Below, piece by piece: positions 1 through 64,000 of a stretch of DNA of 64,000 nt (position 1 is the first letter of the stretch; the number at the start of each line of letters is the position of its first letter). The stretch is from an uncultured SAR86 cluster bacterium. Its GTDB lineage: Bacteria > Pseudomonadota > Gammaproteobacteria > Magnimaribacterales > TMED112. The notes under the pieces are model-generated. The model saw nothing but the letters and a program-made list of their open reading frames with translations. It made no database searches and was not told the origin of the DNA. The DNA lies in assembly GCA_902619265.1 (NCBI GenBank), contig CACNDL010000003.1, positions 71,096-135,095 on the forward strand. Direction: 5' to 3'. The position numbers were made by a program, and so were the translations under genes.

Positions 1-906
1 TTGCCAAGTGCACTAGATAACAGACCATTGAGATTTGAAGAATGGGATAAGTTAGCTCCTCAAAGGGTTTTTGTTTCAGCCACACCAGGAAAATGGGAAA
101 AAGAATATAGCGATCACCAAGTCGAGCTGTTGGTTAGGCCTACAGGACTTGTTGATCCAGAAGTAGAACTTAAACCAGCAAAACACCAAGTTGAGGATGT
201 ATTAGAAGAGGCAAATAAAACAACCGCTAAAGGCTTTAGAACGTTAATAACTACCCTCACTAAAAAAATAGCTGAGGATTTAACTGAATTTATGCATGAG
301 AAAGGATTAAAAGTTAGATATATGCATTCGGATATAGATTCTGTTGAGAGAGTTGAAATTCTAAGAGACTTGAGGCTTGGAGTTTTTGATATTTTAGTGG
401 GTATAAATCTACTTAGGGAGGGTTTAGATCTTCCTGAGGTTGGGTTGGTTGCTATTCTTGATGCAGATAAAGAAGGATTCCTGAGATCAGAAGGCTCTTT
501 AATTCAAACTATTGGTCGAGCAGCAAGAAATTTAGAAGGTAAAGCTATTCTCTATACCGATAAAGTAACAGGTTCAATTGAAAGAGCACTCAATGAGACC
601 AATAGAAGAAGGGAAATACAAAGAACATTTAATAAAGAAAATAAAATTACACCTAAAACTGCAACATCAAAAATTAAAGACGTCATGGAGGGTGCCAGAT
701 CTTTGAAAAAAGAAAAAACTCAATCTAATCATGATTCTGATCTGTATGATGTATCAAAAGTTAATTACCATAATATTGGCAAAGAAATTAAAAAGCTTGA
801 AAAATTAATGAAATCCTCAGCAAAAGATTTAGATTTTGAACAAGCAGCCAAGTACAGAGATCTAATAAAAGAATTAAAGGAAAAAGTTTTAATAAATAAA
901 GCATGA
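1..906 (+). CDS. uvrB: Excinuclease ABC subunit B, C-terminal ~300 aa (5' end lies outside the window)
   Basis: The ORF is open from the window edge. The translation shows UvrB helicase C-terminal motifs (ILDADKEGFLRSEGSLIQTIGRAARN) and the C-terminal UVR motif (LDFEQAAKYRDLIKELKEK). Confidence 0.9.
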   Translation: MPSALDNRPLRFEEWDKLAPQRVFVSATPGKWEKEYSDHQVELLVRPTGLVDPEVELKPAKHQVEDVLEEANKTTAKGFRTLITTLTKKIAEDLTEFMHEKGLKVRYMHSDIDSVERVEILRDLRLGVFDILVGINLLREGLDLPEVGLVAILDADKEGFLRSEGSLIQTIGRAARNLEGKAILYTDKVTGSIERALNETNRRREIQRTFNKENKITPKTATSKIKDVMEGARSLKKEKTQSNHDSDLYDVSKVNYHNIGKEIKKLEKLMKSSAKDLDFEQAAKYRDLIKELKEKVLINKA

Positions 907-3900
907 TGTCCCAAAAAATTATCTTTCTTGAAGGCGATAATATATTCACATCTACAAAACAAGAAAAAATTTTCGGTCAAAACTCTCCTATAAAAGCAAG
1001 TAAATATATTTTTGCAATGGGTCTCTGCAATGAGATCAAAAAAGATGAATTAGAAAAAGTTAAAGCTTTGTTGTCAGCTCATGAAATCACTTTTGCTCCA
1101 AACTTAATTATTACACCAAGACTTGGAACCCAGAGCTCTTGGTCAAGTAAGGCGCAAGACATTTTTAAGAATGTTGGTATAAAGTCTGTGCAACGGCTAG
1201 AAAGGTTCAAGGCATTTGATGTAAAGGATAAAGAAAAAGTTTTAATAAAATCTTTTGATAAGATGACTGAATCGCACTTTTCAAGCTTATCTGACACAAA
1301 AAAAATCTTTCAAGAAGCTCAAAGAAAAAAACTAATTACTTACGCTATACATGAAGATAGTACGCTTCTAGATAAGCTCAATAATGATTTAGGTTTGGCT
1401 TTAAACGACGTAGAGAAAGCTTATTTAAACAAACTTTTTCAAAAATTAAATAGGTCGGTAACTGACGCTGAACTAATGATGTTTTCACAAATCAACTCTG
1501 AACACTGTAGGCATAAAATTTTTCGTTCAAAATGGAAAACTGATATTCCTTTCAGTCACGATTCGCTTTTCGACGCTATTAAGTCAACCACTAAAAAAGA
1601 TATGGAACATATTCTTTCTGCATATCACGACAATTCAGCTGTAATAAAAGCAAATGGTACAAGCATGTTGGAAGTGGGTGGAGATGATAAATATAAAAAT
1701 TATAAAGGAGAGGTTGATACTACAATTAAAGTAGAAACTCACAATCATCCTACTGGTATTTCACCTTTTGAGGGAGCCGCAACAGGCTCAGGAGGTGAGA
1801 TTAGAGATTGTAGTGCAACCGGTCGAGTAGCCAGACCAAAAGCAGGTTTCATGGGTCTTTGTATCTCTCATTTAAGATTAAGTAATGAACTTGAAGCCTG
1901 GGAAGATAAAGAAAATAAACCTGATTTCCTAGCATCACCAAGAGATATTCTTATTGAGGCTCCAATTGGTTCTGCTGCATATAATAATGAGTTTGGAAGG
2001 CCAGCCATTTTTGGATATTTTAGAACACTTGAGTACCAAGATTTAGGGTTTCATAAGCCAATTATGTTGGCTGGTGGTATTGGCTCTATCAAGGAGGTTC
2101 AAATTAAAAAGGGCATACCTAAACCTGGTGATGCAGTGATAGTTTTGGGCGGGCCTGCTATGTTGATTGGTTTGGGCGGTGGCTCGGCAAGCTCTACCAA
2201 AAAAACAAATGATAATGCAGATTTAGATTTTGCCTCAGTGCAACGCTCAAATCCAGAGATGCAAAGAAGAGCACAACAAGTTTTAGATAAATTTAATGAG
2301 AGATCGTCTAAAAATCCAATTACTTTTATTCATGATGTCGGTGCTGGTGGGATTTCGAATGCTATTCCAGAACTAGCCAAGGATACGAATTTAGGGGTGG
2401 AAATTAATCTGGAAAAAATTGACTCAGCTGACCAAACAATGAGTCCTATGGAGTTATGGTGCAATGAAAGCCAGGAAAGATATGTTTTTACTATTCCAAT
2501 GAAAAAAGTTCGAGCCTTAGAAAATATATGTCGTAAAGAGCGATGTCCATTTTCAATTGCAGGCCTTCTGACTGAAGAAAAAGTTATAAAAATTAAATTT
2601 CATGACGATGAAGTTGTAAATCTTCATCTTGATGATCTGTTTGGAGAAATCCCGCTGCCAGATTTAATCGCTCAGGATTATGACAGATCAACTATTAAGG
2701 AAGATTTACCATCCGATAATCTTCAAACATTAATTTTTAATGTTTTAAATTACCCTGTTGTTGGTTCAAAGAAATTCTTGATAACTATTGGAGATAGAAC
2801 AGTCAATGGGCTTGTTTTTAGAGATCAATTAATTGGCAATCGACAAATTCCTGTCTCAGATTACGCAGCTACACTTGATGATTATGGCACTAATTCAGGC
2901 CAGGTCATTTCAATTGGAGAAAAGCCAAACATTGCTATTGAAAATCCGGAAGCCTCATGCCGCATGGCATTAGCCGAAGCAATTACAAATCTGTGCGGCG
3001 TAAAGCATGATGCTTTAAATAAGATAAGTTTTTCTGCTAACTGGATGAGTTCAACTAAAACGGCTGACGAGAAAGGAGATTTAGTTCGTGGGGTGCAAGC
3101 TTTAACAAATATGGCTGATATTTTGAAAGTGTCAATACCAGTTGGAAAAGACTCTCTCTCCATGAAAGTAAACTGGAAAAATAATGAGGCAGAACACACT
3201 GTCACTTCGCCTATGACATTGAATATTTCATCTTTTTCTAATGTTCAAGATTTACATAAATCTGTAACCCCAGAATTATCAAATTCAGATTCAACTTTAT
3301 TACATTTGTGGGCGCACTCTGATAAATATCGATTAGGGGGCAGCGCCCTTTATCAAAGTTTTAAACTTTATGGTGGAGCAACACCAGATATTGATGACGT
3401 AGATTTATTTAAAGCTATGTTTGAAGCATCACAAGAACTCTTAGATAGAAACCTTATTGAGGCCATGCATGATATATCAGATGGCGGCCTTATAACTTCT
3501 TTAATTGAGATGGCACTTTGTAGCAATCAGGGATTGAGTATTAATTTAGACTACTCTGATAAAGAACAAATTGTTCCAAAGCTTTTTTCTGAAGAAGCAG
3601 GCCTAGTAATTGAAGTAAATAATGAAAAACTTGAAACAGTAAAAAAATATTTGGCCGAAAGAGATTTATTTTTTGAAGAAGTTGCCAAGAAAAATGAAGA
3701 TAAGAAGGTCAATATCAATTGCTTTAATGAGAAAATTTTCTCTGAAGATTTAGTCACTCTATTTAACCAATGGAGCAAAGTGAGTTTTGAAATTCAAAAA
3801 ATTAGAGATTCTGAAGAAGCAGCGTCCGCAGAAAAAAAGGCATATGAAAAATTTGAAAAATTTTTAACGCCTGCAATAAATTTTGAAATACCTAAGCCTG

Positions 3901-4676
3901 ACAAAAACCTATTTAGTAAACGCCCTAAAGTAGCACTCTTAAGGGAGCAAGGCATAAATGGTCATTACGATATGGCTGCAGCTTTAATAGAAGCAGGTTT
4001 TGAAGTAGATGATGTGCATCTGAGTGAAATAGGCTCAAAAATAAAAGATTTAAATTCCTATAGAGGTTTAGTTATTCCTGGTGGTTTTTCATATGGTGAT
4101 GTTTTAGGTGCTGGTTCAGGTATGTCAAATACCATTATTTTCAATACAAAAATCAGGAAGATATTTAGTGAATTTTTGTCCAATGAGAAGAATTTTGGAC
4201 TTGGTATTTGCAATGGATGTCAATTTGTCTCAGGTATTTGTGAGATTGTCCCTGGAGCAAAAAGTTGGCCAAGTTTTATGAGAAATGATTCCGATCAATA
4301 TGAGTGTCGACTTGTTCAATTGAAAATTGAAAGTAGCTCTTCAATTTTTTTTAATGGGATGGAAGGGAGCGTAATACCAGTTATGGTTTCACATGGCGAG
4401 GGAAAAGCAGTATTTAATAATGATGAAGAAAATGTTGTTGCAAGATATGTTGATCCTAATCACTCTGTAACTATCCATTACCCTTTTAATCCTAATGGCT
4501 CAGCTCAAGGTGTTGCTGGGGTTTGCAATAATGATGGCAGAGTAATGATTATGATGCCTCATCCAGAAAGAACATTTCTTACCAAGCAATATTCATGGGC
4601 TCCAGATAATTGGGATACACACTCACCTTGGTTCAAAATGTTTGATAATGCTTACCAGTTTGTGAAGAAAAACTAA
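903..4676 (+). CDS. purL: Phosphoribosylformylglycinamidine (FGAM) synthase, single-chain large form
   Basis: 1257 aa. Motifs SEHCRHKIF and KVETHNHPTGISPFEGAATGSGGEIRD. C-terminal glutamine amidotransferase with GICNGCQ nucleophile and MMPHPER. The ATGATG start overlaps the uvrB stop. Confidence 0.95.
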   Translation: MMSQKIIFLEGDNIFTSTKQEKIFGQNSPIKASKYIFAMGLCNEIKKDELEKVKALLSAHEITFAPNLIITPRLGTQSSWSSKAQDIFKNVGIKSVQRLERFKAFDVKDKEKVLIKSFDKMTESHFSSLSDTKKIFQEAQRKKLITYAIHEDSTLLDKLNNDLGLALNDVEKAYLNKLFQKLNRSVTDAELMMFSQINSEHCRHKIFRSKWKTDIPFSHDSLFDAIKSTTKKDMEHILSAYHDNSAVIKANGTSMLEVGGDDKYKNYKGEVDTTIKVETHNHPTGISPFEGAATGSGGEIRDCSATGRVARPKAGFMGLCISHLRLSNELEAWEDKENKPDFLASPRDILIEAPIGSAAYNNEFGRPAIFGYFRTLEYQDLGFHKPIMLAGGIGSIKEVQIKKGIPKPGDAVIVLGGPAMLIGLGGGSASSTKKTNDNADLDFASVQRSNPEMQRRAQQVLDKFNERSSKNPITFIHDVGAGGISNAIPELAKDTNLGVEINLEKIDSADQTMSPMELWCNESQERYVFTIPMKKVRALENICRKERCPFSIAGLLTEEKVIKIKFHDDEVVNLHLDDLFGEIPLPDLIAQDYDRSTIKEDLPSDNLQTLIFNVLNYPVVGSKKFLITIGDRTVNGLVFRDQLIGNRQIPVSDYAATLDDYGTNSGQVISIGEKPNIAIENPEASCRMALAEAITNLCGVKHDALNKISFSANWMSSTKTADEKGDLVRGVQALTNMADILKVSIPVGKDSLSMKVNWKNNEAEHTVTSPMTLNISSFSNVQDLHKSVTPELSNSDSTLLHLWAHSDKYRLGGSALYQSFKLYGGATPDIDDVDLFKAMFEASQELLDRNLIEAMHDISDGGLITSLIEMALCSNQGLSINLDYSDKEQIVPKLFSEEAGLVIEVNNEKLETVKKYLAERDLFFEEVAKKNEDKKVNINCFNEKIFSEDLVTLFNQWSKVSFEIQKIRDSEEAASAEKKAYEKFEKFLTPAINFEIPKPDKNLFSKRPKVALLREQGINGHYDMAAALIEAGFEVDDVHLSEIGSKIKDLNSYRGLVIPGGFSYGDVLGAGSGMSNTIIFNTKIRKIFSEFLSNEKNFGLGICNGCQFVSGICEIVPGAKSWPSFMRNDSDQYECRLVQLKIESSSSIFFNGMEGSVIPVMVSHGEGKAVFNNDEENVVARYVDPNHSVTIHYPFNPNGSAQGVAGVCNNDGRVMIMMPHPERTFLTKQYSWAPDNWDTHSPWFKMFDNAYQFVKKN

Positions 4677-5230
4677 ACTCTTGGCTTAAGAGTTTCGTTA
4701 ATGACTTTGCTATCTCCATGTTCGAGAAATAATTTTAAAGTTTTAATTACAGTTGGAAATGCTAACTCCGACCAAGGTATATCATCAAATTTAAAAAGTT
4801 TAACTTCTGAACTTTCTGGAGTTGGACCAAAATCATGATTCACTACTTTGCCGGTAAAAAAAGTATATATTTGGTTGATGTGTGGGACACTTAAAACGGT
4901 AAAGAGCTTTACATCTGATACGTGAAGCTTAGCTTCTTCCATCGTTTCTCTGAGAGCTCCTTCTTCAATTGATTCACCGTTTTCTAGAAAACCTGCAGGC
5001 AATGTCCAATATCCATGTCTAGGTTCTATCGATCTTTTACAAAGAATTAATTCATTTTGATCGGTATAGGCCAACACACCTGTAACAATATTTGGATTTT
5101 GATAATGAATTTCACCACATTTGTTGCAAACAAATCTTTCGAGGTTATCGCCTTCAGGTATTTTTTTAACTAATTCAGCGGAACCGCAATTTGAGCAAAA
5201 ATTCATAGAAGTTTCAATTATAATAGACAT
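4673..5230 (-). CDS. NUDIX hydrolase with N-terminal zinc ribbon (NudC / NADH pyrophosphatase-like)
   Basis: Two CxxC pairs (CSNCGS ... CNKCGE) followed by the Nudix box GFLENGESIEEGALRETMEEAKL. An internal Met at 5206 is an alternative start. Overlaps the purL 3' end by 4 nt. Confidence 0.8.
   Translation of the reverse strand: MSIIIETSMNFCSNCGSAELVKKIPEGDNLERFVCNKCGEIHYQNPNIVTGVLAYTDQNELILCKRSIEPRHGYWTLPAGFLENGESIEEGALRETMEEAKLHVSDVKLFTVLSVPHINQIYTFFTGKVVNHDFGPTPESSEVKLFKFDDIPWSELAFPTVIKTLKLFLEHGDSKVINETLKPRV
4675..4695 (-). terminator. Candidate hairpin (8-bp stem AAACTCTT/AAGAGTTT, 5-nt loop) at the purL / NUDIX convergent junction
   Basis: Inverted repeat read directly from the sequence. 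On the minus strand it is followed by AGTTTTTCTT. The stem is AT-rich and weak, and it lies inside the last codons of the NUDIX gene. Confidence 0.3.
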
Positions 5231-5749
5231 ATGATTTATAGCCTAGGAGAAAAGAAGCCCAGCTTCGATGCTGACAGTGTTTGGATTGCAGATTCCGCAG
5301 ACCTTATTGGAGACGTTGTTCTAAATAAAGATGTTTCTGTTTGGTTTAATGTGACGATGCGTGGTGACAACGATACTATCACTATTGGAGAGGGGACAAA
5401 TATTCAAGACAATACCGTCATTCATACCGACGAGGGAATTAAAGTTAATATTGATGAAAACGTTACAGTAGGTCATAAAGTAATTATTCATGGTGCATGT
5501 ATTGGAGCCAACACTGTCGTTGGTATGGGTAGTGTAGTTATGAATCATGCAAAAGTTGGTGCAAATTGCATTATTGGTGCTAATTCATTAATCACAGAAA
5601 GAAAAGAATTTCCGGATAATTCCTTGATTATGGGTTCTCCTGCCAAAATCGTGAGAGAGCTTACAGAGGAGGAAATTTCCGTTCTAGTTTTTAGTGCTAA
5701 ACATTACATTGATAAATCAAAAACTTACAAAGCAGAATTAAAATCATGA
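5231..5749 (+). CDS. Hexapeptide-repeat protein of the gamma-carbonic-anhydrase / YrdA / PaaY family
   Basis: 172 aa. Left-handed beta-helix style repeats. VWFNVTMRGDNDTITIGEGTNIQDNTVIHTD and HKVIIHG are typical of the family. Confidence 0.8.
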   Translation: MIYSLGEKKPSFDADSVWIADSADLIGDVVLNKDVSVWFNVTMRGDNDTITIGEGTNIQDNTVIHTDEGIKVNIDENVTVGHKVIIHGACIGANTVVGMGSVVMNHAKVGANCIIGANSLITERKEFPDNSLIMGSPAKIVRELTEEEISVLVFSAKHYIDKSKTYKAELKS

Positions 5750-8298
5750 AATTAGCTGAAATAAGACAAAAATTTCTTAATTACTTTGAATCAAAGAATC
5801 ATGAAATTGTTAATTCAAGTGACTTAATTCCGCATGGGGATGACAGCATACTCTTTACAAATGCTGGTATGGTTCAATTCAAAGACACATTTTTAGGCTT
5901 AGAAAAAAGAAAGAAAAGTGCAACTTCCTCTCAAAAATGTCTGAGAGTTGGAGGTAAACATAATGATCTCGAGAATGTAGGTTTCACTACAAGACATCAA
6001 ACGTTTTTTGAGATGCTCGGAAACTTTAGTTTTGGTGTGTATTTTAAAGAGGGTGCCATAGATTATGCGTGGGAATTTTTGACGAAAGAATTAAACATCC
6101 CTGAGGAAAAGCTTTTTATTACTGTTCACAAAAATGATCAGGAATCAGAGAAATATTGGCTTGAAAATATTGGCATAAAACAAGAAAAAATTGCTCGTCT
6201 TGGAGATGAGGACAATTTCTGGTCGATGGGGGAAACAGGACCATGTGGACCTTGTTCTGAAATTTTCTTTGATTATGGCGAAGAATTTGAAGGTGTTATG
6301 CCTGGAGAAGGTGATACTGGAGACAGATATGTGGAAATTTGGAATCTTGTCTTCATGGAATTCAATCGAAATACCAAAGGAGATTTAACTCCACTACCTA
6401 ATAAGTGTGTTGACACAGGCATGGGCTTAGAAAGGATTTGTTCCGTGTTACAAAATGTTGGTTCTAACTTCGAAACAGATTTATTCAGTGAACTAAAGCA
6501 CGCAATATCAAGCAACTTCAAAACACCAAATGAACAATCTTTAAATGTTGTTGCTGATCATTTGCGAGCAACATTTTTCTTAATGTCAGAAAATGTGATG
6601 CCTTCTAATGAAGGCAGAGGTTATGTTTTAAGAAGAATTATTAGAAGGGCTGTCAGACATGGTTATAAAATGGATAGAAAGTCACCTTTTTTATTTGAAT
6701 GTTTAGATCATTTAGAGAATTCGATTTCTAAAGATTTCCCGAATGAATTTAAAAATTTTTCTGAAATTAAGAGCGCATTAGAAAGTGAAGAAAACTTATT
6801 TTTTAAGACACTTTCCTCGGGAATGAAAATTTTAGATAAGGAATTAGAAAAGAATCTAAAAGAAATATCTGGAGATGTTGCTTTTAAGCTTCACGATACC
6901 TACGGATTTCCGGTGGATTTAACGAAAACAATACTTGCTGAAAACAATATAACAATAAATCAAAAACAATTTGATGCATTAATGGCAGTGCAAAGGGAAG
7001 GCTCTAAAAAAAGCACGATGTTTGCTGTTAAAGATATTGTAATCGAGCCAAATTTACAATCTGAGTTCGTAGGATATACAGAGTCAAGTTGCGAGGCTAC
7101 TTGTTTAGAGCTCTTTGATGAGCATGGAAATAATGTTGATAAATTGATCAGTCAAGGCTTTGCTTTGTTTTCTCAAACTCCATTTTATGCAGAGATGGGA
7201 GGTCAGGTAGGTGATACTGGCTCCATATTAAAAAAAGGTTCAGAAATAGTAGTTACAGATTGTAAAAAAGTAGGAAATTTTCATCTGCATGAAGTTTTAA
7301 TTACTTCCGGTGAGCTTTGTAAAGGTGATGTAGCTAAGTTAATGATTGATCTCAACAAAAGAGAAAAAATTGATTGTAATCATTCGGCTACTCACTTGCT
7401 TCATTCCGCTTTGAGAGTTGTTTTAGGTGATAAAGTTTTTCAAAAAGGTTCATTAGTTAACGATGAGAAGCTGAGATTTGATTATTCCCATGGTGTAAAA
7501 CTTACAAAATCTGAAATTGAAGAAATTGAAAATATTGTTAATTTAGAAATAGAAAAAGCTACTTCTACAGAAACTAAATTAATGAGTTATCAAGATGCCA
7601 TAGATTCAGGAGCATTGGCTTTCTTTGGAGATAAATATGGAGATGAAGTAAGAGTTGTAAGTCTTGGGGGGGAATTTTCAGTAGAATTGTGTGGTGGTAC
7701 GCACGTAAAGAATACTTCTGAGATAGAAGGGTTTATTATATCTAATGAAACTTCTGTATCATCAGGAGTGAGAAGATTAGAAGCTATGACAGGATCAAAT
7801 TTAATAAAGAAATCAAAAGAAGCTATAAGCACTGTGAAGGAAATAACCGAAATTCTTAATGTACCTCAGGAAGATTTAGCGAAGAAAATTGCTGACATAG
7901 TCAAAGAAAACAAAAAACTAAAATCTGCTAAGAAAACAGAGAAAAGTCTGGCAGCTGAGGAATTAAAATCTTCAGAATTTGAAATTAATGATAATAAAGG
8001 CCAAATGAAACTTTATCAGAATGCTTCTTTAGAAATGTTGAGAAGATACGCTGATAAAGCGTTAAAAGAAGTTGAATTTTCCTTTTCAGTATTCATATCA
8101 AAAGATGAAGAAAAAGTATCCTATATTGTGACTGCTGACAAAAATAAAGATTTATCGGCGAAATCTATTATTAAAGAAGTAAATGAGTGTTTGGCTGGTA
8201 GTGGTGGCGGAAGAGATGATTTCGCACAAGGTGGTAGTCAAGAAGTTGACGATATTGACAATAAATTTGATCAACTTGTAGATAACTTAAAAAGCTAA
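5746..8298 (+). CDS. alaS: Alanine--tRNA ligase
   Basis: 850 aa. Motifs FTNAGMVQFK, RVGGKHNDLENVG, HQTFFEMLGNFSFG and CGPCSEIF. Editing-domain motifs CNHSATHLLHSAL and CGGTHV. 4-nt overlap with the upstream gene. Confidence 0.95.
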   Translation: MKLAEIRQKFLNYFESKNHEIVNSSDLIPHGDDSILFTNAGMVQFKDTFLGLEKRKKSATSSQKCLRVGGKHNDLENVGFTTRHQTFFEMLGNFSFGVYFKEGAIDYAWEFLTKELNIPEEKLFITVHKNDQESEKYWLENIGIKQEKIARLGDEDNFWSMGETGPCGPCSEIFFDYGEEFEGVMPGEGDTGDRYVEIWNLVFMEFNRNTKGDLTPLPNKCVDTGMGLERICSVLQNVGSNFETDLFSELKHAISSNFKTPNEQSLNVVADHLRATFFLMSENVMPSNEGRGYVLRRIIRRAVRHGYKMDRKSPFLFECLDHLENSISKDFPNEFKNFSEIKSALESEENLFFKTLSSGMKILDKELEKNLKEISGDVAFKLHDTYGFPVDLTKTILAENNITINQKQFDALMAVQREGSKKSTMFAVKDIVIEPNLQSEFVGYTESSCEATCLELFDEHGNNVDKLISQGFALFSQTPFYAEMGGQVGDTGSILKKGSEIVVTDCKKVGNFHLHEVLITSGELCKGDVAKLMIDLNKREKIDCNHSATHLLHSALRVVLGDKVFQKGSLVNDEKLRFDYSHGVKLTKSEIEEIENIVNLEIEKATSTETKLMSYQDAIDSGALAFFGDKYGDEVRVVSLGGEFSVELCGGTHVKNTSEIEGFIISNETSVSSGVRRLEAMTGSNLIKKSKEAISTVKEITEILNVPQEDLAKKIADIVKENKKLKSAKKTEKSLAAEELKSSEFEINDNKGQMKLYQNASLEMLRRYADKALKEVEFSFSVFISKDEEKVSYIVTADKNKDLSAKSIIKEVNECLAGSGGGRDDFAQGGSQEVDDIDNKFDQLVDNLKS

Positions 8299-8304
8299 GT
8301 ACTA

Positions 8305-10068
8305 ATGAAATCTGTTATCCAAAGCATACTCGCAATTATTATCTTATCTGCTTGTTCAGCAGGCCTCTCTTTAAAAAATTCAAGCAGTTTAGTACAAGTA
8401 AATGCACCAGCAGGAAATTTTTTAGGTGAGGGCGAAGAGAATTTTTACGTCTTTAAGGGCATTCCCTATGCACAACCTCCTGTTGGCGATCTAAGGTGGA
8501 AGGCTCCAAAGAATTTGTCTGCAAAGGATGAGGTTATTGACGCAACTAAATTTAAAAGTGAATGCATTCAACCGGGGACAGAAGGATTAATTCCAAACAG
8601 AAATGTTTCAGTCGGTAGCGAAGATTGTTTGTATCTAAATATTTACATTCCAAAAAATCAAACTGACTTAGATAAAAACCAATTTCCTGTCATGTTTTGG
8701 ATTCATGGAGGTTCAAATATTTGGGGGTCTGGAGATTTTTATGATTTTTCAAAATTAGCAACTACTCAACAAGTTATAGTTGTCACAATTAATTATCGAC
8801 TTGGTTTATTTGGCTGGTTTTCATCTGAGCATCTTAGAAATACAGCTACAGGCCTGGATAAATCCTCAAATTTTGGACAATTAGATTTAATAAAAGGACT
8901 TGAGTGGGTACAAGAAAACATTTCTGCTTTTGGTGGCGATCAGGATAATATTACGATTTTCGGTGAATCAGCAGGTGGTCATAATGTACTAACTTTGTTG
9001 GCTTCACCACTAAGTGAAGGACTATTTCATAAAGCGATTTCACAATCAGGTTATGTTTCCTCTTATACCCAAAAATTTGCCGAGGAGGAATCAGAATTAT
9101 CTTCCAAGAAAATTTTTGCCGAAGACACAAAATTTTTAGTGAGCGATGCAGAGGTTGCTAATTATTTAAGAAGCCTTTCTTCTGAAGAGGTCTATCAAAA
9201 ATATGTGGCTACTGCTGAAAAGTATATTTATCCAATAACGCCTATCACCATAAAAGATGGAATAGTTGTACCAAAGACAGGAATTTACAAAAGTCTTGAA
9301 ACTATTGATGAAAATTTAGTGGTAGTGGCCGGAACTAATAAAGACGAAATGAATTATTGGTATGTCAGATCGGATTATTTCTATAACTCTACGGGCGGAG
9401 TAGTATTGCGTCTGAAACGTTCCGAAGAAAATCTAAAAAGTTGGATTAAGTATAGAAGTGATATTTGGCGGTTCAAAGGAGCTGAAGAGCCTTTAAGAAG
9501 AATGGCAAAGTCTAATGCAAACCTGTATTCCTACAGGTTTGATTGGGATGAGCAGAGTGACTCGTCATTCGCAGGAAATTACCAGCTTTTTGTAGGTGCA
9601 GCGCATGGTCTTGAAATACCATTTTTAACAGGAGACTTTGATTTAGGCCCTATTACTTTTTATATAAAACCTTTTATGTTCCCAGATACTTCTGAAGAGG
9701 GCAGGCTGGCTCTTAGTGATTTAATGATGACATATTGGGCTAATATTGCGAAGTACGGCAATCCTAATGAGTTTGTAAGAGGCCCTAAATGGGAAAAATT
9801 CACAGCAGAAAATAATCAACTTATCATTCTTGATAATCCTGTAGCTAATTTAGTGGAAATGAGAACAATGCCGGTTAATCCCGATAATTTATTGCGTCAA
9901 ATTGAAGCAGACTCAGCATTAGAAATTAAAGAAAGATGTCTAATAGGATGGATAGCTGTAAGAGATTTCCATGAGGATAAAAGACCACAACCACCTTTTA
10001 ACTACTGTAATAACTCCACTAACCCCTACTTATATAATTTAAGAAATCTTACTGAAGGCAGAGACTAA
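8305..10068 (+). CDS. Type-B carboxylesterase/lipase family lipoprotein
   Basis: Lipobox ILSAC. Family signature EDCLYLNIY. Nucleophile elbow GESAGG. Confidence 0.85.
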   Translation: MKSVIQSILAIIILSACSAGLSLKNSSSLVQVNAPAGNFLGEGEENFYVFKGIPYAQPPVGDLRWKAPKNLSAKDEVIDATKFKSECIQPGTEGLIPNRNVSVGSEDCLYLNIYIPKNQTDLDKNQFPVMFWIHGGSNIWGSGDFYDFSKLATTQQVIVVTINYRLGLFGWFSSEHLRNTATGLDKSSNFGQLDLIKGLEWVQENISAFGGDQDNITIFGESAGGHNVLTLLASPLSEGLFHKAISQSGYVSSYTQKFAEEESELSSKKIFAEDTKFLVSDAEVANYLRSLSSEEVYQKYVATAEKYIYPITPITIKDGIVVPKTGIYKSLETIDENLVVVAGTNKDEMNYWYVRSDYFYNSTGGVVLRLKRSEENLKSWIKYRSDIWRFKGAEEPLRRMAKSNANLYSYRFDWDEQSDSSFAGNYQLFVGAAHGLEIPFLTGDFDLGPITFYIKPFMFPDTSEEGRLALSDLMMTYWANIAKYGNPNEFVRGPKWEKFTAENNQLIILDNPVANLVEMRTMPVNPDNLLRQIEADSALEIKERCLIGWIAVRDFHEDKRPQPPFNYCNNSTNPYLYNLRNLTEGRD

Positions 10069-10098
10069 AAGCTAAATAATTTGTATCATTATCAGTCC

Positions 10099-10188
10099 GG
10101 AGAGGTGGCTGAGTGGTCGAAAGCGGCACCCTGCTAAGGTGTTAGACGGGTAACTGTCTCGAGGGTTCGAATCCCTCTCTCTCCGCCA
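10099..10188 (+). tRNA. tRNA-Ser (anticodon GCT), long variable arm, encoded CCA
   Basis: The cloverleaf folds by hand. Acceptor GGAGAGG / TCTCTCC. Anticodon stem GCACC/GGTGT with loop CTGCTAA. T-loop GGTTCGAATCC. 90 nt. Confidence 0.85.
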
Positions 10189-10201
10189 ATTAGGAGAAAA
10201 A

Positions 10202-12334
10202 ATGAAAAAATCTATAATAGCTCTTTTAACCCTACCTTTATTATTAAGTTCTTATGGCGGTATGTGGGAACCATATCAAATGCCGAGTCTTAAAAAAGAA
10301 CTACGTGACGCAGGTTTCTATAAAAACGTCGAAAGTATCAGCAACCCCTTCGAGTATCCAATGAATGCAATCGTTAGTTTAGGGTATTGTTCAGCAGCTT
10401 TTATTTCGCCAGAAGGGTTAATTGCAACGAATTACCATTGTGTCGAAAGAGATTTCATACAACCTAATTCATCTTTAGAGAATGATCTGTTTGAAAAAGG
10501 CTTTCTTGCGAGGTCAAAAGCAGAGGAGCTGCAAGCAGCTCCTGGACAGAAAATCTATGTGACTCTAGAAAGCAAAGATATAACAAATGAAATTCTTCAG
10601 GGCACTTCTGATGAAACTGAAAGTCTGGAAAGATTTAAAATAATCGAAAACAATAGCAAAGCAATTATAAGAGAATGTGAAACTTCTGATGAAATCGAGT
10701 GTAGGGTACGTTCTTTTTACAGCGGGGAAACCTATAAACTGGAGAAGGTATTGCAACTGAGAGATGTTAGGTTAGTTTATGCACCACCTGCACACGTCGG
10801 CGAATATGGTGGTGAAATTGACAATTGGATGTATCCAAGACATACCGGAGATTTTGCTTTGGTGAGAGCTTATGTTGGAAAAGACGGCACAAGTAAAGTC
10901 TATGCAGATGATAATATACCTTTCACTTCAGACTCCTATTTAAAAATATCTGCAAAAGGTGTTGAGGAAGACGATTTTGTCATGATTCTAGGTTATCCAG
11001 GCAGAACAAACCGATTGTTAACATTTAATCAAAGAGAGTACGATTTGAGTGAAGGTTTTCAAAATTACGTAGATTTTCTTGAAAGCAGAATAAACCTCAT
11101 TGAAACACATACCAACGATGAGGACGGTTCTAGTTTAGTTTATAGAGGAACAAAAAGCGGCGCAGAAAATTATTATAAAAAGATCTCAGGTCAAATTCAG
11201 GGAGCAAAAAATTTCAACGTCCTCGAAAATGAAAGAAATAATTGGAGAGGTTTTATGCAATATGTGGAAAAGAATGCAACTGCCCAAGAGAAAGCATATC
11301 TAAATGAACTCCTAGCAATAATCGATAAGGACATTGCAACTACAGAATCTAATAGATATTTTGGTGGATCAACTTTAATTCAGTTTGCTAATTATCTTTT
11401 AAGAAATGCTGAACAAAGAAATAAACCCGATCTAGAGAGAAAATCAGGTTATCAAGATAGAGATCAAGAAGCTATCCAAAACCAAATAAAATACTTAAAT
11501 AATGCTTTCAATATCAGAGTCGATAAAGAATTATTTTTAGCAAATATAAAGAAATACCGAACTTTTGATGCAGACTTACGTAGACCAATATACAGCCAAG
11601 CTTTAAATCTCGATTCTGATGAGAACACCATGCTTTTGAAAATTGATGAAATTTATTCAACAAATTATTCAACACCAGAAAAAATGCTTGAATTATATGA
11701 GATGAGTTTTGAAGAGATGATGAATCTTGAAGATCCTCTAATTGATTTCTTAAAAGTTGTGTACGAAGAAAACCTTAGTTATGAAGAAAAGGGTGAAAAA
11801 AGTGCGGCTCGCAAGCAGTTACTAAAATCAAAATTTATTAAACTTCTCAGAAATTACTATGACTCAATTGATAAGCAAATTTATGCTGATGCAAACTCTA
11901 CATTAAGAGTTACTTTTGGAAATGTTTTGGGCATTTCTTTGCAGGATGCAGTTTATTATCATCCTTTTACGTCTCTTGAAGGCATAGTAAAAAAGAATAC
12001 TGGTGAAGAGCCTTTCAATATTTCAAAAAAATTAGAAAATTTAATTAATTCAAAAGATTACGGTGCTTATGAAAGTAAAAAATTAGGTTCTGTGCCAGTG
12101 AATTTTTTATCTGATTTAGATATTACTAATGGAAACTCAGGTTCAGCAACAATTAATAAAAACTTTGAACTTGTAGGTTTGGCTTTTGATGGAATGTTGG
12201 AAACCATCATTTCTGATTACAGTTTTGTGCCACAGGCAAGAACAATATCAGTTGATTCAAGATATCTTTTATGGACTTTAGATAAAGTGGAAAACGCTGA
12301 AAATATACTTGAAGAAATTACAATTGTTAACTGA
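10202..12334 (+). CDS. Peptidase S46 family dipeptidyl-peptidase (DPP7/DPP11-like), secreted
   Basis: Signal peptide. Catalytic His context ATNYHCV near the N-terminus. Catalytic Ser context TNGNSGSA near the C-terminus. ~710 aa. AGGAG upstream of the ATG. Confidence 0.85.
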   Translation: MKKSIIALLTLPLLLSSYGGMWEPYQMPSLKKELRDAGFYKNVESISNPFEYPMNAIVSLGYCSAAFISPEGLIATNYHCVERDFIQPNSSLENDLFEKGFLARSKAEELQAAPGQKIYVTLESKDITNEILQGTSDETESLERFKIIENNSKAIIRECETSDEIECRVRSFYSGETYKLEKVLQLRDVRLVYAPPAHVGEYGGEIDNWMYPRHTGDFALVRAYVGKDGTSKVYADDNIPFTSDSYLKISAKGVEEDDFVMILGYPGRTNRLLTFNQREYDLSEGFQNYVDFLESRINLIETHTNDEDGSSLVYRGTKSGAENYYKKISGQIQGAKNFNVLENERNNWRGFMQYVEKNATAQEKAYLNELLAIIDKDIATTESNRYFGGSTLIQFANYLLRNAEQRNKPDLERKSGYQDRDQEAIQNQIKYLNNAFNIRVDKELFLANIKKYRTFDADLRRPIYSQALNLDSDENTMLLKIDEIYSTNYSTPEKMLELYEMSFEEMMNLEDPLIDFLKVVYEENLSYEEKGEKSAARKQLLKSKFIKLLRNYYDSIDKQIYADANSTLRVTFGNVLGISLQDAVYYHPFTSLEGIVKKNTGEEPFNISKKLENLINSKDYGAYESKKLGSVPVNFLSDLDITNGNSGSATINKNFELVGLAFDGMLETIISDYSFVPQARTISVDSRYLLWTLDKVENAENILEEITIVN

Positions 12335-12365
12335 GAAGTTGAAAAATATTCACTTTCTACTCATA

Positions 12366-12677
12366 ATGTCAATTATGAAATATTTACTAACATTATTTTT
12401 AATGTTCGGAATTAATTTTTCCGTATTTGCTGATGATCAGGACGTTGAGCATACTCATGAAGATGAATATGAAGATGGTTGCGATAATGATCTTGATGAT
12501 GATATGGATGGAGACGTTGACGGTGACGATGAAGACTGTGCCGGCGTACTTCTTGTAGCAGATTCTGATGACGGTTTTCTTGGCGGAAACATGTCAGCAT
12601 ACCTAGTTTGGGGTGTTGGACTTGCATTGATTAATTCTGATTTTGGTTCTGATTCTGGAACAGCAACCGGAGATTAA
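12366..12677 (+). CDS. Small secreted poly-acidic protein with a thrombospondin-type-3-like Ca-binding motif
   Basis: The in-frame ATGs at 12366 and 12375 give MKYLLTLFLMFGINFSVFA, a signal peptide. The mature part is about half Asp/Glu. CDNDLDDDMDGDVDGDDEDC matches DxDxDGxxDxxD and is flanked by two Cys. There is a C-terminal hydrophobic stretch, AYLVWGVGLALI. The ORF-track TTG start at 12309 lies inside the S46 gene and is less likely. Confidence 0.5.
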   Translation: MSIMKYLLTLFLMFGINFSVFADDQDVEHTHEDEYEDGCDNDLDDDMDGDVDGDDEDCAGVLLVADSDDGFLGGNMSAYLVWGVGLALINSDFGSDSGTATGD

Positions 12678-12682
12678 AAAAA

Positions 12683-14668
12683 TTATAAATTAAATCTAAT
12701 GAGCTCATTATAGAGCTCATAAGGTTTGTTTAATTTGGAACCTGGATCTTTTGTTAAAGGCTTCCAACCATACGAATTTAAACTTTTTCTACCAAATAGA
12801 TCGAAGGGTATTTTAAAAAATACACCCTTATCGAATGACCCTTCTCCATATTCATCAAATGAAACATCTGTGAACGTAGCGTAAGCACCCATCTCTGCTC
12901 CATTTTTAAACCTTTTCCAAACTTTTAAAGTACCACCTTCGTCGCCAGCTAAATATTGGCCCCAGGAAAGTTTGCTATAAAGTCCACTTTCACCAAACTT
13001 ATAATATAGATTTGCATGTGCAGTAGTTTTCATATAATCCAACATTTTAAAATCATATTCATAACCCCTTTTTTTGACTCTAAAAATTTCAAAACCATAG
13101 GAAAGATTTCTATCCACTGCATGATTTAGGTACTCTATACCAAAGCCATTAAACATTTCCTCTAGAATGCCCCCAGTAATATATAAGTAAGAGTCACTAG
13201 AGAGTTTAGTGAATTTATTAATATTTAGTCTTCTAATGGCAATGCCTTCATCTATACCATTCAGATAGTCTTTAATATCCGTTCTAACTTGAGCAGGATA
13301 GGTATCTACAGGGGGAATAAAGAGCTCATCAAAATTATTATTTAAAGATACAGCTAGTTGGGAATCTATAAAAAGATCGTTAGAAAACATATATTTTGAA
13401 AGGTGTTCAAGAAATAAACCATAGTAGAGAAAACCTTCTCTAGAACCAATAAAAGTCCTAACTTTTGGTTGTAAAAATTGAAAATATCTTGGGAATTCTC
13501 CTTGCTTGTTATACACATTTCTCACAATCGTTTTAGCAGGCTGATTTGATGATTCGCCATTTAAATTTTTTATATTTGAGTTGAGATTAGAAACTTCAAA
13601 ACCATTTACAAAGTTTTTAATGGTAATTTCATCTTTATTAGTCAGGCTGATATCTTGATTTAGTTCATATAGAACTGAAACTAATTTTTCAGGACTTTGA
13701 TAACTAACTTGGCGCAATCCTAAAACTAGTTGGTTTTCTTCGTCATAACTGAGCTCTTCTAGAGAAATGCCATTGTTTTGTAAATTTACAATAAGTTGCG
13801 CTAGTTTCGAATCAGTATCAACCTTTTGGTAGCTGTAGGTATTAATATTTCTGGTTTTAACATTGTCGGTAAAGATAAATTTCACACCTATATAATTACC
13901 TCGTTCAAAACTTACAGAGCTTTGCACTGTATTGGAAACTTTAAAATCTATAGCAACATTTATGTTGGTTGCTGGCTCCTCGTAACCAACTAATCCAGGC
14001 GTGATTGTTGGATCGTATTCTGCTTTTAAGTTAACTTTATTATTGATTGTATAATTTAGGCCGCCAAAAAATGCTGCTTTTTCACCAGCAAAATAAGAAT
14101 CAAAATTAAATTCTCCTCCTTCACCAGAAGCAAGCACCCGTTCTCCAAAGCTATCACTTATGATTTTAAATGGATTTTTAAATGTTGCAGAACCAGCTAA
14201 GTTGCCCCAACCAACTCCAAGGGTAAAATCAAAATTATTTATCTTATAACTTGATACCAAATACTCTGAGGCATAAATCCCAGTGCCAGCAAAATCATTT
14301 AATCCAACGGCTAAAGCTGGATAATCGCCTTGATCTTTAAGTTTGACTTTAACATTGAAACCTTTGTCTTTGTAAGACTGTGAATATCCATCTCCATAAG
14401 CTTTACCAGTTATATCTGAGTAATAAAAACCACCCTCCATCCAATTAAAAGGTGAAAAAGTGAATGAATATTTTCTATCTGGTTCTCCTCTATAAATCGT
14501 TAAGGCAGATACCCCTTCATCACTAAATCTTGCGCTAGGTACATTAATGAGGCCCGAAATACCATGATTATTTTTCGAGATATAATTACTATTGCTATCA
14601 GATGAGGCAAACAAAGTAAAACAGAATGTTATTAAGCAGAGAATGAGATTTTTAGTATTCACAAACAA
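12683..14668 (-). CDS. YjbH-family (DUF940) outer-membrane protein
   Basis: 661 aa. Signal peptide. N-terminal GLINVPSARFSDEGVSALTIY resembles the conserved YjbH N-terminal motif as I recall it. The composition is aromatic/Gly-rich and beta-barrel-like, with a C-terminal aromatic-rich end. Confidence 0.7.
   Translation of the reverse strand: MFVNTKNLILCLITFCFTLFASSDSNSNYISKNNHGISGLINVPSARFSDEGVSALTIYRGEPDRKYSFTFSPFNWMEGGFYYSDITGKAYGDGYSQSYKDKGFNVKVKLKDQGDYPALAVGLNDFAGTGIYASEYLVSSYKINNFDFTLGVGWGNLAGSATFKNPFKIISDSFGERVLASGEGGEFNFDSYFAGEKAAFFGGLNYTINNKVNLKAEYDPTITPGLVGYEEPATNINVAIDFKVSNTVQSSVSFERGNYIGVKFIFTDNVKTRNINTYSYQKVDTDSKLAQLIVNLQNNGISLEELSYDEENQLVLGLRQVSYQSPEKLVSVLYELNQDISLTNKDEITIKNFVNGFEVSNLNSNIKNLNGESSNQPAKTIVRNVYNKQGEFPRYFQFLQPKVRTFIGSREGFLYYGLFLEHLSKYMFSNDLFIDSQLAVSLNNNFDELFIPPVDTYPAQVRTDIKDYLNGIDEGIAIRRLNINKFTKLSSDSYLYITGGILEEMFNGFGIEYLNHAVDRNLSYGFEIFRVKKRGYEYDFKMLDYMKTTAHANLYYKFGESGLYSKLSWGQYLAGDEGGTLKVWKRFKNGAEMGAYATFTDVSFDEYGEGSFDKGVFFKIPFDLFGRKSLNSYGWKPLTKDPGSKLNKPYELYNELIRFNL
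12699..12720. terminator. Candidate hairpin ATGAGCTC-ATTATA-GAGCTCAT between convergent genes
   Basis: Perfect 8-bp stem and 6-nt loop, 22 nt after the stop of the small acidic-protein gene, followed by a T-rich stretch (GGTTTGTTTAATTT). It lies inside the last codons of the yjbH-like gene. Confidence 0.35.
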
Positions 14669-14719
14669 AGTGTACCTTAATATTAGTTTTGTAATGAAAG
14701 ATATGGTGAAATTAAATTT

Positions 14720-15502
14720 ATGAAGAGATGGTTTTTCTTAATTTTTTTTCTTGCATCCTGTTCAATAAATGAAACCAAAAATACCCCACTTTTTATAGCA
14801 GCTGATTCAAGCTCATTTGTAATATTAGATAAGAATAAATTTTCTGGAGAAGGTTTTGAAATCATTAAAGGAAAAAAGAATTTTATTATTGTTGGATTAC
14901 CGTACGTTGATAACGAGGAAATTCGAAATTATGGCGAATACGTCATTAAAATTTTGCCAAAATTTTTTGGTGAGTCACGTATTGAAATATCTGACAGTAA
15001 TCTTGTTACACCTAAGTTATCTGATCAAGAAAGAGCATCTGCAGAGTATCTAAAAGTTAAGAAGATAGTAAAAGGTAAAACCAGCCAATTTGATAATGAT
15101 TTTAAATTTATTCCTCCAGTCAACTCAGTTATCACCAGTCAATTTGGAAAACGTAGATTCATAAACGGCAATCCTAGATCTCCTCATATGGCCTTAGATA
15201 TTAGAGGTAATGTAGGAAGGGAAATAGTTGCACCAAAGACGGGTAGAGTAGTTATGGCAGAACAACATTTCTATGGAGGCAATAAAATTATTCTTGATCA
15301 CGGAGGTGGTCTTTTTACAGCTTATTCTCACTTAAATGAGTTTGAGGTTGAGGAAGGAGATATCGTTATGCAAGGCGACATTATTGGATATGTTGGAATG
15401 ACCGGACGAGTAACTGGACCACACTTACATTGGGAGGTTTATTTAAATGAAGAACGAATTAATCCAGAACTTTTAATTGATCTTAAATATGCTCAAGATT
15501 GA
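14720..15502 (+). CDS. M23 family metallopeptidase lipoprotein
   Basis: Lipobox FLASC. M23 motifs PHMALDI and GPHLHWEV. Confidence 0.85.
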   Translation: MKRWFFLIFFLASCSINETKNTPLFIAADSSSFVILDKNKFSGEGFEIIKGKKNFIIVGLPYVDNEEIRNYGEYVIKILPKFFGESRIEISDSNLVTPKLSDQERASAEYLKVKKIVKGKTSQFDNDFKFIPPVNSVITSQFGKRRFINGNPRSPHMALDIRGNVGREIVAPKTGRVVMAEQHFYGGNKIILDHGGGLFTAYSHLNEFEVEEGDIVMQGDIIGYVGMTGRVTGPHLHWEVYLNEERINPELLIDLKYAQD

Positions 15503-16095
15503 AGAAAATATTTAGACCAGGATTCGTTGTCTTTTTCATAGCATTCACGATAATTTAAACGGTCATCATTTGCTTCCCAAAATTCAAAAAAATGAACTTT
15601 GATTTGATATCCACCCCAATTATCTGGTCTTGAGTGGCTGTAATCACCATTTTCAACCCTTTCTTTCATAGCTTCATATTTTTGTTTTAGTAAATCATAG
15701 GATTCTATTTTTTTGGATTGTTCCGAGACTAGGGCCGCGACATTTTTTTCTGGCTTTCTACCTTGAAAATGTTCATCAGAGAACTTTTCTTCACATTTGC
15801 TTATGGTGCCCTCAATCCTTACCTGAACTTCTATGTTCGGCCACCAAAAATTTATACAAACTTTATCGTTATCGATAAAATTCTGTGCTTTATGACTTTC
15901 ATAATTACTAAAAAAAATTAAATTGTCTTCGAAGAAATATTTAAAGTTTACAAACCTAGAATGTGGTTGATTATTTTTATCTACAGAACTTATGCAACCA
16001 GCTTCAGCAAATTTATCGCCATGGTTCTCAGCCCTACCATAGTAGTCTTGAAACATTTGAAAAGGACTATCTGAGGGCAGGTTGCTAAATAACAT
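15493..16095 (-). CDS. pdxH: Pyridoxamine 5'-phosphate oxidase
   Basis: 200 aa FMN-binding split-barrel protein. The C-terminal FEFWEANDDRLNYRECY resembles the PdxH tail. 1-nt TAATG overlap with pyk upstream. Confidence 0.75.
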   Translation of the reverse strand: MLFSNLPSDSPFQMFQDYYGRAENHGDKFAEAGCISSVDKNNQPHSRFVNFKYFFEDNLIFFSNYESHKAQNFIDNDKVCINFWWPNIEVQVRIEGTISKCEEKFSDEHFQGRKPEKNVAALVSEQSKKIESYDLLKQKYEAMKERVENGDYSHSRPDNWGGYQIKVHFFEFWEANDDRLNYRECYEKDNESWSKYFLQS

Positions 16096-17492
16096 TATTT
16101 GAGAAATCTAATTTGTAAAGCATCAGCATATTCATCTGAGAATATTCCAGAAATGACTATAAATTTCTTTTTACCTCTCAGCCTAAAATCATTTTTCAAA
16201 ATATCAAAAGCTGCAGAAATTGTTTTTTCATGATCTTTTTTGAAACCAAGAAAGATATTTTCTAACGACGAGGCCATTGACAATTTATTCTGTGTCGAAC
16301 GATCGTTTGTAAATGCGTACACAGGAACTCTTGGTCTTGCCGATGAGATTAAATTAGCTGTAAAACCACTTCGCGTTAAGACAACAATAGCATCAGCATT
16401 GATTCTTTTTGAGAGCTTCACAGAAGTTGAAGCTAAGGTATGCCAATCACTGACATATTTCATATTATTTTCGAAGTGAAGTGTTTCAGATCTCTCCGCA
16501 TTTTTCGCGATATCACTTAAGTATTTCACACATCTGAGAGGAAAATCACCAACAGTAGTTTCAGCTGAAAGCATCAAGGCATCTGTCCCTTCGTAAACTG
16601 CATTGGCTACATCGGAAACTTCAGCCCGTGTAGGATGAGGATTAGATATCATAGATTCCAATAACTGAGTTGCTACAATACATTTCTTGCCTGATTGAAG
16701 AGCCACTCTAACCATTTTTCTCTGTACATAAGGTAGGTTCGTAATATCGGTCTCTATGCCTAAGTCACCACGAGCAACCAGCAACCCATCACTATGTTTA
16801 GTGATTGCTACAATGTTATCCATGCCTTGTTGTTCTTCAATTTTTGCAAAAATTTCAGGTTTATTCTTAACTCTTTTTAGTAGATTGGATAATTCTTTGA
16901 TGTCTTTATCGGATCTGGCAAAAGATAAAGCTATAAAATCAACTCCAAGCTTAACACCTTCTTTGATATCCCTTTTATCTTTTGCAGTTATAGTTGGAAG
17001 TTTTATTTTAGCTCCAGGAAAATTAACGTGTTTTTTACCTGCTATGACTCCAGCATCTAGAGCACTACATTGAATTCGACCAGAGACAATTTTTTTAATT
17101 TTCAGATCAATCAATCCATTATCAAGTGAAATTTTTCCTCCAACTTTAAGACCTTTGATGTAACTTAGATTATCAATTAAGACTTCTTTAACCCTCTTAT
17201 CTTTCAGCTTTTCACAGAGAATAACCTGATCACCTTTTTTAATGACAACATCAGTCTTGAAGTTTGATGTTCTAATTTCAGGTCCCTGTGTGTCGATCAT
17301 TAATCCAATTGAAGATGTTATTTTTTTGTTTAATTTAGTGACAATTGAAGAGATATCTCTTAGATCATCCAATGATGCGTGTGACATATTGACCCTCACA
17401 ACATTCATACCGTTTTGATAGAGTTTAAAAATCGTGTCTGCTGACTTAGAAGATGGGCCTATTGTTGCGATAATTTTTGTTCTTTTATGCAT
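16095..17492 (-). CDS. pyk: Pyruvate kinase
   Basis: Motifs KIIATIGPSS, VNMSHAS, MIDTQGPEIRT, LVARGDLGIE and VATQLLESM. 465 aa. Confidence 0.92.
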   Translation of the reverse strand: MHKRTKIIATIGPSSKSADTIFKLYQNGMNVVRVNMSHASLDDLRDISSIVTKLNKKITSSIGLMIDTQGPEIRTSNFKTDVVIKKGDQVILCEKLKDKRVKEVLIDNLSYIKGLKVGGKISLDNGLIDLKIKKIVSGRIQCSALDAGVIAGKKHVNFPGAKIKLPTITAKDKRDIKEGVKLGVDFIALSFARSDKDIKELSNLLKRVKNKPEIFAKIEEQQGMDNIVAITKHSDGLLVARGDLGIETDITNLPYVQRKMVRVALQSGKKCIVATQLLESMISNPHPTRAEVSDVANAVYEGTDALMLSAETTVGDFPLRCVKYLSDIAKNAERSETLHFENNMKYVSDWHTLASTSVKLSKRINADAIVVLTRSGFTANLISSARPRVPVYAFTNDRSTQNKLSMASSLENIFLGFKKDHEKTISAAFDILKNDFRLRGKKKFIVISGIFSDEYADALQIRFLK

Positions 17493-17524
17493 AAGATAAT
17501 TATGGATTCTATTATAATCATATT

Positions 17525-18718
17525 GTGAGTAAAAGTTTTTACAACTTTATTGATAACGAAGTGTCTGAAATAGTGGCTGATAACCTTTTTAAAGACGAGA
17601 GGTTAATTTCAACACCACAACAAACTGCCATTAAATTAAGTACTGGAAAAGAGGTATTAAACTTTTGCGCCAACGATTATTTAGGCCTTGCTAATAACGA
17701 TCAAATTAAAAAAGCTGCTTCAAACTCGGTTGTTGATGATGGCTTTGGTATGGCTTCAGTTAGGTTTATATGTGGCACCAATAATTTACACAGAGAATTA
17801 GAAAACAAACTAAGTAAATTTTTGGGTTTTGAAGACACAATTTTATACGTTGCTTGTTTTGATGCTAATGGCGGATTATTTGAACCACTATTCAGTAAAG
17901 AGGATGCCATTATAAGTGACGCGTTGAATCATGCCTCTATTATTGATGGCATTAGGTTATGTAAAGCGCAAAGATACAGGTATGACCACAGTGATATGGA
18001 TAGTTTAGAAAACTGCTTAAAAGAAGCAGTCAAAAATAATGCTAGGCATAAAGTGATTGCTACAGATGGAGTCTTTTCAATGGATGGTACGTATGCCAAA
18101 CTCGATGAAATTTGTCAATTAGCTGAACAGTATGATGCACTCGTGATGGTTGATGATTGCCATGCAACTGGTTTTGTGGGAGAACAAGGAAAAGGTACAC
18201 CGGAGCATTTTGGTGTTGAGGGTAAAATAGATATATTGACTGGCACATTAGGCAAAGCTTTAGGTGGTGCTTCTGGAGGTTTTGTTTGCGCAAAAGAAAA
18301 TGTCGTTAAATTACTCAAACAAAGATCAAGGCCTTATCTTTTCTCCAATGCTTTGGCACCTTCTATAGTCAAAGCTTCAATGGTTGCATTAGATATTATC
18401 GAAAATGAACCTGAAAGAAGAGAACGCATTAAGGAAAATACCCAATATTTTCGTGAAAAAATGGCAGCATTAGGTTTTAGTTTAAAGGGTAACTCTCATC
18501 CCATAACACCTGTCATGCTAGGTGATGCTGAAGTAGCTCAAAAAATGTCAAAAGAACTACTTGAGCATGGTTTATATGCAGTAGGTTTCTTTTACCCTGT
18601 TGTGCCCAAAGGCCAAGCGAGAATAAGATTGCAAATTACTAGTGAACATAACAAAGAACAACTCGACAAAGCTGTAGATATTTTTGAAAAAATAGGAAAA
18701 TCTCTAGGAGTCATATGA
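17525..18718 (+). CDS. kbl: 2-amino-3-ketobutyrate CoA ligase (glycine C-acetyltransferase)
   Basis: 397-aa PLP enzyme. Motifs [19 protein letters not shown], and the Lys in [12 protein letters not shown] start. Coupled to tdh by a 4-nt overlap, the classic kbl-tdh pair. Confidence 0.9.
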
Positions 18719-19740
18719 AAGCTTTAGTAAAAACAGAAAATGCAGTCGGTTTAAAGTTGCAAGATATTGAAGTTCCTCAACTTCGTTCTGACGATATTCT
18801 TATCAAGGTTAAAAAAACAGCGATTTGTGGCACTGATTTGCATATTTGGAATTGGGATAAGTGGGCAAGCAATACAATAAAACCACCTATGACGATTGGT
18901 CATGAGTTTATGGGTGAAGTGCACGAACTAGGTGCTAATGTTAAAAATTTTAAGATTGGTGATAGGGTATCTGCTGAATCACATATTACGGGCTTAAAGA
19001 GTAGAAATGCTAAAGCAGGTAAACTTCATTTAGACCCCGACACTGTAAATATTGGTGTTGATAGAGATGGTGCCTTTGCAGAATTTATTGCAGTGCCTGG
19101 AAAAAATGTTATTAAGTTGCCAGATAATATCTCCGATGAAATAGGTGCGATTCTCGATCCTTTTGGAAATGCAGTACATGCTACTTTATCTTTCGACTTG
19201 GTTGGAGAGGATGTGCTTGTAACAGGAGCTGGACCAATTGGGATTATGTCAGCGGCAATTGCAAAATATGTAGGTGCTCGAAACGTCTTACTCACCGATA
19301 TTAATGACAATAGACTTAAACTCGCAAAAGAGGTATGCGATGTTGAGACCCTCAATCCGCTAAGTGATAATTTAAAAGCCAAAATGTCAGAAATGGGACT
19401 GAAAGAGGGATTTGATGTTGGTCTAGAAATGTCGGGTTCAGAACAAGCCATTGATCAAATGATGGACGCTATGATAATGGGCGGTAACATATCTTTGCTT
19501 GGGTTGCCTTCAGATAAAATTGAATTTGATCTTTCAAAAGCAATTTTCAAAGCTTTAAATCTTAAAGCAATCTACGGTAGAGAAATTTTTGAAACTTGGT
19601 ACAAAGGGATGGCATTAATAGATTCTGGATTAAATATTGAAAATATCATCACTCACAAATTTCATTACTCAGATTTCTCCCAAGCATTCGATTTGCTGAA
19701 TTCTGGCAAGGCAGGCAAAGTTATTCTTGACTGGAATTAA
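18715..19740 (+). CDS. tdh: L-threonine 3-dehydrogenase
   Basis: 341-aa zinc alcohol dehydrogenase fold. Motifs [21 protein letters not shown] and [10 protein letters not shown]. Confidence 0.9.
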
Positions 19741-20887
19741 GATCGGTAAGCCCAAAAACTAAATCTTGCATTTTTTGTACTGGAGGACATTTGTCTGTCG
19801 TTGTATTGGGACAATTAAATTTATCTTTTACTGACATGGTGGCAGGCATATTTATACTGCCATCACTTTGTTCAGAATTACTTTCACCATCACCTGCAAA
19901 AGCCTCACCAATTGCTTTTAGCCAGGAAAACGGGAGCCAAAGCAGGTAGTCCATTGGTCCCAAACTTATCACATACCCATTTTCTCTGTTATGTAAGTAT
20001 TTTGTGAATTTAACAGCAACTAAATTTTCCTCTGGGATAATAAAGAGATACTGACCATTAAAGCCTTCTTTGACTAGTAGTCTCTTTTCATTAGTGATTT
20101 TTCGAATAGAAGTATGCATGCCATATAACTCACCTGGTCCTGCAGATATTGGTTGCATAGACTGCTCTAAAAATGATTCATTTATTAATTGTTGTCCTTT
20201 CCAAGTTCCTTTTTGAGCATAAAGTTGACCGAACTTAATAAAGTCTCGTGGTGTAAGATCAATACCATGAAAAGTGACGTCATTAAGAGCATGATCTTTC
20301 CACAAACCATATTCTGTAATCTCAAGTGGCCCTAGAATTTCTTTTTTTAGAACTTCATGTGGCGAGGCATCAAAAATCTGCTCAATCACCGGGCCAAGCA
20401 AGGCAGTATTCACATTATTATATTCAAATACTTCACCAGGCCGATTTACAAGTTCAACATTCAAGGCAAAATCTAGATTATTTCTTGAAAGAAACATTTC
20501 CTCATTCCACGACTCACTTCTGTATAAACCCGATTTCATCTCAAGCAGATTTCGAATAGTAATTTCACCTCTTTTATCGTTGTTCCATTCTGGAAGATAA
20601 TTGCTTATAGGTTCATCTAGGTTTTCAAGTAACCCTTTTTCAATAGCAACGCCAAACAGCACAGCATAGAAAGCTTTAGCAATAGATTGTGAAGTAACAA
20701 AATCCGTTTCTCCATATCCTTTTCCGTATTGCTCAAGAACTATATTGCCATTATGTGAAACAATTAATGCTTGTGTTGCTGTGTCACTCATGATCATAGC
20801 ACTCAATTCACTGAGAACGTTTTCATTGAGCTTTTCTGCAGTAAATAAATTTAAGGCTATGAATAAAGTTAATCCAAATCTAAACAT
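19721..20887 (-). CDS. Beta-lactamase-fold serine hydrolase (secreted), paralog 2 of a tandem pair
   Basis: Signal peptide. SxxK motif (SQSIAK). Collinear similarity to the upstream paralog (LDEPISNYLPEW vs LDEPVANYVDSY; IRNLLEMKSGL vs IRQILNMTSGL). Has a Cys-containing C-terminal extension. Confidence 0.75.
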   Translation of the reverse strand: MFRFGLTLFIALNLFTAEKLNENVLSELSAMIMSDTATQALIVSHNGNIVLEQYGKGYGETDFVTSQSIAKAFYAVLFGVAIEKGLLENLDEPISNYLPEWNNDKRGEITIRNLLEMKSGLYRSESWNEEMFLSRNNLDFALNVELVNRPGEVFEYNNVNTALLGPVIEQIFDASPHEVLKKEILGPLEITEYGLWKDHALNDVTFHGIDLTPRDFIKFGQLYAQKGTWKGQQLINESFLEQSMQPISAGPGELYGMHTSIRKITNEKRLLVKEGFNGQYLFIIPEENLVAVKFTKYLHNRENGYVISLGPMDYLLWLPFSWLKAIGEAFAGDGESNSEQSDGSINMPATMSVKDKFNCPNTTTDKCPPVQKMQDLVFGLTDLNSSQE

Positions 20888-22073
20888 CTTTTTCTAGATC
20901 AGCAATTGAATTTACAATCTCGACGTAATTTTGATAGAACTCTTTTGATTCACCATCAGCATTTGTATATGGTGTTTTTACACTGCCATCATCTAATTTT
21001 ATTAGCCCAATAGACATTAAAAATCTTGAAACAACCAGTGCCCTATTTATGCTGCCAAGAAAACGAAGGTAACTTAATGCTCCCCAATCTTGGACATCAC
21101 CTTCTGAAGGATAGTATTTGGTAATTCTGGCAAAAACTACATCTCTATCTTTATCTATGAAGACAAACTGGCCAAATTTTCCGCTGGTGTTGTAAATTTT
21201 GGCATCATCATCGTACTTCGAGATCCACCATTGGAGGCTATAACCTCGAGTATCACTGTGACTCCAACCCATACTCGGTGTCTTGCCCCAATAAAGTTGC
21301 AAAGATTCATCAACATAATTTTTGGATATGATTTGCTTGCCATTCCAATTTCCATCTCTGTTGAAAAGCAGCCCAAATTTGGCAAAATCCCTGGCTGACA
21401 TATCTAGGCAACAATAGGTCATGGTGTTTCCAGCACTATCTTCCCAGGCTGTGTAGTCCTCTAACCCTATTTGACTAAAAATTCTTTCTTCTAATAATAC
21501 TTTGGCAGTTTTTCCTGTTGCTCCTTTGAGTATCTCGCCTATCATCATTGAGTTTACATTGTTGTATTGAAAAACTTCACCAGGCATATTTTCTACACCT
21601 ACTTTTTCAGCGTATTTAAGATGATCAGCTTCTAGAAACATCATTTCATGTTCGTGATCAGGAAACTCCAATCCACTAGTCATATTCAATATTTGACGAA
21701 TCGTAATTTTCTGTTTCTCTGGAGTCTTATAAGAGTCAACGTAATTGGCTACAGGCTCATCCAGGCTTTTGATCTCACCTCTATCAAGTGATATTCCTAC
21801 CAACGCAGCATAAAAACTTTTTGCTGTGGACCAAGATGTCCCAAATGAGCTTTCACCAAAACCCTCTGCATATTGTTCCTGTATTATGTAACCATCTTTG
21901 ATTAAGACAGCACTCATTGTGGCGTCGTCATCAAAAGTCATTGTGAATAATTTATCTATTTTTTCCTGGTCAAGGCCGAATTGATCAGGTTTAGCTGTTT
22001 CCCATTCACCATCTGGAAAATACTTATCTGCAAACACAGATAATGAAATTAAAAATATGATAGCTAGCCTCAT
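20880..22073 (-). CDS. Beta-lactamase-fold serine hydrolase (secreted), paralog 1 of a tandem pair
   Basis: Signal peptide. SxxK motif (SWSTAK). 8-nt overlap with the downstream paralog. Confidence 0.75.
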   Translation of the reverse strand: MRLAIIFLISLSVFADKYFPDGEWETAKPDQFGLDQEKIDKLFTMTFDDDATMSAVLIKDGYIIQEQYAEGFGESSFGTSWSTAKSFYAALVGISLDRGEIKSLDEPVANYVDSYKTPEKQKITIRQILNMTSGLEFPDHEHEMMFLEADHLKYAEKVGVENMPGEVFQYNNVNSMMIGEILKGATGKTAKVLLEERIFSQIGLEDYTAWEDSAGNTMTYCCLDMSARDFAKFGLLFNRDGNWNGKQIISKNYVDESLQLYWGKTPSMGWSHSDTRGYSLQWWISKYDDDAKIYNTSGKFGQFVFIDKDRDVVFARITKYYPSEGDVQDWGALSYLRFLGSINRALVVSRFLMSIGLIKLDDGSVKTPYTNADGESKEFYQNYVEIVNSIADLEKDV

Positions 22074-22168
22074 TTAAACTCCTTTTGATAGATTTCTTGG
22101 TAAAATAATACCATATGAACAGAGTGCATTTGTGATTATTTCAATGTATATTCTGAAACAAAATTTTA

Positions 22169-22735
22169 ATGATTCTTTATAAAACCTCAGACCTAAGTTA
22201 CGAGATAGATTCTCGTACTATTTTTTCAAATTTAAATTTTGAAATTTCATCGAATGCAATCTATGAAATAAGAGGTGGCAATGGTTCTGGTAAATCATCT
22301 TTGTTAAAAATTTTAAGTGGTTTGAATAAAATGGATGACGTTTATTATGATGAAAATTTAGAATCAAATATTGCATACTTAGGACACAAGAACGGGTTTG
22401 TAGAAGAAATATCCTTAAGGGATAATTTTAATATCATTGGAGCATCTATAAACGATAGCCTATTCAAAAAATTTGGTTTATCAAAACTCAAAAATCATAA
22501 ATTTTTCAATTTATCATTTGGAGAGAAGAGGAAATCGGCACTAGTGAGAGTAATATCCTCGCAGAAAAACATTTGGATATTAGATGAACCATTTGCAGGC
22601 TTAGACAAAGAATCAATAAAAAATTTAAAAAAAGTATTTAATGAACATATCAAAAAAGGTGTTTGCATCATCATGGCAAACCACCAAGAAGAATTAGATG
22701 AAAGCATAAAAATTCATTTGGAGAAAAATGTATAA
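22169..22735 (+). CDS. ccmA: Cytochrome c maturation heme exporter, ATP-binding subunit
   Basis: Walker A GGNGSGKSSLLKILSG, signature LSFGEKRK, Walker B IWILDEP. First gene of the ccm cluster. Confidence 0.85.
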   Translation: MILYKTSDLSYEIDSRTIFSNLNFEISSNAIYEIRGGNGSGKSSLLKILSGLNKMDDVYYDENLESNIAYLGHKNGFVEEISLRDNFNIIGASINDSLFKKFGLSKLKNHKFFNLSFGEKRKSALVRVISSQKNIWILDEPFAGLDKESIKNLKKVFNEHIKKGVCIIMANHQEELDESIKIHLEKNV

Positions 22736-23342
22736 AGATTTAAAAAGAGAGTTTGGGTTATTTTTATTGATTCCTAAAAATATTTATTTGCCATTATCTA
22801 TTTATGGGATTATTTTTTTAATCTTTATAATTCTAAATTTGGATGAGCAGCTTTCATATGTAAGTTCTTTTATAGCTGCTTTTATAACGGTTTTCATCAT
22901 ATCAGAGGGCTCATTTAAGGATGACTATAATTCTGGTTATCTGGAGCAAAAAATATGCGAAGGCGAAAGTCTCTCATCTTATTTGTTCGCTAAATTTTCT
23001 GTGAATCTCATCCTCATCTTCACACCAATAACATTGTTAGCTTATTTGATAAATGGTTTTGGGGAAGAAAATATCTTTGAATTAATAATCTCTTATCTTT
23101 TGATGTTAAGTACGCTACATTTTTTCTTTAATTTGGGCAGTGCTATTTCAATGAAGCGTAATAATTCCTTAAATGCATTATTGATAATTCCGCTTTTAAT
23201 ACCATTTATTATCCTAGTTGAAGAGATCTTCGTAAAAATAGTTCTGGAACCTAATCTGAATTTTTTAATGGCATATTTTATTTTTTCTGCAACTTTCATC
23301 AATTTTGCAGTGATACAAATTTTAAAAGTGCAAAGTAAATAG
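22728..23342 (+). CDS. ccmB: Heme exporter membrane subunit
   Basis: 204-aa polytopic membrane protein sitting between ccmA and ccmC. 8-nt overlap with ccmA. Confidence 0.8.
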   Translation: MYKDLKREFGLFLLIPKNIYLPLSIYGIIFLIFIILNLDEQLSYVSSFIAAFITVFIISEGSFKDDYNSGYLEQKICEGESLSSYLFAKFSVNLILIFTPITLLAYLINGFGEENIFELIISYLLMLSTLHFFFNLGSAISMKRNNSLNALLIIPLLIPFIILVEEIFVKIVLEPNLNFLMAYFIFSATFINFAVIQILKVQSK

Positions 23343-24074
23343 ATGTATAAATACGTAGCAAAATACTTTATTCCATCCAAGGTGTTTAAATTTTGTAACC
23401 TTACTGCTTTACCAGCTTTCATCATAGGCATAATAGCTTTCTTATTATCGAGTAATTTTGTGATTTACAGTTTGCCTGCTGACATAGAACAACAAGAAAT
23501 TTATAGAATATTATTTATACACGTTCCTTCAGCTATTTTATCCGAACTCATTTATTTATTTTTAGCAGTGAATGGTTTCATTTATCTTGTTTGGAGAACC
23601 AAAATTTCTGCTATATTTCTTAATTCTGCTATAAGTCTTGGTTTAATTTTTACAGCTATTGTCCTGATTTCAGGCTCAATATGGGGTAAACCGACCTGGG
23701 GCACATATTGGGTTTGGGACGCAAGAATAACTTCAACATTTATACTTTTAATTCAATACATTGGGCTTATAGCTCTAAGATCTTCTTTTAGTTCGCAACA
23801 AACTACCGACCAAATTTTAAGTATCGTTTCAATTATTGGTGCTGTGAACATTCCTATAATTAAGTTTTCAGTAGACTGGTGGAATACGTTACACCAAAAT
23901 GCCAGCATAACTACTTCTGGTAGTGCTATCGATTCAGAGATGCTTATTGGTTTGCCATTAATGCTTGTCTCTTTGTTATTACTATCATTTAGTATTTTTG
24001 CGAGAAATATTCAATTTGAAATACTAACTAGAACGGGTAAAACATCTGCAATGAGGGAAATAATAAATGGATAA
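23343..24074 (+). CDS. ccmC: Heme exporter / heme lyase subunit CcmC
   Basis: Trp-rich motif WGKPTWGTYWVWDARIT. Six predicted TM segments. Confidence 0.9.
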   Translation: MYKYVAKYFIPSKVFKFCNLTALPAFIIGIIAFLLSSNFVIYSLPADIEQQEIYRILFIHVPSAILSELIYLFLAVNGFIYLVWRTKISAIFLNSAISLGLIFTAIVLISGSIWGKPTWGTYWVWDARITSTFILLIQYIGLIALRSSFSSQQTTDQILSIVSIIGAVNIPIIKFSVDWWNTLHQNASITTSGSAIDSEMLIGLPLMLVSLLLLSFSIFARNIQFEILTRTGKTSAMREIING

Positions 24075-24187
24075 TATTGAAACAGTTTTATTTACCTTCT
24101 TAATATCTATTTCACTGATTTTAATTTTGTCTCTTAGTTCATATATACGTTTTATGACTAAACTTAAGAATTGTCAGGAAGATTTAG
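24068..24187 (+). CDS. ccmD: Heme exporter protein D (39 aa; below the ORF-track size cutoff)
   Basis: Hand translation gives MDNIETVLFTFLISISLILILSLSSYIRFMTKLKNCQEI, one TM helix followed by a basic tail. Its ATG overlaps the ccmC stop (ATGGATAA) and its TAG abuts the ccmE ATG. This is the canonical ccmD position. Confidence 0.6.
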
Positions 24188-24604
24188 ATGATTAGAAAAA
24201 ATAGGTTAAATAAAATATACCTGATTATTTTCTTTTTATTGTCTGTAGGTTTAATAACATTTTTTATTTTGCGGGCACTTGAGAAAAATATTGATCTATA
24301 CCTTACACCAAGTGATGTAAAGGCAGCCGATTTTAATCAACCTGATGATTTTAAATTAGGTGGAATGGTCAAAGTGGGAAGTTTGGAAAAACTTGAAGGC
24401 TTAGAAATAAGTTTCATCGTGACCGATTTCGAATCAGAAATGACAGTAATTTACGAAGGTGTATTACCAAATCTTTTTAAGGAAAATAGTGGAGTAGTTG
24501 CCACTGGTTCACTGAATTCTGAGCAAAATCAGTTTATTGCTACAGAAATTTTAGCAAAGCACGACGAAAACTATATGCCCGTCAAAATCGAGGTGCAAAA
24601 TTAA
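24188..24604 (+). CDS. ccmE: Cytochrome c-type biogenesis heme chaperone
   Basis: N-terminal TM anchor. Heme-binding His context LAKHDENYMP. Confidence 0.9.
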   Translation: MIRKNRLNKIYLIIFFLLSVGLITFFILRALEKNIDLYLTPSDVKAADFNQPDDFKLGGMVKVGSLEKLEGLEISFIVTDFESEMTVIYEGVLPNLFKENSGVVATGSLNSEQNQFIATEILAKHDENYMPVKIEVQN

Positions 24605-26444
24605 TATTCAGCCCGATTTTTTTGGAAATATTCTTCTATCTTTTTCTGCATTTTTATGTGGACTTATTTTTGTGGCCTCCTTAAGCAAAAAACATGCAAG
24701 CTTCGGGAACAAATTAGTTCTTGCAAATTTTGCTACTTTATTAATTTGTTGTGGTTATTTAATGTTGCAGTTTTTAGAAGACAATTTTTCATTCACCTAC
24801 GTTTTTGAAAATTCCAGCACACTGCTTCCAACTTTCTACAAAATCTCAGCTTTTTGGTCTGCGCATGAGGGCTCATTTCTATTGATGATTTTGTTTTTAT
24901 CTGGAAGCATGTTTGTTAACAACTCTTTTTTCTCAGGACAGGATTGGATGCCCATATCAAATGCAACTCTTGCTTTTATTTTGTTCTTTTACTTAGTTTT
25001 CCAGATTTTTACCTCAAATCCATTTTTAACTTTTGACGTTTTACCGAGTAATGGCACAGATCTTAACCCACTATTACAAGACCCTTTATTGGTAATACAT
25101 CCCCCGGTTCTCTTTGCTGGGTATGTTTTCTATGCCGTGACCTTTAGTTTAGTTATAGCTGGCATGTTTATTGGCTTTGATAAGAAATTATTTCAAAGTC
25201 TCAAACTTTGGGCAGGAGTATCATGGTTTACGTTAACTTTTGCAATTCTGCTTGGCTCAATTTGGGCATATTATGAATTGGGTTGGGGAGGGTACTGGTT
25301 TTGGGATCCTGTGGAAAATGTAGTTTTACTGCCTTGGCTTGCAGGGACAGCTTTTACTCACTCACTAATTTTTAGTAAAAATAAAATCTTACTTTCATGG
25401 ATGGTATTCTTGGGCATAAGTACATTTCTTCTCACAATTCTTGCGTCTTTTGTGGTGAGATCAGGGATATTAAATAGCGTCCATTCATTTGCTTCAGACC
25501 CTTCCAGAGGTGTGTTTCTTCTTAGTTTATTTGGAGTTTTTGCATTTGCTTCACTCGTATTATTTTTCTCAAAAAGTGTATTTTTACAAAGTGAATGGCC
25601 AAAATTATTATCTAAACAATATCTTTTAGTCTTAAATAATGTTGTGTTGCTAGCAATCCTTTTGATTGTTTTCTTGGGTACGTTATATCCAATTGTTACA
25701 GAAGTTTTTTATGGTCAGAAATTAAGCATTGGACCTAATTACTTTTCTAGTTTAATTACTCCTTTAGTTTTAATCTTGATTACATTATTTTCAGTCGAGC
25801 AATTTCCAACTTTACTAAAAAACAATAAAAGAAATTTATTTCTTGGAGTTTTTTTAATTGCTTTAGTCGTAATAATCATTGATTTTTTGAAAATAAGCGC
25901 ATTAAGCGTAGGCTTGTACTTTGTTGCCTTGATTTTATCCATTCTGCTACTCAAAGCATCAGTTGAGTTGATAACTAAAAGACAAATTTCTATTGCCCAC
26001 AAAGTCTTGGGACATTTATCTGTAGTTCTTCTCACGTTTGCTGTAATAGCAAATCATGAATTTTCAGAGAGCTTAGATGTTAGGCTAAAACCAGGTGAGG
26101 AAGTTGAATTTTCTAATACTGTCGTGAGGTTAGATTCTGTTGACGTTGAAGGGGAAATGAACTTTGATACTGTTGTTGCTAACTTTTCTATCCAATCTGG
26201 GGAAACACAAAGCAACTTAAAATCTGAGAAAAGAGTCTACAAAATTGGTGGTGTTATAACTTCAGAAACTGGTATTGTTTCAACCATCCAAAAAGATTAT
26301 CACATCGTGTTGGGCGATAGGTTTCAAGATGGCTCATGGTCAATCAGATATTCAATAAATTATGGAATAATGTTAATTTGGATTTCTTCAATCTTATTAC
26401 TCTTATCTATGCTTTATGGGACAATAAGAAGGCATGGCTACTAG
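24600..26444 (+). CDS. ccmF: Cytochrome c heme lyase subunit CcmF (start proposed at ATT 24600; first canonical start is GTG 24672)
   Basis: WWD motif WGGYWFWDPVEN. The in-frame sequence upstream of GTG 24672 encodes NIQPDFFGNILLSFSAFLCGLIF, which looks like the conserved first TM helix of CcmF. GAGGTG sits about 5 nt before ATT 24600. Confidence 0.85.
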   Translation: MNIQPDFFGNILLSFSAFLCGLIFVASLSKKHASFGNKLVLANFATLLICCGYLMLQFLEDNFSFTYVFENSSTLLPTFYKISAFWSAHEGSFLLMILFLSGSMFVNNSFFSGQDWMPISNATLAFILFFYLVFQIFTSNPFLTFDVLPSNGTDLNPLLQDPLLVIHPPVLFAGYVFYAVTFSLVIAGMFIGFDKKLFQSLKLWAGVSWFTLTFAILLGSIWAYYELGWGGYWFWDPVENVVLLPWLAGTAFTHSLIFSKNKILLSWMVFLGISTFLLTILASFVVRSGILNSVHSFASDPSRGVFLLSLFGVFAFASLVLFFSKSVFLQSEWPKLLSKQYLLVLNNVVLLAILLIVFLGTLYPIVTEVFYGQKLSIGPNYFSSLITPLVLILITLFSVEQFPTLLKNNKRNLFLGVFLIALVVIIIDFLKISALSVGLYFVALILSILLLKASVELITKRQISIAHKVLGHLSVVLLTFAVIANHEFSESLDVRLKPGEEVEFSNTVVRLDSVDVEGEMNFDTVVANFSIQSGETQSNLKSEKRVYKIGGVITSETGIVSTIQKDYHIVLGDRFQDGSWSIRYSINYGIMLIWISSILLLLSMLYGTIRRHGY

Positions 26445-26949
26445 GTATTTTTTAGTTTTAATTTTAGCTCTTTTGGTAATGATGTTATCAATCTTTAGCC
26501 TGTCTCTTGTTCAGACTGATGAATTGCAAACAATTAAAACCCAAGAGGGTAAAAAATTAATTATTTCTGAAAAAATTTATGATTTAGATGGAAATCCAAT
26601 ACCGTTTAAGTCGCTAACAGAAGGAAAGGTTCTTTTAAATGTTTGGGCGAGCTGGTGCATCACCTGTTTAGTTGAACACCCTTTTTTGAAATCGATAACT
26701 GAGTCTAAAGATGTCAAATTGATAGGTATCAATTATAAAGATCAAAGTTTTAATGCGTTGAATTATCTAGATAAAAATGGCAATCCTTATGAATTTTCAA
26801 TTTTTGATTTATCTGGGGATATTTCCTTAAAACTTGGAGTAACCGGAGCTCCAGAAACTTTTTTGGTTATTGATGGTGAGATTGTCAGTCACAGAATAGG
26901 AGAAGTTAATTTAGAGGTTTGGAATGAAAAATTTGCTCCATATTTTTAA
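26434..26949 (+). CDS. ccmG: Thiol:disulfide interchange protein CcmG/DsbE
   Basis: N-terminal TM anchor. Thioredoxin motif WASWCITC. GAPETFL further on. Confidence 0.85.
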   Translation: MATRYFLVLILALLVMMLSIFSLSLVQTDELQTIKTQEGKKLIISEKIYDLDGNPIPFKSLTEGKVLLNVWASWCITCLVEHPFLKSITESKDVKLIGINYKDQSFNALNYLDKNGNPYEFSIFDLSGDISLKLGVTGAPETFLVIDGEIVSHRIGEVNLEVWNEKFAPYF

Positions 26950-27310
26950 AATTTTCTTTATTTTTGCATTGCCTATTGCTGCAGAAAATTTGTATGAAAA
27001 TTTAAATGCTGATCAATTGAAGCGACTTGACTATCTATCTGAAAATATTAGGTGCCCTAAATGTTCATATGGAAATATTAATAGTTCCAACGCCCCAATA
27101 TCTAAAGATTTAAAACAAGAAATAGCCAATTTAATTGCAGAGGGTTTCACAGATGACGAGATTTTTAATCTCATGGAAGAACGTTATGGAAATTATGTCA
27201 TTCTGAAGACAGATATTAATGAAAATAAAAGCTTATTTCTTATTCCTTTAATGGTTTTACTTATATCCATCTTGTTAGTTACCACATATACTATTAAAAG
27301 ATCTAGATGA
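26924..27310 (+). CDS. ccmH: Cytochrome c-type biogenesis protein CcmH
   Basis: Signal peptide, IRCPKC (LRCxxC-type) motif, C-terminal TM helix. 128 aa with no TPR (CcmI-like) extension. Confidence 0.8.
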   Translation: MKNLLHIFKIFFIFALPIAAENLYENLNADQLKRLDYLSENIRCPKCSYGNINSSNAPISKDLKQEIANLIAEGFTDDEIFNLMEERYGNYVILKTDINENKSLFLIPLMVLLISILLVTTYTIKRSR

Positions 27311-29517
27311 GACTAAAAAGCTTAAAATTAGCAGGGTTTAAAAGTTTTGTAGACCCAATTGAAATTGATTTTCCAGGAATCATGTGTGGCATCGTTGGCC
27401 CTAATGGATGCGGTAAATCAAATATTATCGATGCCATAAAATGGGTAAAGGGAGAATTGTCTGCAAAAAGCCTTAGAAGTGAAAGCTTGCAAGATGTAAT
27501 ATTTAACGGCTCTGATTCAAGAAAACCTGTAAGCCACTGTTCTGTAGAGCTATCTTTTGATAACTCCGAGAATTTTCTTGGTGGTGAATACCTCAAATTT
27601 GATGAGGTAAGTGTTAAAAGGGAAATGGGGCGTGATGGTCAATCAACCTATTTTATTAATAACGCTGTTGCCAGAAGAAGGGACGTTCAGGATCTATTTC
27701 TAGGAACAGGTTTAGGTGGAAATAGTTATGCAATTATTGAACAAGGAATTATTTCTAGTTTGGTTGGAGCAAAACCAGAAGAATTAAGAAGTTATGTTGA
27801 AGAGGCTGCTGGTATTTCAAAATATAAAGAAAGAAAAAGAGAAACTGAATCACGAATACGAAGAACATCAGAAAACATTTCAAGACTAAAGGATTTAGAG
27901 GATGAAGTTAAGAGATCAATTAGAAGGTTAAAAGCAGAGGCTAACTTAACTTCAAGATACAAAAAACTCAGAACTAAAGAACAAGAATTTCAAAAATTTA
28001 TAGTTAATGATGACCTTAAAGCTCTTTTAAATTCTATGAATGAATCGCAAAAAGAAAATGATTCTATTGATAAAGATTTAGAAAAAATTGATGGAGATAG
28101 ATTAAATTTTGTTGCTAAAAGGGATGTAGCAAAAACAAAATTAATGGAGGGTTTAAAAGAACTTGAGGAAGAGCAAAGGAATTTCTTTGAAGCAGGAGCA
28201 AAGATTTCTTTAATTGAAGAAAAGGAAAGAACAGTTAATGCCAGAATTAACGAACTAATTACCGAAGAGAAGAAAAATGTAGAAAACCTTGAAGACCTTT
28301 CGAAAGAAATGCAAGGAGATGACAAAGATGCAAAAGAACTGGATTCTAAAACAATAGAAAGTATCAAAGCAGAGGCTCAGAAATTACTTACGAAAATTGA
28401 AGCCGATTTAACTTCTAGTGATGAGAAAACATTGATGGATGGTTTACAAAGCTTTTGGAAAAAGGGTTTCAAAATGGGCCAAGGCCAAAGTGGTGATGCG
28501 TCAGAAAAGATTGATTCCTTGAAATTACAATTTGTTGAAAGAAATAAACATATTATTGGTGAGATAGAAAATCTCAAAAAAGATTTAAATAAAGAAAAAT
28601 CTGAATTAACTACTTTCATTGAGTTGAGAAAAAATCAAGAACTAAAAGTCATGGAGTTAAAAGCAAACCAAGATAAAGCGAATGAAGAATTAAGAGAATT
28701 TGAATCTGAAATAACAAAACTAGAAACAGAAAAAGACCGAATAGTTCATCAAAGGAATGAGAAGGAGCTTAACAAAAGAAGTATTGAGATAGAGGTAAAA
28801 GAAAAGCAGGAAAAACTTGAAAGTTACTCAGAAATTAAGGATATAGAGGGTGAGAGAGACGAAATTATTATTGACTTAGAAAAGCTTCAGAAAAGGATTA
28901 TGAATTTAGGGCCTATTAACTTTGCTGCTCCAGAAACTCTTGAAGCTGAAGTTCAAAGAAAAGAAGTATTGAGTGGTCAAATTGAAGAATTAGAAATTTC
29001 ATTAAATAAACTAGATGAAGCAATTAAGAAAATAGATCGCGAGTCAAATAAATCATTCCATGATTGCTTGTCTTCTGTAAATAAACATCTTGAAGATATG
29101 TTCCCGAAACTCTTTGGCGGTGGTTTTTGCAAGTTGGATCTCTTAGACAAAACTGAAGATTCGGGTTTATTGCTCATGGCCCGATTACCTGGAAAAAAGA
29201 ATACAAAACTTTCACAGCTTTCAGGTGGAGAGAAAGCTCTTACTGCTTTGGCCCTCGTATTTTCATTATTCTCAATAAATCCAGCGCCGTTTTGCTTACT
29301 TGATGAGGTAGATGCACCACTAGACGATGAAAATACCGCAAGATTTATTAACTTAGTTAATGAGATGTCTGAAAAAGTACAATTTATCTTTGTAACTCAT
29401 AACAAAATTTCAATGGAAAAAAGCACTCATTTATTAGGCGTAACAATGAGAGATCTGGGGGTATCGAAAGTTGTGTCAGTGGATGTAGAGCAAGCAATGG
29501 AGCTAGCACAATCTTGA
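27307..29517 (+). CDS. smc: SMC-family chromosome segregation ATPase, unusually short (736 aa)
   Basis: Walker A GPNGCGKSNIIDAI. EEAAGISKYKERKRETE. Signature LSGGEKALTALALVF. Walker B FCLLDEVDAPLDD. Sits immediately upstream of zipA-ligA, as in Gammaproteobacteria. Confidence 0.8.
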   Translation: MRLKSLKLAGFKSFVDPIEIDFPGIMCGIVGPNGCGKSNIIDAIKWVKGELSAKSLRSESLQDVIFNGSDSRKPVSHCSVELSFDNSENFLGGEYLKFDEVSVKREMGRDGQSTYFINNAVARRRDVQDLFLGTGLGGNSYAIIEQGIISSLVGAKPEELRSYVEEAAGISKYKERKRETESRIRRTSENISRLKDLEDEVKRSIRRLKAEANLTSRYKKLRTKEQEFQKFIVNDDLKALLNSMNESQKENDSIDKDLEKIDGDRLNFVAKRDVAKTKLMEGLKELEEEQRNFFEAGAKISLIEEKERTVNARINELITEEKKNVENLEDLSKEMQGDDKDAKELDSKTIESIKAEAQKLLTKIEADLTSSDEKTLMDGLQSFWKKGFKMGQGQSGDASEKIDSLKLQFVERNKHIIGEIENLKKDLNKEKSELTTFIELRKNQELKVMELKANQDKANEELREFESEITKLETEKDRIVHQRNEKELNKRSIEIEVKEKQEKLESYSEIKDIEGERDEIIIDLEKLQKRIMNLGPINFAAPETLEAEVQRKEVLSGQIEELEISLNKLDEAIKKIDRESNKSFHDCLSSVNKHLEDMFPKLFGGGFCKLDLLDKTEDSGLLLMARLPGKKNTKLSQLSGGEKALTALALVFSLFSINPAPFCLLDEVDAPLDDENTARFINLVNEMSEKVQFIFVTHNKISMEKSTHLLGVTMRDLGVSKVVSVDVEQAMELAQS

Positions 29518-30155
29518 ATCCTCTCTATCAATATATTATCTATGCCATTTTAGCTTTAGTTATTATTGGCATAATTTCTTATAAACTTTATAAAATTTAT
29601 CAAGAAAGAGGGGAAATAAAGCTTTCTAAAGAATTAGGGGAAAATTTTAAGTTTTTTAATAAAGAATCTAAAAAAGTCGATGTAGAGCAAGAAGTAAATG
29701 AAATCAGAACTCCCAAACAAGCTGAACTCAATCTAATAGACGAAAATGAAGGAAAGTTTATTGTTTTATATCTTGCAGCCCAACTTGAAAATAAACCAGA
29801 GCTCGATCTTATTAAGCAAAAATTAGCTGTTAATGATCTGATATTTAAAGATGGATATTTTGAATCCGAAGACAACTCAAATAATAGAGGTTTTAGAATA
29901 ATAAATCGTGAGCAGCCAGGTGTGTTTGAAGAGAATGAGCCTATATCTTTAATGGCTATAGTTCTGCATCTCAAAGGCCAACGCAACGTGACAAAAACTT
30001 TTGATCAAATGCTTTTAATTGGAAGAAAGATTTCTGAATCGTTCGATATGAAACTATTGGATGATAATTTTAATTCTTTATCTGAGCAAACAATTAGCAA
30101 TTATAGAGATACTGCTAGTAAGGTTGATTTGAAAACAGGTTCGTATGTCAGTTAA
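29514..30155 (+). CDS. zipA: Cell division protein ZipA (short form)
   Basis: N-terminal TM helix (YIIYAILALVIIGIISY), charged linker, then a C-terminal globular domain. Lies between smc and ligA. TTG start overlaps the smc stop. Confidence 0.7.
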   Translation: MNPLYQYIIYAILALVIIGIISYKLYKIYQERGEIKLSKELGENFKFFNKESKKVDVEQEVNEIRTPKQAELNLIDENEGKFIVLYLAAQLENKPELDLIKQKLAVNDLIFKDGYFESEDNSNNRGFRIINREQPGVFEENEPISLMAIVLHLKGQRNVTKTFDQMLLIGRKISESFDMKLLDDNFNSLSEQTISNYRDTASKVDLKTGSYVS

Positions 30156-32121
30156 GGATGAAATCAACAAGCTTAAAAAAGAAATTGAGAGACATAATTT
30201 CTTATACCACTCAGAAAATAATCCAGAAATTAGTGACGCCGAGTATGATGCTCTTTATCAGAGATTAAAGTCATTAGAATCTGATCAGGTTGTAAGTGAA
30301 GATTCACCAACAAAAACTGTTGGAGCAAAACCATCAAAAGGTTTTGAAAAACACACACATCTGAAGCCAATGCTTTCTTTATCCAATGTTTTTAATGACG
30401 AAGAGTTCAATAAATTTGAAGAACGAATCTTAAAAAGAATTCAAGTTGATAAAGTTATCTATGCAGTTGAACTAAAGTTTGATGGCATAGGTATCTCCTT
30501 GACTTACGAAGAAGGAATTTTGACAAAAGCAGTAACAAGAGGTGATGGAGAAATAGGAGAAGTCGTAACAGAAAACATAAAAACAATTTCCAAAATCCCT
30601 CATAAAATCACTTTTAATGCGCCAAAAATTATAGAATTGCGGGGTGAAATATTCTTCAATTTAGACGATTTTGATTCAATTAATCAAAGCTTACAAAAAA
30701 GTGGAGGAAAAGCTTTTATAAATCCTAGAAATGCTGCAGCAGGTACATTAAGAAATTTAGACATTGATATTGTTAGACAAAGACCACTCAATATTTTTCT
30801 ATATGCTTTAGGTGGATGCTCAGATGATTTTAATATTACAAGCCATCAAGATTTTATAGCTTTTTTAGAAAAGAATAATTTGCCAAACAATGAATTGGTA
30901 ACATTTGGTGATGCGACGTCAGCATCAAATGCGGTAAAGAAAATTTTAGACTCTAGAGATAAATTAAATTATGAGATTGATGGCGCTGTTGTAAAAGTGA
31001 ACGATATTAATCTTCAGGAAAAATTAGGTTTTGTCTCAAAGGCACCGAGATGGGCGGTCGCATGGAAATTCCCTGCTTCTGAAAAATTTTCTAAAGTGAA
31101 TGATATTTTATTTTCTGTGGGGCGAACCGGTATAGTGACACCTTATGCGACTATCGAACCAGTTCTTATATCAGGAGCAAACATTTCAAATGTGACTTTA
31201 CATAATTTAGATGAACTAAAAAGATTAGATATTAAAGTAAATGACACTGTATTAGTTAAAAGAGCAGGGGATGTTATACCTCAGATTACAAAAGTTAATT
31301 TTGATGCTAGAGATGGCTCTGAAAATCCAGTGAAGGTGCCTGAATTTTGCCCTTCATGTGGTAACAAACTAAAAGAAGAAGGCCCATTTCTTCGATGCGA
31401 TGCAGGCATGAAGTGTCCTGCACAATTGTTTGGTTATTTTGAGCATTTCGTTTCAAGGAAGGCAATGAATATTGATGGTTTGGGCTACAAAATAAATACT
31501 CATTTAATAAACCTTGGTTATGTAAAAAAAGTTGCAGACCTATTCAAATTAAAACAGCACGAATCCGAATTAAAAAATCTTGAAGGTTTCGGAGAAAAAT
31601 CAATTGATAATCTCTTTGCAAGTATAGATGACGCAAGAAAACCTAAGTTAGAAACATTTATAAATGCTCTTGGTATCCCTGAAGTGGGAGAAACTACCGC
31701 ATCATCTTTAGCCCGACATTTTAAAGAATTTGAAAAACTCAGAAGTGCAACATTTGAAGATCTTATGCAGCTTGATAGCATTGGTAATGTAGTAGCAAAA
31801 AATATAATTGAATTTTTTATTAATGATCCAGTTGGCATAGATGAGCTTTTAGATCAGATTGAAATTGAAAATTTTGTTGCTTCAGCTGACAGCCATCTTG
31901 ATGGTGTAAGAATTGTAATTACTGGATCTTTTTCAGAATTCAGCAGAGATGAATTAAAAGATATTATCAAATCTAAAGGTGGTGTCCCATCTAGCAGTGT
32001 AAGCTCAAACACAAATTATCTTCTTTATGGTGAAAAAGCTGGTTCTAAGTATAAGAAAGCTGTGGAACTTGGCGTAGAATTGGTAGACGAGACAAAAATA
32101 AAAGACTTTTTAAAAATATGA
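30145..32121 (+). CDS. ligA: NAD-dependent DNA ligase
   Basis: Adenylation motif ELKFDGIGISL (KxDG). Cys4 zinc finger CPSCGNKL...CDAGMKCPAQ. HhH region. C-terminal BRCT (GVRIVITGSF...). Confidence 0.95.
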   Translation: MSVKDEINKLKKEIERHNFLYHSENNPEISDAEYDALYQRLKSLESDQVVSEDSPTKTVGAKPSKGFEKHTHLKPMLSLSNVFNDEEFNKFEERILKRIQVDKVIYAVELKFDGIGISLTYEEGILTKAVTRGDGEIGEVVTENIKTISKIPHKITFNAPKIIELRGEIFFNLDDFDSINQSLQKSGGKAFINPRNAAAGTLRNLDIDIVRQRPLNIFLYALGGCSDDFNITSHQDFIAFLEKNNLPNNELVTFGDATSASNAVKKILDSRDKLNYEIDGAVVKVNDINLQEKLGFVSKAPRWAVAWKFPASEKFSKVNDILFSVGRTGIVTPYATIEPVLISGANISNVTLHNLDELKRLDIKVNDTVLVKRAGDVIPQITKVNFDARDGSENPVKVPEFCPSCGNKLKEEGPFLRCDAGMKCPAQLFGYFEHFVSRKAMNIDGLGYKINTHLINLGYVKKVADLFKLKQHESELKNLEGFGEKSIDNLFASIDDARKPKLETFINALGIPEVGETTASSLARHFKEFEKLRSATFEDLMQLDSIGNVVAKNIIEFFINDPVGIDELLDQIEIENFVASADSHLDGVRIVITGSFSEFSRDELKDIIKSKGGVPSSSVSSNTNYLLYGEKAGSKYKKAVELGVELVDETKIKDFLKI

Positions 32122-32714
32122 AAAAAACAATAATATTTTTTACCTTTTTAGCTGTTACTTCATGTGCAAATAGCATCCCTTCCAATCAAGATGATATTTG
32201 TGACATCTTGAATGAAAACCCTAGATGGCAAAATTCTTTGTTAAACGCTAAGCAAAAATGGAATGCTGATCCTAGTACTGTGATGGCAATAATTAGACAA
32301 GAATCTTCCTTTGATTCCAATGCAGCTCCGGATCGGGAAAAAATACTAGGTTTTATTCCTTGGAAAAGGCCAACATCAGCGAAAGGTTACTCTCAAGCAA
32401 TTGAAGGCACATGGGAGGAATATCAAAAAGAAACAGGTCAAAACAGAGCCAACAGATCAAATTTTGATAGTTCAGTTGATTTTATTGGTTGGTATTTATC
32501 AAAAGCATCCTCATTAAGGATTAGAAATTATGAAGTAGACAAACTTTATTTGGCTTATCATGAAGGCTACGGAGGCTATAAGAGACGAAGCTATAAAGAT
32601 AAAGATTGGCTGATCGATGTTGCTAAAAAGGTCAAATATAATGCTGTGAGGTATGAAAGACAATTAAAAAATTGCCCGCTCAAAGAAAAAAGAGGTTTTT
32701 GGGATATTTTTTAA
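32118..32714 (+). CDS. Lytic transglycosylase (SLT-like) domain lipoprotein
   Basis: Lipobox AVTSC. Catalytic-Glu context AIIRQESSFDSNA. GYSQAIEGTW further on. Confidence 0.7.
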   Translation: MKKTIIFFTFLAVTSCANSIPSNQDDICDILNENPRWQNSLLNAKQKWNADPSTVMAIIRQESSFDSNAAPDREKILGFIPWKRPTSAKGYSQAIEGTWEEYQKETGQNRANRSNFDSSVDFIGWYLSKASSLRIRNYEVDKLYLAYHEGYGGYKRRSYKDKDWLIDVAKKVKYNAVRYERQLKNCPLKEKRGFWDIF

Positions 32715-35593
32715 ATTCTTTTAATTAGGAAACCGTTTTCTTGAGCAGTTTTTTCTAAGTTTGGGTTAATAATTGAAAAGACACTGTACGGTTTTGATTT
32801 CAAGTTATTAGCTGCTTCAACTAAATCATCCTTCGTTACAGAGAAAATATTTTTTCTATATTCTTCGCGCATTTTTTGCGTTTTATCTTCACTTGATAAC
32901 CTGTAATCTTTAAATGCTTCGCCTGCAGGGGAAGCGGGCTTGTCAATATCCGATAAAACTGAAAGTTTACTTTCTAAAATCATATTCTCATCAAAACTTC
33001 CTAAAGCCGCCCAGCTTATTGCACTCTGAAAATCTTCAATTGTTTCTAGAAACCTAGGGTCGCGGTAAGAGAAAAATTTGAATGTACCTGAGAATGGGTC
33101 ATACGAGGCACCTCCTCCATAAGCACCACCTTGTTCTCTAACTCTTTTGTGAAGAAATTCGTTTCTCATCAAACTAGACAATAGAATGTACTTTGGTGAT
33201 TCCTTTACATCGTAAATTGGTGCATCTAATGACATTGCCGAAAAATTCACTTGTGTATTTATTGGAAAGACAATCTTGTTAAATGTTTTATTAAAGTTGA
33301 TATCAACTTTTGAATCTCCATCTTTCTTAAAATTAATGTCTCTTATCAAATTGATTTGATCTTTAGTTAATTTTTTATTTGAGACAAAAAGCAATTCACT
33401 TTTCATAGATTCTAGTTTTTTATGCATAGTCTCAACTTTTTCGATTTGTTTTTTCATTGAATCATCTTGGCTTGCTACAAATGGAGCAAATTTAGAGATT
33501 GCACTTAAACCACCCATCGATTCTTGGAGATATGAAAGCTGGTTATGTGATGAACTAGCACCTAACATTGCGAATCTGTGGCCATTTTCAACAATGGACT
33601 GTTGAAAACCCATAAAATTTTGAAACATTAACTCTCTAATTCTCTCATGAAGATCAAAATTGGTTTTATTAAATATTTCAAAAATAAGCTTAGTGGTGTC
33701 AACAGTATTTTCTGGCAGGAATTTAGCAGATAAAGTCATTTTGCCCTTAAGCTCTTGATTCTTGTCATAGAAAAAATGATTAGAGGCCGATATACCCCCA
33801 GATATTCTTGAAATTTCTTGTTGTAATTTAATGTGGTCCCTATCTCCCGCAGCAACTTTACCTAACAGAGCCGATAGGATCATTAGGCTATCTAGTTCAT
33901 CTTGTGATTCAACCACTAATTCTTTGGAAACAAGATTGTAGGTAAGTCCATTCGTTGGTTGTTGATAAAAGATTGGTGAATAGCCAAATGTTGTTAATTT
34001 TTTGGTCTTCGGAAAATCGATGTTCTTAGGCACATCATTTAGTTCAAGTTTTGGCAGCACATCTTTATTTGGAACAGCATTTTGTCTATCAGCTAAATTT
34101 TTTGACTGGTTCACTAAATCGAGCTTTTCTTTGCTACTCATCGAGGACTTAATATTTTCTAAAATTTTCTTTAGTTCTCCCTCTTTTTTATTTATCAGAT
34201 CTGTATCAGGTGTCATTTCAAGACTCACTTTGTGATTGTTTGAGATGAAAAATTTCTTAACAAGATCAGTTAAAAAATCTTTTTCTTTGACGTTTTCTTT
34301 TAAGGTTTTCAATGCCTCATCTACATTAGACAGCTCCAATGGATTTGCTTTATAAAGTGAACCTGGTGCCATTGATAGAAGGATCTGCAAACCATAAGGC
34401 AATGATGCTGCAGAAATCTCTCTTCTGTTCAGTTCTAGTTGATATAAAGCAGATGAAACTTGTTCTTCTGAAAAGCCTTTTTTCACAATTTCTTTAAAAG
34501 TCTTTTCTAATAATTTTTCAAATTTTGGTTGGCTGTTTGCTTCAGTTCCTTCTATTCCACATATAAATACTAGGTGTCTCATGCTGTCCTCTAAACCTAG
34601 TATTTGAGCAGGTGACTTACCAATGTCATTTGATTCCAATGCTCCATAAAGAGGCGATGAAGAGTTATCCATCAGTAACAAAGAAATTAAATGAGCTTCA
34701 AGTAATTGATCAATATCGAAGCTTTCACCCAACACCCAAGCAGCATAATTTTGGTGTCCTGATTGTTCTTGTGAGACTGGATTGAAGGATTCTGTGGCAT
34801 TTACAGGTTTTGAAAATGGTTTTTGTTGTTTGACAATCTCAATATTTTTTTCGTCAACTTTTTTAAATTTTTTGGATAATTTTTTGTCGATAAATGACTG
34901 AATCTCTTTTGCATCAACATCACCCCATGTGAAATATGTTGCATTTGAAGGATGATAATATTTCTTATGAAAGTCTTTTAAATATTTGTGTGTCAAGTTG
35001 GTAATATCCTTAGGTTCTCCACCACTATTATGTCTGTAAGTAAGATCTGGAAATAAGTTTTTCGTCAAAGCTTGCCAAGTCGTATTGGTAATATTGCTCA
35101 TTGATCCCTTCATTTCATTGAACACCACACCTTTGTACTCTAAATCAGTACTGCTCTTATCAAATTTGGAAAATTCAAGCCTGTGGCCTTCCTGCATAAA
35201 ATCCTCTTCTTCCAATAACGGAAAATAAGCTGCATCCAAATATACGTCTAATAAGTTAAAAAAGTCTTTTTTGCTTTGAGTTGCAAATGGATAAGCAGTC
35301 CAATCGCTTGCTGTGAAAGCATTCATAAATGTACTCATTGATCTTCTCAGCATCATAAAGAATGGATCTCGAACTTTAAATTTTTCAGATCCACATAATG
35401 TGGTATGTTCTAGAATATGAGCAACTCCTGTAGAATCTTCAGGAATGGTTCTAAACATGACCATAAAGACAAGCTCTTTTGAATTATTCTTTAGATGAAT
35501 ATGTTCAGAATTATATTCATCGAGCAAATATCTTTCGGCTTCAAACCCTAAAGATGGATTATTTTTCTTATCTAAAAGTTTATAACTATTCAT
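32711..35593 (-). CDS. Peptidase M16 family, PreP-like (M16C) large metalloprotease
   Basis: 960 aa. Inverted zinc motif HILEHTTLCGS (HxxEH) near the N-terminus. Confidence 0.85.
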   Translation of the reverse strand: MNSYKLLDKKNNPSLGFEAERYLLDEYNSEHIHLKNNSKELVFMVMFRTIPEDSTGVAHILEHTTLCGSEKFKVRDPFFMMLRRSMSTFMNAFTASDWTAYPFATQSKKDFFNLLDVYLDAAYFPLLEEEDFMQEGHRLEFSKFDKSSTDLEYKGVVFNEMKGSMSNITNTTWQALTKNLFPDLTYRHNSGGEPKDITNLTHKYLKDFHKKYYHPSNATYFTWGDVDAKEIQSFIDKKLSKKFKKVDEKNIEIVKQQKPFSKPVNATESFNPVSQEQSGHQNYAAWVLGESFDIDQLLEAHLISLLLMDNSSSPLYGALESNDIGKSPAQILGLEDSMRHLVFICGIEGTEANSQPKFEKLLEKTFKEIVKKGFSEEQVSSALYQLELNRREISAASLPYGLQILLSMAPGSLYKANPLELSNVDEALKTLKENVKEKDFLTDLVKKFFISNNHKVSLEMTPDTDLINKKEGELKKILENIKSSMSSKEKLDLVNQSKNLADRQNAVPNKDVLPKLELNDVPKNIDFPKTKKLTTFGYSPIFYQQPTNGLTYNLVSKELVVESQDELDSLMILSALLGKVAAGDRDHIKLQQEISRISGGISASNHFFYDKNQELKGKMTLSAKFLPENTVDTTKLIFEIFNKTNFDLHERIRELMFQNFMGFQQSIVENGHRFAMLGASSSHNQLSYLQESMGGLSAISKFAPFVASQDDSMKKQIEKVETMHKKLESMKSELLFVSNKKLTKDQINLIRDINFKKDGDSKVDINFNKTFNKIVFPINTQVNFSAMSLDAPIYDVKESPKYILLSSLMRNEFLHKRVREQGGAYGGGASYDPFSGTFKFFSYRDPRFLETIEDFQSAISWAALGSFDENMILESKLSVLSDIDKPASPAGEAFKDYRLSSEDKTQKMREEYRKNIFSVTKDDLVEAANNLKSKPYSVFSIINPNLEKTAQENGFLIKRI

Positions 35594-35646
35594 GGTTGAA
35601 AAATTTCAATTGAACTAATATATATAATTTAGGTCATAAATAAAGT

Positions 35647-36156
35647 ATGTATAAAAAAATTTTAGCACTTCTATCATTAATAGTGATTGTTGGATGTAGT
35701 TCCAACCCTGTAAGCGTAGAAAAGGTCAGTACTTTTAATCTGCAAGACTTTGATAGTTTTGTTGTCGTAATATCCGATAAAAGCGAAGAGGTTAAAGTAA
35801 GTCCTTTTACTAATGCTGGTTTTAAGAAAGAGTTCAGTGAGCAATTACAGAATCTTGGGCTGACAGAGAATCTTGATAATCCTGATTTTAAAGCCGTGAT
35901 TTCACTATCGGTAGAAAAGAAAAATAAGAGAAGAAGTGCCAGAAGATATCCGTATTACTATTACGACCCGTTTTATGATGATGCTATGTATCAAGGAGAT
36001 AGATCTATCTTGAGGTTGACTCTCTATGATGTAGAAAACGGTGATCCATTATGGACTGGAATAAGATCAACTCAATACGTTGATAAAGAGCTTAGACTGA
36101 ATCAAGAGCAAATCTCAAAATACGTGCAAAGTTTCTTATCCGAACTCGTAAATTAG
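35647..36156 (+). CDS. Small lipoprotein (DUF4136-like)
   Basis: Lipobox IVGCSS. 169 aa. The family call comes from overall resemblance only. Confidence 0.45.
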   Translation: MYKKILALLSLIVIVGCSSNPVSVEKVSTFNLQDFDSFVVVISDKSEEVKVSPFTNAGFKKEFSEQLQNLGLTENLDNPDFKAVISLSVEKKNKRRSARRYPYYYYDPFYDDAMYQGDRSILRLTLYDVENGDPLWTGIRSTQYVDKELRLNQEQISKYVQSFLSELVN

Positions 36157-36734
36157 GGCACCAGCCAAGTACTACTAAGTTTTCCTTTAGCACCCCAGAC
36201 AAATTTACACCTTCTATGCCCTTGTCTTTGTAAATAAAGGAACTCTAGGGTGTGATAGGCGACTTCTATGGTACAAAAGTTAGCATATCCATCCTCGAGC
36301 TTGATATCTTTGATGTGAAAGTCATAAATTTCTGGTTTCTTAGCTTTTTGGCTTGACCCATCTTTTACTGAATAGCATTTCTTTGAGATTGCTTGAGATT
36401 CATTCCAAGCCTTTAAGCTTTTTTTATTTAGATGATTTATTGTAGACCTGCCGATTAACCTTATTTGAGTTTTTAAAGCTGGATCATATCCGATGATCGA
36501 TGTTTTTGGATTATCAATGAGTTCTTGGACCTTATCAGAGCGAAAATCAGAGTGAAATCTAATTGTTCTTTGGGAAGCATTATGATCACGAAGCACCATT
36601 ACCCTCGAAGAAATATTCTGATCTGCAAAAGTACTAATAATTGGAGTGTGAAACAAAGATTCTCTGTTTTTGACAGCATCTTTCAGCAAAAAATTTGCTC
36701 TTTTAAGTATTTCACTCTTATTGTTGTAGTTCAT
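36153..36734 (-). CDS. Pyridoxamine 5'-phosphate oxidase-like FMN-binding protein (not PdxH proper)
   Basis: 193 aa with split-barrel-type sequence (RVMVLRDHN...IRFHSDFRSDKVQEL...TQIRLIGR). Confidence 0.55.
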   Translation of the reverse strand: MNYNNKSEILKRANFLLKDAVKNRESLFHTPIISTFADQNISSRVMVLRDHNASQRTIRFHSDFRSDKVQELIDNPKTSIIGYDPALKTQIRLIGRSTINHLNKKSLKAWNESQAISKKCYSVKDGSSQKAKKPEIYDFHIKDIKLEDGYANFCTIEVAYHTLEFLYLQRQGHRRCKFVWGAKGKLSSTWLVP

Positions 36735-36792
36735 ATCACCAGTCTAATCTAAGTTTATTCACAAGAGTAATTTTTGCTTTAGAATACTACTT

Positions 36793-37449
36793 ATGAGTCA
36801 GCCTACAAGAATACCGCCAAGACGAAAATCGAAGGGCGATGGCCAATTTATGTTCAGTGCCTTACTGATAGTAATTGTTATTGCCTGTCTTTTAGGCATG
36901 TATTTCTATATTGAGGAGCAAAAAAATTCCAATAGTGAAGCTCTAGCAGCAGTTGGTGAAAAAATTGAGGTTATAGAAGGAAAACTCTCGATTACTAATG
37001 AGGATTCTGAACAAAATATGGAGACCATGACTGATCAAATAGCTTTTTTAGATAAAGAGGTGAGAAAACTTTGGGGCCACAGAAAGGGTTATCTTGATAA
37101 CTTTAAAAAACAAGAAACTAAGTCTTCACAAAATGAAAAGAATTTGCGAACTCTAAAAGCAGTTTCGACTGGACTAGAGGATCAGCTGTCCTCTATTAAT
37201 CAAAAAATTCAATTAGCAGAAGATTTACAATTAAAAATTACTCTGCTTACCAACGAGTTAAATAAACAAAAACAAGTAATAGAAACCAATCAGTCATCTA
37301 TTGATGCTGTCGATTCTTATAGGATTCAAAATAATCAAAAAGTTGCCGATGTCTTAAATAGGCTTAATGGTTTAACAAGAGATTTGCAGGCAATTGAAAC
37401 TGAACTCAAAGCAATAAAGGAGGAGGGGAGTAATGAACAGTCTCCTTAA
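36793..37449 (+). CDS. Membrane-anchored coiled-coil protein, unknown function
   Basis: Basic N-terminus, one TM helix (FMFSALLIVIVIACLLGMYFY), then ~170 aa of heptad-like Q/E/K/L-rich sequence. Confidence 0.5.
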   Translation: MSQPTRIPPRRKSKGDGQFMFSALLIVIVIACLLGMYFYIEEQKNSNSEALAAVGEKIEVIEGKLSITNEDSEQNMETMTDQIAFLDKEVRKLWGHRKGYLDNFKKQETKSSQNEKNLRTLKAVSTGLEDQLSSINQKIQLAEDLQLKITLLTNELNKQKQVIETNQSSIDAVDSYRIQNNQKVADVLNRLNGLTRDLQAIETELKAIKEEGSNEQSP

Positions 37450-37645
37450 TGAAACTTTTTTTAAGATATTTTTAGTTATTTGTTTAATACCAGTAGCTAT
37501 ATTAGTTGGTAAAGCTTTTCTACTGCTTTCACCAATTCTTTTTTGGGTTCTAGGCTATATGGCATTTAAAAAGGGGAATCAAAACGAAACAATTATGTGG
37601 GTTATTTTTGCCGTTTTGGGTTTAATCCTAGCCTTTGTCATATAG
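37433..37645 (+). CDS. Small two-TM membrane protein, unknown function
   Basis: 70 aa with two hydrophobic helices. Overlaps the preceding gene by 17 nt. Confidence 0.4.
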   Translation: MNSLLNETFFKIFLVICLIPVAILVGKAFLLLSPILFWVLGYMAFKKGNQNETIMWVIFAVLGLILAFVI

Positions 37646-37660
37646 AATAAGCAATCTACC

Positions 37661-37745
37661 GGGGATGTGGTGGAACTGGCAGACACGCTGGATTTAGGTT
37701 CCAGTGCCGTAAGGCGTGGGGGTTCGACTCCCTCCATCCCTACCA
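37661..37745 (+). tRNA. tRNA-Leu (anticodon TAG), long variable arm, encoded CCA
   Basis: Folds by hand. Anticodon stem CTGGA/TCCAG with loop TTTAGGT. T arm GGGGG-TTCGACT-CCCTC. Acceptor GGGGATG/CATCCCT implies a G1-U72 wobble. Confidence 0.85.
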
Positions 37746-37764
37746 ATTTTGTTAAAATAAAATT

Positions 37765-37902
37765 ATGAAAGACGAAGACTTAATGAAATTAAGTGAGCAT
37801 TTTTTTGAGAAGTGTCCAACAGAAGCCAGGAATTTTTTTCACCAAATCCTTGCCAAGCTGGATGAAATTGAAAAAAAGCTTGAGAATTTAGAATCTAAAT
37901 AA
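37765..37902 (+). CDS. Possible 45-aa ORF (MKDEDLMKLSEHFFEKCPTEARNFFHQILAKLDEIEKKLENLESK)
   Basis: Hand-translated; below the ORF-track cutoff. It fills most of the gap between tRNA-Leu and the convergent esterase gene. No homology is recognised. Confidence 0.25.
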   Translation: MKDEDLMKLSEHFFEKCPTEARNFFHQILAKLDEIEKKLENLESK

Positions 37903-37919
37903 GTTGCGAAAATTTTGTA

Positions 37920-38906
37920 CTATTGAGCAATTCTGCCATTGATATCAAACTCTTTTAGAAAATTCCAGATTTCATCAGCAGCAATAATATCGTAATCGTT
38001 TAGATCTGTTGGCCAATCATGGGCTATTTGATCCATAAGGAAGAGCTGAACATCAACATTATTCAAACATCCATGATATCGATAAAGTGAGCCTCCATAA
38101 CCATCGTCATTAAGATCAGGAATAACAAAAACGGTCTCTTGATCACAGCCATTATAGTTTTTCCAATAATCTATCATATCGGTCAGAGGAGTAGAGCGCC
38201 CATTACCATCAATGGGAACAACCGTATCATCTCTTCCATGAATGTGAACTATTGCTGTGGGTTGATTAGGGCTACAAGTTGCATAAGTATTTGGTGTCAT
38301 GGAGCCACCCACAGAAGCTACTCCTGCGATTCTGTAACCTAAATTACAGGCTAAGTGATAGCTCATTTTGCCCCCATTTGATTTGCCTGTGGCATAAACT
38401 CTGCTTAAATCGATTTGATATTCCGCATAAGCCCAATCGATTAAGTTGGAGATAAAGTCTATGTCATTAGCAGGACTTTCACTCGTCCAGCCACTATCAT
38501 TCCAATGGGGTTGGCCTGTGCTTGGCAGAATAGAGCCTTGCGGATAAATTACAATAAAATCATCAGTATCAGCCAAAGATTGAAATCCTGAATAACCTAA
38601 AAAATCAAGGGCTTGTCTTCTATAACCATGCAGATTGAATAACAATGGTGCGAGTGTAATAGGAGTATTTAAACCATCTGGAACATAGATATAGAACTCT
38701 CTATTAAGATCAAGATGCTGTACGGTACAGTATTTTAAATTGGGGTAGTCTGTTGTTGAACAGCTAGGAGCGTTATTCACTGGTGGAGGTGTAACTATTG
38801 GAGTTATAATTTCTTCTGAAGTTCCGCCACTTCCTCCGCCACAGCCTGCCAATAAAATAAATGACATCATTGATAATGTTTTAGATATTTTGATGATTTG
38901 TTTCAT
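37920..38906 (-). CDS. PHB-depolymerase / LpqC-type esterase family lipoprotein
   Basis: Start taken at the internal Met (38906), giving MKQIIKISKTLSMMSFILLAGC, which contains a lipobox. Alpha/beta-hydrolase features LFNLHGY...VIYPQG and nucleophile elbow GKSNGG. HIHGRDDTVVP further on. Confidence 0.7.
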   Translation of the reverse strand: MKQIIKISKTLSMMSFILLAGCGGGSGGTSEEIITPIVTPPPVNNAPSCSTTDYPNLKYCTVQHLDLNREFYIYVPDGLNTPITLAPLLFNLHGYRRQALDFLGYSGFQSLADTDDFIVIYPQGSILPSTGQPHWNDSGWTSESPANDIDFISNLIDWAYAEYQIDLSRVYATGKSNGGKMSYHLACNLGYRIAGVASVGGSMTPNTYATCSPNQPTAIVHIHGRDDTVVPIDGNGRSTPLTDMIDYWKNYNGCDQETVFVIPDLNDDGYGGSLYRYHGCLNNVDVQLFLMDQIAHDWPTDLNDYDIIAADEIWNFLKEFDINGRIAQ

Positions 38907-38970
38907 AAGAAGAGATTTGATTATAACAATCAATTTGACTGCAATTTAAATATTTACGAGGATATGAATT

Positions 38971-39336
38971 ATGAATAAGTTTTTAAACATACTAACGTAT
39001 GCAATTGGACTTCTTTTTTTATTTAACGGACTTATGTGGCTCATTAGCCCAACAGATATTGCCTCAAGTCTTGGAATGCCATTATTAACTGGTCACGGTT
39101 TAAGCACACAAATCGGAGATTTAGCCAGTTTCTTTTTAGTTGTTGGCATTTTTACATTACTGGGTGCTTATACCAAAAAAACTCATTGGTTATATGCACC
39201 TGCAGCTTTAGTGGGTTTTGCTGCAATATCACGAATTATCGCTTACCTTGCTCATGGTGCTGCTTTATCGACTGATAAAATAGCGGTCGAAGTTATTGTT
39301 ATGGGTATCTTATTGTTCGTTGTGAAGAAAAGTTAG
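38971..39336 (+). CDS. Small integral membrane protein, unknown function
   Basis: 121 aa with four hydrophobic segments. Confidence 0.45.
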   Translation: MNKFLNILTYAIGLLFLFNGLMWLISPTDIASSLGMPLLTGHGLSTQIGDLASFFLVVGIFTLLGAYTKKTHWLYAPAALVGFAAISRIIAYLAHGAALSTDKIAVEVIVMGILLFVVKKS

Positions 39337-39343
39337 ATCCAAG

Positions 39344-39604
39344 TTATTTAGATTTGATCTTATTATTATCATAGGACTGATGCCGACCAACCTTAAAACT
39401 TCTCAAAGATGCATGTTTTGTTTTTCGGCCGCGCACTCTTTTCTTCCATACCAAAAAAGACCCTGAATTTAATTCTTTTTGCATTAGTTTCTTAACGCCA
39501 GCTTGGTCTAAATCAAATTCTTGTTTGATGGCTTCAAAAGGAGTTCTATCCTCCCATGCCATTTCAATGATCCTGGATATTTCTTCTCGATTAAACTTAG
39601 GCAT
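39344..39604 (-). CDS. TIGR03643 / DUF2805 family small protein
   Basis: RIIEMAWEDRTPFEAIKQEFDL...VKKLM...FLVWKKRVRGRKTKH matches the family pattern as I recall it. Confidence 0.65.
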   Translation of the reverse strand: MPKFNREEISRIIEMAWEDRTPFEAIKQEFDLDQAGVKKLMQKELNSGSFLVWKKRVRGRKTKHASLRSFKVGRHQSYDNNKIKSK

Positions 39605-39644
39605 TTGATTGAAATAAAGTATTTTCTCTCATATATATAACTAT

Positions 39645-40286
39645 ATGAAGTATTTTGTAGCTGGTTCAACAGGCTTAATTGGAAAAAACCTAATTAATAT
39701 TCTATCGGAAAATCATCAGGTAACAGCACTTACTCGAAGAGATTATAAATTCCCAGAGAATGTAGATCAGCTTATCTTAAATTATGAAAATAGTTTTGAG
39801 TTGCCGCAAGCCGATCACCTGTTTATATGTCTTGGTTTTCCTGTGGAATTATTAGATCTAATTGTGATGCGAGGTTCTGTAAAAAAACTATTTTATAAGG
39901 TTGATTATGACTATGTTTGTCATCTTGCTGAAAAAGCAAAATCAAATGGCATTGAAAATGTATCAGTGATTTCAGCGGTAGGAGCACACGCTAAATCCTT
40001 GAACTATTATTTAAAAATCAAAGGATTAATGGAGCAAAAACTTAAAAGTTTAAATTTTAAAAAATTGAATATTTTTCAACCAAGTCACCTACTTGGTGAA
40101 CGAGATAAACCGCAAGGTCATGACGTAAAGCTTTTCGAAGATATCACTAATTTTTCTGGACAATTCCTTTTTGGACCTCTGAAAAAATTCAAAAATGTTG
40201 CAGCAGCAGACATTGCCGAATTAATGGCCAAAAAATCTAGTGACAGTAGCAACGGCGTCAATATATATACTAGACTAGATATATGA
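39645..40286 (+). CDS. NAD(P)H-binding (atypical SDR / HTATIP2-like) protein
   Basis: N-terminal Rossmann motif VAGSTGLIGKNL. 213 aa. Confidence 0.6.
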   Translation: MKYFVAGSTGLIGKNLINILSENHQVTALTRRDYKFPENVDQLILNYENSFELPQADHLFICLGFPVELLDLIVMRGSVKKLFYKVDYDYVCHLAEKAKSNGIENVSVISAVGAHAKSLNYYLKIKGLMEQKLKSLNFKKLNIFQPSHLLGERDKPQGHDVKLFEDITNFSGQFLFGPLKKFKNVAAADIAELMAKKSSDSSNGVNIYTRLDI

Positions 40287-41170
40287 TAGTACTTAGAACA
40301 CCTGAAGAAAGATTTGATGGTTTAAAGGACTTTAATTTTGTACCAAATTATTTTGAAGTCTGCCACGGTGAAGACAAATTAAGAATGCATTATTTAGATG
40401 AAAATTCATCATCTAAAGAGGTAGTGCTTTTACTGCATGGAGAACCATCATGGTGTTACTTATATCGAAAGATTATTCCGTACCTAGTTGAAGCTGGGAA
40501 GAGAGTAATAGCACCTGATTTAATTGGGTTTGGAAAATCAGATAAATATAAAGATAAAGAAGCCTATACTTATGCAAATCATATTGATTGGACGTCTCAA
40601 CTATTTGATCACTTAGAGTTAGATAACATAATTTTATTTGCTCAAGATTGGGGAGGATTAATTGGTTTAAGAATACTAACTGCTCAGCCAGATAAATTTT
40701 GTGGGCTTGTTGTTTCCAATTCAGGATTGCCAGTAGGAATTGGAGCAACCGAAGGCTTCAATCAATGGTTGAATTACAGTCAAACAGTTGAGGATTTTAA
40801 TTCTGGAAAGATTGTTTATCAGGGAAGCATGAAGCAGCTAGATGAAGAGGAAATAGCTGCCTATAATGCGCCTTTTCCAGATGAAACTTATAAAGCAGGT
40901 GCAAGAGCATTCCCATTGCTTGTGCCAATAACTGATGCTCATGACCAAGTGAAAGAAAATATTGAAGCTTGGGAGGTTTTGAAAACTTTCACCAAACCGA
41001 CTCTAGCAATTTTTGGTGAATACGATATGTCTTTTAGAGATCAAGACAAATATATCATTGAAAAAATTCCAGGAGCCAAAGGATTGAATCACAGGTGGAT
41101 TGAAGCTGGACATTTTTCGCAAGAAAACCAACCTGAATTAATTGCTAAAGAAATAATAAACTTAGTTTAG
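40283..41170 (+). CDS. Haloalkane dehalogenase (HLD-I, DhlA/DhmA-like alpha/beta hydrolase)
   Basis: LHGEPSWCYLYRKIIP, nucleophile context AQDWGG (Asp-Trp), C-terminal EAGHFSQEN (His). 4-nt overlap with the upstream gene. Confidence 0.8.
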   Translation: MIVLRTPEERFDGLKDFNFVPNYFEVCHGEDKLRMHYLDENSSSKEVVLLLHGEPSWCYLYRKIIPYLVEAGKRVIAPDLIGFGKSDKYKDKEAYTYANHIDWTSQLFDHLELDNIILFAQDWGGLIGLRILTAQPDKFCGLVVSNSGLPVGIGATEGFNQWLNYSQTVEDFNSGKIVYQGSMKQLDEEEIAAYNAPFPDETYKAGARAFPLLVPITDAHDQVKENIEAWEVLKTFTKPTLAIFGEYDMSFRDQDKYIIEKIPGAKGLNHRWIEAGHFSQENQPELIAKEIINLV

Positions 41171-41760
41171 AAATAGTCAGGCATTTCTCTCAAAGCTTCT
41201 TTTCCCCAAAAAATTTGGTTGTTAAGAAAGAAAGTTGGCACTCCAAATGCACCAGCACTTACGGCATCTTCAGTATTTTTTATTAGTTTTTGCTTAACTG
41301 CTGGATCTGATGTTCTTTCAAGAATTTTTTCACCACTTAGCCCAGACTTATTTAAATGATCAATAAGAATTTCTGTATCTCCCATATTTTTTTTGTCTTC
41401 CCACATGCCTTGGGCGATAGAGTCTATATATTCAATCAAAAAATCGTCTTCCTGGGCAACTAGAGCTGCTCTTTGCATAGTAAGTGTATTAATTGGAAAA
41501 TGGGGATTGAAGCAAAATTTTGTTAATTTATGTAACTCGACAAAACGTTTTATTTCTACATCAAAATAATTGAATTTATTTGGAATATCGACATTTGCGA
41601 TCATGGGAGGTTGGTTATTTGATAACTTATGAATACCTCCTAACAAACATATTTCATAATCAAATTTAACCGAATACTTTTTTTCATACTCAGGTATTAC
41701 TTTATGGCAAAGATAACCATTTGGACTAGCGATATCAAAAATAAATTTAATGGTAACCAT
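41167..41760 (-). CDS. 2-hydroxychromene-2-carboxylate isomerase / DsbA-like thioredoxin-fold protein
   Basis: N-terminal IKFIFDIASPNGYL and C-terminal GAFGVPTFFLNNQIFWGKEAL are typical of the family. Confidence 0.7.
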   Translation of the reverse strand: MVTIKFIFDIASPNGYLCHKVIPEYEKKYSVKFDYEICLLGGIHKLSNNQPPMIANVDIPNKFNYFDVEIKRFVELHKLTKFCFNPHFPINTLTMQRAALVAQEDDFLIEYIDSIAQGMWEDKKNMGDTEILIDHLNKSGLSGEKILERTSDPAVKQKLIKNTEDAVSAGAFGVPTFFLNNQIFWGKEALREMPDYF

Positions 41761-41816
41761 ATTGGGATAAGTAATTTAATATTATCTTAAGATTAAATTA
41801 TAAACATAAGAGTATT

Positions 41817-42539
41817 TTGAAAAAAGGATCAGTAATAATTGTTGGAACTGGACCAGGTTTGGGTTCAAGCCTGGCTAGAAAATTTGCCAAAGAGGGTCAT
41901 CATGTTTTTGTTGCAAGAAGGGAACGGAATGCAGCAGCATTGGATGAGCTTTGCGATGAAATAAAAAATAATGGCGGTAATGCGACAGCAATTGCAACAG
42001 ATGCTCGGGATGAAGATCAGGTAATAAATTTATTTTCCAAGGTAAGTGAACATGGTCAGATTGATTGTGTAATTTTTAATATCGGCGCAAATGTTTTTTT
42101 TCCTATCAAAGATACAACTGCCAGAGTATTTAAAAAAGTTTGGGAAATGGCAACCTTTGCTGGTTTTTTAGTTGGTCGCGAATCAGCTAAGCATATGAAA
42201 AACAAAGGCACTATTATTTTCACAGGTGCTACAGCTTCACTGAGAGGAAGTTCTGGCTTCAGTGCTTTTTCATCTGCTAAATTTGGTTTAAGAGCCCTCG
42301 CTCAGTCCCTTGCAAGAGAGCTAGGACCTCAAGGAATACATGTTGTTCATACAATAATTGATGGAGCCATAGATCATCCATGGATCAAAGAAAATTTTCC
42401 AGACACCTATAAGCTTAAAGCAGTGGATGGTATTTTAAATCCTGATCAAATTGCTGAAACATATTACAATCTACATTTACAAGAAAAATCTGTGTGGACA
42501 CATGAAATTGATTTACGTCCCTACATGGAGAAATTTTGA
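41817..42539 (+). CDS. Short-chain dehydrogenase/reductase
   Basis: Cofactor motif VGTGPGLGSSLARKF. Catalytic SxnYxxxK region replaced by SAFSSAKFG (S...K). TTG start. Confidence 0.75.
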   Translation: MKKGSVIIVGTGPGLGSSLARKFAKEGHHVFVARRERNAAALDELCDEIKNNGGNATAIATDARDEDQVINLFSKVSEHGQIDCVIFNIGANVFFPIKDTTARVFKKVWEMATFAGFLVGRESAKHMKNKGTIIFTGATASLRGSSGFSAFSSAKFGLRALAQSLARELGPQGIHVVHTIIDGAIDHPWIKENFPDTYKLKAVDGILNPDQIAETYYNLHLQEKSVWTHEIDLRPYMEKF

Positions 42540-42958
42540 GTATGAGTAAAGAAGTAAAAGATTTTTTTTCTACCTACAGTGACTTTGTGAAAAAAGTTAC
42601 AAGTGAACCAAGTCTTGATCTTGAGGCTCTTAAAACTAGCTTAAAAAATATTGACGAAAAATCTCCAATTGAGTCTGCCAGATTACTAACTGCTGCCTTA
42701 GGTTTGGGAAGTGAATCTGGAGAATTTGTAGAAATTGTTAAAAAAATGTTTCTTCAAGGTAAGCCACCGACAGAAGACAATATTTTTCATATGAAAAGAG
42801 AGCTTGGGGATATTATGTGGTACTGGGTAACAGCATGTGCTGCCTTAAAACTCGATCCTTACGAAGTAATAAGTGAAAATCAGCAAAAACTTGAAGCCAG
42901 ATATGGAGAACAATTCGAAGTCCAAAGAAGTGAGGTCAGAAAAGAAGGCGATTTATAA
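42536..42958 (+). CDS. MazG-like nucleotide pyrophosphohydrolase
   Basis: 140 aa. ESGEFVEIVKK ... ELGDIMWY (the EExxE/ExxD-type helices of the all-alpha NTP-PPase fold). Confidence 0.65.
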   Translation: MSMSKEVKDFFSTYSDFVKKVTSEPSLDLEALKTSLKNIDEKSPIESARLLTAALGLGSESGEFVEIVKKMFLQGKPPTEDNIFHMKRELGDIMWYWVTACAALKLDPYEVISENQQKLEARYGEQFEVQRSEVRKEGDL

Positions 42959-43101
42959 ATACGTTGTAACCTTTTTTTAAATCATTTTTACTGACTAATC
43001 TAATCTTTGTCTTTACACAATAAAACCAGCAAAAGAGAAATTTATTAAGAGAAAGTTTATAATTAACTTGGCTAGATTATGGTTTTCCATAGGAGTAAAA
43101 G

Positions 43102-46100
43102 TTGCAAAAGAAAATCTCTTTAAGCGATAAGTATGAAAAAAGGGAAGGTAAAATTTTCCTTACCGGCATACAAGCACTTGTTAGGCTTCCTTTAATTCAA
43201 AAAGATCTTGATACTCAAAATAATCTTAATACCGGAGGATTTATCTCAGGTTACAAAGGCTCACCTCTTGGTGGTTATGATTTAGAACTCAGTAAAGCTC
43301 AAAAATATTTAGATGAAAAAAATATATTTCATCAACCTGGTTTAAATGAAGAACTGGGAGCTACTGCAGTTTGGGGCGCTCAACAGGGTGAATTCAAACA
43401 AAGAGGAAAAAAAGATGGCGTATTTGGAATATGGTATGGGAAAGGTCCAGGCATGGATAGAACAATGGATGTATTTAAACATGCCAACGCTGCAGGCTCA
43501 TCAAAATACGGTGGTGTGCTAGCCATTGCCGGTGATGATCATGCTGCAAAATCGTCGACATTGCCTCATCAATCCGATCATAACTTTATGAGTGCATTTA
43601 TGCCTTATCTTTACCCTTCAGGTGTTGATGAAATTGTTAGATTCGGACTCTTAGGTATAGCTATGAGTAGATATAGTGGCTGTTGGACAGGTTTTAAAAT
43701 AGTTTCTGATGTTGCAGATTCAGGAAAAAGGTATGATACAGAGTTAGAAAAATTTCCAATAGTAATTCCAGATGGAAGCTCCTTAGGAGAATATAAAGAT
43801 CTTCCTAGAAACATACTTTATTCTGACACACCTAGAGAACAAGATTATAGATTGCAAAGAGCAAAAGGTTTTGCCGCACAAGAATTTGTAAGAGCAAACA
43901 ATATAGATGTGTCTATGTGGAAAAGCGGTAATTCTAAAATGGGAATAATTACCGCTGGAAAATCCTACAACGATGTTAGAGAGGCATTAAGATGGTTAAA
44001 TATTGACGAGAGCAAGGCAAAAGAACTTGGTATTTGTATATATAAAGTTGGTATGCCATGGCCGTTAGAGCCTCATGGAGTTAGAGAGTTTTGTGAAGGT
44101 TTAGATACTGTTTTGGTGGTTGAAGAGAAAAGAGAACTCATAGAGCATCAAGTGAAATGGCAATTATATAATTGGAAGGATAGTGTTAGACCAACAGTAA
44201 TAGGCAAACAAGATGAATATGGAAATTGGTTATTACCAGCTGAGAATGATTTGCCATTACAGACAATTGTTGAAGCAATTTCTACAAGACTTCATAAAAT
44301 ATCAGGTGACTCTGAGCTTTTGAAAAATCTTGAGTGGTTCAAGAATAGAGCTAAAGAACAAAATAACTTAGAGGCACCAATAATAAGAAAACCTTTCTTC
44401 TGTTCAGGATGTCCTCATAACTCGTCTCTGAAAGTCCCTGAGGGCAAAAGAGCATTAGGTGGAATTGGATGCCATTACATGGCAGTTGATTCAATTGAAA
44501 GTACAGAATTTTTTACTCAAATGGGTGGTGAAGGAACGCCTTGGATTGGAATAGCTCCTTTTTCTCATGAAAAACATGTATTCGCAAACTTAGGTGACGG
44601 CACATATAAACACTCCGGCATTTTGGCTATAAGGGCATCGCTAGACGCAAATGTAAATATAACTTACAAAATTCTTTACAACGATGCAGTTGCAATGACA
44701 GGAGGACAAGAGATTGGTTCCAACTGGGATGTTGAAGGCATAGTAAAACAAGTTCTAGCCGAAGGAGTAAAAAAAGTTTCAATCCTGTCCGAGGACCCTA
44801 AAAGATATAACCATTTGGTTAAAAATGAAGTTAAAAGCCTTCACAGAGATGCAATCATTATCGAACAAGAGGAGTTGAGCAAATATGAAGGAGTTAGTAT
44901 TTTAATTTTTGATCAGACTTGTGCTGCGGAAAAGAGGAGAAGAAGAAAAAGGGGTTTGATGGAAGACCCAAAAAAAAGAGTAGTAATAAATAAAGATGTT
45001 TGTGAGGGTTGTGGCGATTGTTCTGTTCAATCAAATTGTGTTTCTATTGAGCCTTTAGAAACTGAATTAGGAAGAAAAAGGAAAATAAACCAGTCCAACT
45101 GCAATAAAGACTACTCTTGTATTAAAGGATTTTGCCCATCTTTTGTCACAGTGGATGCAGAGATCAAAAACAATACTGGATTTAAAGATCTTGGAGAATT
45201 GCCTGAGCCACAATTCAAAACTAATCAGGACGTAAATAATATTATGTTGACTGGAATAGGTGGTACTGGCGTTTTAACTATATCTGCAATACTGGCATAT
45301 GCAGCACATTACGAGGGAAAAGATGCATCAGTATTAGATATGACTGGATTAGCACAAAAAGGTGGAGCAGTATGGTCGCACATTAAAATTTTTGAAAAAA
45401 ATAACAAACCTTACAGTCAAAAAATTGCACCAGGAGCTGCTAATGTCTTGCTTGCTTGTGATGGTGTGGTTGGAACTAAACCCGAAATTCAAGAAGTCAT
45501 TTCTAAAGAAAAAACTATAGCAGTTTTAAATAGCAACACTATACCCGTAGCAGACTTCATCACCCAAAGAGATATAGATTTTAAAAATAATGATGTTTTT
45601 CAAATGCTTGAGAATACTACAAATAAAATTATCTCCAGCGTTCCAGCAATTAACATTTCGGAAAAACTATCAGGCGATGCGATAGGAACGAATATGTTGA
45701 TGTTAGGAAGTGCTTATCAAAATGGTTTGATTCCATTAAAGGCTGAAAATATTTTTAAAGCAATTGAGTTAAATGGTATTGGGATTGAAAGAAATATATA
45801 TAACTTTAACTTAGGGAGACTTTATACAATCAATCCAAACCATGAAATATTCTCATTTTTAGCTGAAAATGAGGTCTTAAATTTAAATTCAATTGAACTT
45901 TTCGAAGACAGATTAAAACGCATAGAAAATTATGATCAAAGAGTCGTAGATGATTTCATAAAAGATAAAAATACTATAGACCAGATACTGTCCGAGGAAG
46001 CTGATACTGAAAATATTACAAAAGAGGCAATTAAAGAGCTTTATAGAGTTTATGCGATTAAAGATGAGTATGAAGTAGCTAGAATGCATCTTGAAAGCAC

Positions 46101-46599
46101 CTCAAAAATTTTAGATAACACTTTTACAGCTTGGAATAACTTAAAGTTTTATTTATCTCCACCAATAATCTCTTTTATTAAAGATAAAAGAACTCAAAGA
46201 CCGATAAAGATAGCAATACCTGGATATATAGCTTTACCAATTTTTAAGATACTTAAGTCTATGAAATTTTTAAGAGGTACAATTTTTGATCCGCTCAATT
46301 TAACCGAAGATAGAAGACGAGATAAAGAGCACAAAGCAGTTTTTAGAAATAAACTCGCTGAAATAAATAATCTAATTACTGGGGTAAAAAGTAATAAATT
46401 ATTGGAATTGATTGAAGCTTCAAAAGAAGTCAAAGGATATGGACCTGTCAGAGCAGAATCATATGAAATTTTTAAGTCCAGAATAAATTTCACGAGTAAA
46501 AAAGGTTTAAGGGTTTTAAGCAATATTTTCAGGTTTGAGACTAGAAATAATATCCAAGCAAAAAAGCATAAAGCTCGAAAAGAAAATAGGGCAGAATGA
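43102..46599 (+). CDS. Indolepyruvate ferredoxin oxidoreductase family protein (fused alpha-beta, ~1165 aa)
   Basis: TPP-enzyme N-terminal region (IFLTGIQALVRLPL). Fe-S motif CEGCGDCSVQSNC. GIGGTGV in the C-terminal domain. TTG start preceded by AGGAG. Confidence 0.85.
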   Translation: MQKKISLSDKYEKREGKIFLTGIQALVRLPLIQKDLDTQNNLNTGGFISGYKGSPLGGYDLELSKAQKYLDEKNIFHQPGLNEELGATAVWGAQQGEFKQRGKKDGVFGIWYGKGPGMDRTMDVFKHANAAGSSKYGGVLAIAGDDHAAKSSTLPHQSDHNFMSAFMPYLYPSGVDEIVRFGLLGIAMSRYSGCWTGFKIVSDVADSGKRYDTELEKFPIVIPDGSSLGEYKDLPRNILYSDTPREQDYRLQRAKGFAAQEFVRANNIDVSMWKSGNSKMGIITAGKSYNDVREALRWLNIDESKAKELGICIYKVGMPWPLEPHGVREFCEGLDTVLVVEEKRELIEHQVKWQLYNWKDSVRPTVIGKQDEYGNWLLPAENDLPLQTIVEAISTRLHKISGDSELLKNLEWFKNRAKEQNNLEAPIIRKPFFCSGCPHNSSLKVPEGKRALGGIGCHYMAVDSIESTEFFTQMGGEGTPWIGIAPFSHEKHVFANLGDGTYKHSGILAIRASLDANVNITYKILYNDAVAMTGGQEIGSNWDVEGIVKQVLAEGVKKVSILSEDPKRYNHLVKNEVKSLHRDAIIIEQEELSKYEGVSILIFDQTCAAEKRRRRKRGLMEDPKKRVVINKDVCEGCGDCSVQSNCVSIEPLETELGRKRKINQSNCNKDYSCIKGFCPSFVTVDAEIKNNTGFKDLGELPEPQFKTNQDVNNIMLTGIGGTGVLTISAILAYAAHYEGKDASVLDMTGLAQKGGAVWSHIKIFEKNNKPYSQKIAPGAANVLLACDGVVGTKPEIQEVISKEKTIAVLNSNTIPVADFITQRDIDFKNNDVFQMLENTTNKIISSVPAINISEKLSGDAIGTNMLMLGSAYQNGLIPLKAENIFKAIELNGIGIERNIYNFNLGRLYTINPNHEIFSFLAENEVLNLNSIELFEDRLKRIENYDQRVVDDFIKDKNTIDQILSEEADTENITKEAIKELYRVYAIKDEYEVARMHLESTSKILDNTFTAWNNLKFYLSPPIISFIKDKRTQRPIKIAIPGYIALPIFKILKSMKFLRGTIFDPLNLTEDRRRDKEHKAVFRNKLAEINNLITGVKSNKLLELIEASKEVKGYGPVRAESYEIFKSRINFTSKKGLRVLSNIFRFETRNNIQAKKHKARKENRAE

Positions 46600-47018
46600 T
46601 AAAAGTATCAGATAATTATTATGTTTCTCCTCAGATTAGTGAAGAGGATCTAGATTATTTCAAAAATGAGGGATTCAGTTTGGTAGTTTGTAATAGACCA
46701 AACGGCGAAGAAGATTCTCAAATTGATTTTGAGATTATTCAAAAGCGTTGTGAGTCAATTGGCTTAACTTTCATAAATTTACCTATGGTTCCTGGTAACT
46801 TAGAATCTGAATTAATACTTCAAACAAAAAAAATTCTAGATAAAAATCAAAAAACTTTAGCTTATTGCAGAACTGGAACAAGATGTATAAATCTTTGGGC
46901 TTGTGCAAATGTATTTGAAGCTGACGTTGATGAAACTATTGAAAATGCTACAAAGGCTGGATATGACTTAGATCATCTAAGGCCTTTACTTATATCTATA
47001 AACTCTACTGCTTCTTAA
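46596..47018 (+). CDS. TIGR01244 / DUF442 family phosphatase-fold protein
   Basis: VSPQIS...GFSLVVCNRPNGEE...AYCRTGTRCINLW (active-site-like Cys/Arg loop). 4-nt overlap with the upstream gene. Confidence 0.7.
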   Translation: MIKVSDNYYVSPQISEEDLDYFKNEGFSLVVCNRPNGEEDSQIDFEIIQKRCESIGLTFINLPMVPGNLESELILQTKKILDKNQKTLAYCRTGTRCINLWACANVFEADVDETIENATKAGYDLDHLRPLLISINSTAS

Positions 47019-47262
47019 AAAGTAGAAAAAACCAAACTATAGGTATTACTAACAGACACCCAAAGGTAATATTTAAAGCAAGCATTAGTGGAAAATCTAC
47101 TATTGCACCAAGGAAGTCTGACAAGGAGTTTCCGATTAAAGCACCATACAAAGCTCCATTTACACCAGAACCTTTAAAATATTTATCAATATCTATACCT
47201 AAAACAGTAGCAAATGCTAGAACACCATTATCAATCAGACCATAGATTATCCCATCAGGCAT
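47005..47262 (-). CDS. Small membrane protein (85 aa), unknown function
   Basis: Gly/Ala/Leu-rich hydrophobic sequence. Start shares 1 nt with the stop of the upstream gene (TAATG). Confidence 0.4.
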   Translation of the reverse strand: MPDGIIYGLIDNGVLAFATVLGIDIDKYFKGSGVNGALYGALIGNSLSDFLGAIVDFPLMLALNITFGCLLVIPIVWFFLLFKKQ

Positions 47263-47648
47263 TAGAAAATTTTCCTTTTCATATTTTTCAAAGTTACATA
47301 TAAAAATACGAAATAAACAACTTCAAAAGCAGTGAAACCTATTAGAAATGCTGATGTAAACTCACCATAAATTAAAGTTATGATTCTTCCCAGCAGAATA
47401 CCAGTTATTAAAAAAAGCAATATCTTAAAAAATATTTCTTCATGCTGGGGTTTAAATACTGCGTAAAGTGCAAAAAGACCAACTAAAAAATTTATACCAC
47501 CATAAACGGATCTGATTTCAGCTGACCCAAGATTTGAAGTTAAGCTCAAACCTACATCATCTACATAAGAAGCTGGATCAAATAAAGCCCAGCCGCCTAG
47601 CCAGCCATACATTATTGCAGTGAACAGTAAAAAAATTTTATTAATCAT
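47262..47648 (-). CDS. DUF4345-like four-TM membrane protein
   Basis: IMYGWLGGWALFDP...AEIRSVYGGINFLVGLF resembles DUF4345. Start shares 1 nt with the putA stop. Confidence 0.5.
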   Translation of the reverse strand: MINKIFLLFTAIMYGWLGGWALFDPASYVDDVGLSLTSNLGSAEIRSVYGGINFLVGLFALYAVFKPQHEEIFFKILLFLITGILLGRIITLIYGEFTSAFLIGFTAFEVVYFVFLYVTLKNMKRKIF

Positions 47649-50600
47649 TACTCATTATTTTTAGTTAATAAGTCTATATTACCACCTGTTGCCATAACAT
47701 TGTCAGTGAAAGTTTTTTCAGTAACAAAACTATGTAAATAATTTGGTCCACCAGCTTTAGGGCCGGTACCACTTAGCCCTTGGCCACCAAAAGGCTGCAC
47801 ACCGACAACTGCACCAACAATGTCTCTATTTAAATAGAAGTTACCTACATTAGCTTTATCAAAAATCTGTTTCGCCTTATCAAGAATTCTTGAATGCACA
47901 CCCATTGTTAACCCAAAACCAGTCGCATTAATTTCATTAATTAAGTTATCGAGATCAGACGTTTTATAACTAATGAAATGCAGTACTGGTCCAAATTTTT
48001 CGCCATCAATTTCTTTAATTGAATCAATTTTGAAGGCTATTGGATTCATAAAAAATGATTGCTTATCAAATTTTTCCTTTGTTTCAATGAATTCTTTCCC
48101 TTGTTTTTTTAATTTAGCAACATGATCTTGTAATTTTGATATCGAAGTTTTGTTTATAATTGGTCCAATATCAGTACATGGTTTCTGAGGGTCTCCAACT
48201 TTGATTTCTTGCATAGCTTCATTTAAATATTCCCAGTATTCTTGAGCAATATCTTCTTGAACAAATACAACTCTCAAAGCACTACATCTTTGTCCTGAAC
48301 TATAGAAAGCTGACCTTATCACATCATCTATAACTTGCTCTTTTAATGAAGACGAATCTACGAACATCGCATTTTGCCCACCTGTTTCAGCAATAAGAGA
48401 TTTAATTGGTCCTTCTGATTTTGCCAGATTAAGATTTATGGATTTAGCAGCTATAGTTGAACCGGTAAATGCCACACCATTTAACTCATTAAGTTTTGTT
48501 AATTCATTACCTATTTCTTTTCCACCAATAACTAATTGCAGTACAGATTCAGGCACACCACTTTCATGAAAAAGTTTTACTATTTGAAAAGCAATTAATG
48601 AAGTATCTTCTGCAGGTTTTGCTAACACCTTATTTCCAGAAACTAACGCAGCAGCAATTTGCCCAATAAAGATTGCCATAGGGAAATTCCAAGGGCTGAT
48701 GCACAAGAAATTTCCCTTTGGAGCAACCGATAAAAAGTTTTTTTCTCCAGATGGACTTTCTAGCTCCACAGGTGTAAAAATCTTAGATGCTTGTAGACAA
48801 TAGTAATTAATAAAATCTACTGATTCTCTTATTTCTGCATCACAGTCTTTCAGGCTTTTACCTGCTTCCTTTACTAATAAGGCATAAAATAGATTTGCAT
48901 TGTCTTGGAGCAAAATTGCAGCTTTCTTTAAAACTTCTATTCGACTTTTAACTGAAGATTTTCTCCAATCATCACCATTATTAAAATTAATTTTGCTTAG
49001 ATTATCTTTTGAAAGATAAGATACTCTTCCAATTTTTTTTGATTGATCGCTAGGTGAAAATTTATCTTCATATGTATCTATTACTTCTTCACCATGAAGT
49101 AATGAGCAAGCATAGAAATCATGATTATCAAATGCTGCTATGTTTTTTGTTAGATTTTCTATCTCCATTAAGTCCCCAAAATCAAAACCTTGCGAATTCT
49201 CTCTATCGGAGAAAATTTTATTAGGTCTCGGAACCTGCTTTAAGAAATTTTTTCCGGAAAGGTTTTTAGTTGCTATCTCTATTGGATTTTTAACAACTTC
49301 TTTTACTGGAATATCTTTGGATAGGTATTTGTTTACGAAAGAACTATTAGCTCCGTTTTCTAATAGTCTTCTGACCAGGTAAGGTAGTAGTTCTTTTTTG
49401 GAACCAACCGGCGCATAAACTCTTGTCAAAGGAAATTCTGAATAAACTTTTTGAGCATTTCTATATGTAAGGTCACCCATCCCGAATATTCTTTGAAATT
49501 CAAACTGATCTTCTCGACCTTGATAAAGATGCATAATTCCTGCAATTGTATGAGCATTATGTGTAGCAAAATACGGGCGTAGATTCTTTGTATCAGAAAT
49601 TATTTTTGCAGTTGAAAGGTAATTTAAATCTGTAAAAGATTTAGACGTAAAAACTGGCAAATCTGCTGCACCCTTGACCTGATGAATTTTTATCTCTTGG
49701 TCCCAATAAGCGCCTTTAACCAATCTCATCATCATGCCGTTTCTATTTGCACCAAGTTCATCAATAAATTTAACAACTACCGGAGCTCTTTTACCGTAAG
49801 CTTGTATTGCTAAACCTAAACCACTCCAATCTTTTAAGTCTTTTCGTTTAGCCAGATTCTCAATAAGGTGAAGACTAAGTTCTAATCTATCCTGTTCTTC
49901 AGCATCAATAGTTAAAGCTATATCATGTGCAGCAGACTGAACGCAAAGCTGATACACCCTTTCTAATAGCTCATCCATCACTCTATCTTTTTTTGTTGCT
50001 TCGTATCTTGGATGAATAGCTGAAAGTTTTATGGAAATTTCGTGAAAAGATTTTGAAAGTAAGGCATTTTTTTCACCAACCTTTCTTATTGCTTCTTCAT
50101 AAGCATTGAAGAAAAAATCTACATCAGATTGGGTCCTTGCAGCTTCACCAAGCATATCAAATGAACAAGGTACTTTAGGCTGATCAAATTTATTCAACGC
50201 GTCATCAATATCAATACCCGATACAAACTCTTCACTTAAGATTTCCATACCTTTTTTAATGGCTTCCCTTAGGATTGGATCACCCAATCTTGAAGTTAAA
50301 CCTTGGAACCAGCTAATTGGGTTTGCACTAATATTTTTATCTAACTCAACGACTTGTTCAGCTAGGAATAAACCAAAAGTTGTAGCATTTACAAATAAGG
50401 ATGGAGAGCTATTGAAGTGATCCAGCCATTTTTTTCCACCTATTTTTTCTTCAATAATTTCATCACAAGTTTCATTGTCTGGAATCCTTAGGAGTGACTC
50501 CGCCAGACACATTAAAGCTATGCCTTCTTGATTGCTTAAACCATATTCTAGAAAAAAATTATCTAATCTAGTCTTATTTCTGTCTTGACGACATCTATTT

Positions 50601-50734
50601 ACTATTTCTTCAGCATTTTGAGATATTATTTTTTCGCTGATCCATTGATGATCATTGATGAGATCAGAAACAAGATTTGTTTCATCTCGATATTTAAGCT
50701 TCTGTAATTCTTTGAAATAGCTATCCGTACTCAT
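47648..50734 (-). CDS. putA: Bifunctional proline dehydrogenase / 1-pyrroline-5-carboxylate dehydrogenase
   Basis: 1028 aa. The N-terminal half has PRODH features (FDMLGEAA, VKGAYWD, LVRRLLENGANSSF). The C-terminal half is an aldehyde dehydrogenase (ETGGQNAM, GQRCSALR). No N-terminal ribbon-helix-helix DNA-binding domain. Confidence 0.9.
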   Translation of the reverse strand: MSTDSYFKELQKLKYRDETNLVSDLINDHQWISEKIISQNAEEIVNRCRQDRNKTRLDNFFLEYGLSNQEGIALMCLAESLLRIPDNETCDEIIEEKIGGKKWLDHFNSSPSLFVNATTFGLFLAEQVVELDKNISANPISWFQGLTSRLGDPILREAIKKGMEILSEEFVSGIDIDDALNKFDQPKVPCSFDMLGEAARTQSDVDFFFNAYEEAIRKVGEKNALLSKSFHEISIKLSAIHPRYEATKKDRVMDELLERVYQLCVQSAAHDIALTIDAEEQDRLELSLHLIENLAKRKDLKDWSGLGLAIQAYGKRAPVVVKFIDELGANRNGMMMRLVKGAYWDQEIKIHQVKGAADLPVFTSKSFTDLNYLSTAKIISDTKNLRPYFATHNAHTIAGIMHLYQGREDQFEFQRIFGMGDLTYRNAQKVYSEFPLTRVYAPVGSKKELLPYLVRRLLENGANSSFVNKYLSKDIPVKEVVKNPIEIATKNLSGKNFLKQVPRPNKIFSDRENSQGFDFGDLMEIENLTKNIAAFDNHDFYACSLLHGEEVIDTYEDKFSPSDQSKKIGRVSYLSKDNLSKINFNNGDDWRKSSVKSRIEVLKKAAILLQDNANLFYALLVKEAGKSLKDCDAEIRESVDFINYYCLQASKIFTPVELESPSGEKNFLSVAPKGNFLCISPWNFPMAIFIGQIAAALVSGNKVLAKPAEDTSLIAFQIVKLFHESGVPESVLQLVIGGKEIGNELTKLNELNGVAFTGSTIAAKSINLNLAKSEGPIKSLIAETGGQNAMFVDSSSLKEQVIDDVIRSAFYSSGQRCSALRVVFVQEDIAQEYWEYLNEAMQEIKVGDPQKPCTDIGPIINKTSISKLQDHVAKLKKQGKEFIETKEKFDKQSFFMNPIAFKIDSIKEIDGEKFGPVLHFISYKTSDLDNLINEINATGFGLTMGVHSRILDKAKQIFDKANVGNFYLNRDIVGAVVGVQPFGGQGLSGTGPKAGGPNYLHSFVTEKTFTDNVMATGGNIDLLTKNNE

Positions 50735-50782
50735 TTTGTTTGGGTATTTTAACTCTTATTGAAAGGTTTTAGAATGACCTTT

Positions 50783-51718
50783 TTAATGCCATCTGGACTT
50801 CGCTTCAGCGAAAGAATCTTTAATTAATTCCCTCAGCCACATACAACCTGGATCTTTGTCATTTAAAACGTGCCAAGCTAGGAAAAACTGTGATGGTGCA
50901 ACTTCAAAAGGTAAAGTTTTATATGCTAAATCATGTTTGTTTGCAAAAGATTTCGTGCACGTTAAAACCATGTCAGTGCTATTCAAGACCTCAGGTGTTA
51001 TCAGATAGTGTTGCGCTCTAAGAATTACTTTTCTATCTAATTGCAATTTAGCTAGAGCATTATCGACTAATGCGCCACCTCTTTTTCTACCAGATATATG
51101 AATATGATCTAAATCTAAATATTGTTCAATTGATAAATTTTTCTCTTTGGCAAGTTCATGATCTTTACGAAAACCACAGACAAATTCATCCTCAAAAATT
51201 AATTCCTTTTTGATGTCTGAGTCAGATGGTGGAAAAGGGTCAACTGCAAAGCATACTTCATTTGCAGCCAATGCATGTTGCAGATCATCTCTTCGAGTGT
51301 AGTAACTACTCAAGCTCACCTTTGGGGCTTGTTTATGCACTTTGTCCATGAGGATTGGTAAAACTCTTCCCTCACTAATATCATTTAGCGAAAGTTTAAA
51401 TGTTCTGCTTGATTCTGCAGGATCAAAAGCATCTGGCGTTTCTAAACTTTTTTGTAAAATTGAAAGCGCTTCTCGAACATGAATAATAATATTCTCTGTT
51501 TTAGCTGTAGGCTGAACACCTTGTCCAACTCTGATAAATAATTGATCATCAAAATAATCTCTTAGCTTTGATAATGCACTACTGACTGCGGGTTGAGTTA
51601 TACCAACAATCTCACCAGCTTTAGTTAAACTCCCTTCTGTATAAATTGCATTGAAAACTACCAGAAGGTTTAAATCGAGATTATTTAATTTCATAAATGG
51701 CTTATAATTATAGAACAC
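50783..51718 (-). CDS. LysR-family transcriptional regulator
   Basis: HTH region [38 protein letters not shown]. The more likely start is the internal Met at 51694 ([11 protein letters not shown]...). Divergent from the acyl-CoA dehydrogenase operon. Confidence 0.85.
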
Positions 51719-51732
51719 TATTATAAATAATA
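51719..51732. promoter_or_regulatory. Palindrome TATTAT-AA-ATAATA in the LysR / ACAD divergent region (candidate LysR-type site)
   Basis: Perfect 6+6 inverted repeat read directly from the sequence. Because it is AT-only in an AT-rich genome, chance occurrence is plausible. Confidence 0.25.
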
Positions 51733-51758
51733 CTTATAGTATTTTAGAAGCCTTTATT

Positions 51759-52976
51759 ATGAAATTTGATAGCACAGAAAAAATAGATTTTTATTTACCG
51801 AAAGTACAAAGCTTCATAGATGAAGTTGTTATGCCTGTTGAAATGGATATTCTCAAACAGGATATTCCAGTTAATAAAAGATGGGAACCCCATCCAGAAA
51901 TTGAAGATTTAAAGAAAGAAGCTCGAGATAGAGGCTTATGGAATTTATTTTTACCTGATAGTGATTATGGTGCTGGATTAACGAATTATGAATATGCACA
52001 TCTTGCTGAAGCTATGGGAAGAACACATTTTGCTTCTGAGGCTATGAATTGTAGTGCACCTGACACTGGTAATATGGAAGTGCTTGTTCGTTATGGTTCT
52101 AAAGAACAACAAGATCAATGGTTAAAGCCTTTATTGAATGGTGAAATACGTTCAGCATTCGGGATGACCGAACCTCAAGTTGCGTCGTCTGATGCAACAA
52201 ATATGGAAGCAACTGCTGAATTAGTTGATGGGCACTGGGTTATCAATGGCGAAAAATGGTGGACATCAGGAGCAGGAGATCCACGTTGCAAGATCATTAT
52301 TTTTATGTGTGTCACAAACCCGGAAAATGAAAGACATCAAAGACATTCAATGATACTAATTCCCATGGATACTCCTGGTGTAGAAGTAAAAAGAATGATG
52401 CATGTTTTTGGATATGACGATGCACCTCATGGCCACGCTCATATGAAATTCACCAATGTCAAAGTTCCATATGAAAATGTAATTTTAGGTGAGGGTAGGG
52501 GTTTTGAAATTGCCCAAGGAAGATTAGGTCCTGGCAGAATACATCATTGTATGAGGTCTATCGGAGCTGCTGAAGTTGCTTTTGAATTAATGTGTAAACG
52601 TTCTATGGAGAGAAAAGCTTTTGGTCGAGAATTAGCTCGATTAGGAGGAAACTTCGACGTGATAGCTGACTCAAGAATGGAAATTAATCAGGCCAGATTA
52701 TTAACTTTAGACGCGGCTTGGAAAATGGATAAATATGGTAATAAAGTTGCCGCAAGTGAAATAGCACAAATAAAAGTGGCTGCACCAATAATGGCATGTA
52801 ATGTTATTGATAGGGCTATTCAAATGCATGGTGGTGCTGGTGTAAGCCAAGATTTCCCTCTTGCTAGTATGTACGCGCATATGAGAACTCTAAGACTTGC
52901 AGATGGACCCGATGAGGTTCACAGAAGGAGTATTGCTAGATTGGAATTAGCCAAATTAATGCAAGAAGATAAATGA
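51759..52976 (+). CDS. Acyl-CoA dehydrogenase (ACAD10/11-like subgroup)
   Basis: [51 protein letters not shown]. Confidence 0.85.
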
Positions 52977-53374
52977 AATTCGAAAACAAAGTCTTTCCAA
53001 ATGATGAGCAATTAAATGGCTTTGCCGATAATCTTGAAAAAGGACCAATCAAATTACTTAATCTCATAAAGCTAAAAAAATACGCTGAATATAATGACGG
53101 TCGAGAAACAAACCTTACCGGTCTAGAGGCATACACGCTTTACGGTAAAGAGACCCAAGAGCATTTAAAAAAAGTTGGAGCTAAGGTGGTCTTTATGGGT
53201 CCTGTTTCAAGACTTAACATTGGTGAAGTTGAAGAGTTATGGGATCTTGTTGCAATTGCAGAATACCCTGATCGCGGAGCATTTCTTAAGATGATAAATG
53301 ATCCTGCATATCAAAAAACTAGTGAGCACAGAGAAGCAGCGATAGAAGGTCAGCTTAATATTGAAATTTTGTGA
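52973..53374 (+). CDS. DUF1330 domain protein
   Basis: [32 protein letters not shown] is typical of DUF1330. 4-nt overlaps on both sides. Confidence 0.65.
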
Positions 53375-53829
53375 ATAGATTTCTGCCTAAAGAAGCTGAT
53401 AATAATTTTCAGGGTCCTAAAATAGCCTTTTATTTTTTTCTTCTATTTATGGTAGTGAATACTGTAAGAAGTTTCATTCATTTTTTAGCTGAAGATGCTG
53501 GTTTAAACTCAATTGCCAATATCATAATTTTTGAGGGAGACCCTGATCCAAATAAAATTATTTATTTATTTGGTGCTCTTTGGGGAGAGATGCAATTACT
53601 GCTTTGTTTGCTGAGTTGGATTGTAATATTTAGGTACAAAAGCCTAATACCACTGATGTACTTTATTTGGCTGATGGAGTGGATTTTGAGGGCAACAGTT
53701 ATTCGATTCAATCATGGATTAGATGCTTTGTATACTACAGGCCCAACTCCTGGATATGATTATGCTCCTATTGCAATTGGTGTATTATTAGTTTTTTTTG
53801 TAATATCCCTTAGAGTTAAATCTAAATGA
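53371..53829 (+). CDS. Four-TM membrane protein, unknown function
   Basis: 152 aa, hydrophobic. GTG start. 4-nt overlaps with both neighbours. Confidence 0.45.
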   Translation: MNRFLPKEADNNFQGPKIAFYFFLLFMVVNTVRSFIHFLAEDAGLNSIANIIIFEGDPDPNKIIYLFGALWGEMQLLLCLLSWIVIFRYKSLIPLMYFIWLMEWILRATVIRFNHGLDALYTTGPTPGYDYAPIAIGVLLVFFVISLRVKSK

Positions 53830-54878
53830 AACTTTTTAAATACATACTAATTTTTCTAGTTATAGCTCTAGTATCGGTTTATTTTCTTCTTCAAAATCAT
53901 TCTATACAAAATAGGTTGTTTGAAAACACAGTGAGAGGACTATTTCAAGCAGATGAGATCTTTATGAGTGATGCCCTTTCTGTTGCGGTTTGTGGTTCAA
54001 GGGCTCCATTACCAAGTCCTAATCGAGCAGAGACTTGTCTGCTTGTGCAGGCTGGCACTTCAAAATTTATTATAGATACTGGTAGAGGTAGTGCTGACAA
54101 TCTTCAAAGATGGCGAGTGGATTACTCTGATTTAGAGGCTGTAATTTTAAGTCATCTACACTCTGATCACATCAGTGATTTGCATGAAGTTCAATTTCAA
54201 TCTTGGTTGGGAGGTAGAAAAACCCCACTTTCTGTAATCGGGCCTGTTGGAACAGCATCAACAGCTCAAGGATTTGAGCAGGCTTTTGAATTAGATTCTA
54301 TTTATAGAAGTGAGCACCATGGAGCAATATTACCAATTGAGGCATATGGTTATGATGTCGTTGAGTTTGACGGAGATAGTGCTTTAATCTTCCAAAATGA
54401 AGATACCAGTATAACTGCTTTTAAGGTTGATCACTTTCCAGTTGATCCTTCATATGCTTTTAAAATTGAATACAAAGATAGATCAATAGTTTTAAGTGGT
54501 GACACAATTTCATTGGAAGTTATGACAGAGTACTCTAAAGGCGTTGATGTACTTTTTCATGACGCTTTGGCTCTGCCTTTGATACAAGAAATGGAAAGAA
54601 TTTCCAAAGAACTTGGCAATGATATTGTTTCAAAGGTTTTATTCGATATCCAAGACTACCATGCTAATACTATTGAAGTAGCGGATATAGCAAAAAAAGC
54701 AGAAGTAGATTTACTTGTTTTTTATCATCTGATTCCTGCACCTGTAAACTACATTAGTGAACAGATGTTCTTAAGAGGCGTTGATGAAATTTTCAGTAAT
54801 TATCATGTCTCAGAAGACGGTACTTTGGTTTCCCTACCTGCAGGGAGTGATGAAATTTTTATTGATTTAATAGATTAG
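53826..54878 (+). CDS. Metallo-beta-lactamase-fold hydrolase with N-terminal membrane anchor
   Basis: HxHxDH motif (LSHLHSDHISDL). N-terminal TM helix. Confidence 0.75.
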   Translation: MKLFKYILIFLVIALVSVYFLLQNHSIQNRLFENTVRGLFQADEIFMSDALSVAVCGSRAPLPSPNRAETCLLVQAGTSKFIIDTGRGSADNLQRWRVDYSDLEAVILSHLHSDHISDLHEVQFQSWLGGRKTPLSVIGPVGTASTAQGFEQAFELDSIYRSEHHGAILPIEAYGYDVVEFDGDSALIFQNEDTSITAFKVDHFPVDPSYAFKIEYKDRSIVLSGDTISLEVMTEYSKGVDVLFHDALALPLIQEMERISKELGNDIVSKVLFDIQDYHANTIEVADIAKKAEVDLLVFYHLIPAPVNYISEQMFLRGVDEIFSNYHVSEDGTLVSLPAGSDEIFIDLID

Positions 54879-55978
54879 CCGTTATAGGTTACTCGAATAA
54901 TTGAGTCAGCTTGATCGTCAGAAATCAACATGCTGCCATCTTTTAGAATTAATGGTGTGACTGGTCTACCCCATGATGTTTCATTAGACATCCATCCATC
55001 TATAAAAACATCGGCTGATAAAACATTTCCTTCTTCCATTTTCATGAATAGCAATCGATAACCAACTTTCTCTGAACGATTCCAAGACCCATGCTGGGCA
55101 ACAAATGCACCATTTCTGTAATATTCGGGAAAACTTTCGCCAGCATAAAATTTAATCCCCAAAGGGGCAGTATGTGCTTGGAATTCCCAAACAGGTTGTG
55201 AAAAGACAAAATCTTTTGGTGCTTCAAATCCAGTATCTGGGATATTCTTTCCATGGACAAATGGAAAACCAAAGTGATCCCCTGCATTTACCACCCTATT
55301 AAGTTCACAAGGTGGTATATCGTCTCCCATCCAATCTCTCCCATTGTCTGTAAAATACATTTCTTTAGTTTCAGGGTGCCAATCAAAGCCAACGCTGTTG
55401 CGAACCCCATCTGCATGTATACTTAAAATATTATTATCTAGCTTCAAGATTGTTCCGTATCTTGGGTCATCTTCATCACACACATTGCACGGAACACCTT
55501 CAGAAATATAAAGTGCACCATCAGGGCCAAAATCAATCCATTTCCACCCGTGCCATGCTTTTTTGACTGGATTCCACATAGTTTTTCTAGGGAGGTCAGA
55601 AAAGAAAATCTCAGTGGTGATTTGTTCATTTGATACAAGTTTGCTTTCGATATTTTTTACGATATGAATGGTATCTGTCTCTGCTATGTATAAATCCCCA
55701 TTTTTTAATGCAACACCAGTAGGCATATCTAATTCTGTAAGTATGATTGAAACTTTATTGGAGTTATTTTTATCTATGGCGTATACATTGCCGGCGCTTT
55801 TAGTGCCTACGAATATGAAATTATTTCCTTCGACCATTTGTCTTGCATCATCTATTTCAGATACAAATTCTTGAATTTTAAAACCTTCAGGAGCTTGTAA
55901 TTTTGAGATATCTGACCAAGCAAAAAATCCTAGTATTAGATTTAAAATAAGTAAGTTTTTTTTGTCTAAATATGTCAT
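54875..55978 (-). CDS. PQQ-dependent sugar (sorbosone-type) dehydrogenase family protein
   Basis: HGWKWIDFGPDGALYISEGVPCNVC, GVRNSVGFDWHPETKEMYFTDNGRDWMGDDIPPCELN, GDHFGFPFVHG. Confidence 0.8.
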   Translation of the reverse strand: MTYLDKKNLLILNLILGFFAWSDISKLQAPEGFKIQEFVSEIDDARQMVEGNNFIFVGTKSAGNVYAIDKNNSNKVSIILTELDMPTGVALKNGDLYIAETDTIHIVKNIESKLVSNEQITTEIFFSDLPRKTMWNPVKKAWHGWKWIDFGPDGALYISEGVPCNVCDEDDPRYGTILKLDNNILSIHADGVRNSVGFDWHPETKEMYFTDNGRDWMGDDIPPCELNRVVNAGDHFGFPFVHGKNIPDTGFEAPKDFVFSQPVWEFQAHTAPLGIKFYAGESFPEYYRNGAFVAQHGSWNRSEKVGYRLLFMKMEEGNVLSADVFIDGWMSNETSWGRPVTPLILKDGSMLISDDQADSIIRVTYNG

Positions 55979-56061
55979 TTTGTGATAGTCTAAATGCCCA
56001 TTGATTTTAATGCTTTACGCAACATATATGGTAATAGAAAAGCTATTAACAAGGTGAAAAT

Positions 56062-58551
56062 ATGAACAAACTACTACAACTACTTTTTGTGACTTCTTTA
56101 ATAAATGCATATCCAGATATACCGGATGAATTAACAGGAGAAATGTTAAAAGAAATGCCTGCTGAGGTATTAGATGAATTTCTCGATGAGCTTAGGGAAA
56201 CAGATGAAGATTCTGTGACCATAGACAGTTTTTTAGCAGATGGAAAATTCAAAACCCACGAGGGTTTTCTAACAATTCACCAAAGAGAAGGTGAGATTGA
56301 AAGAAGTGATAATGAATTTTACATTGAATTAAAAGATGGACAACTTGATGCAGAATTTATTTACTTTGCGTACGTTTTGAATGCACCTCAAGCTGCTGGT
56401 GTTAGAGGAGGAGCGATTGGTCAAGGAGCTGTATTGGAGTTCAGAAAATTCAAAACAGGCCTAGCTTTGTATAAGAAAAATACTTACTTCTCAAATGAAA
56501 CAGTGAATAACATTGGTAAATCAGATTTAACTAATATTTTAGAAGCTTTTGTGATGAATTTTGATATTGTTGCAGAACAAGATGGCAGAATTGTTATTGA
56601 AGCTGATGATTTATTCATGGAAGAAACGCTAAATAACGTGTCACCAAATCTTCCACCAGAATATAGAAATTTTGTTGCCTTAAATTTAGGTAGATTAGAT
56701 TCAGATAAAACTTTTGTTGAACAAGTCAGAAATTATCCAAAAAATACTGCAGTGGAAGTGAATTTTGGTTTCGAAAATAGTAACCCTAACCAAAGAAGAG
56801 CTGTTTATGCGGTTTCAGATGCAAGATATACCTCTATCTCAGCAAGACATCTATTTGTAGAAATGCCCGACGATCAATTTGAACCAAGAGTTGCTGACCA
56901 AAGAGTAGGTTATTTTTCTCAGAGAGTAACAGATATGTCTACTTACGATAATTATCCACAAAGGGATCTAATTAATAAATGGAGATTAATTAAAAAAGAT
57001 CCAACAGCTGAATTATCAGAGCCAGTAGAACCTATTGTTTTTTGGGTCGATAAAGCAACACCGGAAGAAATTAAACCTATGGTTGTTAAAGGTATAGAAG
57101 TTTGGAATTTGGCTTATGAAAGAGCGGGCTTCAAGAATGCTGTAGTTGCTAAAGTTCAGCCTGATGATTCAGAATGGGATGCAGGTGATATTCAATATAA
57201 CGTAGTGAGATGGTCTTCATCTCCTGAGCCAGGTTTTTCTGGTTATGGTCCTAGCATTGGTAATCCAAGAACTGGTGAATTAATAGCTGCAGATATAGTC
57301 CAAGAATTTAACGCAATTAAAAGAGGCTATAACTATAGAAAACTTTGGGGCTGGACTCCTGAAAATGATCCTCTTGAGCAGTGGATCATAAGCCTGACTA
57401 TGCATGAAGTAGGCCATACTATCGGATTGCGACATAACTTCAGTGCAAGCTATCTATACGGCCCAAGAGAAGTGCATGACAAAAGCATCACTGGTAATAC
57501 CACAATTGCTTCAATCATGGATTACGACCCAATCAATATTGCTCCTCCAGGCTTGGAGCAAGGAAATTACTTTCCGACAGAACCGGGTGAATACGATAGA
57601 TGGGCTATTGAGTTTGCCTATAAACCAAACTTAACAGATGAAGAGAGAGCAGAGTTGTTAGCGTTATCGGTATTGCCTGCATACAGATATGGTACTGATG
57701 GTGACGCAATGGGTACGCCAGGTAGAAACATTGACCCTAGAACGAGAAGGGGCGATATGTCTAATGATGTTGTGACATATACAGCCGATAGATTTATTAC
57801 ATTAGATAATAAAATAGCTGAACTTCCGGAAATTTATGCAGATGAGGGTGAAACTAAAAACGATTTTACCAATTCTTTCTATAGTCTTGTAAGTGACAAA
57901 GGTAGATTTATGGATATTGTTGCTGGCCAAGTAGGCGGCGTTTACGTTACCAGACTTGTTAATGGGCAAGATGAGGTAAATGCTTATGAACCTGTCCCTT
58001 ATGAAAAGCAAAAAGCAGCAATGAATTTGATCACTACAAAATTCTTTGCCAACGGTGTTTGGACTTTTGATCCAAAAATTCTTAAAAATTTACAAAGAGA
58101 AAAAAGAGCTACAAGTTATTCTAGCGGTGGGAATGAAGACCCACAATTACACGATATGGTATTAGGGATGCAGGGAAGAGTATTGGCATCACTATTGCAT
58201 CCAAACGTTATGACTAGGCTAGTAGATTCAGGTCAATACGGTAATACCTACATGCCAGCTGAGGTTCTACAAGATCTGTTTGATGGCATTTTTGTCAAAG
58301 GAGAAACACCTGATACTTTCAAAAGAAATCTACAATCGGTTTATGTGGATGGCTTAATCAGTGTATTTGCTGAGGATAGTAGATATGACGATATAGCTAA
58401 AGCCTCTGTTTTTAGTTCCCTTGTTGATATACAAAAATTCACCAAAGGCACATCTAGAGACCCTGGAGTGAAAGCGCATTATCAATATTTAAACTGGAAA
58501 GTTTCTAACTTTCTAGATGGTAAGGTATTTAATCTTCTAGAAGAGGAGTAG
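56062..58551 (+). CDS. Secreted zinc-dependent metalloprotease (DUF5117/DUF4953-type)
   Basis: Signal peptide. Zinc motif HEVGHTIGLRHNF. 829 aa. AAGGTGA lies before the ATG. Confidence 0.75.
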   Translation: MNKLLQLLFVTSLINAYPDIPDELTGEMLKEMPAEVLDEFLDELRETDEDSVTIDSFLADGKFKTHEGFLTIHQREGEIERSDNEFYIELKDGQLDAEFIYFAYVLNAPQAAGVRGGAIGQGAVLEFRKFKTGLALYKKNTYFSNETVNNIGKSDLTNILEAFVMNFDIVAEQDGRIVIEADDLFMEETLNNVSPNLPPEYRNFVALNLGRLDSDKTFVEQVRNYPKNTAVEVNFGFENSNPNQRRAVYAVSDARYTSISARHLFVEMPDDQFEPRVADQRVGYFSQRVTDMSTYDNYPQRDLINKWRLIKKDPTAELSEPVEPIVFWVDKATPEEIKPMVVKGIEVWNLAYERAGFKNAVVAKVQPDDSEWDAGDIQYNVVRWSSSPEPGFSGYGPSIGNPRTGELIAADIVQEFNAIKRGYNYRKLWGWTPENDPLEQWIISLTMHEVGHTIGLRHNFSASYLYGPREVHDKSITGNTTIASIMDYDPINIAPPGLEQGNYFPTEPGEYDRWAIEFAYKPNLTDEERAELLALSVLPAYRYGTDGDAMGTPGRNIDPRTRRGDMSNDVVTYTADRFITLDNKIAELPEIYADEGETKNDFTNSFYSLVSDKGRFMDIVAGQVGGVYVTRLVNGQDEVNAYEPVPYEKQKAAMNLITTKFFANGVWTFDPKILKNLQREKRATSYSSGGNEDPQLHDMVLGMQGRVLASLLHPNVMTRLVDSGQYGNTYMPAEVLQDLFDGIFVKGETPDTFKRNLQSVYVDGLISVFAEDSRYDDIAKASVFSSLVDIQKFTKGTSRDPGVKAHYQYLNWKVSNFLDGKVFNLLEEE

Positions 58552-58557
58552 TAACTT

Positions 58558-58634
58558 AGACCCGTAGCTCAGTTGGCTAGAGCGCTGCCTTGACATGGCA
58601 GAGGTCGTTGGTTCAAGTCCAATCGGGTCTACCA
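58558..58634 (+). tRNA. tRNA-Val (anticodon GAC), encoded CCA
   Basis: Folds by hand. Acceptor AGACCCG/CGGGTCT. D arm AGCTCAGTTGGCTAGAGC. Anticodon stem CTGCC/GGCAG with loop TTGACAT. T loop GGTTCAAGTCC. Confidence 0.85.
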
Positions 58635-58639
58635 ATTTT

Positions 58640-59497
58640 TCAATTTAATAAGATTTGAGCTGCTGCTCTAGACATTCTAGAGTTGCTATGGGCAACCCCG
58701 TTTACGATTTGAAAACTCCAATTAAATTCCAGTTTATTTTGATCGACAATCTTTTGGGTGTAACTAAAAAAGTTATTTGCTCGCTGAAATCTATTAGCAC
58801 CTTGATTATTAGCTCCATTTGACTGATTTACAGAGGATGTAATATCTGTATCAGCGGACCCTATCAGCACATGAAAGTCCATTTGTAAAAAGTCTCTTAC
58901 GTTAGATGAGTTAAAGTTAATTGGAGGATTAGAGAGACCATAAGGGAAGTTTGAGCCATCTAAGAAGGTATACCATCCTGCATTTGCAGCCACAGCAGTC
59001 TTAACCTTGGGTTTATCTGACATAAGTAGATAGCGGTGAACAAACTGAGCACCAGCTGAATGTCCGTAAATATTATACAATTCTTGCGATAGTGAAAACT
59101 TCGACTTTATAAAATCGAAAAGTATATCAATCGAATTATTAAGGTATAAATTTTTATCAGTACGTATTCTTCCGCTTGAAGTAGACATTTGTAGGGTATT
59201 AAAGCTAATAAATGAAGTTCTCTTAAAATGAGGAGCAAAAATAGCTATATTTTGACCCTTAGCTAACTTTATCCAGGTATTCAGATAGTCATCTGCATTT
59301 CTAGAATTACCATGTATCACAAATAGAATTTTTGTGTTGTTATCAATTGTATTAGGAAGATGATAAAAAACGTCTAAATCTGGTTTATTCCAGGAAGTAA
59401 AAGTAAATTTATCTAATTTAGCAGCATATAGATTAGTTGTAATAGAAAAAATAAATATAAAAATAGAAAAATTGAAAAAATTTAACCTCATAATCAT
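58640..59497 (-). CDS. Secreted alpha/beta hydrolase (esterase / depolymerase-like)
   Basis: Signal peptide. VIHGNSRNADDY. Nucleophile elbow GHSAGAQF. C-terminal VAHS. Confidence 0.65.
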   Translation of the reverse strand: MIMRLNFFNFSIFIFIFSITTNLYAAKLDKFTFTSWNKPDLDVFYHLPNTIDNNTKILFVIHGNSRNADDYLNTWIKLAKGQNIAIFAPHFKRTSFISFNTLQMSTSSGRIRTDKNLYLNNSIDILFDFIKSKFSLSQELYNIYGHSAGAQFVHRYLLMSDKPKVKTAVAANAGWYTFLDGSNFPYGLSNPPINFNSSNVRDFLQMDFHVLIGSADTDITSSVNQSNGANNQGANRFQRANNFFSYTQKIVDQNKLEFNWSFQIVNGVAHSNSRMSRAAAQILLN

Positions 59498-59538
59498 ATT
59501 TTAACAAGCTTAAGAAAAATAATGTATATAAATAGATA

Positions 59539-59713
59539 TTGAACACTTTAGATCTATAAAAGCATGATTAAAAATGGGTTTTATAGCTTTTTTATAAATA
59601 TTTTGAACATTTTAGTAGTAAATTATCAGTTAAATTATAATTTTGAACATTATAAAGGTAATATTTGAACACTTATTATAGTTTTGAACACAATAATTTA
59701 GAAATTTGAACAC
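59539..59713 (+). repeat. Array of six direct copies of TTGAACA[C/T] (extended consensus about WTTTGAACAYT)
   Basis: Copies start at 59539, 59603, 59643, 59665, 59684 and 59706, all on the + strand. ATTTTGAACATT occurs twice and ATTTGAACACT twice. The array lies in the 361-bp gap between divergent hydrolase genes. Confidence 0.75.
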
Positions 59714-59858
59714 TGTTTGCATGCTAAAAATTAATCCCTACAAGTCTTTGTATACACAATCTATTTGCTTAATTAAAAAGTTATGCAATTTTAAAATTTT
59801 TACTATTAAATTATTATATTCACTTCAGAAATATATATATTTTTATATAATCTAAATC

Positions 59859-61955
59859 ATGCTTAGGGCTTTAAGGACATTCTTACTATTACTTCTAATC
59901 AATAATTACTTACTTGCTTCAAGTGAATATGGATGGGTTCAAGACATTGTTGGTATAGATGAAAGTAGATTTAACTACGAGGATGGTTCTGATGCTGATT
60001 TGGAGCTTTATCTTAAAAACAGCTTTTTTTCATCTGTTAAACTTTCACCTGATGGAAAACATTTAGCATTTCAAAGTAAAAGTGATGAGTTTACTGAAGG
60101 CATTCTAGTTGCTAAAACAGATGATTTTTTAGACCCAAATAAAGGATTAGAAAAGGCAACAGTTGCAAAAGCTGCTATGAAAAGCAGTTCTGATAAAGTG
60201 TTAGGTGTTCCAGCTTTATATTTATGTGATTTTAACTGGGTATCAAATTCCATAATTTTAGTTGAGGTGTGTGGTAAACAATTTGATAGGCTCCAAGGCG
60301 AAATTTTTTCAAGTTTAGGCATATTTAAACTTTTCAACATTAAGACAAAAGAATTTAAGAATTTTATTTATCCTTTGGAACCGCCACCAAGAAAAGGTAG
60401 CTCAACTTTTGCAGATAGATATAAACCTGTTACTTTTATCTCTGCGTATGATGACGAAGGCGTTCTTATGTCTGTTGCAGAAAACAAAAGAGGTTTTAGA
60501 TATGCATATTTAAGAAAAATACCATTTGATAAAAGAGGCACAAAACCAAATGGAGAAGATATTTATGTTTCTCAAAAGCCGTGTCAGTACAAAGTCATGA
60601 ACAAAACAAATAACTTTTGCAATACACCTTTCATTTACATACTTGGAAAAGATAAGAAGCCTGCATTAACTTTCTCTAGTGACGCTGATTCAGTCTATGC
60701 TCACTATACTGATAAAAACACAACAAAAATTGATATTGATTTAGAGGACTACACTCCATTTGGGCTTAAAGGAGATCTTCTATACTTGACTGAGACGAGT
60801 GGCATTGGTGCGCATGGTATAAGTGTTCTGAATCTAAAAAATAAGAAAATCACAAGCATTATTCCTGAGGATTGTCACTCTCTTATTAATTCAATGACCT
60901 CTTTAAATGATCCTATTCCATATGCAGCAGGTATGGAATGTGATGGCAAAAAAGAAATCATTTATTTTGATCAAAATAAAAGAGATGCACAAATACTTAG
61001 TCAATTGGCTCCAGCCTTCCCAGATAAAACTATTTCATTAGGAAACTGGACTGACTCCAATGACAGAGCATTACTTATTGTTCAGGATTCTTCAGTAGTT
61101 AATGAAGTCTTTTTATTAGATCTAAAAAAAGGTTCTCTAAGACCAGTTGGAAGAACTTCAAATGTTCCAAAAGATAAATTACATAAAATGGTTTCAAAAA
61201 AGTTTAAAACCCGAGATGGTGCAGATATTTATGGATATCTAACACTTCCAAAAGGAAATGTACAAAGATTAATTGTCTATATTCATGGCGGTCCATACGG
61301 TATTAGAGACTTTGATTCTTATGATTTCTCAGAACAGTACTTAGCCTCAAAAGGAGCTGCAATATTAAAAGTAAACTTCAGAGGTTCTGGTGGTTACGGT
61401 AAGGATTTCATTGAGGACTCTTACAATGAGTGGGGAGGCACACTTTTAAATGACATTGCAGATGCAACTAAATCAGTTCAGAAGGAGCTTGGTATAGGAA
61501 GAGAAAAGACATGTGCTTTTGGAGCAAGTTATGGAGGCTATGCAGCGGTAGCTATGGCCTATAAACACAGTGAATTATACGAGTGCGTTGCAGGAGGAAT
61601 GGGAGTTTATGATCTAAAAATTCTCAGGGATGGTACTGATGGAAATGTTTATACATATAACGATGATTATGAAGAGATGGCTGAGGATTTTTGGGGTAAC
61701 GACGAAGCTCGACACATTGATTTTTCGCCCGTATTTAACGGAAATAAAATGAAGTCAAGAATTCTAATGTGGCATGGTTTGCAAGATCCTATATCTCCGA
61801 TATTACATATGGAAAAGATGAAAGAAGAATTAGATAATAACAACATTCCTTATCAAGCATTTACCATGTCAAAACTTGGACATACTTTTGGACAAAAAGA
61901 CGACATAAAAGCACATCTTCCAGTTCTGAAGGATTTTCTATTTAACGAACTTTAA
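59859..61955 (+). CDS. Peptidase S9 (prolyl oligopeptidase / DPP family), secreted
   Basis: Signal peptide. Beta-propeller-length N-terminal region. C-terminal alpha/beta hydrolase domain with IHGGPYG, nucleophile GASYGGY, and a late GHTF (His). Confidence 0.85.
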   Translation: MLRALRTFLLLLLINNYLLASSEYGWVQDIVGIDESRFNYEDGSDADLELYLKNSFFSSVKLSPDGKHLAFQSKSDEFTEGILVAKTDDFLDPNKGLEKATVAKAAMKSSSDKVLGVPALYLCDFNWVSNSIILVEVCGKQFDRLQGEIFSSLGIFKLFNIKTKEFKNFIYPLEPPPRKGSSTFADRYKPVTFISAYDDEGVLMSVAENKRGFRYAYLRKIPFDKRGTKPNGEDIYVSQKPCQYKVMNKTNNFCNTPFIYILGKDKKPALTFSSDADSVYAHYTDKNTTKIDIDLEDYTPFGLKGDLLYLTETSGIGAHGISVLNLKNKKITSIIPEDCHSLINSMTSLNDPIPYAAGMECDGKKEIIYFDQNKRDAQILSQLAPAFPDKTISLGNWTDSNDRALLIVQDSSVVNEVFLLDLKKGSLRPVGRTSNVPKDKLHKMVSKKFKTRDGADIYGYLTLPKGNVQRLIVYIHGGPYGIRDFDSYDFSEQYLASKGAAILKVNFRGSGGYGKDFIEDSYNEWGGTLLNDIADATKSVQKELGIGREKTCAFGASYGGYAAVAMAYKHSELYECVAGGMGVYDLKILRDGTDGNVYTYNDDYEEMAEDFWGNDEARHIDFSPVFNGNKMKSRILMWHGLQDPISPILHMEKMKEELDNNNIPYQAFTMSKLGHTFGQKDDIKAHLPVLKDFLFNEL

Positions 61956-63217
61956 GAAAAAATTTTATTTAATTTCTCTTTATCAGATTGATAATATTTT
62001 CCAGCAAAGTAATAAAGTGGTGGACCCAAGATTAGAAACATTAAACTAAATCCAACTAGTAAATTGGTATAAGGGTCTTCATAACCTTGAGCTACAGCAT
62101 AGTCAGCCATTATGCCAAACACTATTGATCCAATTGCGATGCCCAACAGATTTAAACAGAGTAAGTTAAAGGCTACAACTGTACCTTTAATTGATGAAGG
62201 AACAAGCTCTTGAATAACTGCAAATATAGGACCATAAAAACACCCGAGACTAAATGCAGAGGAACAAATACCAACCCAAAAAAGAAAGTTATCTGTCTCA
62301 AGGTATCTGGTAAAAGCTAGAGGTATAAGCAATACAGTTAATATTAAAAGAAACCAGGTTCTTGGTAGATTATATGTTTTCAATGCCCAATCACTGGCAA
62401 TGCCCCCAAACAAACTGCCAAGCACACCAAACACTACAAAGATCCATCCATTTATTTGGCCAAAAGTATTTGGATTAAAACCTTTATCGGCCACTGCCCA
62501 TATAACTTCAAATTGTGCAGCACCAAGCACAAGGTGGTAAAGGGTGCCTGCTGTTATAGTCAAGACAAGTGATTTTGATGTTGAAAGTGCTTTATATAGC
62601 AATGCAATTATTTCAAAAAATGTTTTTGACTCGGGTTTGGTGGAAATATTTTTTCGAGGTGAGTCTTTCACAAAAAGCATTAAGAAACCGAGAAAAAGTC
62701 CTATGAACCCAAGTAAATAAAAACATCCTCTCCATCCAATCATAGGCTCAAGGTAGCCAGCAATAAGTAAACTGATACCCACACCCACTGGTACACCTAA
62801 GTAGTAAAAACCTGCGGCAAAACCAAGTCTTTTTTGCTCATATCTATCCGACAAAATTGACATTGTGGTAGGAGTAATCGTTGACTCTCCAACACCAATA
62901 AATAGTCTTGGTGCTGCTAAAGTGAAAAAGTTTTTGGCGAATCCTGAAATTGCAGTAAAAGCACTCCATAAGATAACCCCTATGCCTATAATCTTGGTCC
63001 TGTTGTATCTATCTGCAAGTGTTCCAACAAATAACCCAGCTACGGTATAAAAGAAAATGAAAACTATGCCAGTTAAGAGGCCAATTTCTGTATCGGAAAG
63101 GTCTAAATCACTTTTTAAAAATGGGGCAAAACTGGAAATGAATTGTCGATCGACAAAATTTATCACATTCAACAAAGTGACAAATAACAGAAAACTTGTA
63201 TTACGTAAGTTAATAAT
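61952..63217 (-). CDS. MFS transporter (start proposed at ATT 63217; first canonical start is TTG 63175)
   Basis: NFVDRQ motif followed by DLxLSDTEIGLL, typical of MFS TM1/loop. The in-frame upstream codons encode IINLRNTSFLLFVTLL, the missing TM1, directly after a TAG stop and a GAGGGGG Shine-Dalgarno-like run. Confidence 0.8.
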   Translation of the reverse strand: MINLRNTSFLLFVTLLNVINFVDRQFISSFAPFLKSDLDLSDTEIGLLTGIVFIFFYTVAGLFVGTLADRYNRTKIIGIGVILWSAFTAISGFAKNFFTLAAPRLFIGVGESTITPTTMSILSDRYEQKRLGFAAGFYYLGVPVGVGISLLIAGYLEPMIGWRGCFYLLGFIGLFLGFLMLFVKDSPRKNISTKPESKTFFEIIALLYKALSTSKSLVLTITAGTLYHLVLGAAQFEVIWAVADKGFNPNTFGQINGWIFVVFGVLGSLFGGIASDWALKTYNLPRTWFLLILTVLLIPLAFTRYLETDNFLFWVGICSSAFSLGCFYGPIFAVIQELVPSSIKGTVVAFNLLCLNLLGIAIGSIVFGIMADYAVAQGYEDPYTNLLVGFSLMFLILGPPLYYFAGKYYQSDKEKLNKIFS

Positions 63218-63240
63218 CTACCCCCTCTGATATTATGTAC

Positions 63241-63843
63241 TTATTTTAGAGATAATACCTTTTTAAACGCCTCTCTTTCAAAAAGATTTTCAGACCATCT
63301 TTTAATATTTGGTTTTAGTGCTTGATGTATCTCCAGGTTGCTGGCTAAATGAATTGCATAACTTACACAAATATCAGCTATCGTAAATCTATTTGAACAA
63401 AGGTACTCTTTTCCCTCTAAAGAACTCTCAAGCAACTTCAACCTAGATACAAACCATCTACTGTATCCTTCAACTGCTCCATCTGCGACTCCTGGTTCTT
63501 GAAATTTGTATCTTAAAACCACTGTCTGTGGGAAGGTAAGAGTTGCATCTGAATGAAACAACCAGTTTAAGTAATTTGGGTAATCCTTTTCGTCTGGTTG
63601 AACACTTAAATCTGTTGGGCCATATTTTTCAACAATGTATTGGCACATCGCAACTGACTCAGTCATCTTTACATCTCCATCAACAAGATAGGGCACAGTT
63701 CCAAGCATATTGGTTTCTAAATATTCTTTTTGGAATACTCTAGGAGGGAAGGGCATCATTTCAAGTTCATACTCGAGGCCCATTTCTTCTGCAGTCCAAA
63801 TAGGTCTTACAGCTCTTGAACTTTGTGTACCATAAATTTTCAT
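63241..63843 (-). CDS. Glutathione S-transferase
   Basis: 200 aa. N-terminal thioredoxin-like domain (GTVPYLVDGDVKMTESVAMCQYI) and a helical C-terminal domain. Confidence 0.8.
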   Translation of the reverse strand: MKIYGTQSSRAVRPIWTAEEMGLEYELEMMPFPPRVFQKEYLETNMLGTVPYLVDGDVKMTESVAMCQYIVEKYGPTDLSVQPDEKDYPNYLNWLFHSDATLTFPQTVVLRYKFQEPGVADGAVEGYSRWFVSRLKLLESSLEGKEYLCSNRFTIADICVSYAIHLASNLEIHQALKPNIKRWSENLFEREAFKKVLSLK

Positions 63844-63856
63844 TTATCTAAAAATT

Positions 63857-64000
63857 TTAATATAAATCTAAAACACTTAAAGAACTTTCTTGATAAGTAA
63901 TTATTTCACCATTAGTGTTTTTTAATAAAGCAGCGCCTGCATGATCAATGCCTTGAAAAAAAAGCTCTTCATTTGAAGATGCAATTTTAATTTTGCTATT
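63857..64000 (-). CDS. C-terminal 47 codons of an unidentified gene running off the right edge
   Basis: Hand translation of the minus strand is open from the edge to a TAA at 63857-63859 (...FFQGIDHAGAALLKNTNGEIITYQESSLSVLDLY). No family recognised. Confidence 0.3.
   Translation of the reverse strand, partial: NSKIKIASSNEELFFQGIDHAGAALLKNTNGEIITYQESSLSVLDLY

Follow-up and report, generated by a model that had tools for sequence, protein, structure and literature searches.

The stretch of DNA analysed in this study, hereafter the window, comprises 64,000 nucleotides of ordinary SAR86 chromosome, in which purL, alaS, the ccm operon, smc, zipA, ligA and three tRNA genes are found. Near its right end two divergent genes, one for a secreted alpha/beta-hydrolase (hereafter the esterase) and one for a secreted S9 family peptidase, are separated by a gap of 361 bp at 59498-59858 with a GC content of 18.6% (Table 1). 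The esterase has weak matches to the NCBIfam families NF050058 and TIGR01840, which comprise esterases of PHB-depolymerase type, both below cut-off, and a Pfam search with it gave no match. Its start codon is probably the second ATG at 59491 (MRLNFF...) rather than the listed one at 59497, since both the orthologues and the position of the -10 element described below indicate the second ATG. MAGs and single-cell genomes carrying the label SAR86 or Gammaproteobacteria encode orthologues of the S9 peptidase, at identities of 56-87%. The gap is the only long non-coding divergent gap of the window. The earlier note on this DNA, which had been made from the sequence alone, called it the only long non-coding gap of all; this is true among divergent gaps, but other long gaps exist, namely 37450-37919, which holds a tRNA-Leu gene, 39337-39644, which is filled by an 86-aa DUF2805 ORF (39344-39604, minus strand, Pfam E = 1.6e-29) below the 120-aa cut-off of the initial ORF list, and 47019-47261, which is convergent. 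The remaining divergent gaps measure 32-95 bp instead of the 0-85 bp given there.

Table 1. Genes, boxes and predicted promoter elements at the esterase/S9 peptidase gap, in window positions
Feature	Position	Strand	Sequence	Remark
Secreted alpha/beta-hydrolase (esterase resembling PHB depolymerases)	58640..59497	-		285 aa; GHSAG nucleophile motif and signal peptide in the translation
Putative esterase extended -10 element	59498..59506	-	TGTTAAAAT (on minus strand)	ends 6 nt before the ATG at 59491
Box 1	59538..59547	+	ATTGAACACT	closest box to the esterase promoter; reads AGTGTTCAAT towards the esterase
Box 2	59602..59611	+	TTTGAACATT	found only in six-box versions of the array
Box 3	59642..59651	+	TTTGAACATT	opens the universally conserved four-box core array
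Box 4	59664..59673	+	TTTGAACACT	core array
Box 5	59683..59692	+	TTTGAACACA	core array
Box 6	59705..59714	+	TTTGAACACT	core array
Putative S9 -10 element	59846..59851	+	TATAAT	7 nt before the S9 ATG
Secreted S9 family peptidase	59859..61955	+		Pfam Peptidase_S9, E = 5.9e-32; divergent neighbour in this lineage

Six copies of TTGAACAY lie in the gap, all of them on the plus strand and none on the other, with starts at 59539, 59603, 59643, 59665, 59684 and 59706 and spacings of 64, 40, 22, 19 and 22 bp. All these positions and spacings had been given in the earlier note and were reproduced, and the extended flanking identities reported there, ATTTTGAACATT and ATTTGAACACT with two occurrences each, are correct as well. 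A repeat search identified boxes 3-4 and 5-6 as a duplicated unit of about 41 bp. Over the whole window the motif is not unusually frequent: it occurs 11 times on both strands versus 8.8 times expected, and 24 of 100 shuffles reach 11, so that the chance rate of about two per window (both strands) assumed before was too low. However, six of these 11 copies fall within 175 bp and the other five inside genes. A six-fold 7-mer with at least two G/C was obtained in none of 5000 dinucleotide-preserving shuffles of the gap (maximum 4), and a Poisson estimate from the background rate gives about 1e-16 for the clustering of the six boxes, in agreement with the previous judgement that six clustered copies are not chance. 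It is the clustering of the boxes, not their total count, that is the non-random feature of the window. Isolated copies elsewhere had been described as intragenic, which is right, but the list of them was too short: there are further TTGAACA copies, nine on the plus strand and six on the minus strand, of which none is intergenic.

For comparison, 13 distinct orthologous gaps of SAR86 were assembled from three sources: a genome collection (L001, L003 and L004), a metagenome pattern scan (L118, L146, L157, L164, L182 and L191), which is biased in that two perfect boxes were required, and a search by identity to the esterase protein, which is free of this bias (L228, L238 and L243 with identical copies). 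The set is divergent, with identities down to 62% for the esterase and down to 58% for the S9 peptidase. Absence of the array in relatives had been named beforehand as speaking against a function; it was looked for in these orthologous gaps, and a core array of four boxes in a single orientation is kept in 13 of 13, with spacings of 20-25, 17-19 and 21-22 bp and without any box on the reverse strand, an outcome that speaks for the finding. In 7 of the 13 gaps the array is extended towards the esterase by two extra boxes, with spacings of about 40 bp and 62-65 bp. Exact TTGAACA is found at all 52 core-array positions of the 13 gaps, and the consensus over 66 boxes is T(62/66)-TTGAACA-C(59/66)-T(53/66), beyond which the flanks hold no information. 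The box is accordingly the 10-bp T-TTGAACA-C-T on the plus strand, which read towards the esterase is GTGTTCAAAT / AGTGTTCAAA. Mean pairwise identity amounts to 93% in the 10 motif columns per box versus 51.5% in the spacer columns, the latter to be compared with 44.8% expected from composition alone; the boxes are therefore fixed and the spacers saturated with change, and the alignments show strong purifying selection on the boxes.

The number of boxes has changed in spite of this constancy of sequence. Contigs L243 and L238 code for identical esterase proteins and differ by a deletion of 103 bp that runs exactly from box 1 to box 3, and therefore copy number shifts by recombination or slippage between boxes, a polymorphism to which the repeats themselves give rise. 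The same identical-esterase contigs (L243 1303-1374, L238 3774-3947) provide examples with either six or four boxes. As for the arrangement on the helix, which the earlier note had taken to place boxes on one face of the DNA, phasing was measured at a 10.5-bp period by the mean resultant length R, which runs from 0 to 1. It is moderate in the six-box arrays (R = 0.70-0.84; p = 0.007-0.04 in comparison with jittered spacings) and not significant in the four-box arrays, and the claim is supported only in part.

Which of the two genes the array belongs to can be judged from the position of the promoters and from the gene order in other lineages. An element TGnTAnAAT (ATTnTAnCA on the opposite strand) occupies the equivalent place in 13 of 13 gaps, 6-12 nt before the esterase start codon, and is taken here as the extended -10 element of the esterase. 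Since in the window it ends 6 nt before the ATG at 59491, the esterase mRNA would be leaderless or nearly so. From the -10 hexamer to the nearest box there are 35-37 bp in 11 of 13 gaps (35 in the window), in four-box and six-box arrays alike, and, given a transcription start about 7 nt past the -10 element, box 1 would occupy approximately positions -48 to -57. The anchoring is not universal: L146 and L191 have 130-132 bp between the esterase -10 element and the array, which there comes to within about 65 bp of the S9 ATG. On the other side of the gap, the arrangement TATAAT-N6-7-ATG at the S9 gene is also found in L001, L004, L003, L146, L164, L182 and L191, and the S9 ATG follows the last box at anything from about 65 to 156 bp, a distance that is not conserved.

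The gene order is different in the lineages represented by L228, L238 and L157, in which the S9 gene and a 374-aa gene on one strand are followed by a GT2 and a GtrA gene on the other strand, a gap of 241 bp and the esterase. In this case the co-directional GT2/GtrA pair lies upstream of the esterase and the S9 gene is three genes off, and the array is still there, inside the 241-bp gap with its first base 14 bp past the GtrA stop codon. The S9 operon of these lineages carries no array, and none was found in L006, where a different esterase of PHB-depolymerase type lies directly before the S9 gene on the same strand. As minor features of this arrangement (L228 1-5264, also L238, L157 and L002), the 374-aa gene between the S9 and esterase genes has no family match, and a 143-aa copper-binding (cupredoxin) gene follows downstream of the esterase at the place taken by tRNA-Val in the window.

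The array is thus assigned to the esterase because it is kept where the S9 gene is not the neighbour and because of the 35-37 bp anchoring to the -10 element. Taken together, the comparison of the gaps shows it to be an upstream element of the predicted esterase promoter, travelling with the esterase gene and anchored to the putative -10 element. The description of the array as lying between the esterase and the S9 peptidase genes is therefore right for the window, but what it is tied to is the esterase promoter, rather than being a feature shared by the pair; the S9 peptidase would be an incidental neighbour in this lineage, with which control by the array may be shared here.

Another way to read these data is that the array represses or silences, or that the gap is a bidirectional region in which the S9 gene is the main target in this lineage, for example by an oligomer that loops or occludes both promoters. 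The array does stand between two divergent promoters in the window, in L146 and L191 the esterase promoter is far from it, with about 65 bp to the S9 ATG and about 49 bp to the S9 TATAAT, and the plus-strand box TTTGAACACT resembles the OmpR decamer TGAAACATCT, which faces its target at ompC, so that by this analogy the array would face the S9 gene. Nevertheless, the array is kept where the S9 gene is not adjacent and where the gene on that side ends rather than starts, S9 orthologues free of the array exist (the operon with the 374-aa gene of L002 and the L228 type, and L006), and the distance between the array and the S9 gene is not conserved. We thus regard such a role as unlikely.

The position of the promoters also bears on the idea that the repeats act in RNA, either within a long 5' leader of the esterase or S9 mRNA, where they would bind a protein or an sRNA, or within a separate small RNA that sequesters its partner. 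A short motif repeated four to six times in one strict orientation is also typical of protein-sequestering RNAs, and in the L228-type lineage read-through from GtrA could transcribe the array. However, the conserved -10-like elements 6-12 nt from both start codons would leave the array outside both mRNAs, and what the array is anchored to is a promoter element, not a start codon or a hairpin. Folding of the gap gave z-scores of 0.03 (plus strand) and +1.48 (minus strand) against shuffled controls, an Rfam search gave no match at E <= 1 and no terminator was found in the gap. A small ORF of 49 aa with a TTG start (59706-59855) is not conserved, as its region is missing in L146 and L191. An action in RNA is accordingly quite improbable, and these results support the previous view that the signal resides at the DNA level.

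Direct repeats at 19-22 bp in an AT-rich stretch might also be iterons for replication or partition, which the earlier note had put forward beside cooperative operators, or the remains of a mobile element, namely transposon ends or arm-type sites of an integrase, the more so as a tRNA-Val gene lies 0.9 kb from the array. Iterons of plasmids and phages are indeed like the SAR86 array in having several same-orientation repeats at 19-22 bp in AT-rich DNA, but in them the whole unit of 17-22 bp is conserved, and a rep gene, DnaA boxes and an unwinding element accompany them; the array has none of these features. In SAR86 the conserved part is just 10 bp of a unit of about 21 bp, the neighbourhood is free of rep, par, integrase and transposase genes, DnaA boxes number 75 versus 92 expected, the cumulative GC skew rises steadily across the window with no switch, and all SAR86 lineages sampled have the locus in syntenic chromosomal DNA. 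The replication reading was rejected because there is neither an excess of DnaA boxes nor a rep gene nor a GC-skew switch and because only half of the unit is conserved, and an origin from replication, partition or mobile elements in general is most improbable. The resemblance to an array of cooperative operators or activator sites, in comparison, is supported by the present analysis.

A further possibility starts from the tetranucleotide GAAC/GTTC, the enterobacterial phosphorothioation motif, which is present in every box: the array could be a cluster of DNA-modification targets serving as an epigenetic promoter switch. In favour of it, TorR of Salmonella competes with the phosphorothioation proteins DndCDE for tor boxes (PMC9239176). 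However, the conservation spans 10 bp and goes well past GAAC, neither a dnd nor a methyltransferase gene was noticed in the window, and GAAC alone is common there (TTGAAC occurs 52 times), so that we would give this proposal hardly any weight.

Several familiar elements were tried and set aside. A sigma-54 site formed by box 6 and TTGCA (TTGAAC-N6-TTGCA) lacks the GG, and its TTGCA is not conserved in L001 and L004; boxes as sigma-70 -35 or -10 elements lack a suitably spaced second hexamer on both strands; and for the consensus sequences of ArgR, MetR, Lrp, CRP, FNR, PhoB, DnaA and Fur no palindromic partner or match was seen by eye. A dispersed genomic repeat was ruled out as well, the clusters in about 308 kb of (redundant) SAR86 sequence being all this array.

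The motif had been said to match no known operator, a statement that needs to be qualified. Its reverse complement shares TGTTCA with the tor boxes of TorR: CTGTTCATAT and the SAR86 box GTGTTCAAAT agree in 8 of 10 positions, and the TGTTCA core is identical. In the torR-torC gap of Escherichia coli we found three copies of CTGTTCATAT and one of CCGTTCATCC, all facing torC, with spacings of 10, 21 and 22 bp, and these sequences agree with a published account of the tor boxes (PMC9239176). The likeness extends to the geometry, as in both cases four head-to-tail decamers stand in a divergent intergenic region facing the regulated gene, spacings of 21/22 bp occur and the box nearest to the promoter lies just upstream of the -35 position. 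There are differences, too. In E. coli tor boxes 1 and 2 abut at a spacing of 10 bp, while the SAR86 boxes never do; torR adjoins its boxes while no regulator gene adjoins the SAR86 array; the distance from the box to the -10 element is 27 nt in E. coli and 32-34 nt in SAR86 when counted in the same frame; up to six boxes over 175 bp make up the SAR86 arrays and four the tor region; and the target is TMAO reductase in the one and a secreted esterase in the other.

A second parallel is provided by OmpR. The ompC promoter of E. coli holds two copies of TGAAACATCT in one orientation, 21 bp apart, and among its sites C1-C3 this strong decamer gives a precedent for a period of about 21 bp. Each OmpR dimer site spans 20 bp, with the decamer as its better-conserved half and a degenerate sequence as the other, and this pattern of one conserved half matches the single conserved block per two turns in SAR86. 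TGAAACA of OmpR and TTGAACA of SAR86 differ by one base. However, this is a one-base difference in the length of the core, which is not trivial for a recognition helix, and the OmpR decamer read as GAAACA faces its target whereas the same reading in SAR86 faces away from the esterase. Dimers of OmpR/PhoB type normally need two half-sites 10-11 bp apart; among the 66 sites of SAR86 no second conserved block was found at +/-10-11 bp of the core, and no boxes are less than 17 bp apart. For want of this half-site pairing at 10-11 bp, the boxes are likened to tor and OmpR sites in their working but are not classed as such.

The spacing alone is also that of LytTR regulators (AgrA, ComE, AlgR, BtsR/YpdB), whose sites are direct repeats of 9-10 bp with a spacer of 12-13 bp, that is a period of 21-22 bp; they lie upstream of the promoter that is activated and have the consensus [TA][AC][CA]GTTN[AG][TG]. 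Box pairs 3-4 and 5-6, at 20-25 and 21-22 bp from start to start, have this spacing. With respect to sequence, the degenerate consensus is matched only in part: GTT is common to it and GTGTTCAAA, and about three of six degenerate positions match, as judged by eye. LytTR sites usually come as one pair, whereas the six-box array of SAR86 would consist of two pairs and two single boxes.

In view of these results, the array is probably a cis-regulatory one, in which four to six head-to-tail boxes for a sequence-specific transcription factor control the promoter of the secreted esterase. A protein would bind the boxes and may activate rather than repress. The esterase promoter would consist of an extended -10 element (TGnTAnAAT) with no recognisable -35 element, the start of transcription being placed from the sequence. 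The nearest box, centred at about -52, would put a bound activator within reach of RNA polymerase, and the upstream boxes, about two helical turns apart, would load more copies of it cooperatively, so that the regulator would read one 10-bp box per two helical turns across four to six boxes. The factor would be a direct-repeat binder, possibly of OmpR/PhoB type, as the best match in both sequence and geometry would be with this winged-helix family (TorR at the tor boxes, OmpR at ompC); a LytTR-type regulator would fit the spacing equally well. Where the S9 gene is the divergent neighbour, the array may influence it too.

Candidates for the binding factor and further targets were searched for at several levels. 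The absence of an adjacent regulator gene, reported before, is confirmed: the sole transcription factor among the 55 window ORFs scanned (47648-50734 left out) is of LysR type (50783-51718), lies 8 kb away and is paired with its own divergent acyl-CoA dehydrogenase gene, and neither a response regulator nor any other candidate binder was seen in these 55 ORFs or in the flanks of the related loci. No second array locus was found in the 308 kb of SAR86 sequence mentioned above. In metagenomes, the pattern TTTGAACACT-N7-13-TTTGAACACT, which requires two perfect 10-mers, gave at least 120 matches. Among the matches listed, most are unrelated tandem repeats, many in GC-richer or eukaryote-like DNA; six are real, all six of them being the orthologous SAR86 locus, and no second target locus is among them. 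One group of AT-rich marine contigs (L114, L126, L140, L150, L156, L183 and L222) has two copies of TTTGAACACT 19 bp apart and was rejected as a coding coincidence (LDLNT...FEH). The ORF concerned, of about 252 aa, resembles shikimate dehydrogenase by eye, and would be a false positive for any scan with a pair of motifs.

In a scan of viral contigs for three copies of TTTGAACA at 17-23 bp, 100 matches were obtained. Nearly all are either perfect tandem repeats or phage units 22-23 bp long with a TGTTCA/TGAACA palindrome as their basis, and they are unrelated to the array; L013 looks like the array, but its repeats are inside an ORF. The palindromic units TGTTCAT-TTTGAACA, three to four of which stand at 22-23 bp in L018, L019, L023, L034, L037 and similar contigs, may be operators or origin repeats of the viruses.

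The window is rich in hydrolase and peptidase genes (8305-10068, 10202-12334, 19721-22073, 32711-35593, 37920-38933, 56062-58551 and 58640-61955). They code for a carboxylesterase, an S46 peptidase, two beta-lactamase-family proteins, an M16 PreP-like peptidase, a second PHB-esterase-like protein and a DUF4953 Met-zincin, as well as the esterase and the S9 peptidase, for which alone among them signal peptides were checked. None of the other hydrolase and peptidase genes of the window carries the box upstream.

Direct-repeat activator sites upstream of a promoter are well known in principle, and the array is a fresh example of a familiar element; its interest comes from the organism, abundant and with no described sites found, and from the clean experimental handle it offers. 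SAR86 is among the most abundant bacterial groups of the surface ocean. We know of no regulatory sites described for it; a literature search found none, and searches for SAR86 regulators and for the box motif returned nothing relevant. What the array provides is a sharply defined putative operator of 10 bp under very strong selection, with a concrete target gene, the secreted esterase. It opens regulation in SAR86 to experiment, in that the box can serve as bait for the regulator and as a search pattern for genes under common control, and the natural four-box and six-box alleles can be compared in metatranscriptomes. One may go further and see in it the operator of one of the very few transcription factors retained in the streamlined SAR86 genome, which would switch on secreted hydrolases in response to an external cue, the four or six boxes, altered in number by deletion between repeats, tuning expression between co-existing populations. 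This wider reading is tentative and rather doubtful as a whole; if true, it would give the first cis-regulatory code for SAR86, a lineage studied largely without cultures.

An observation apart from the array concerns the promoters of the window in general. At many genes that head divergent gaps, good -10 hexamers (TATAAT, TAGAAT, TAGACT) end 6-7 nt before the start codon and no Shine-Dalgarno sequence is present, as at 5231, 17525, 36153, 36793, 54875, 58640 (start at 59491) and 59859. Even if the AT-rich background may inflate the number of such hexamers, this and the shortness of the divergent gaps (32-95 bp) point to an SAR86 genome in which mRNAs with little or no leader are common.
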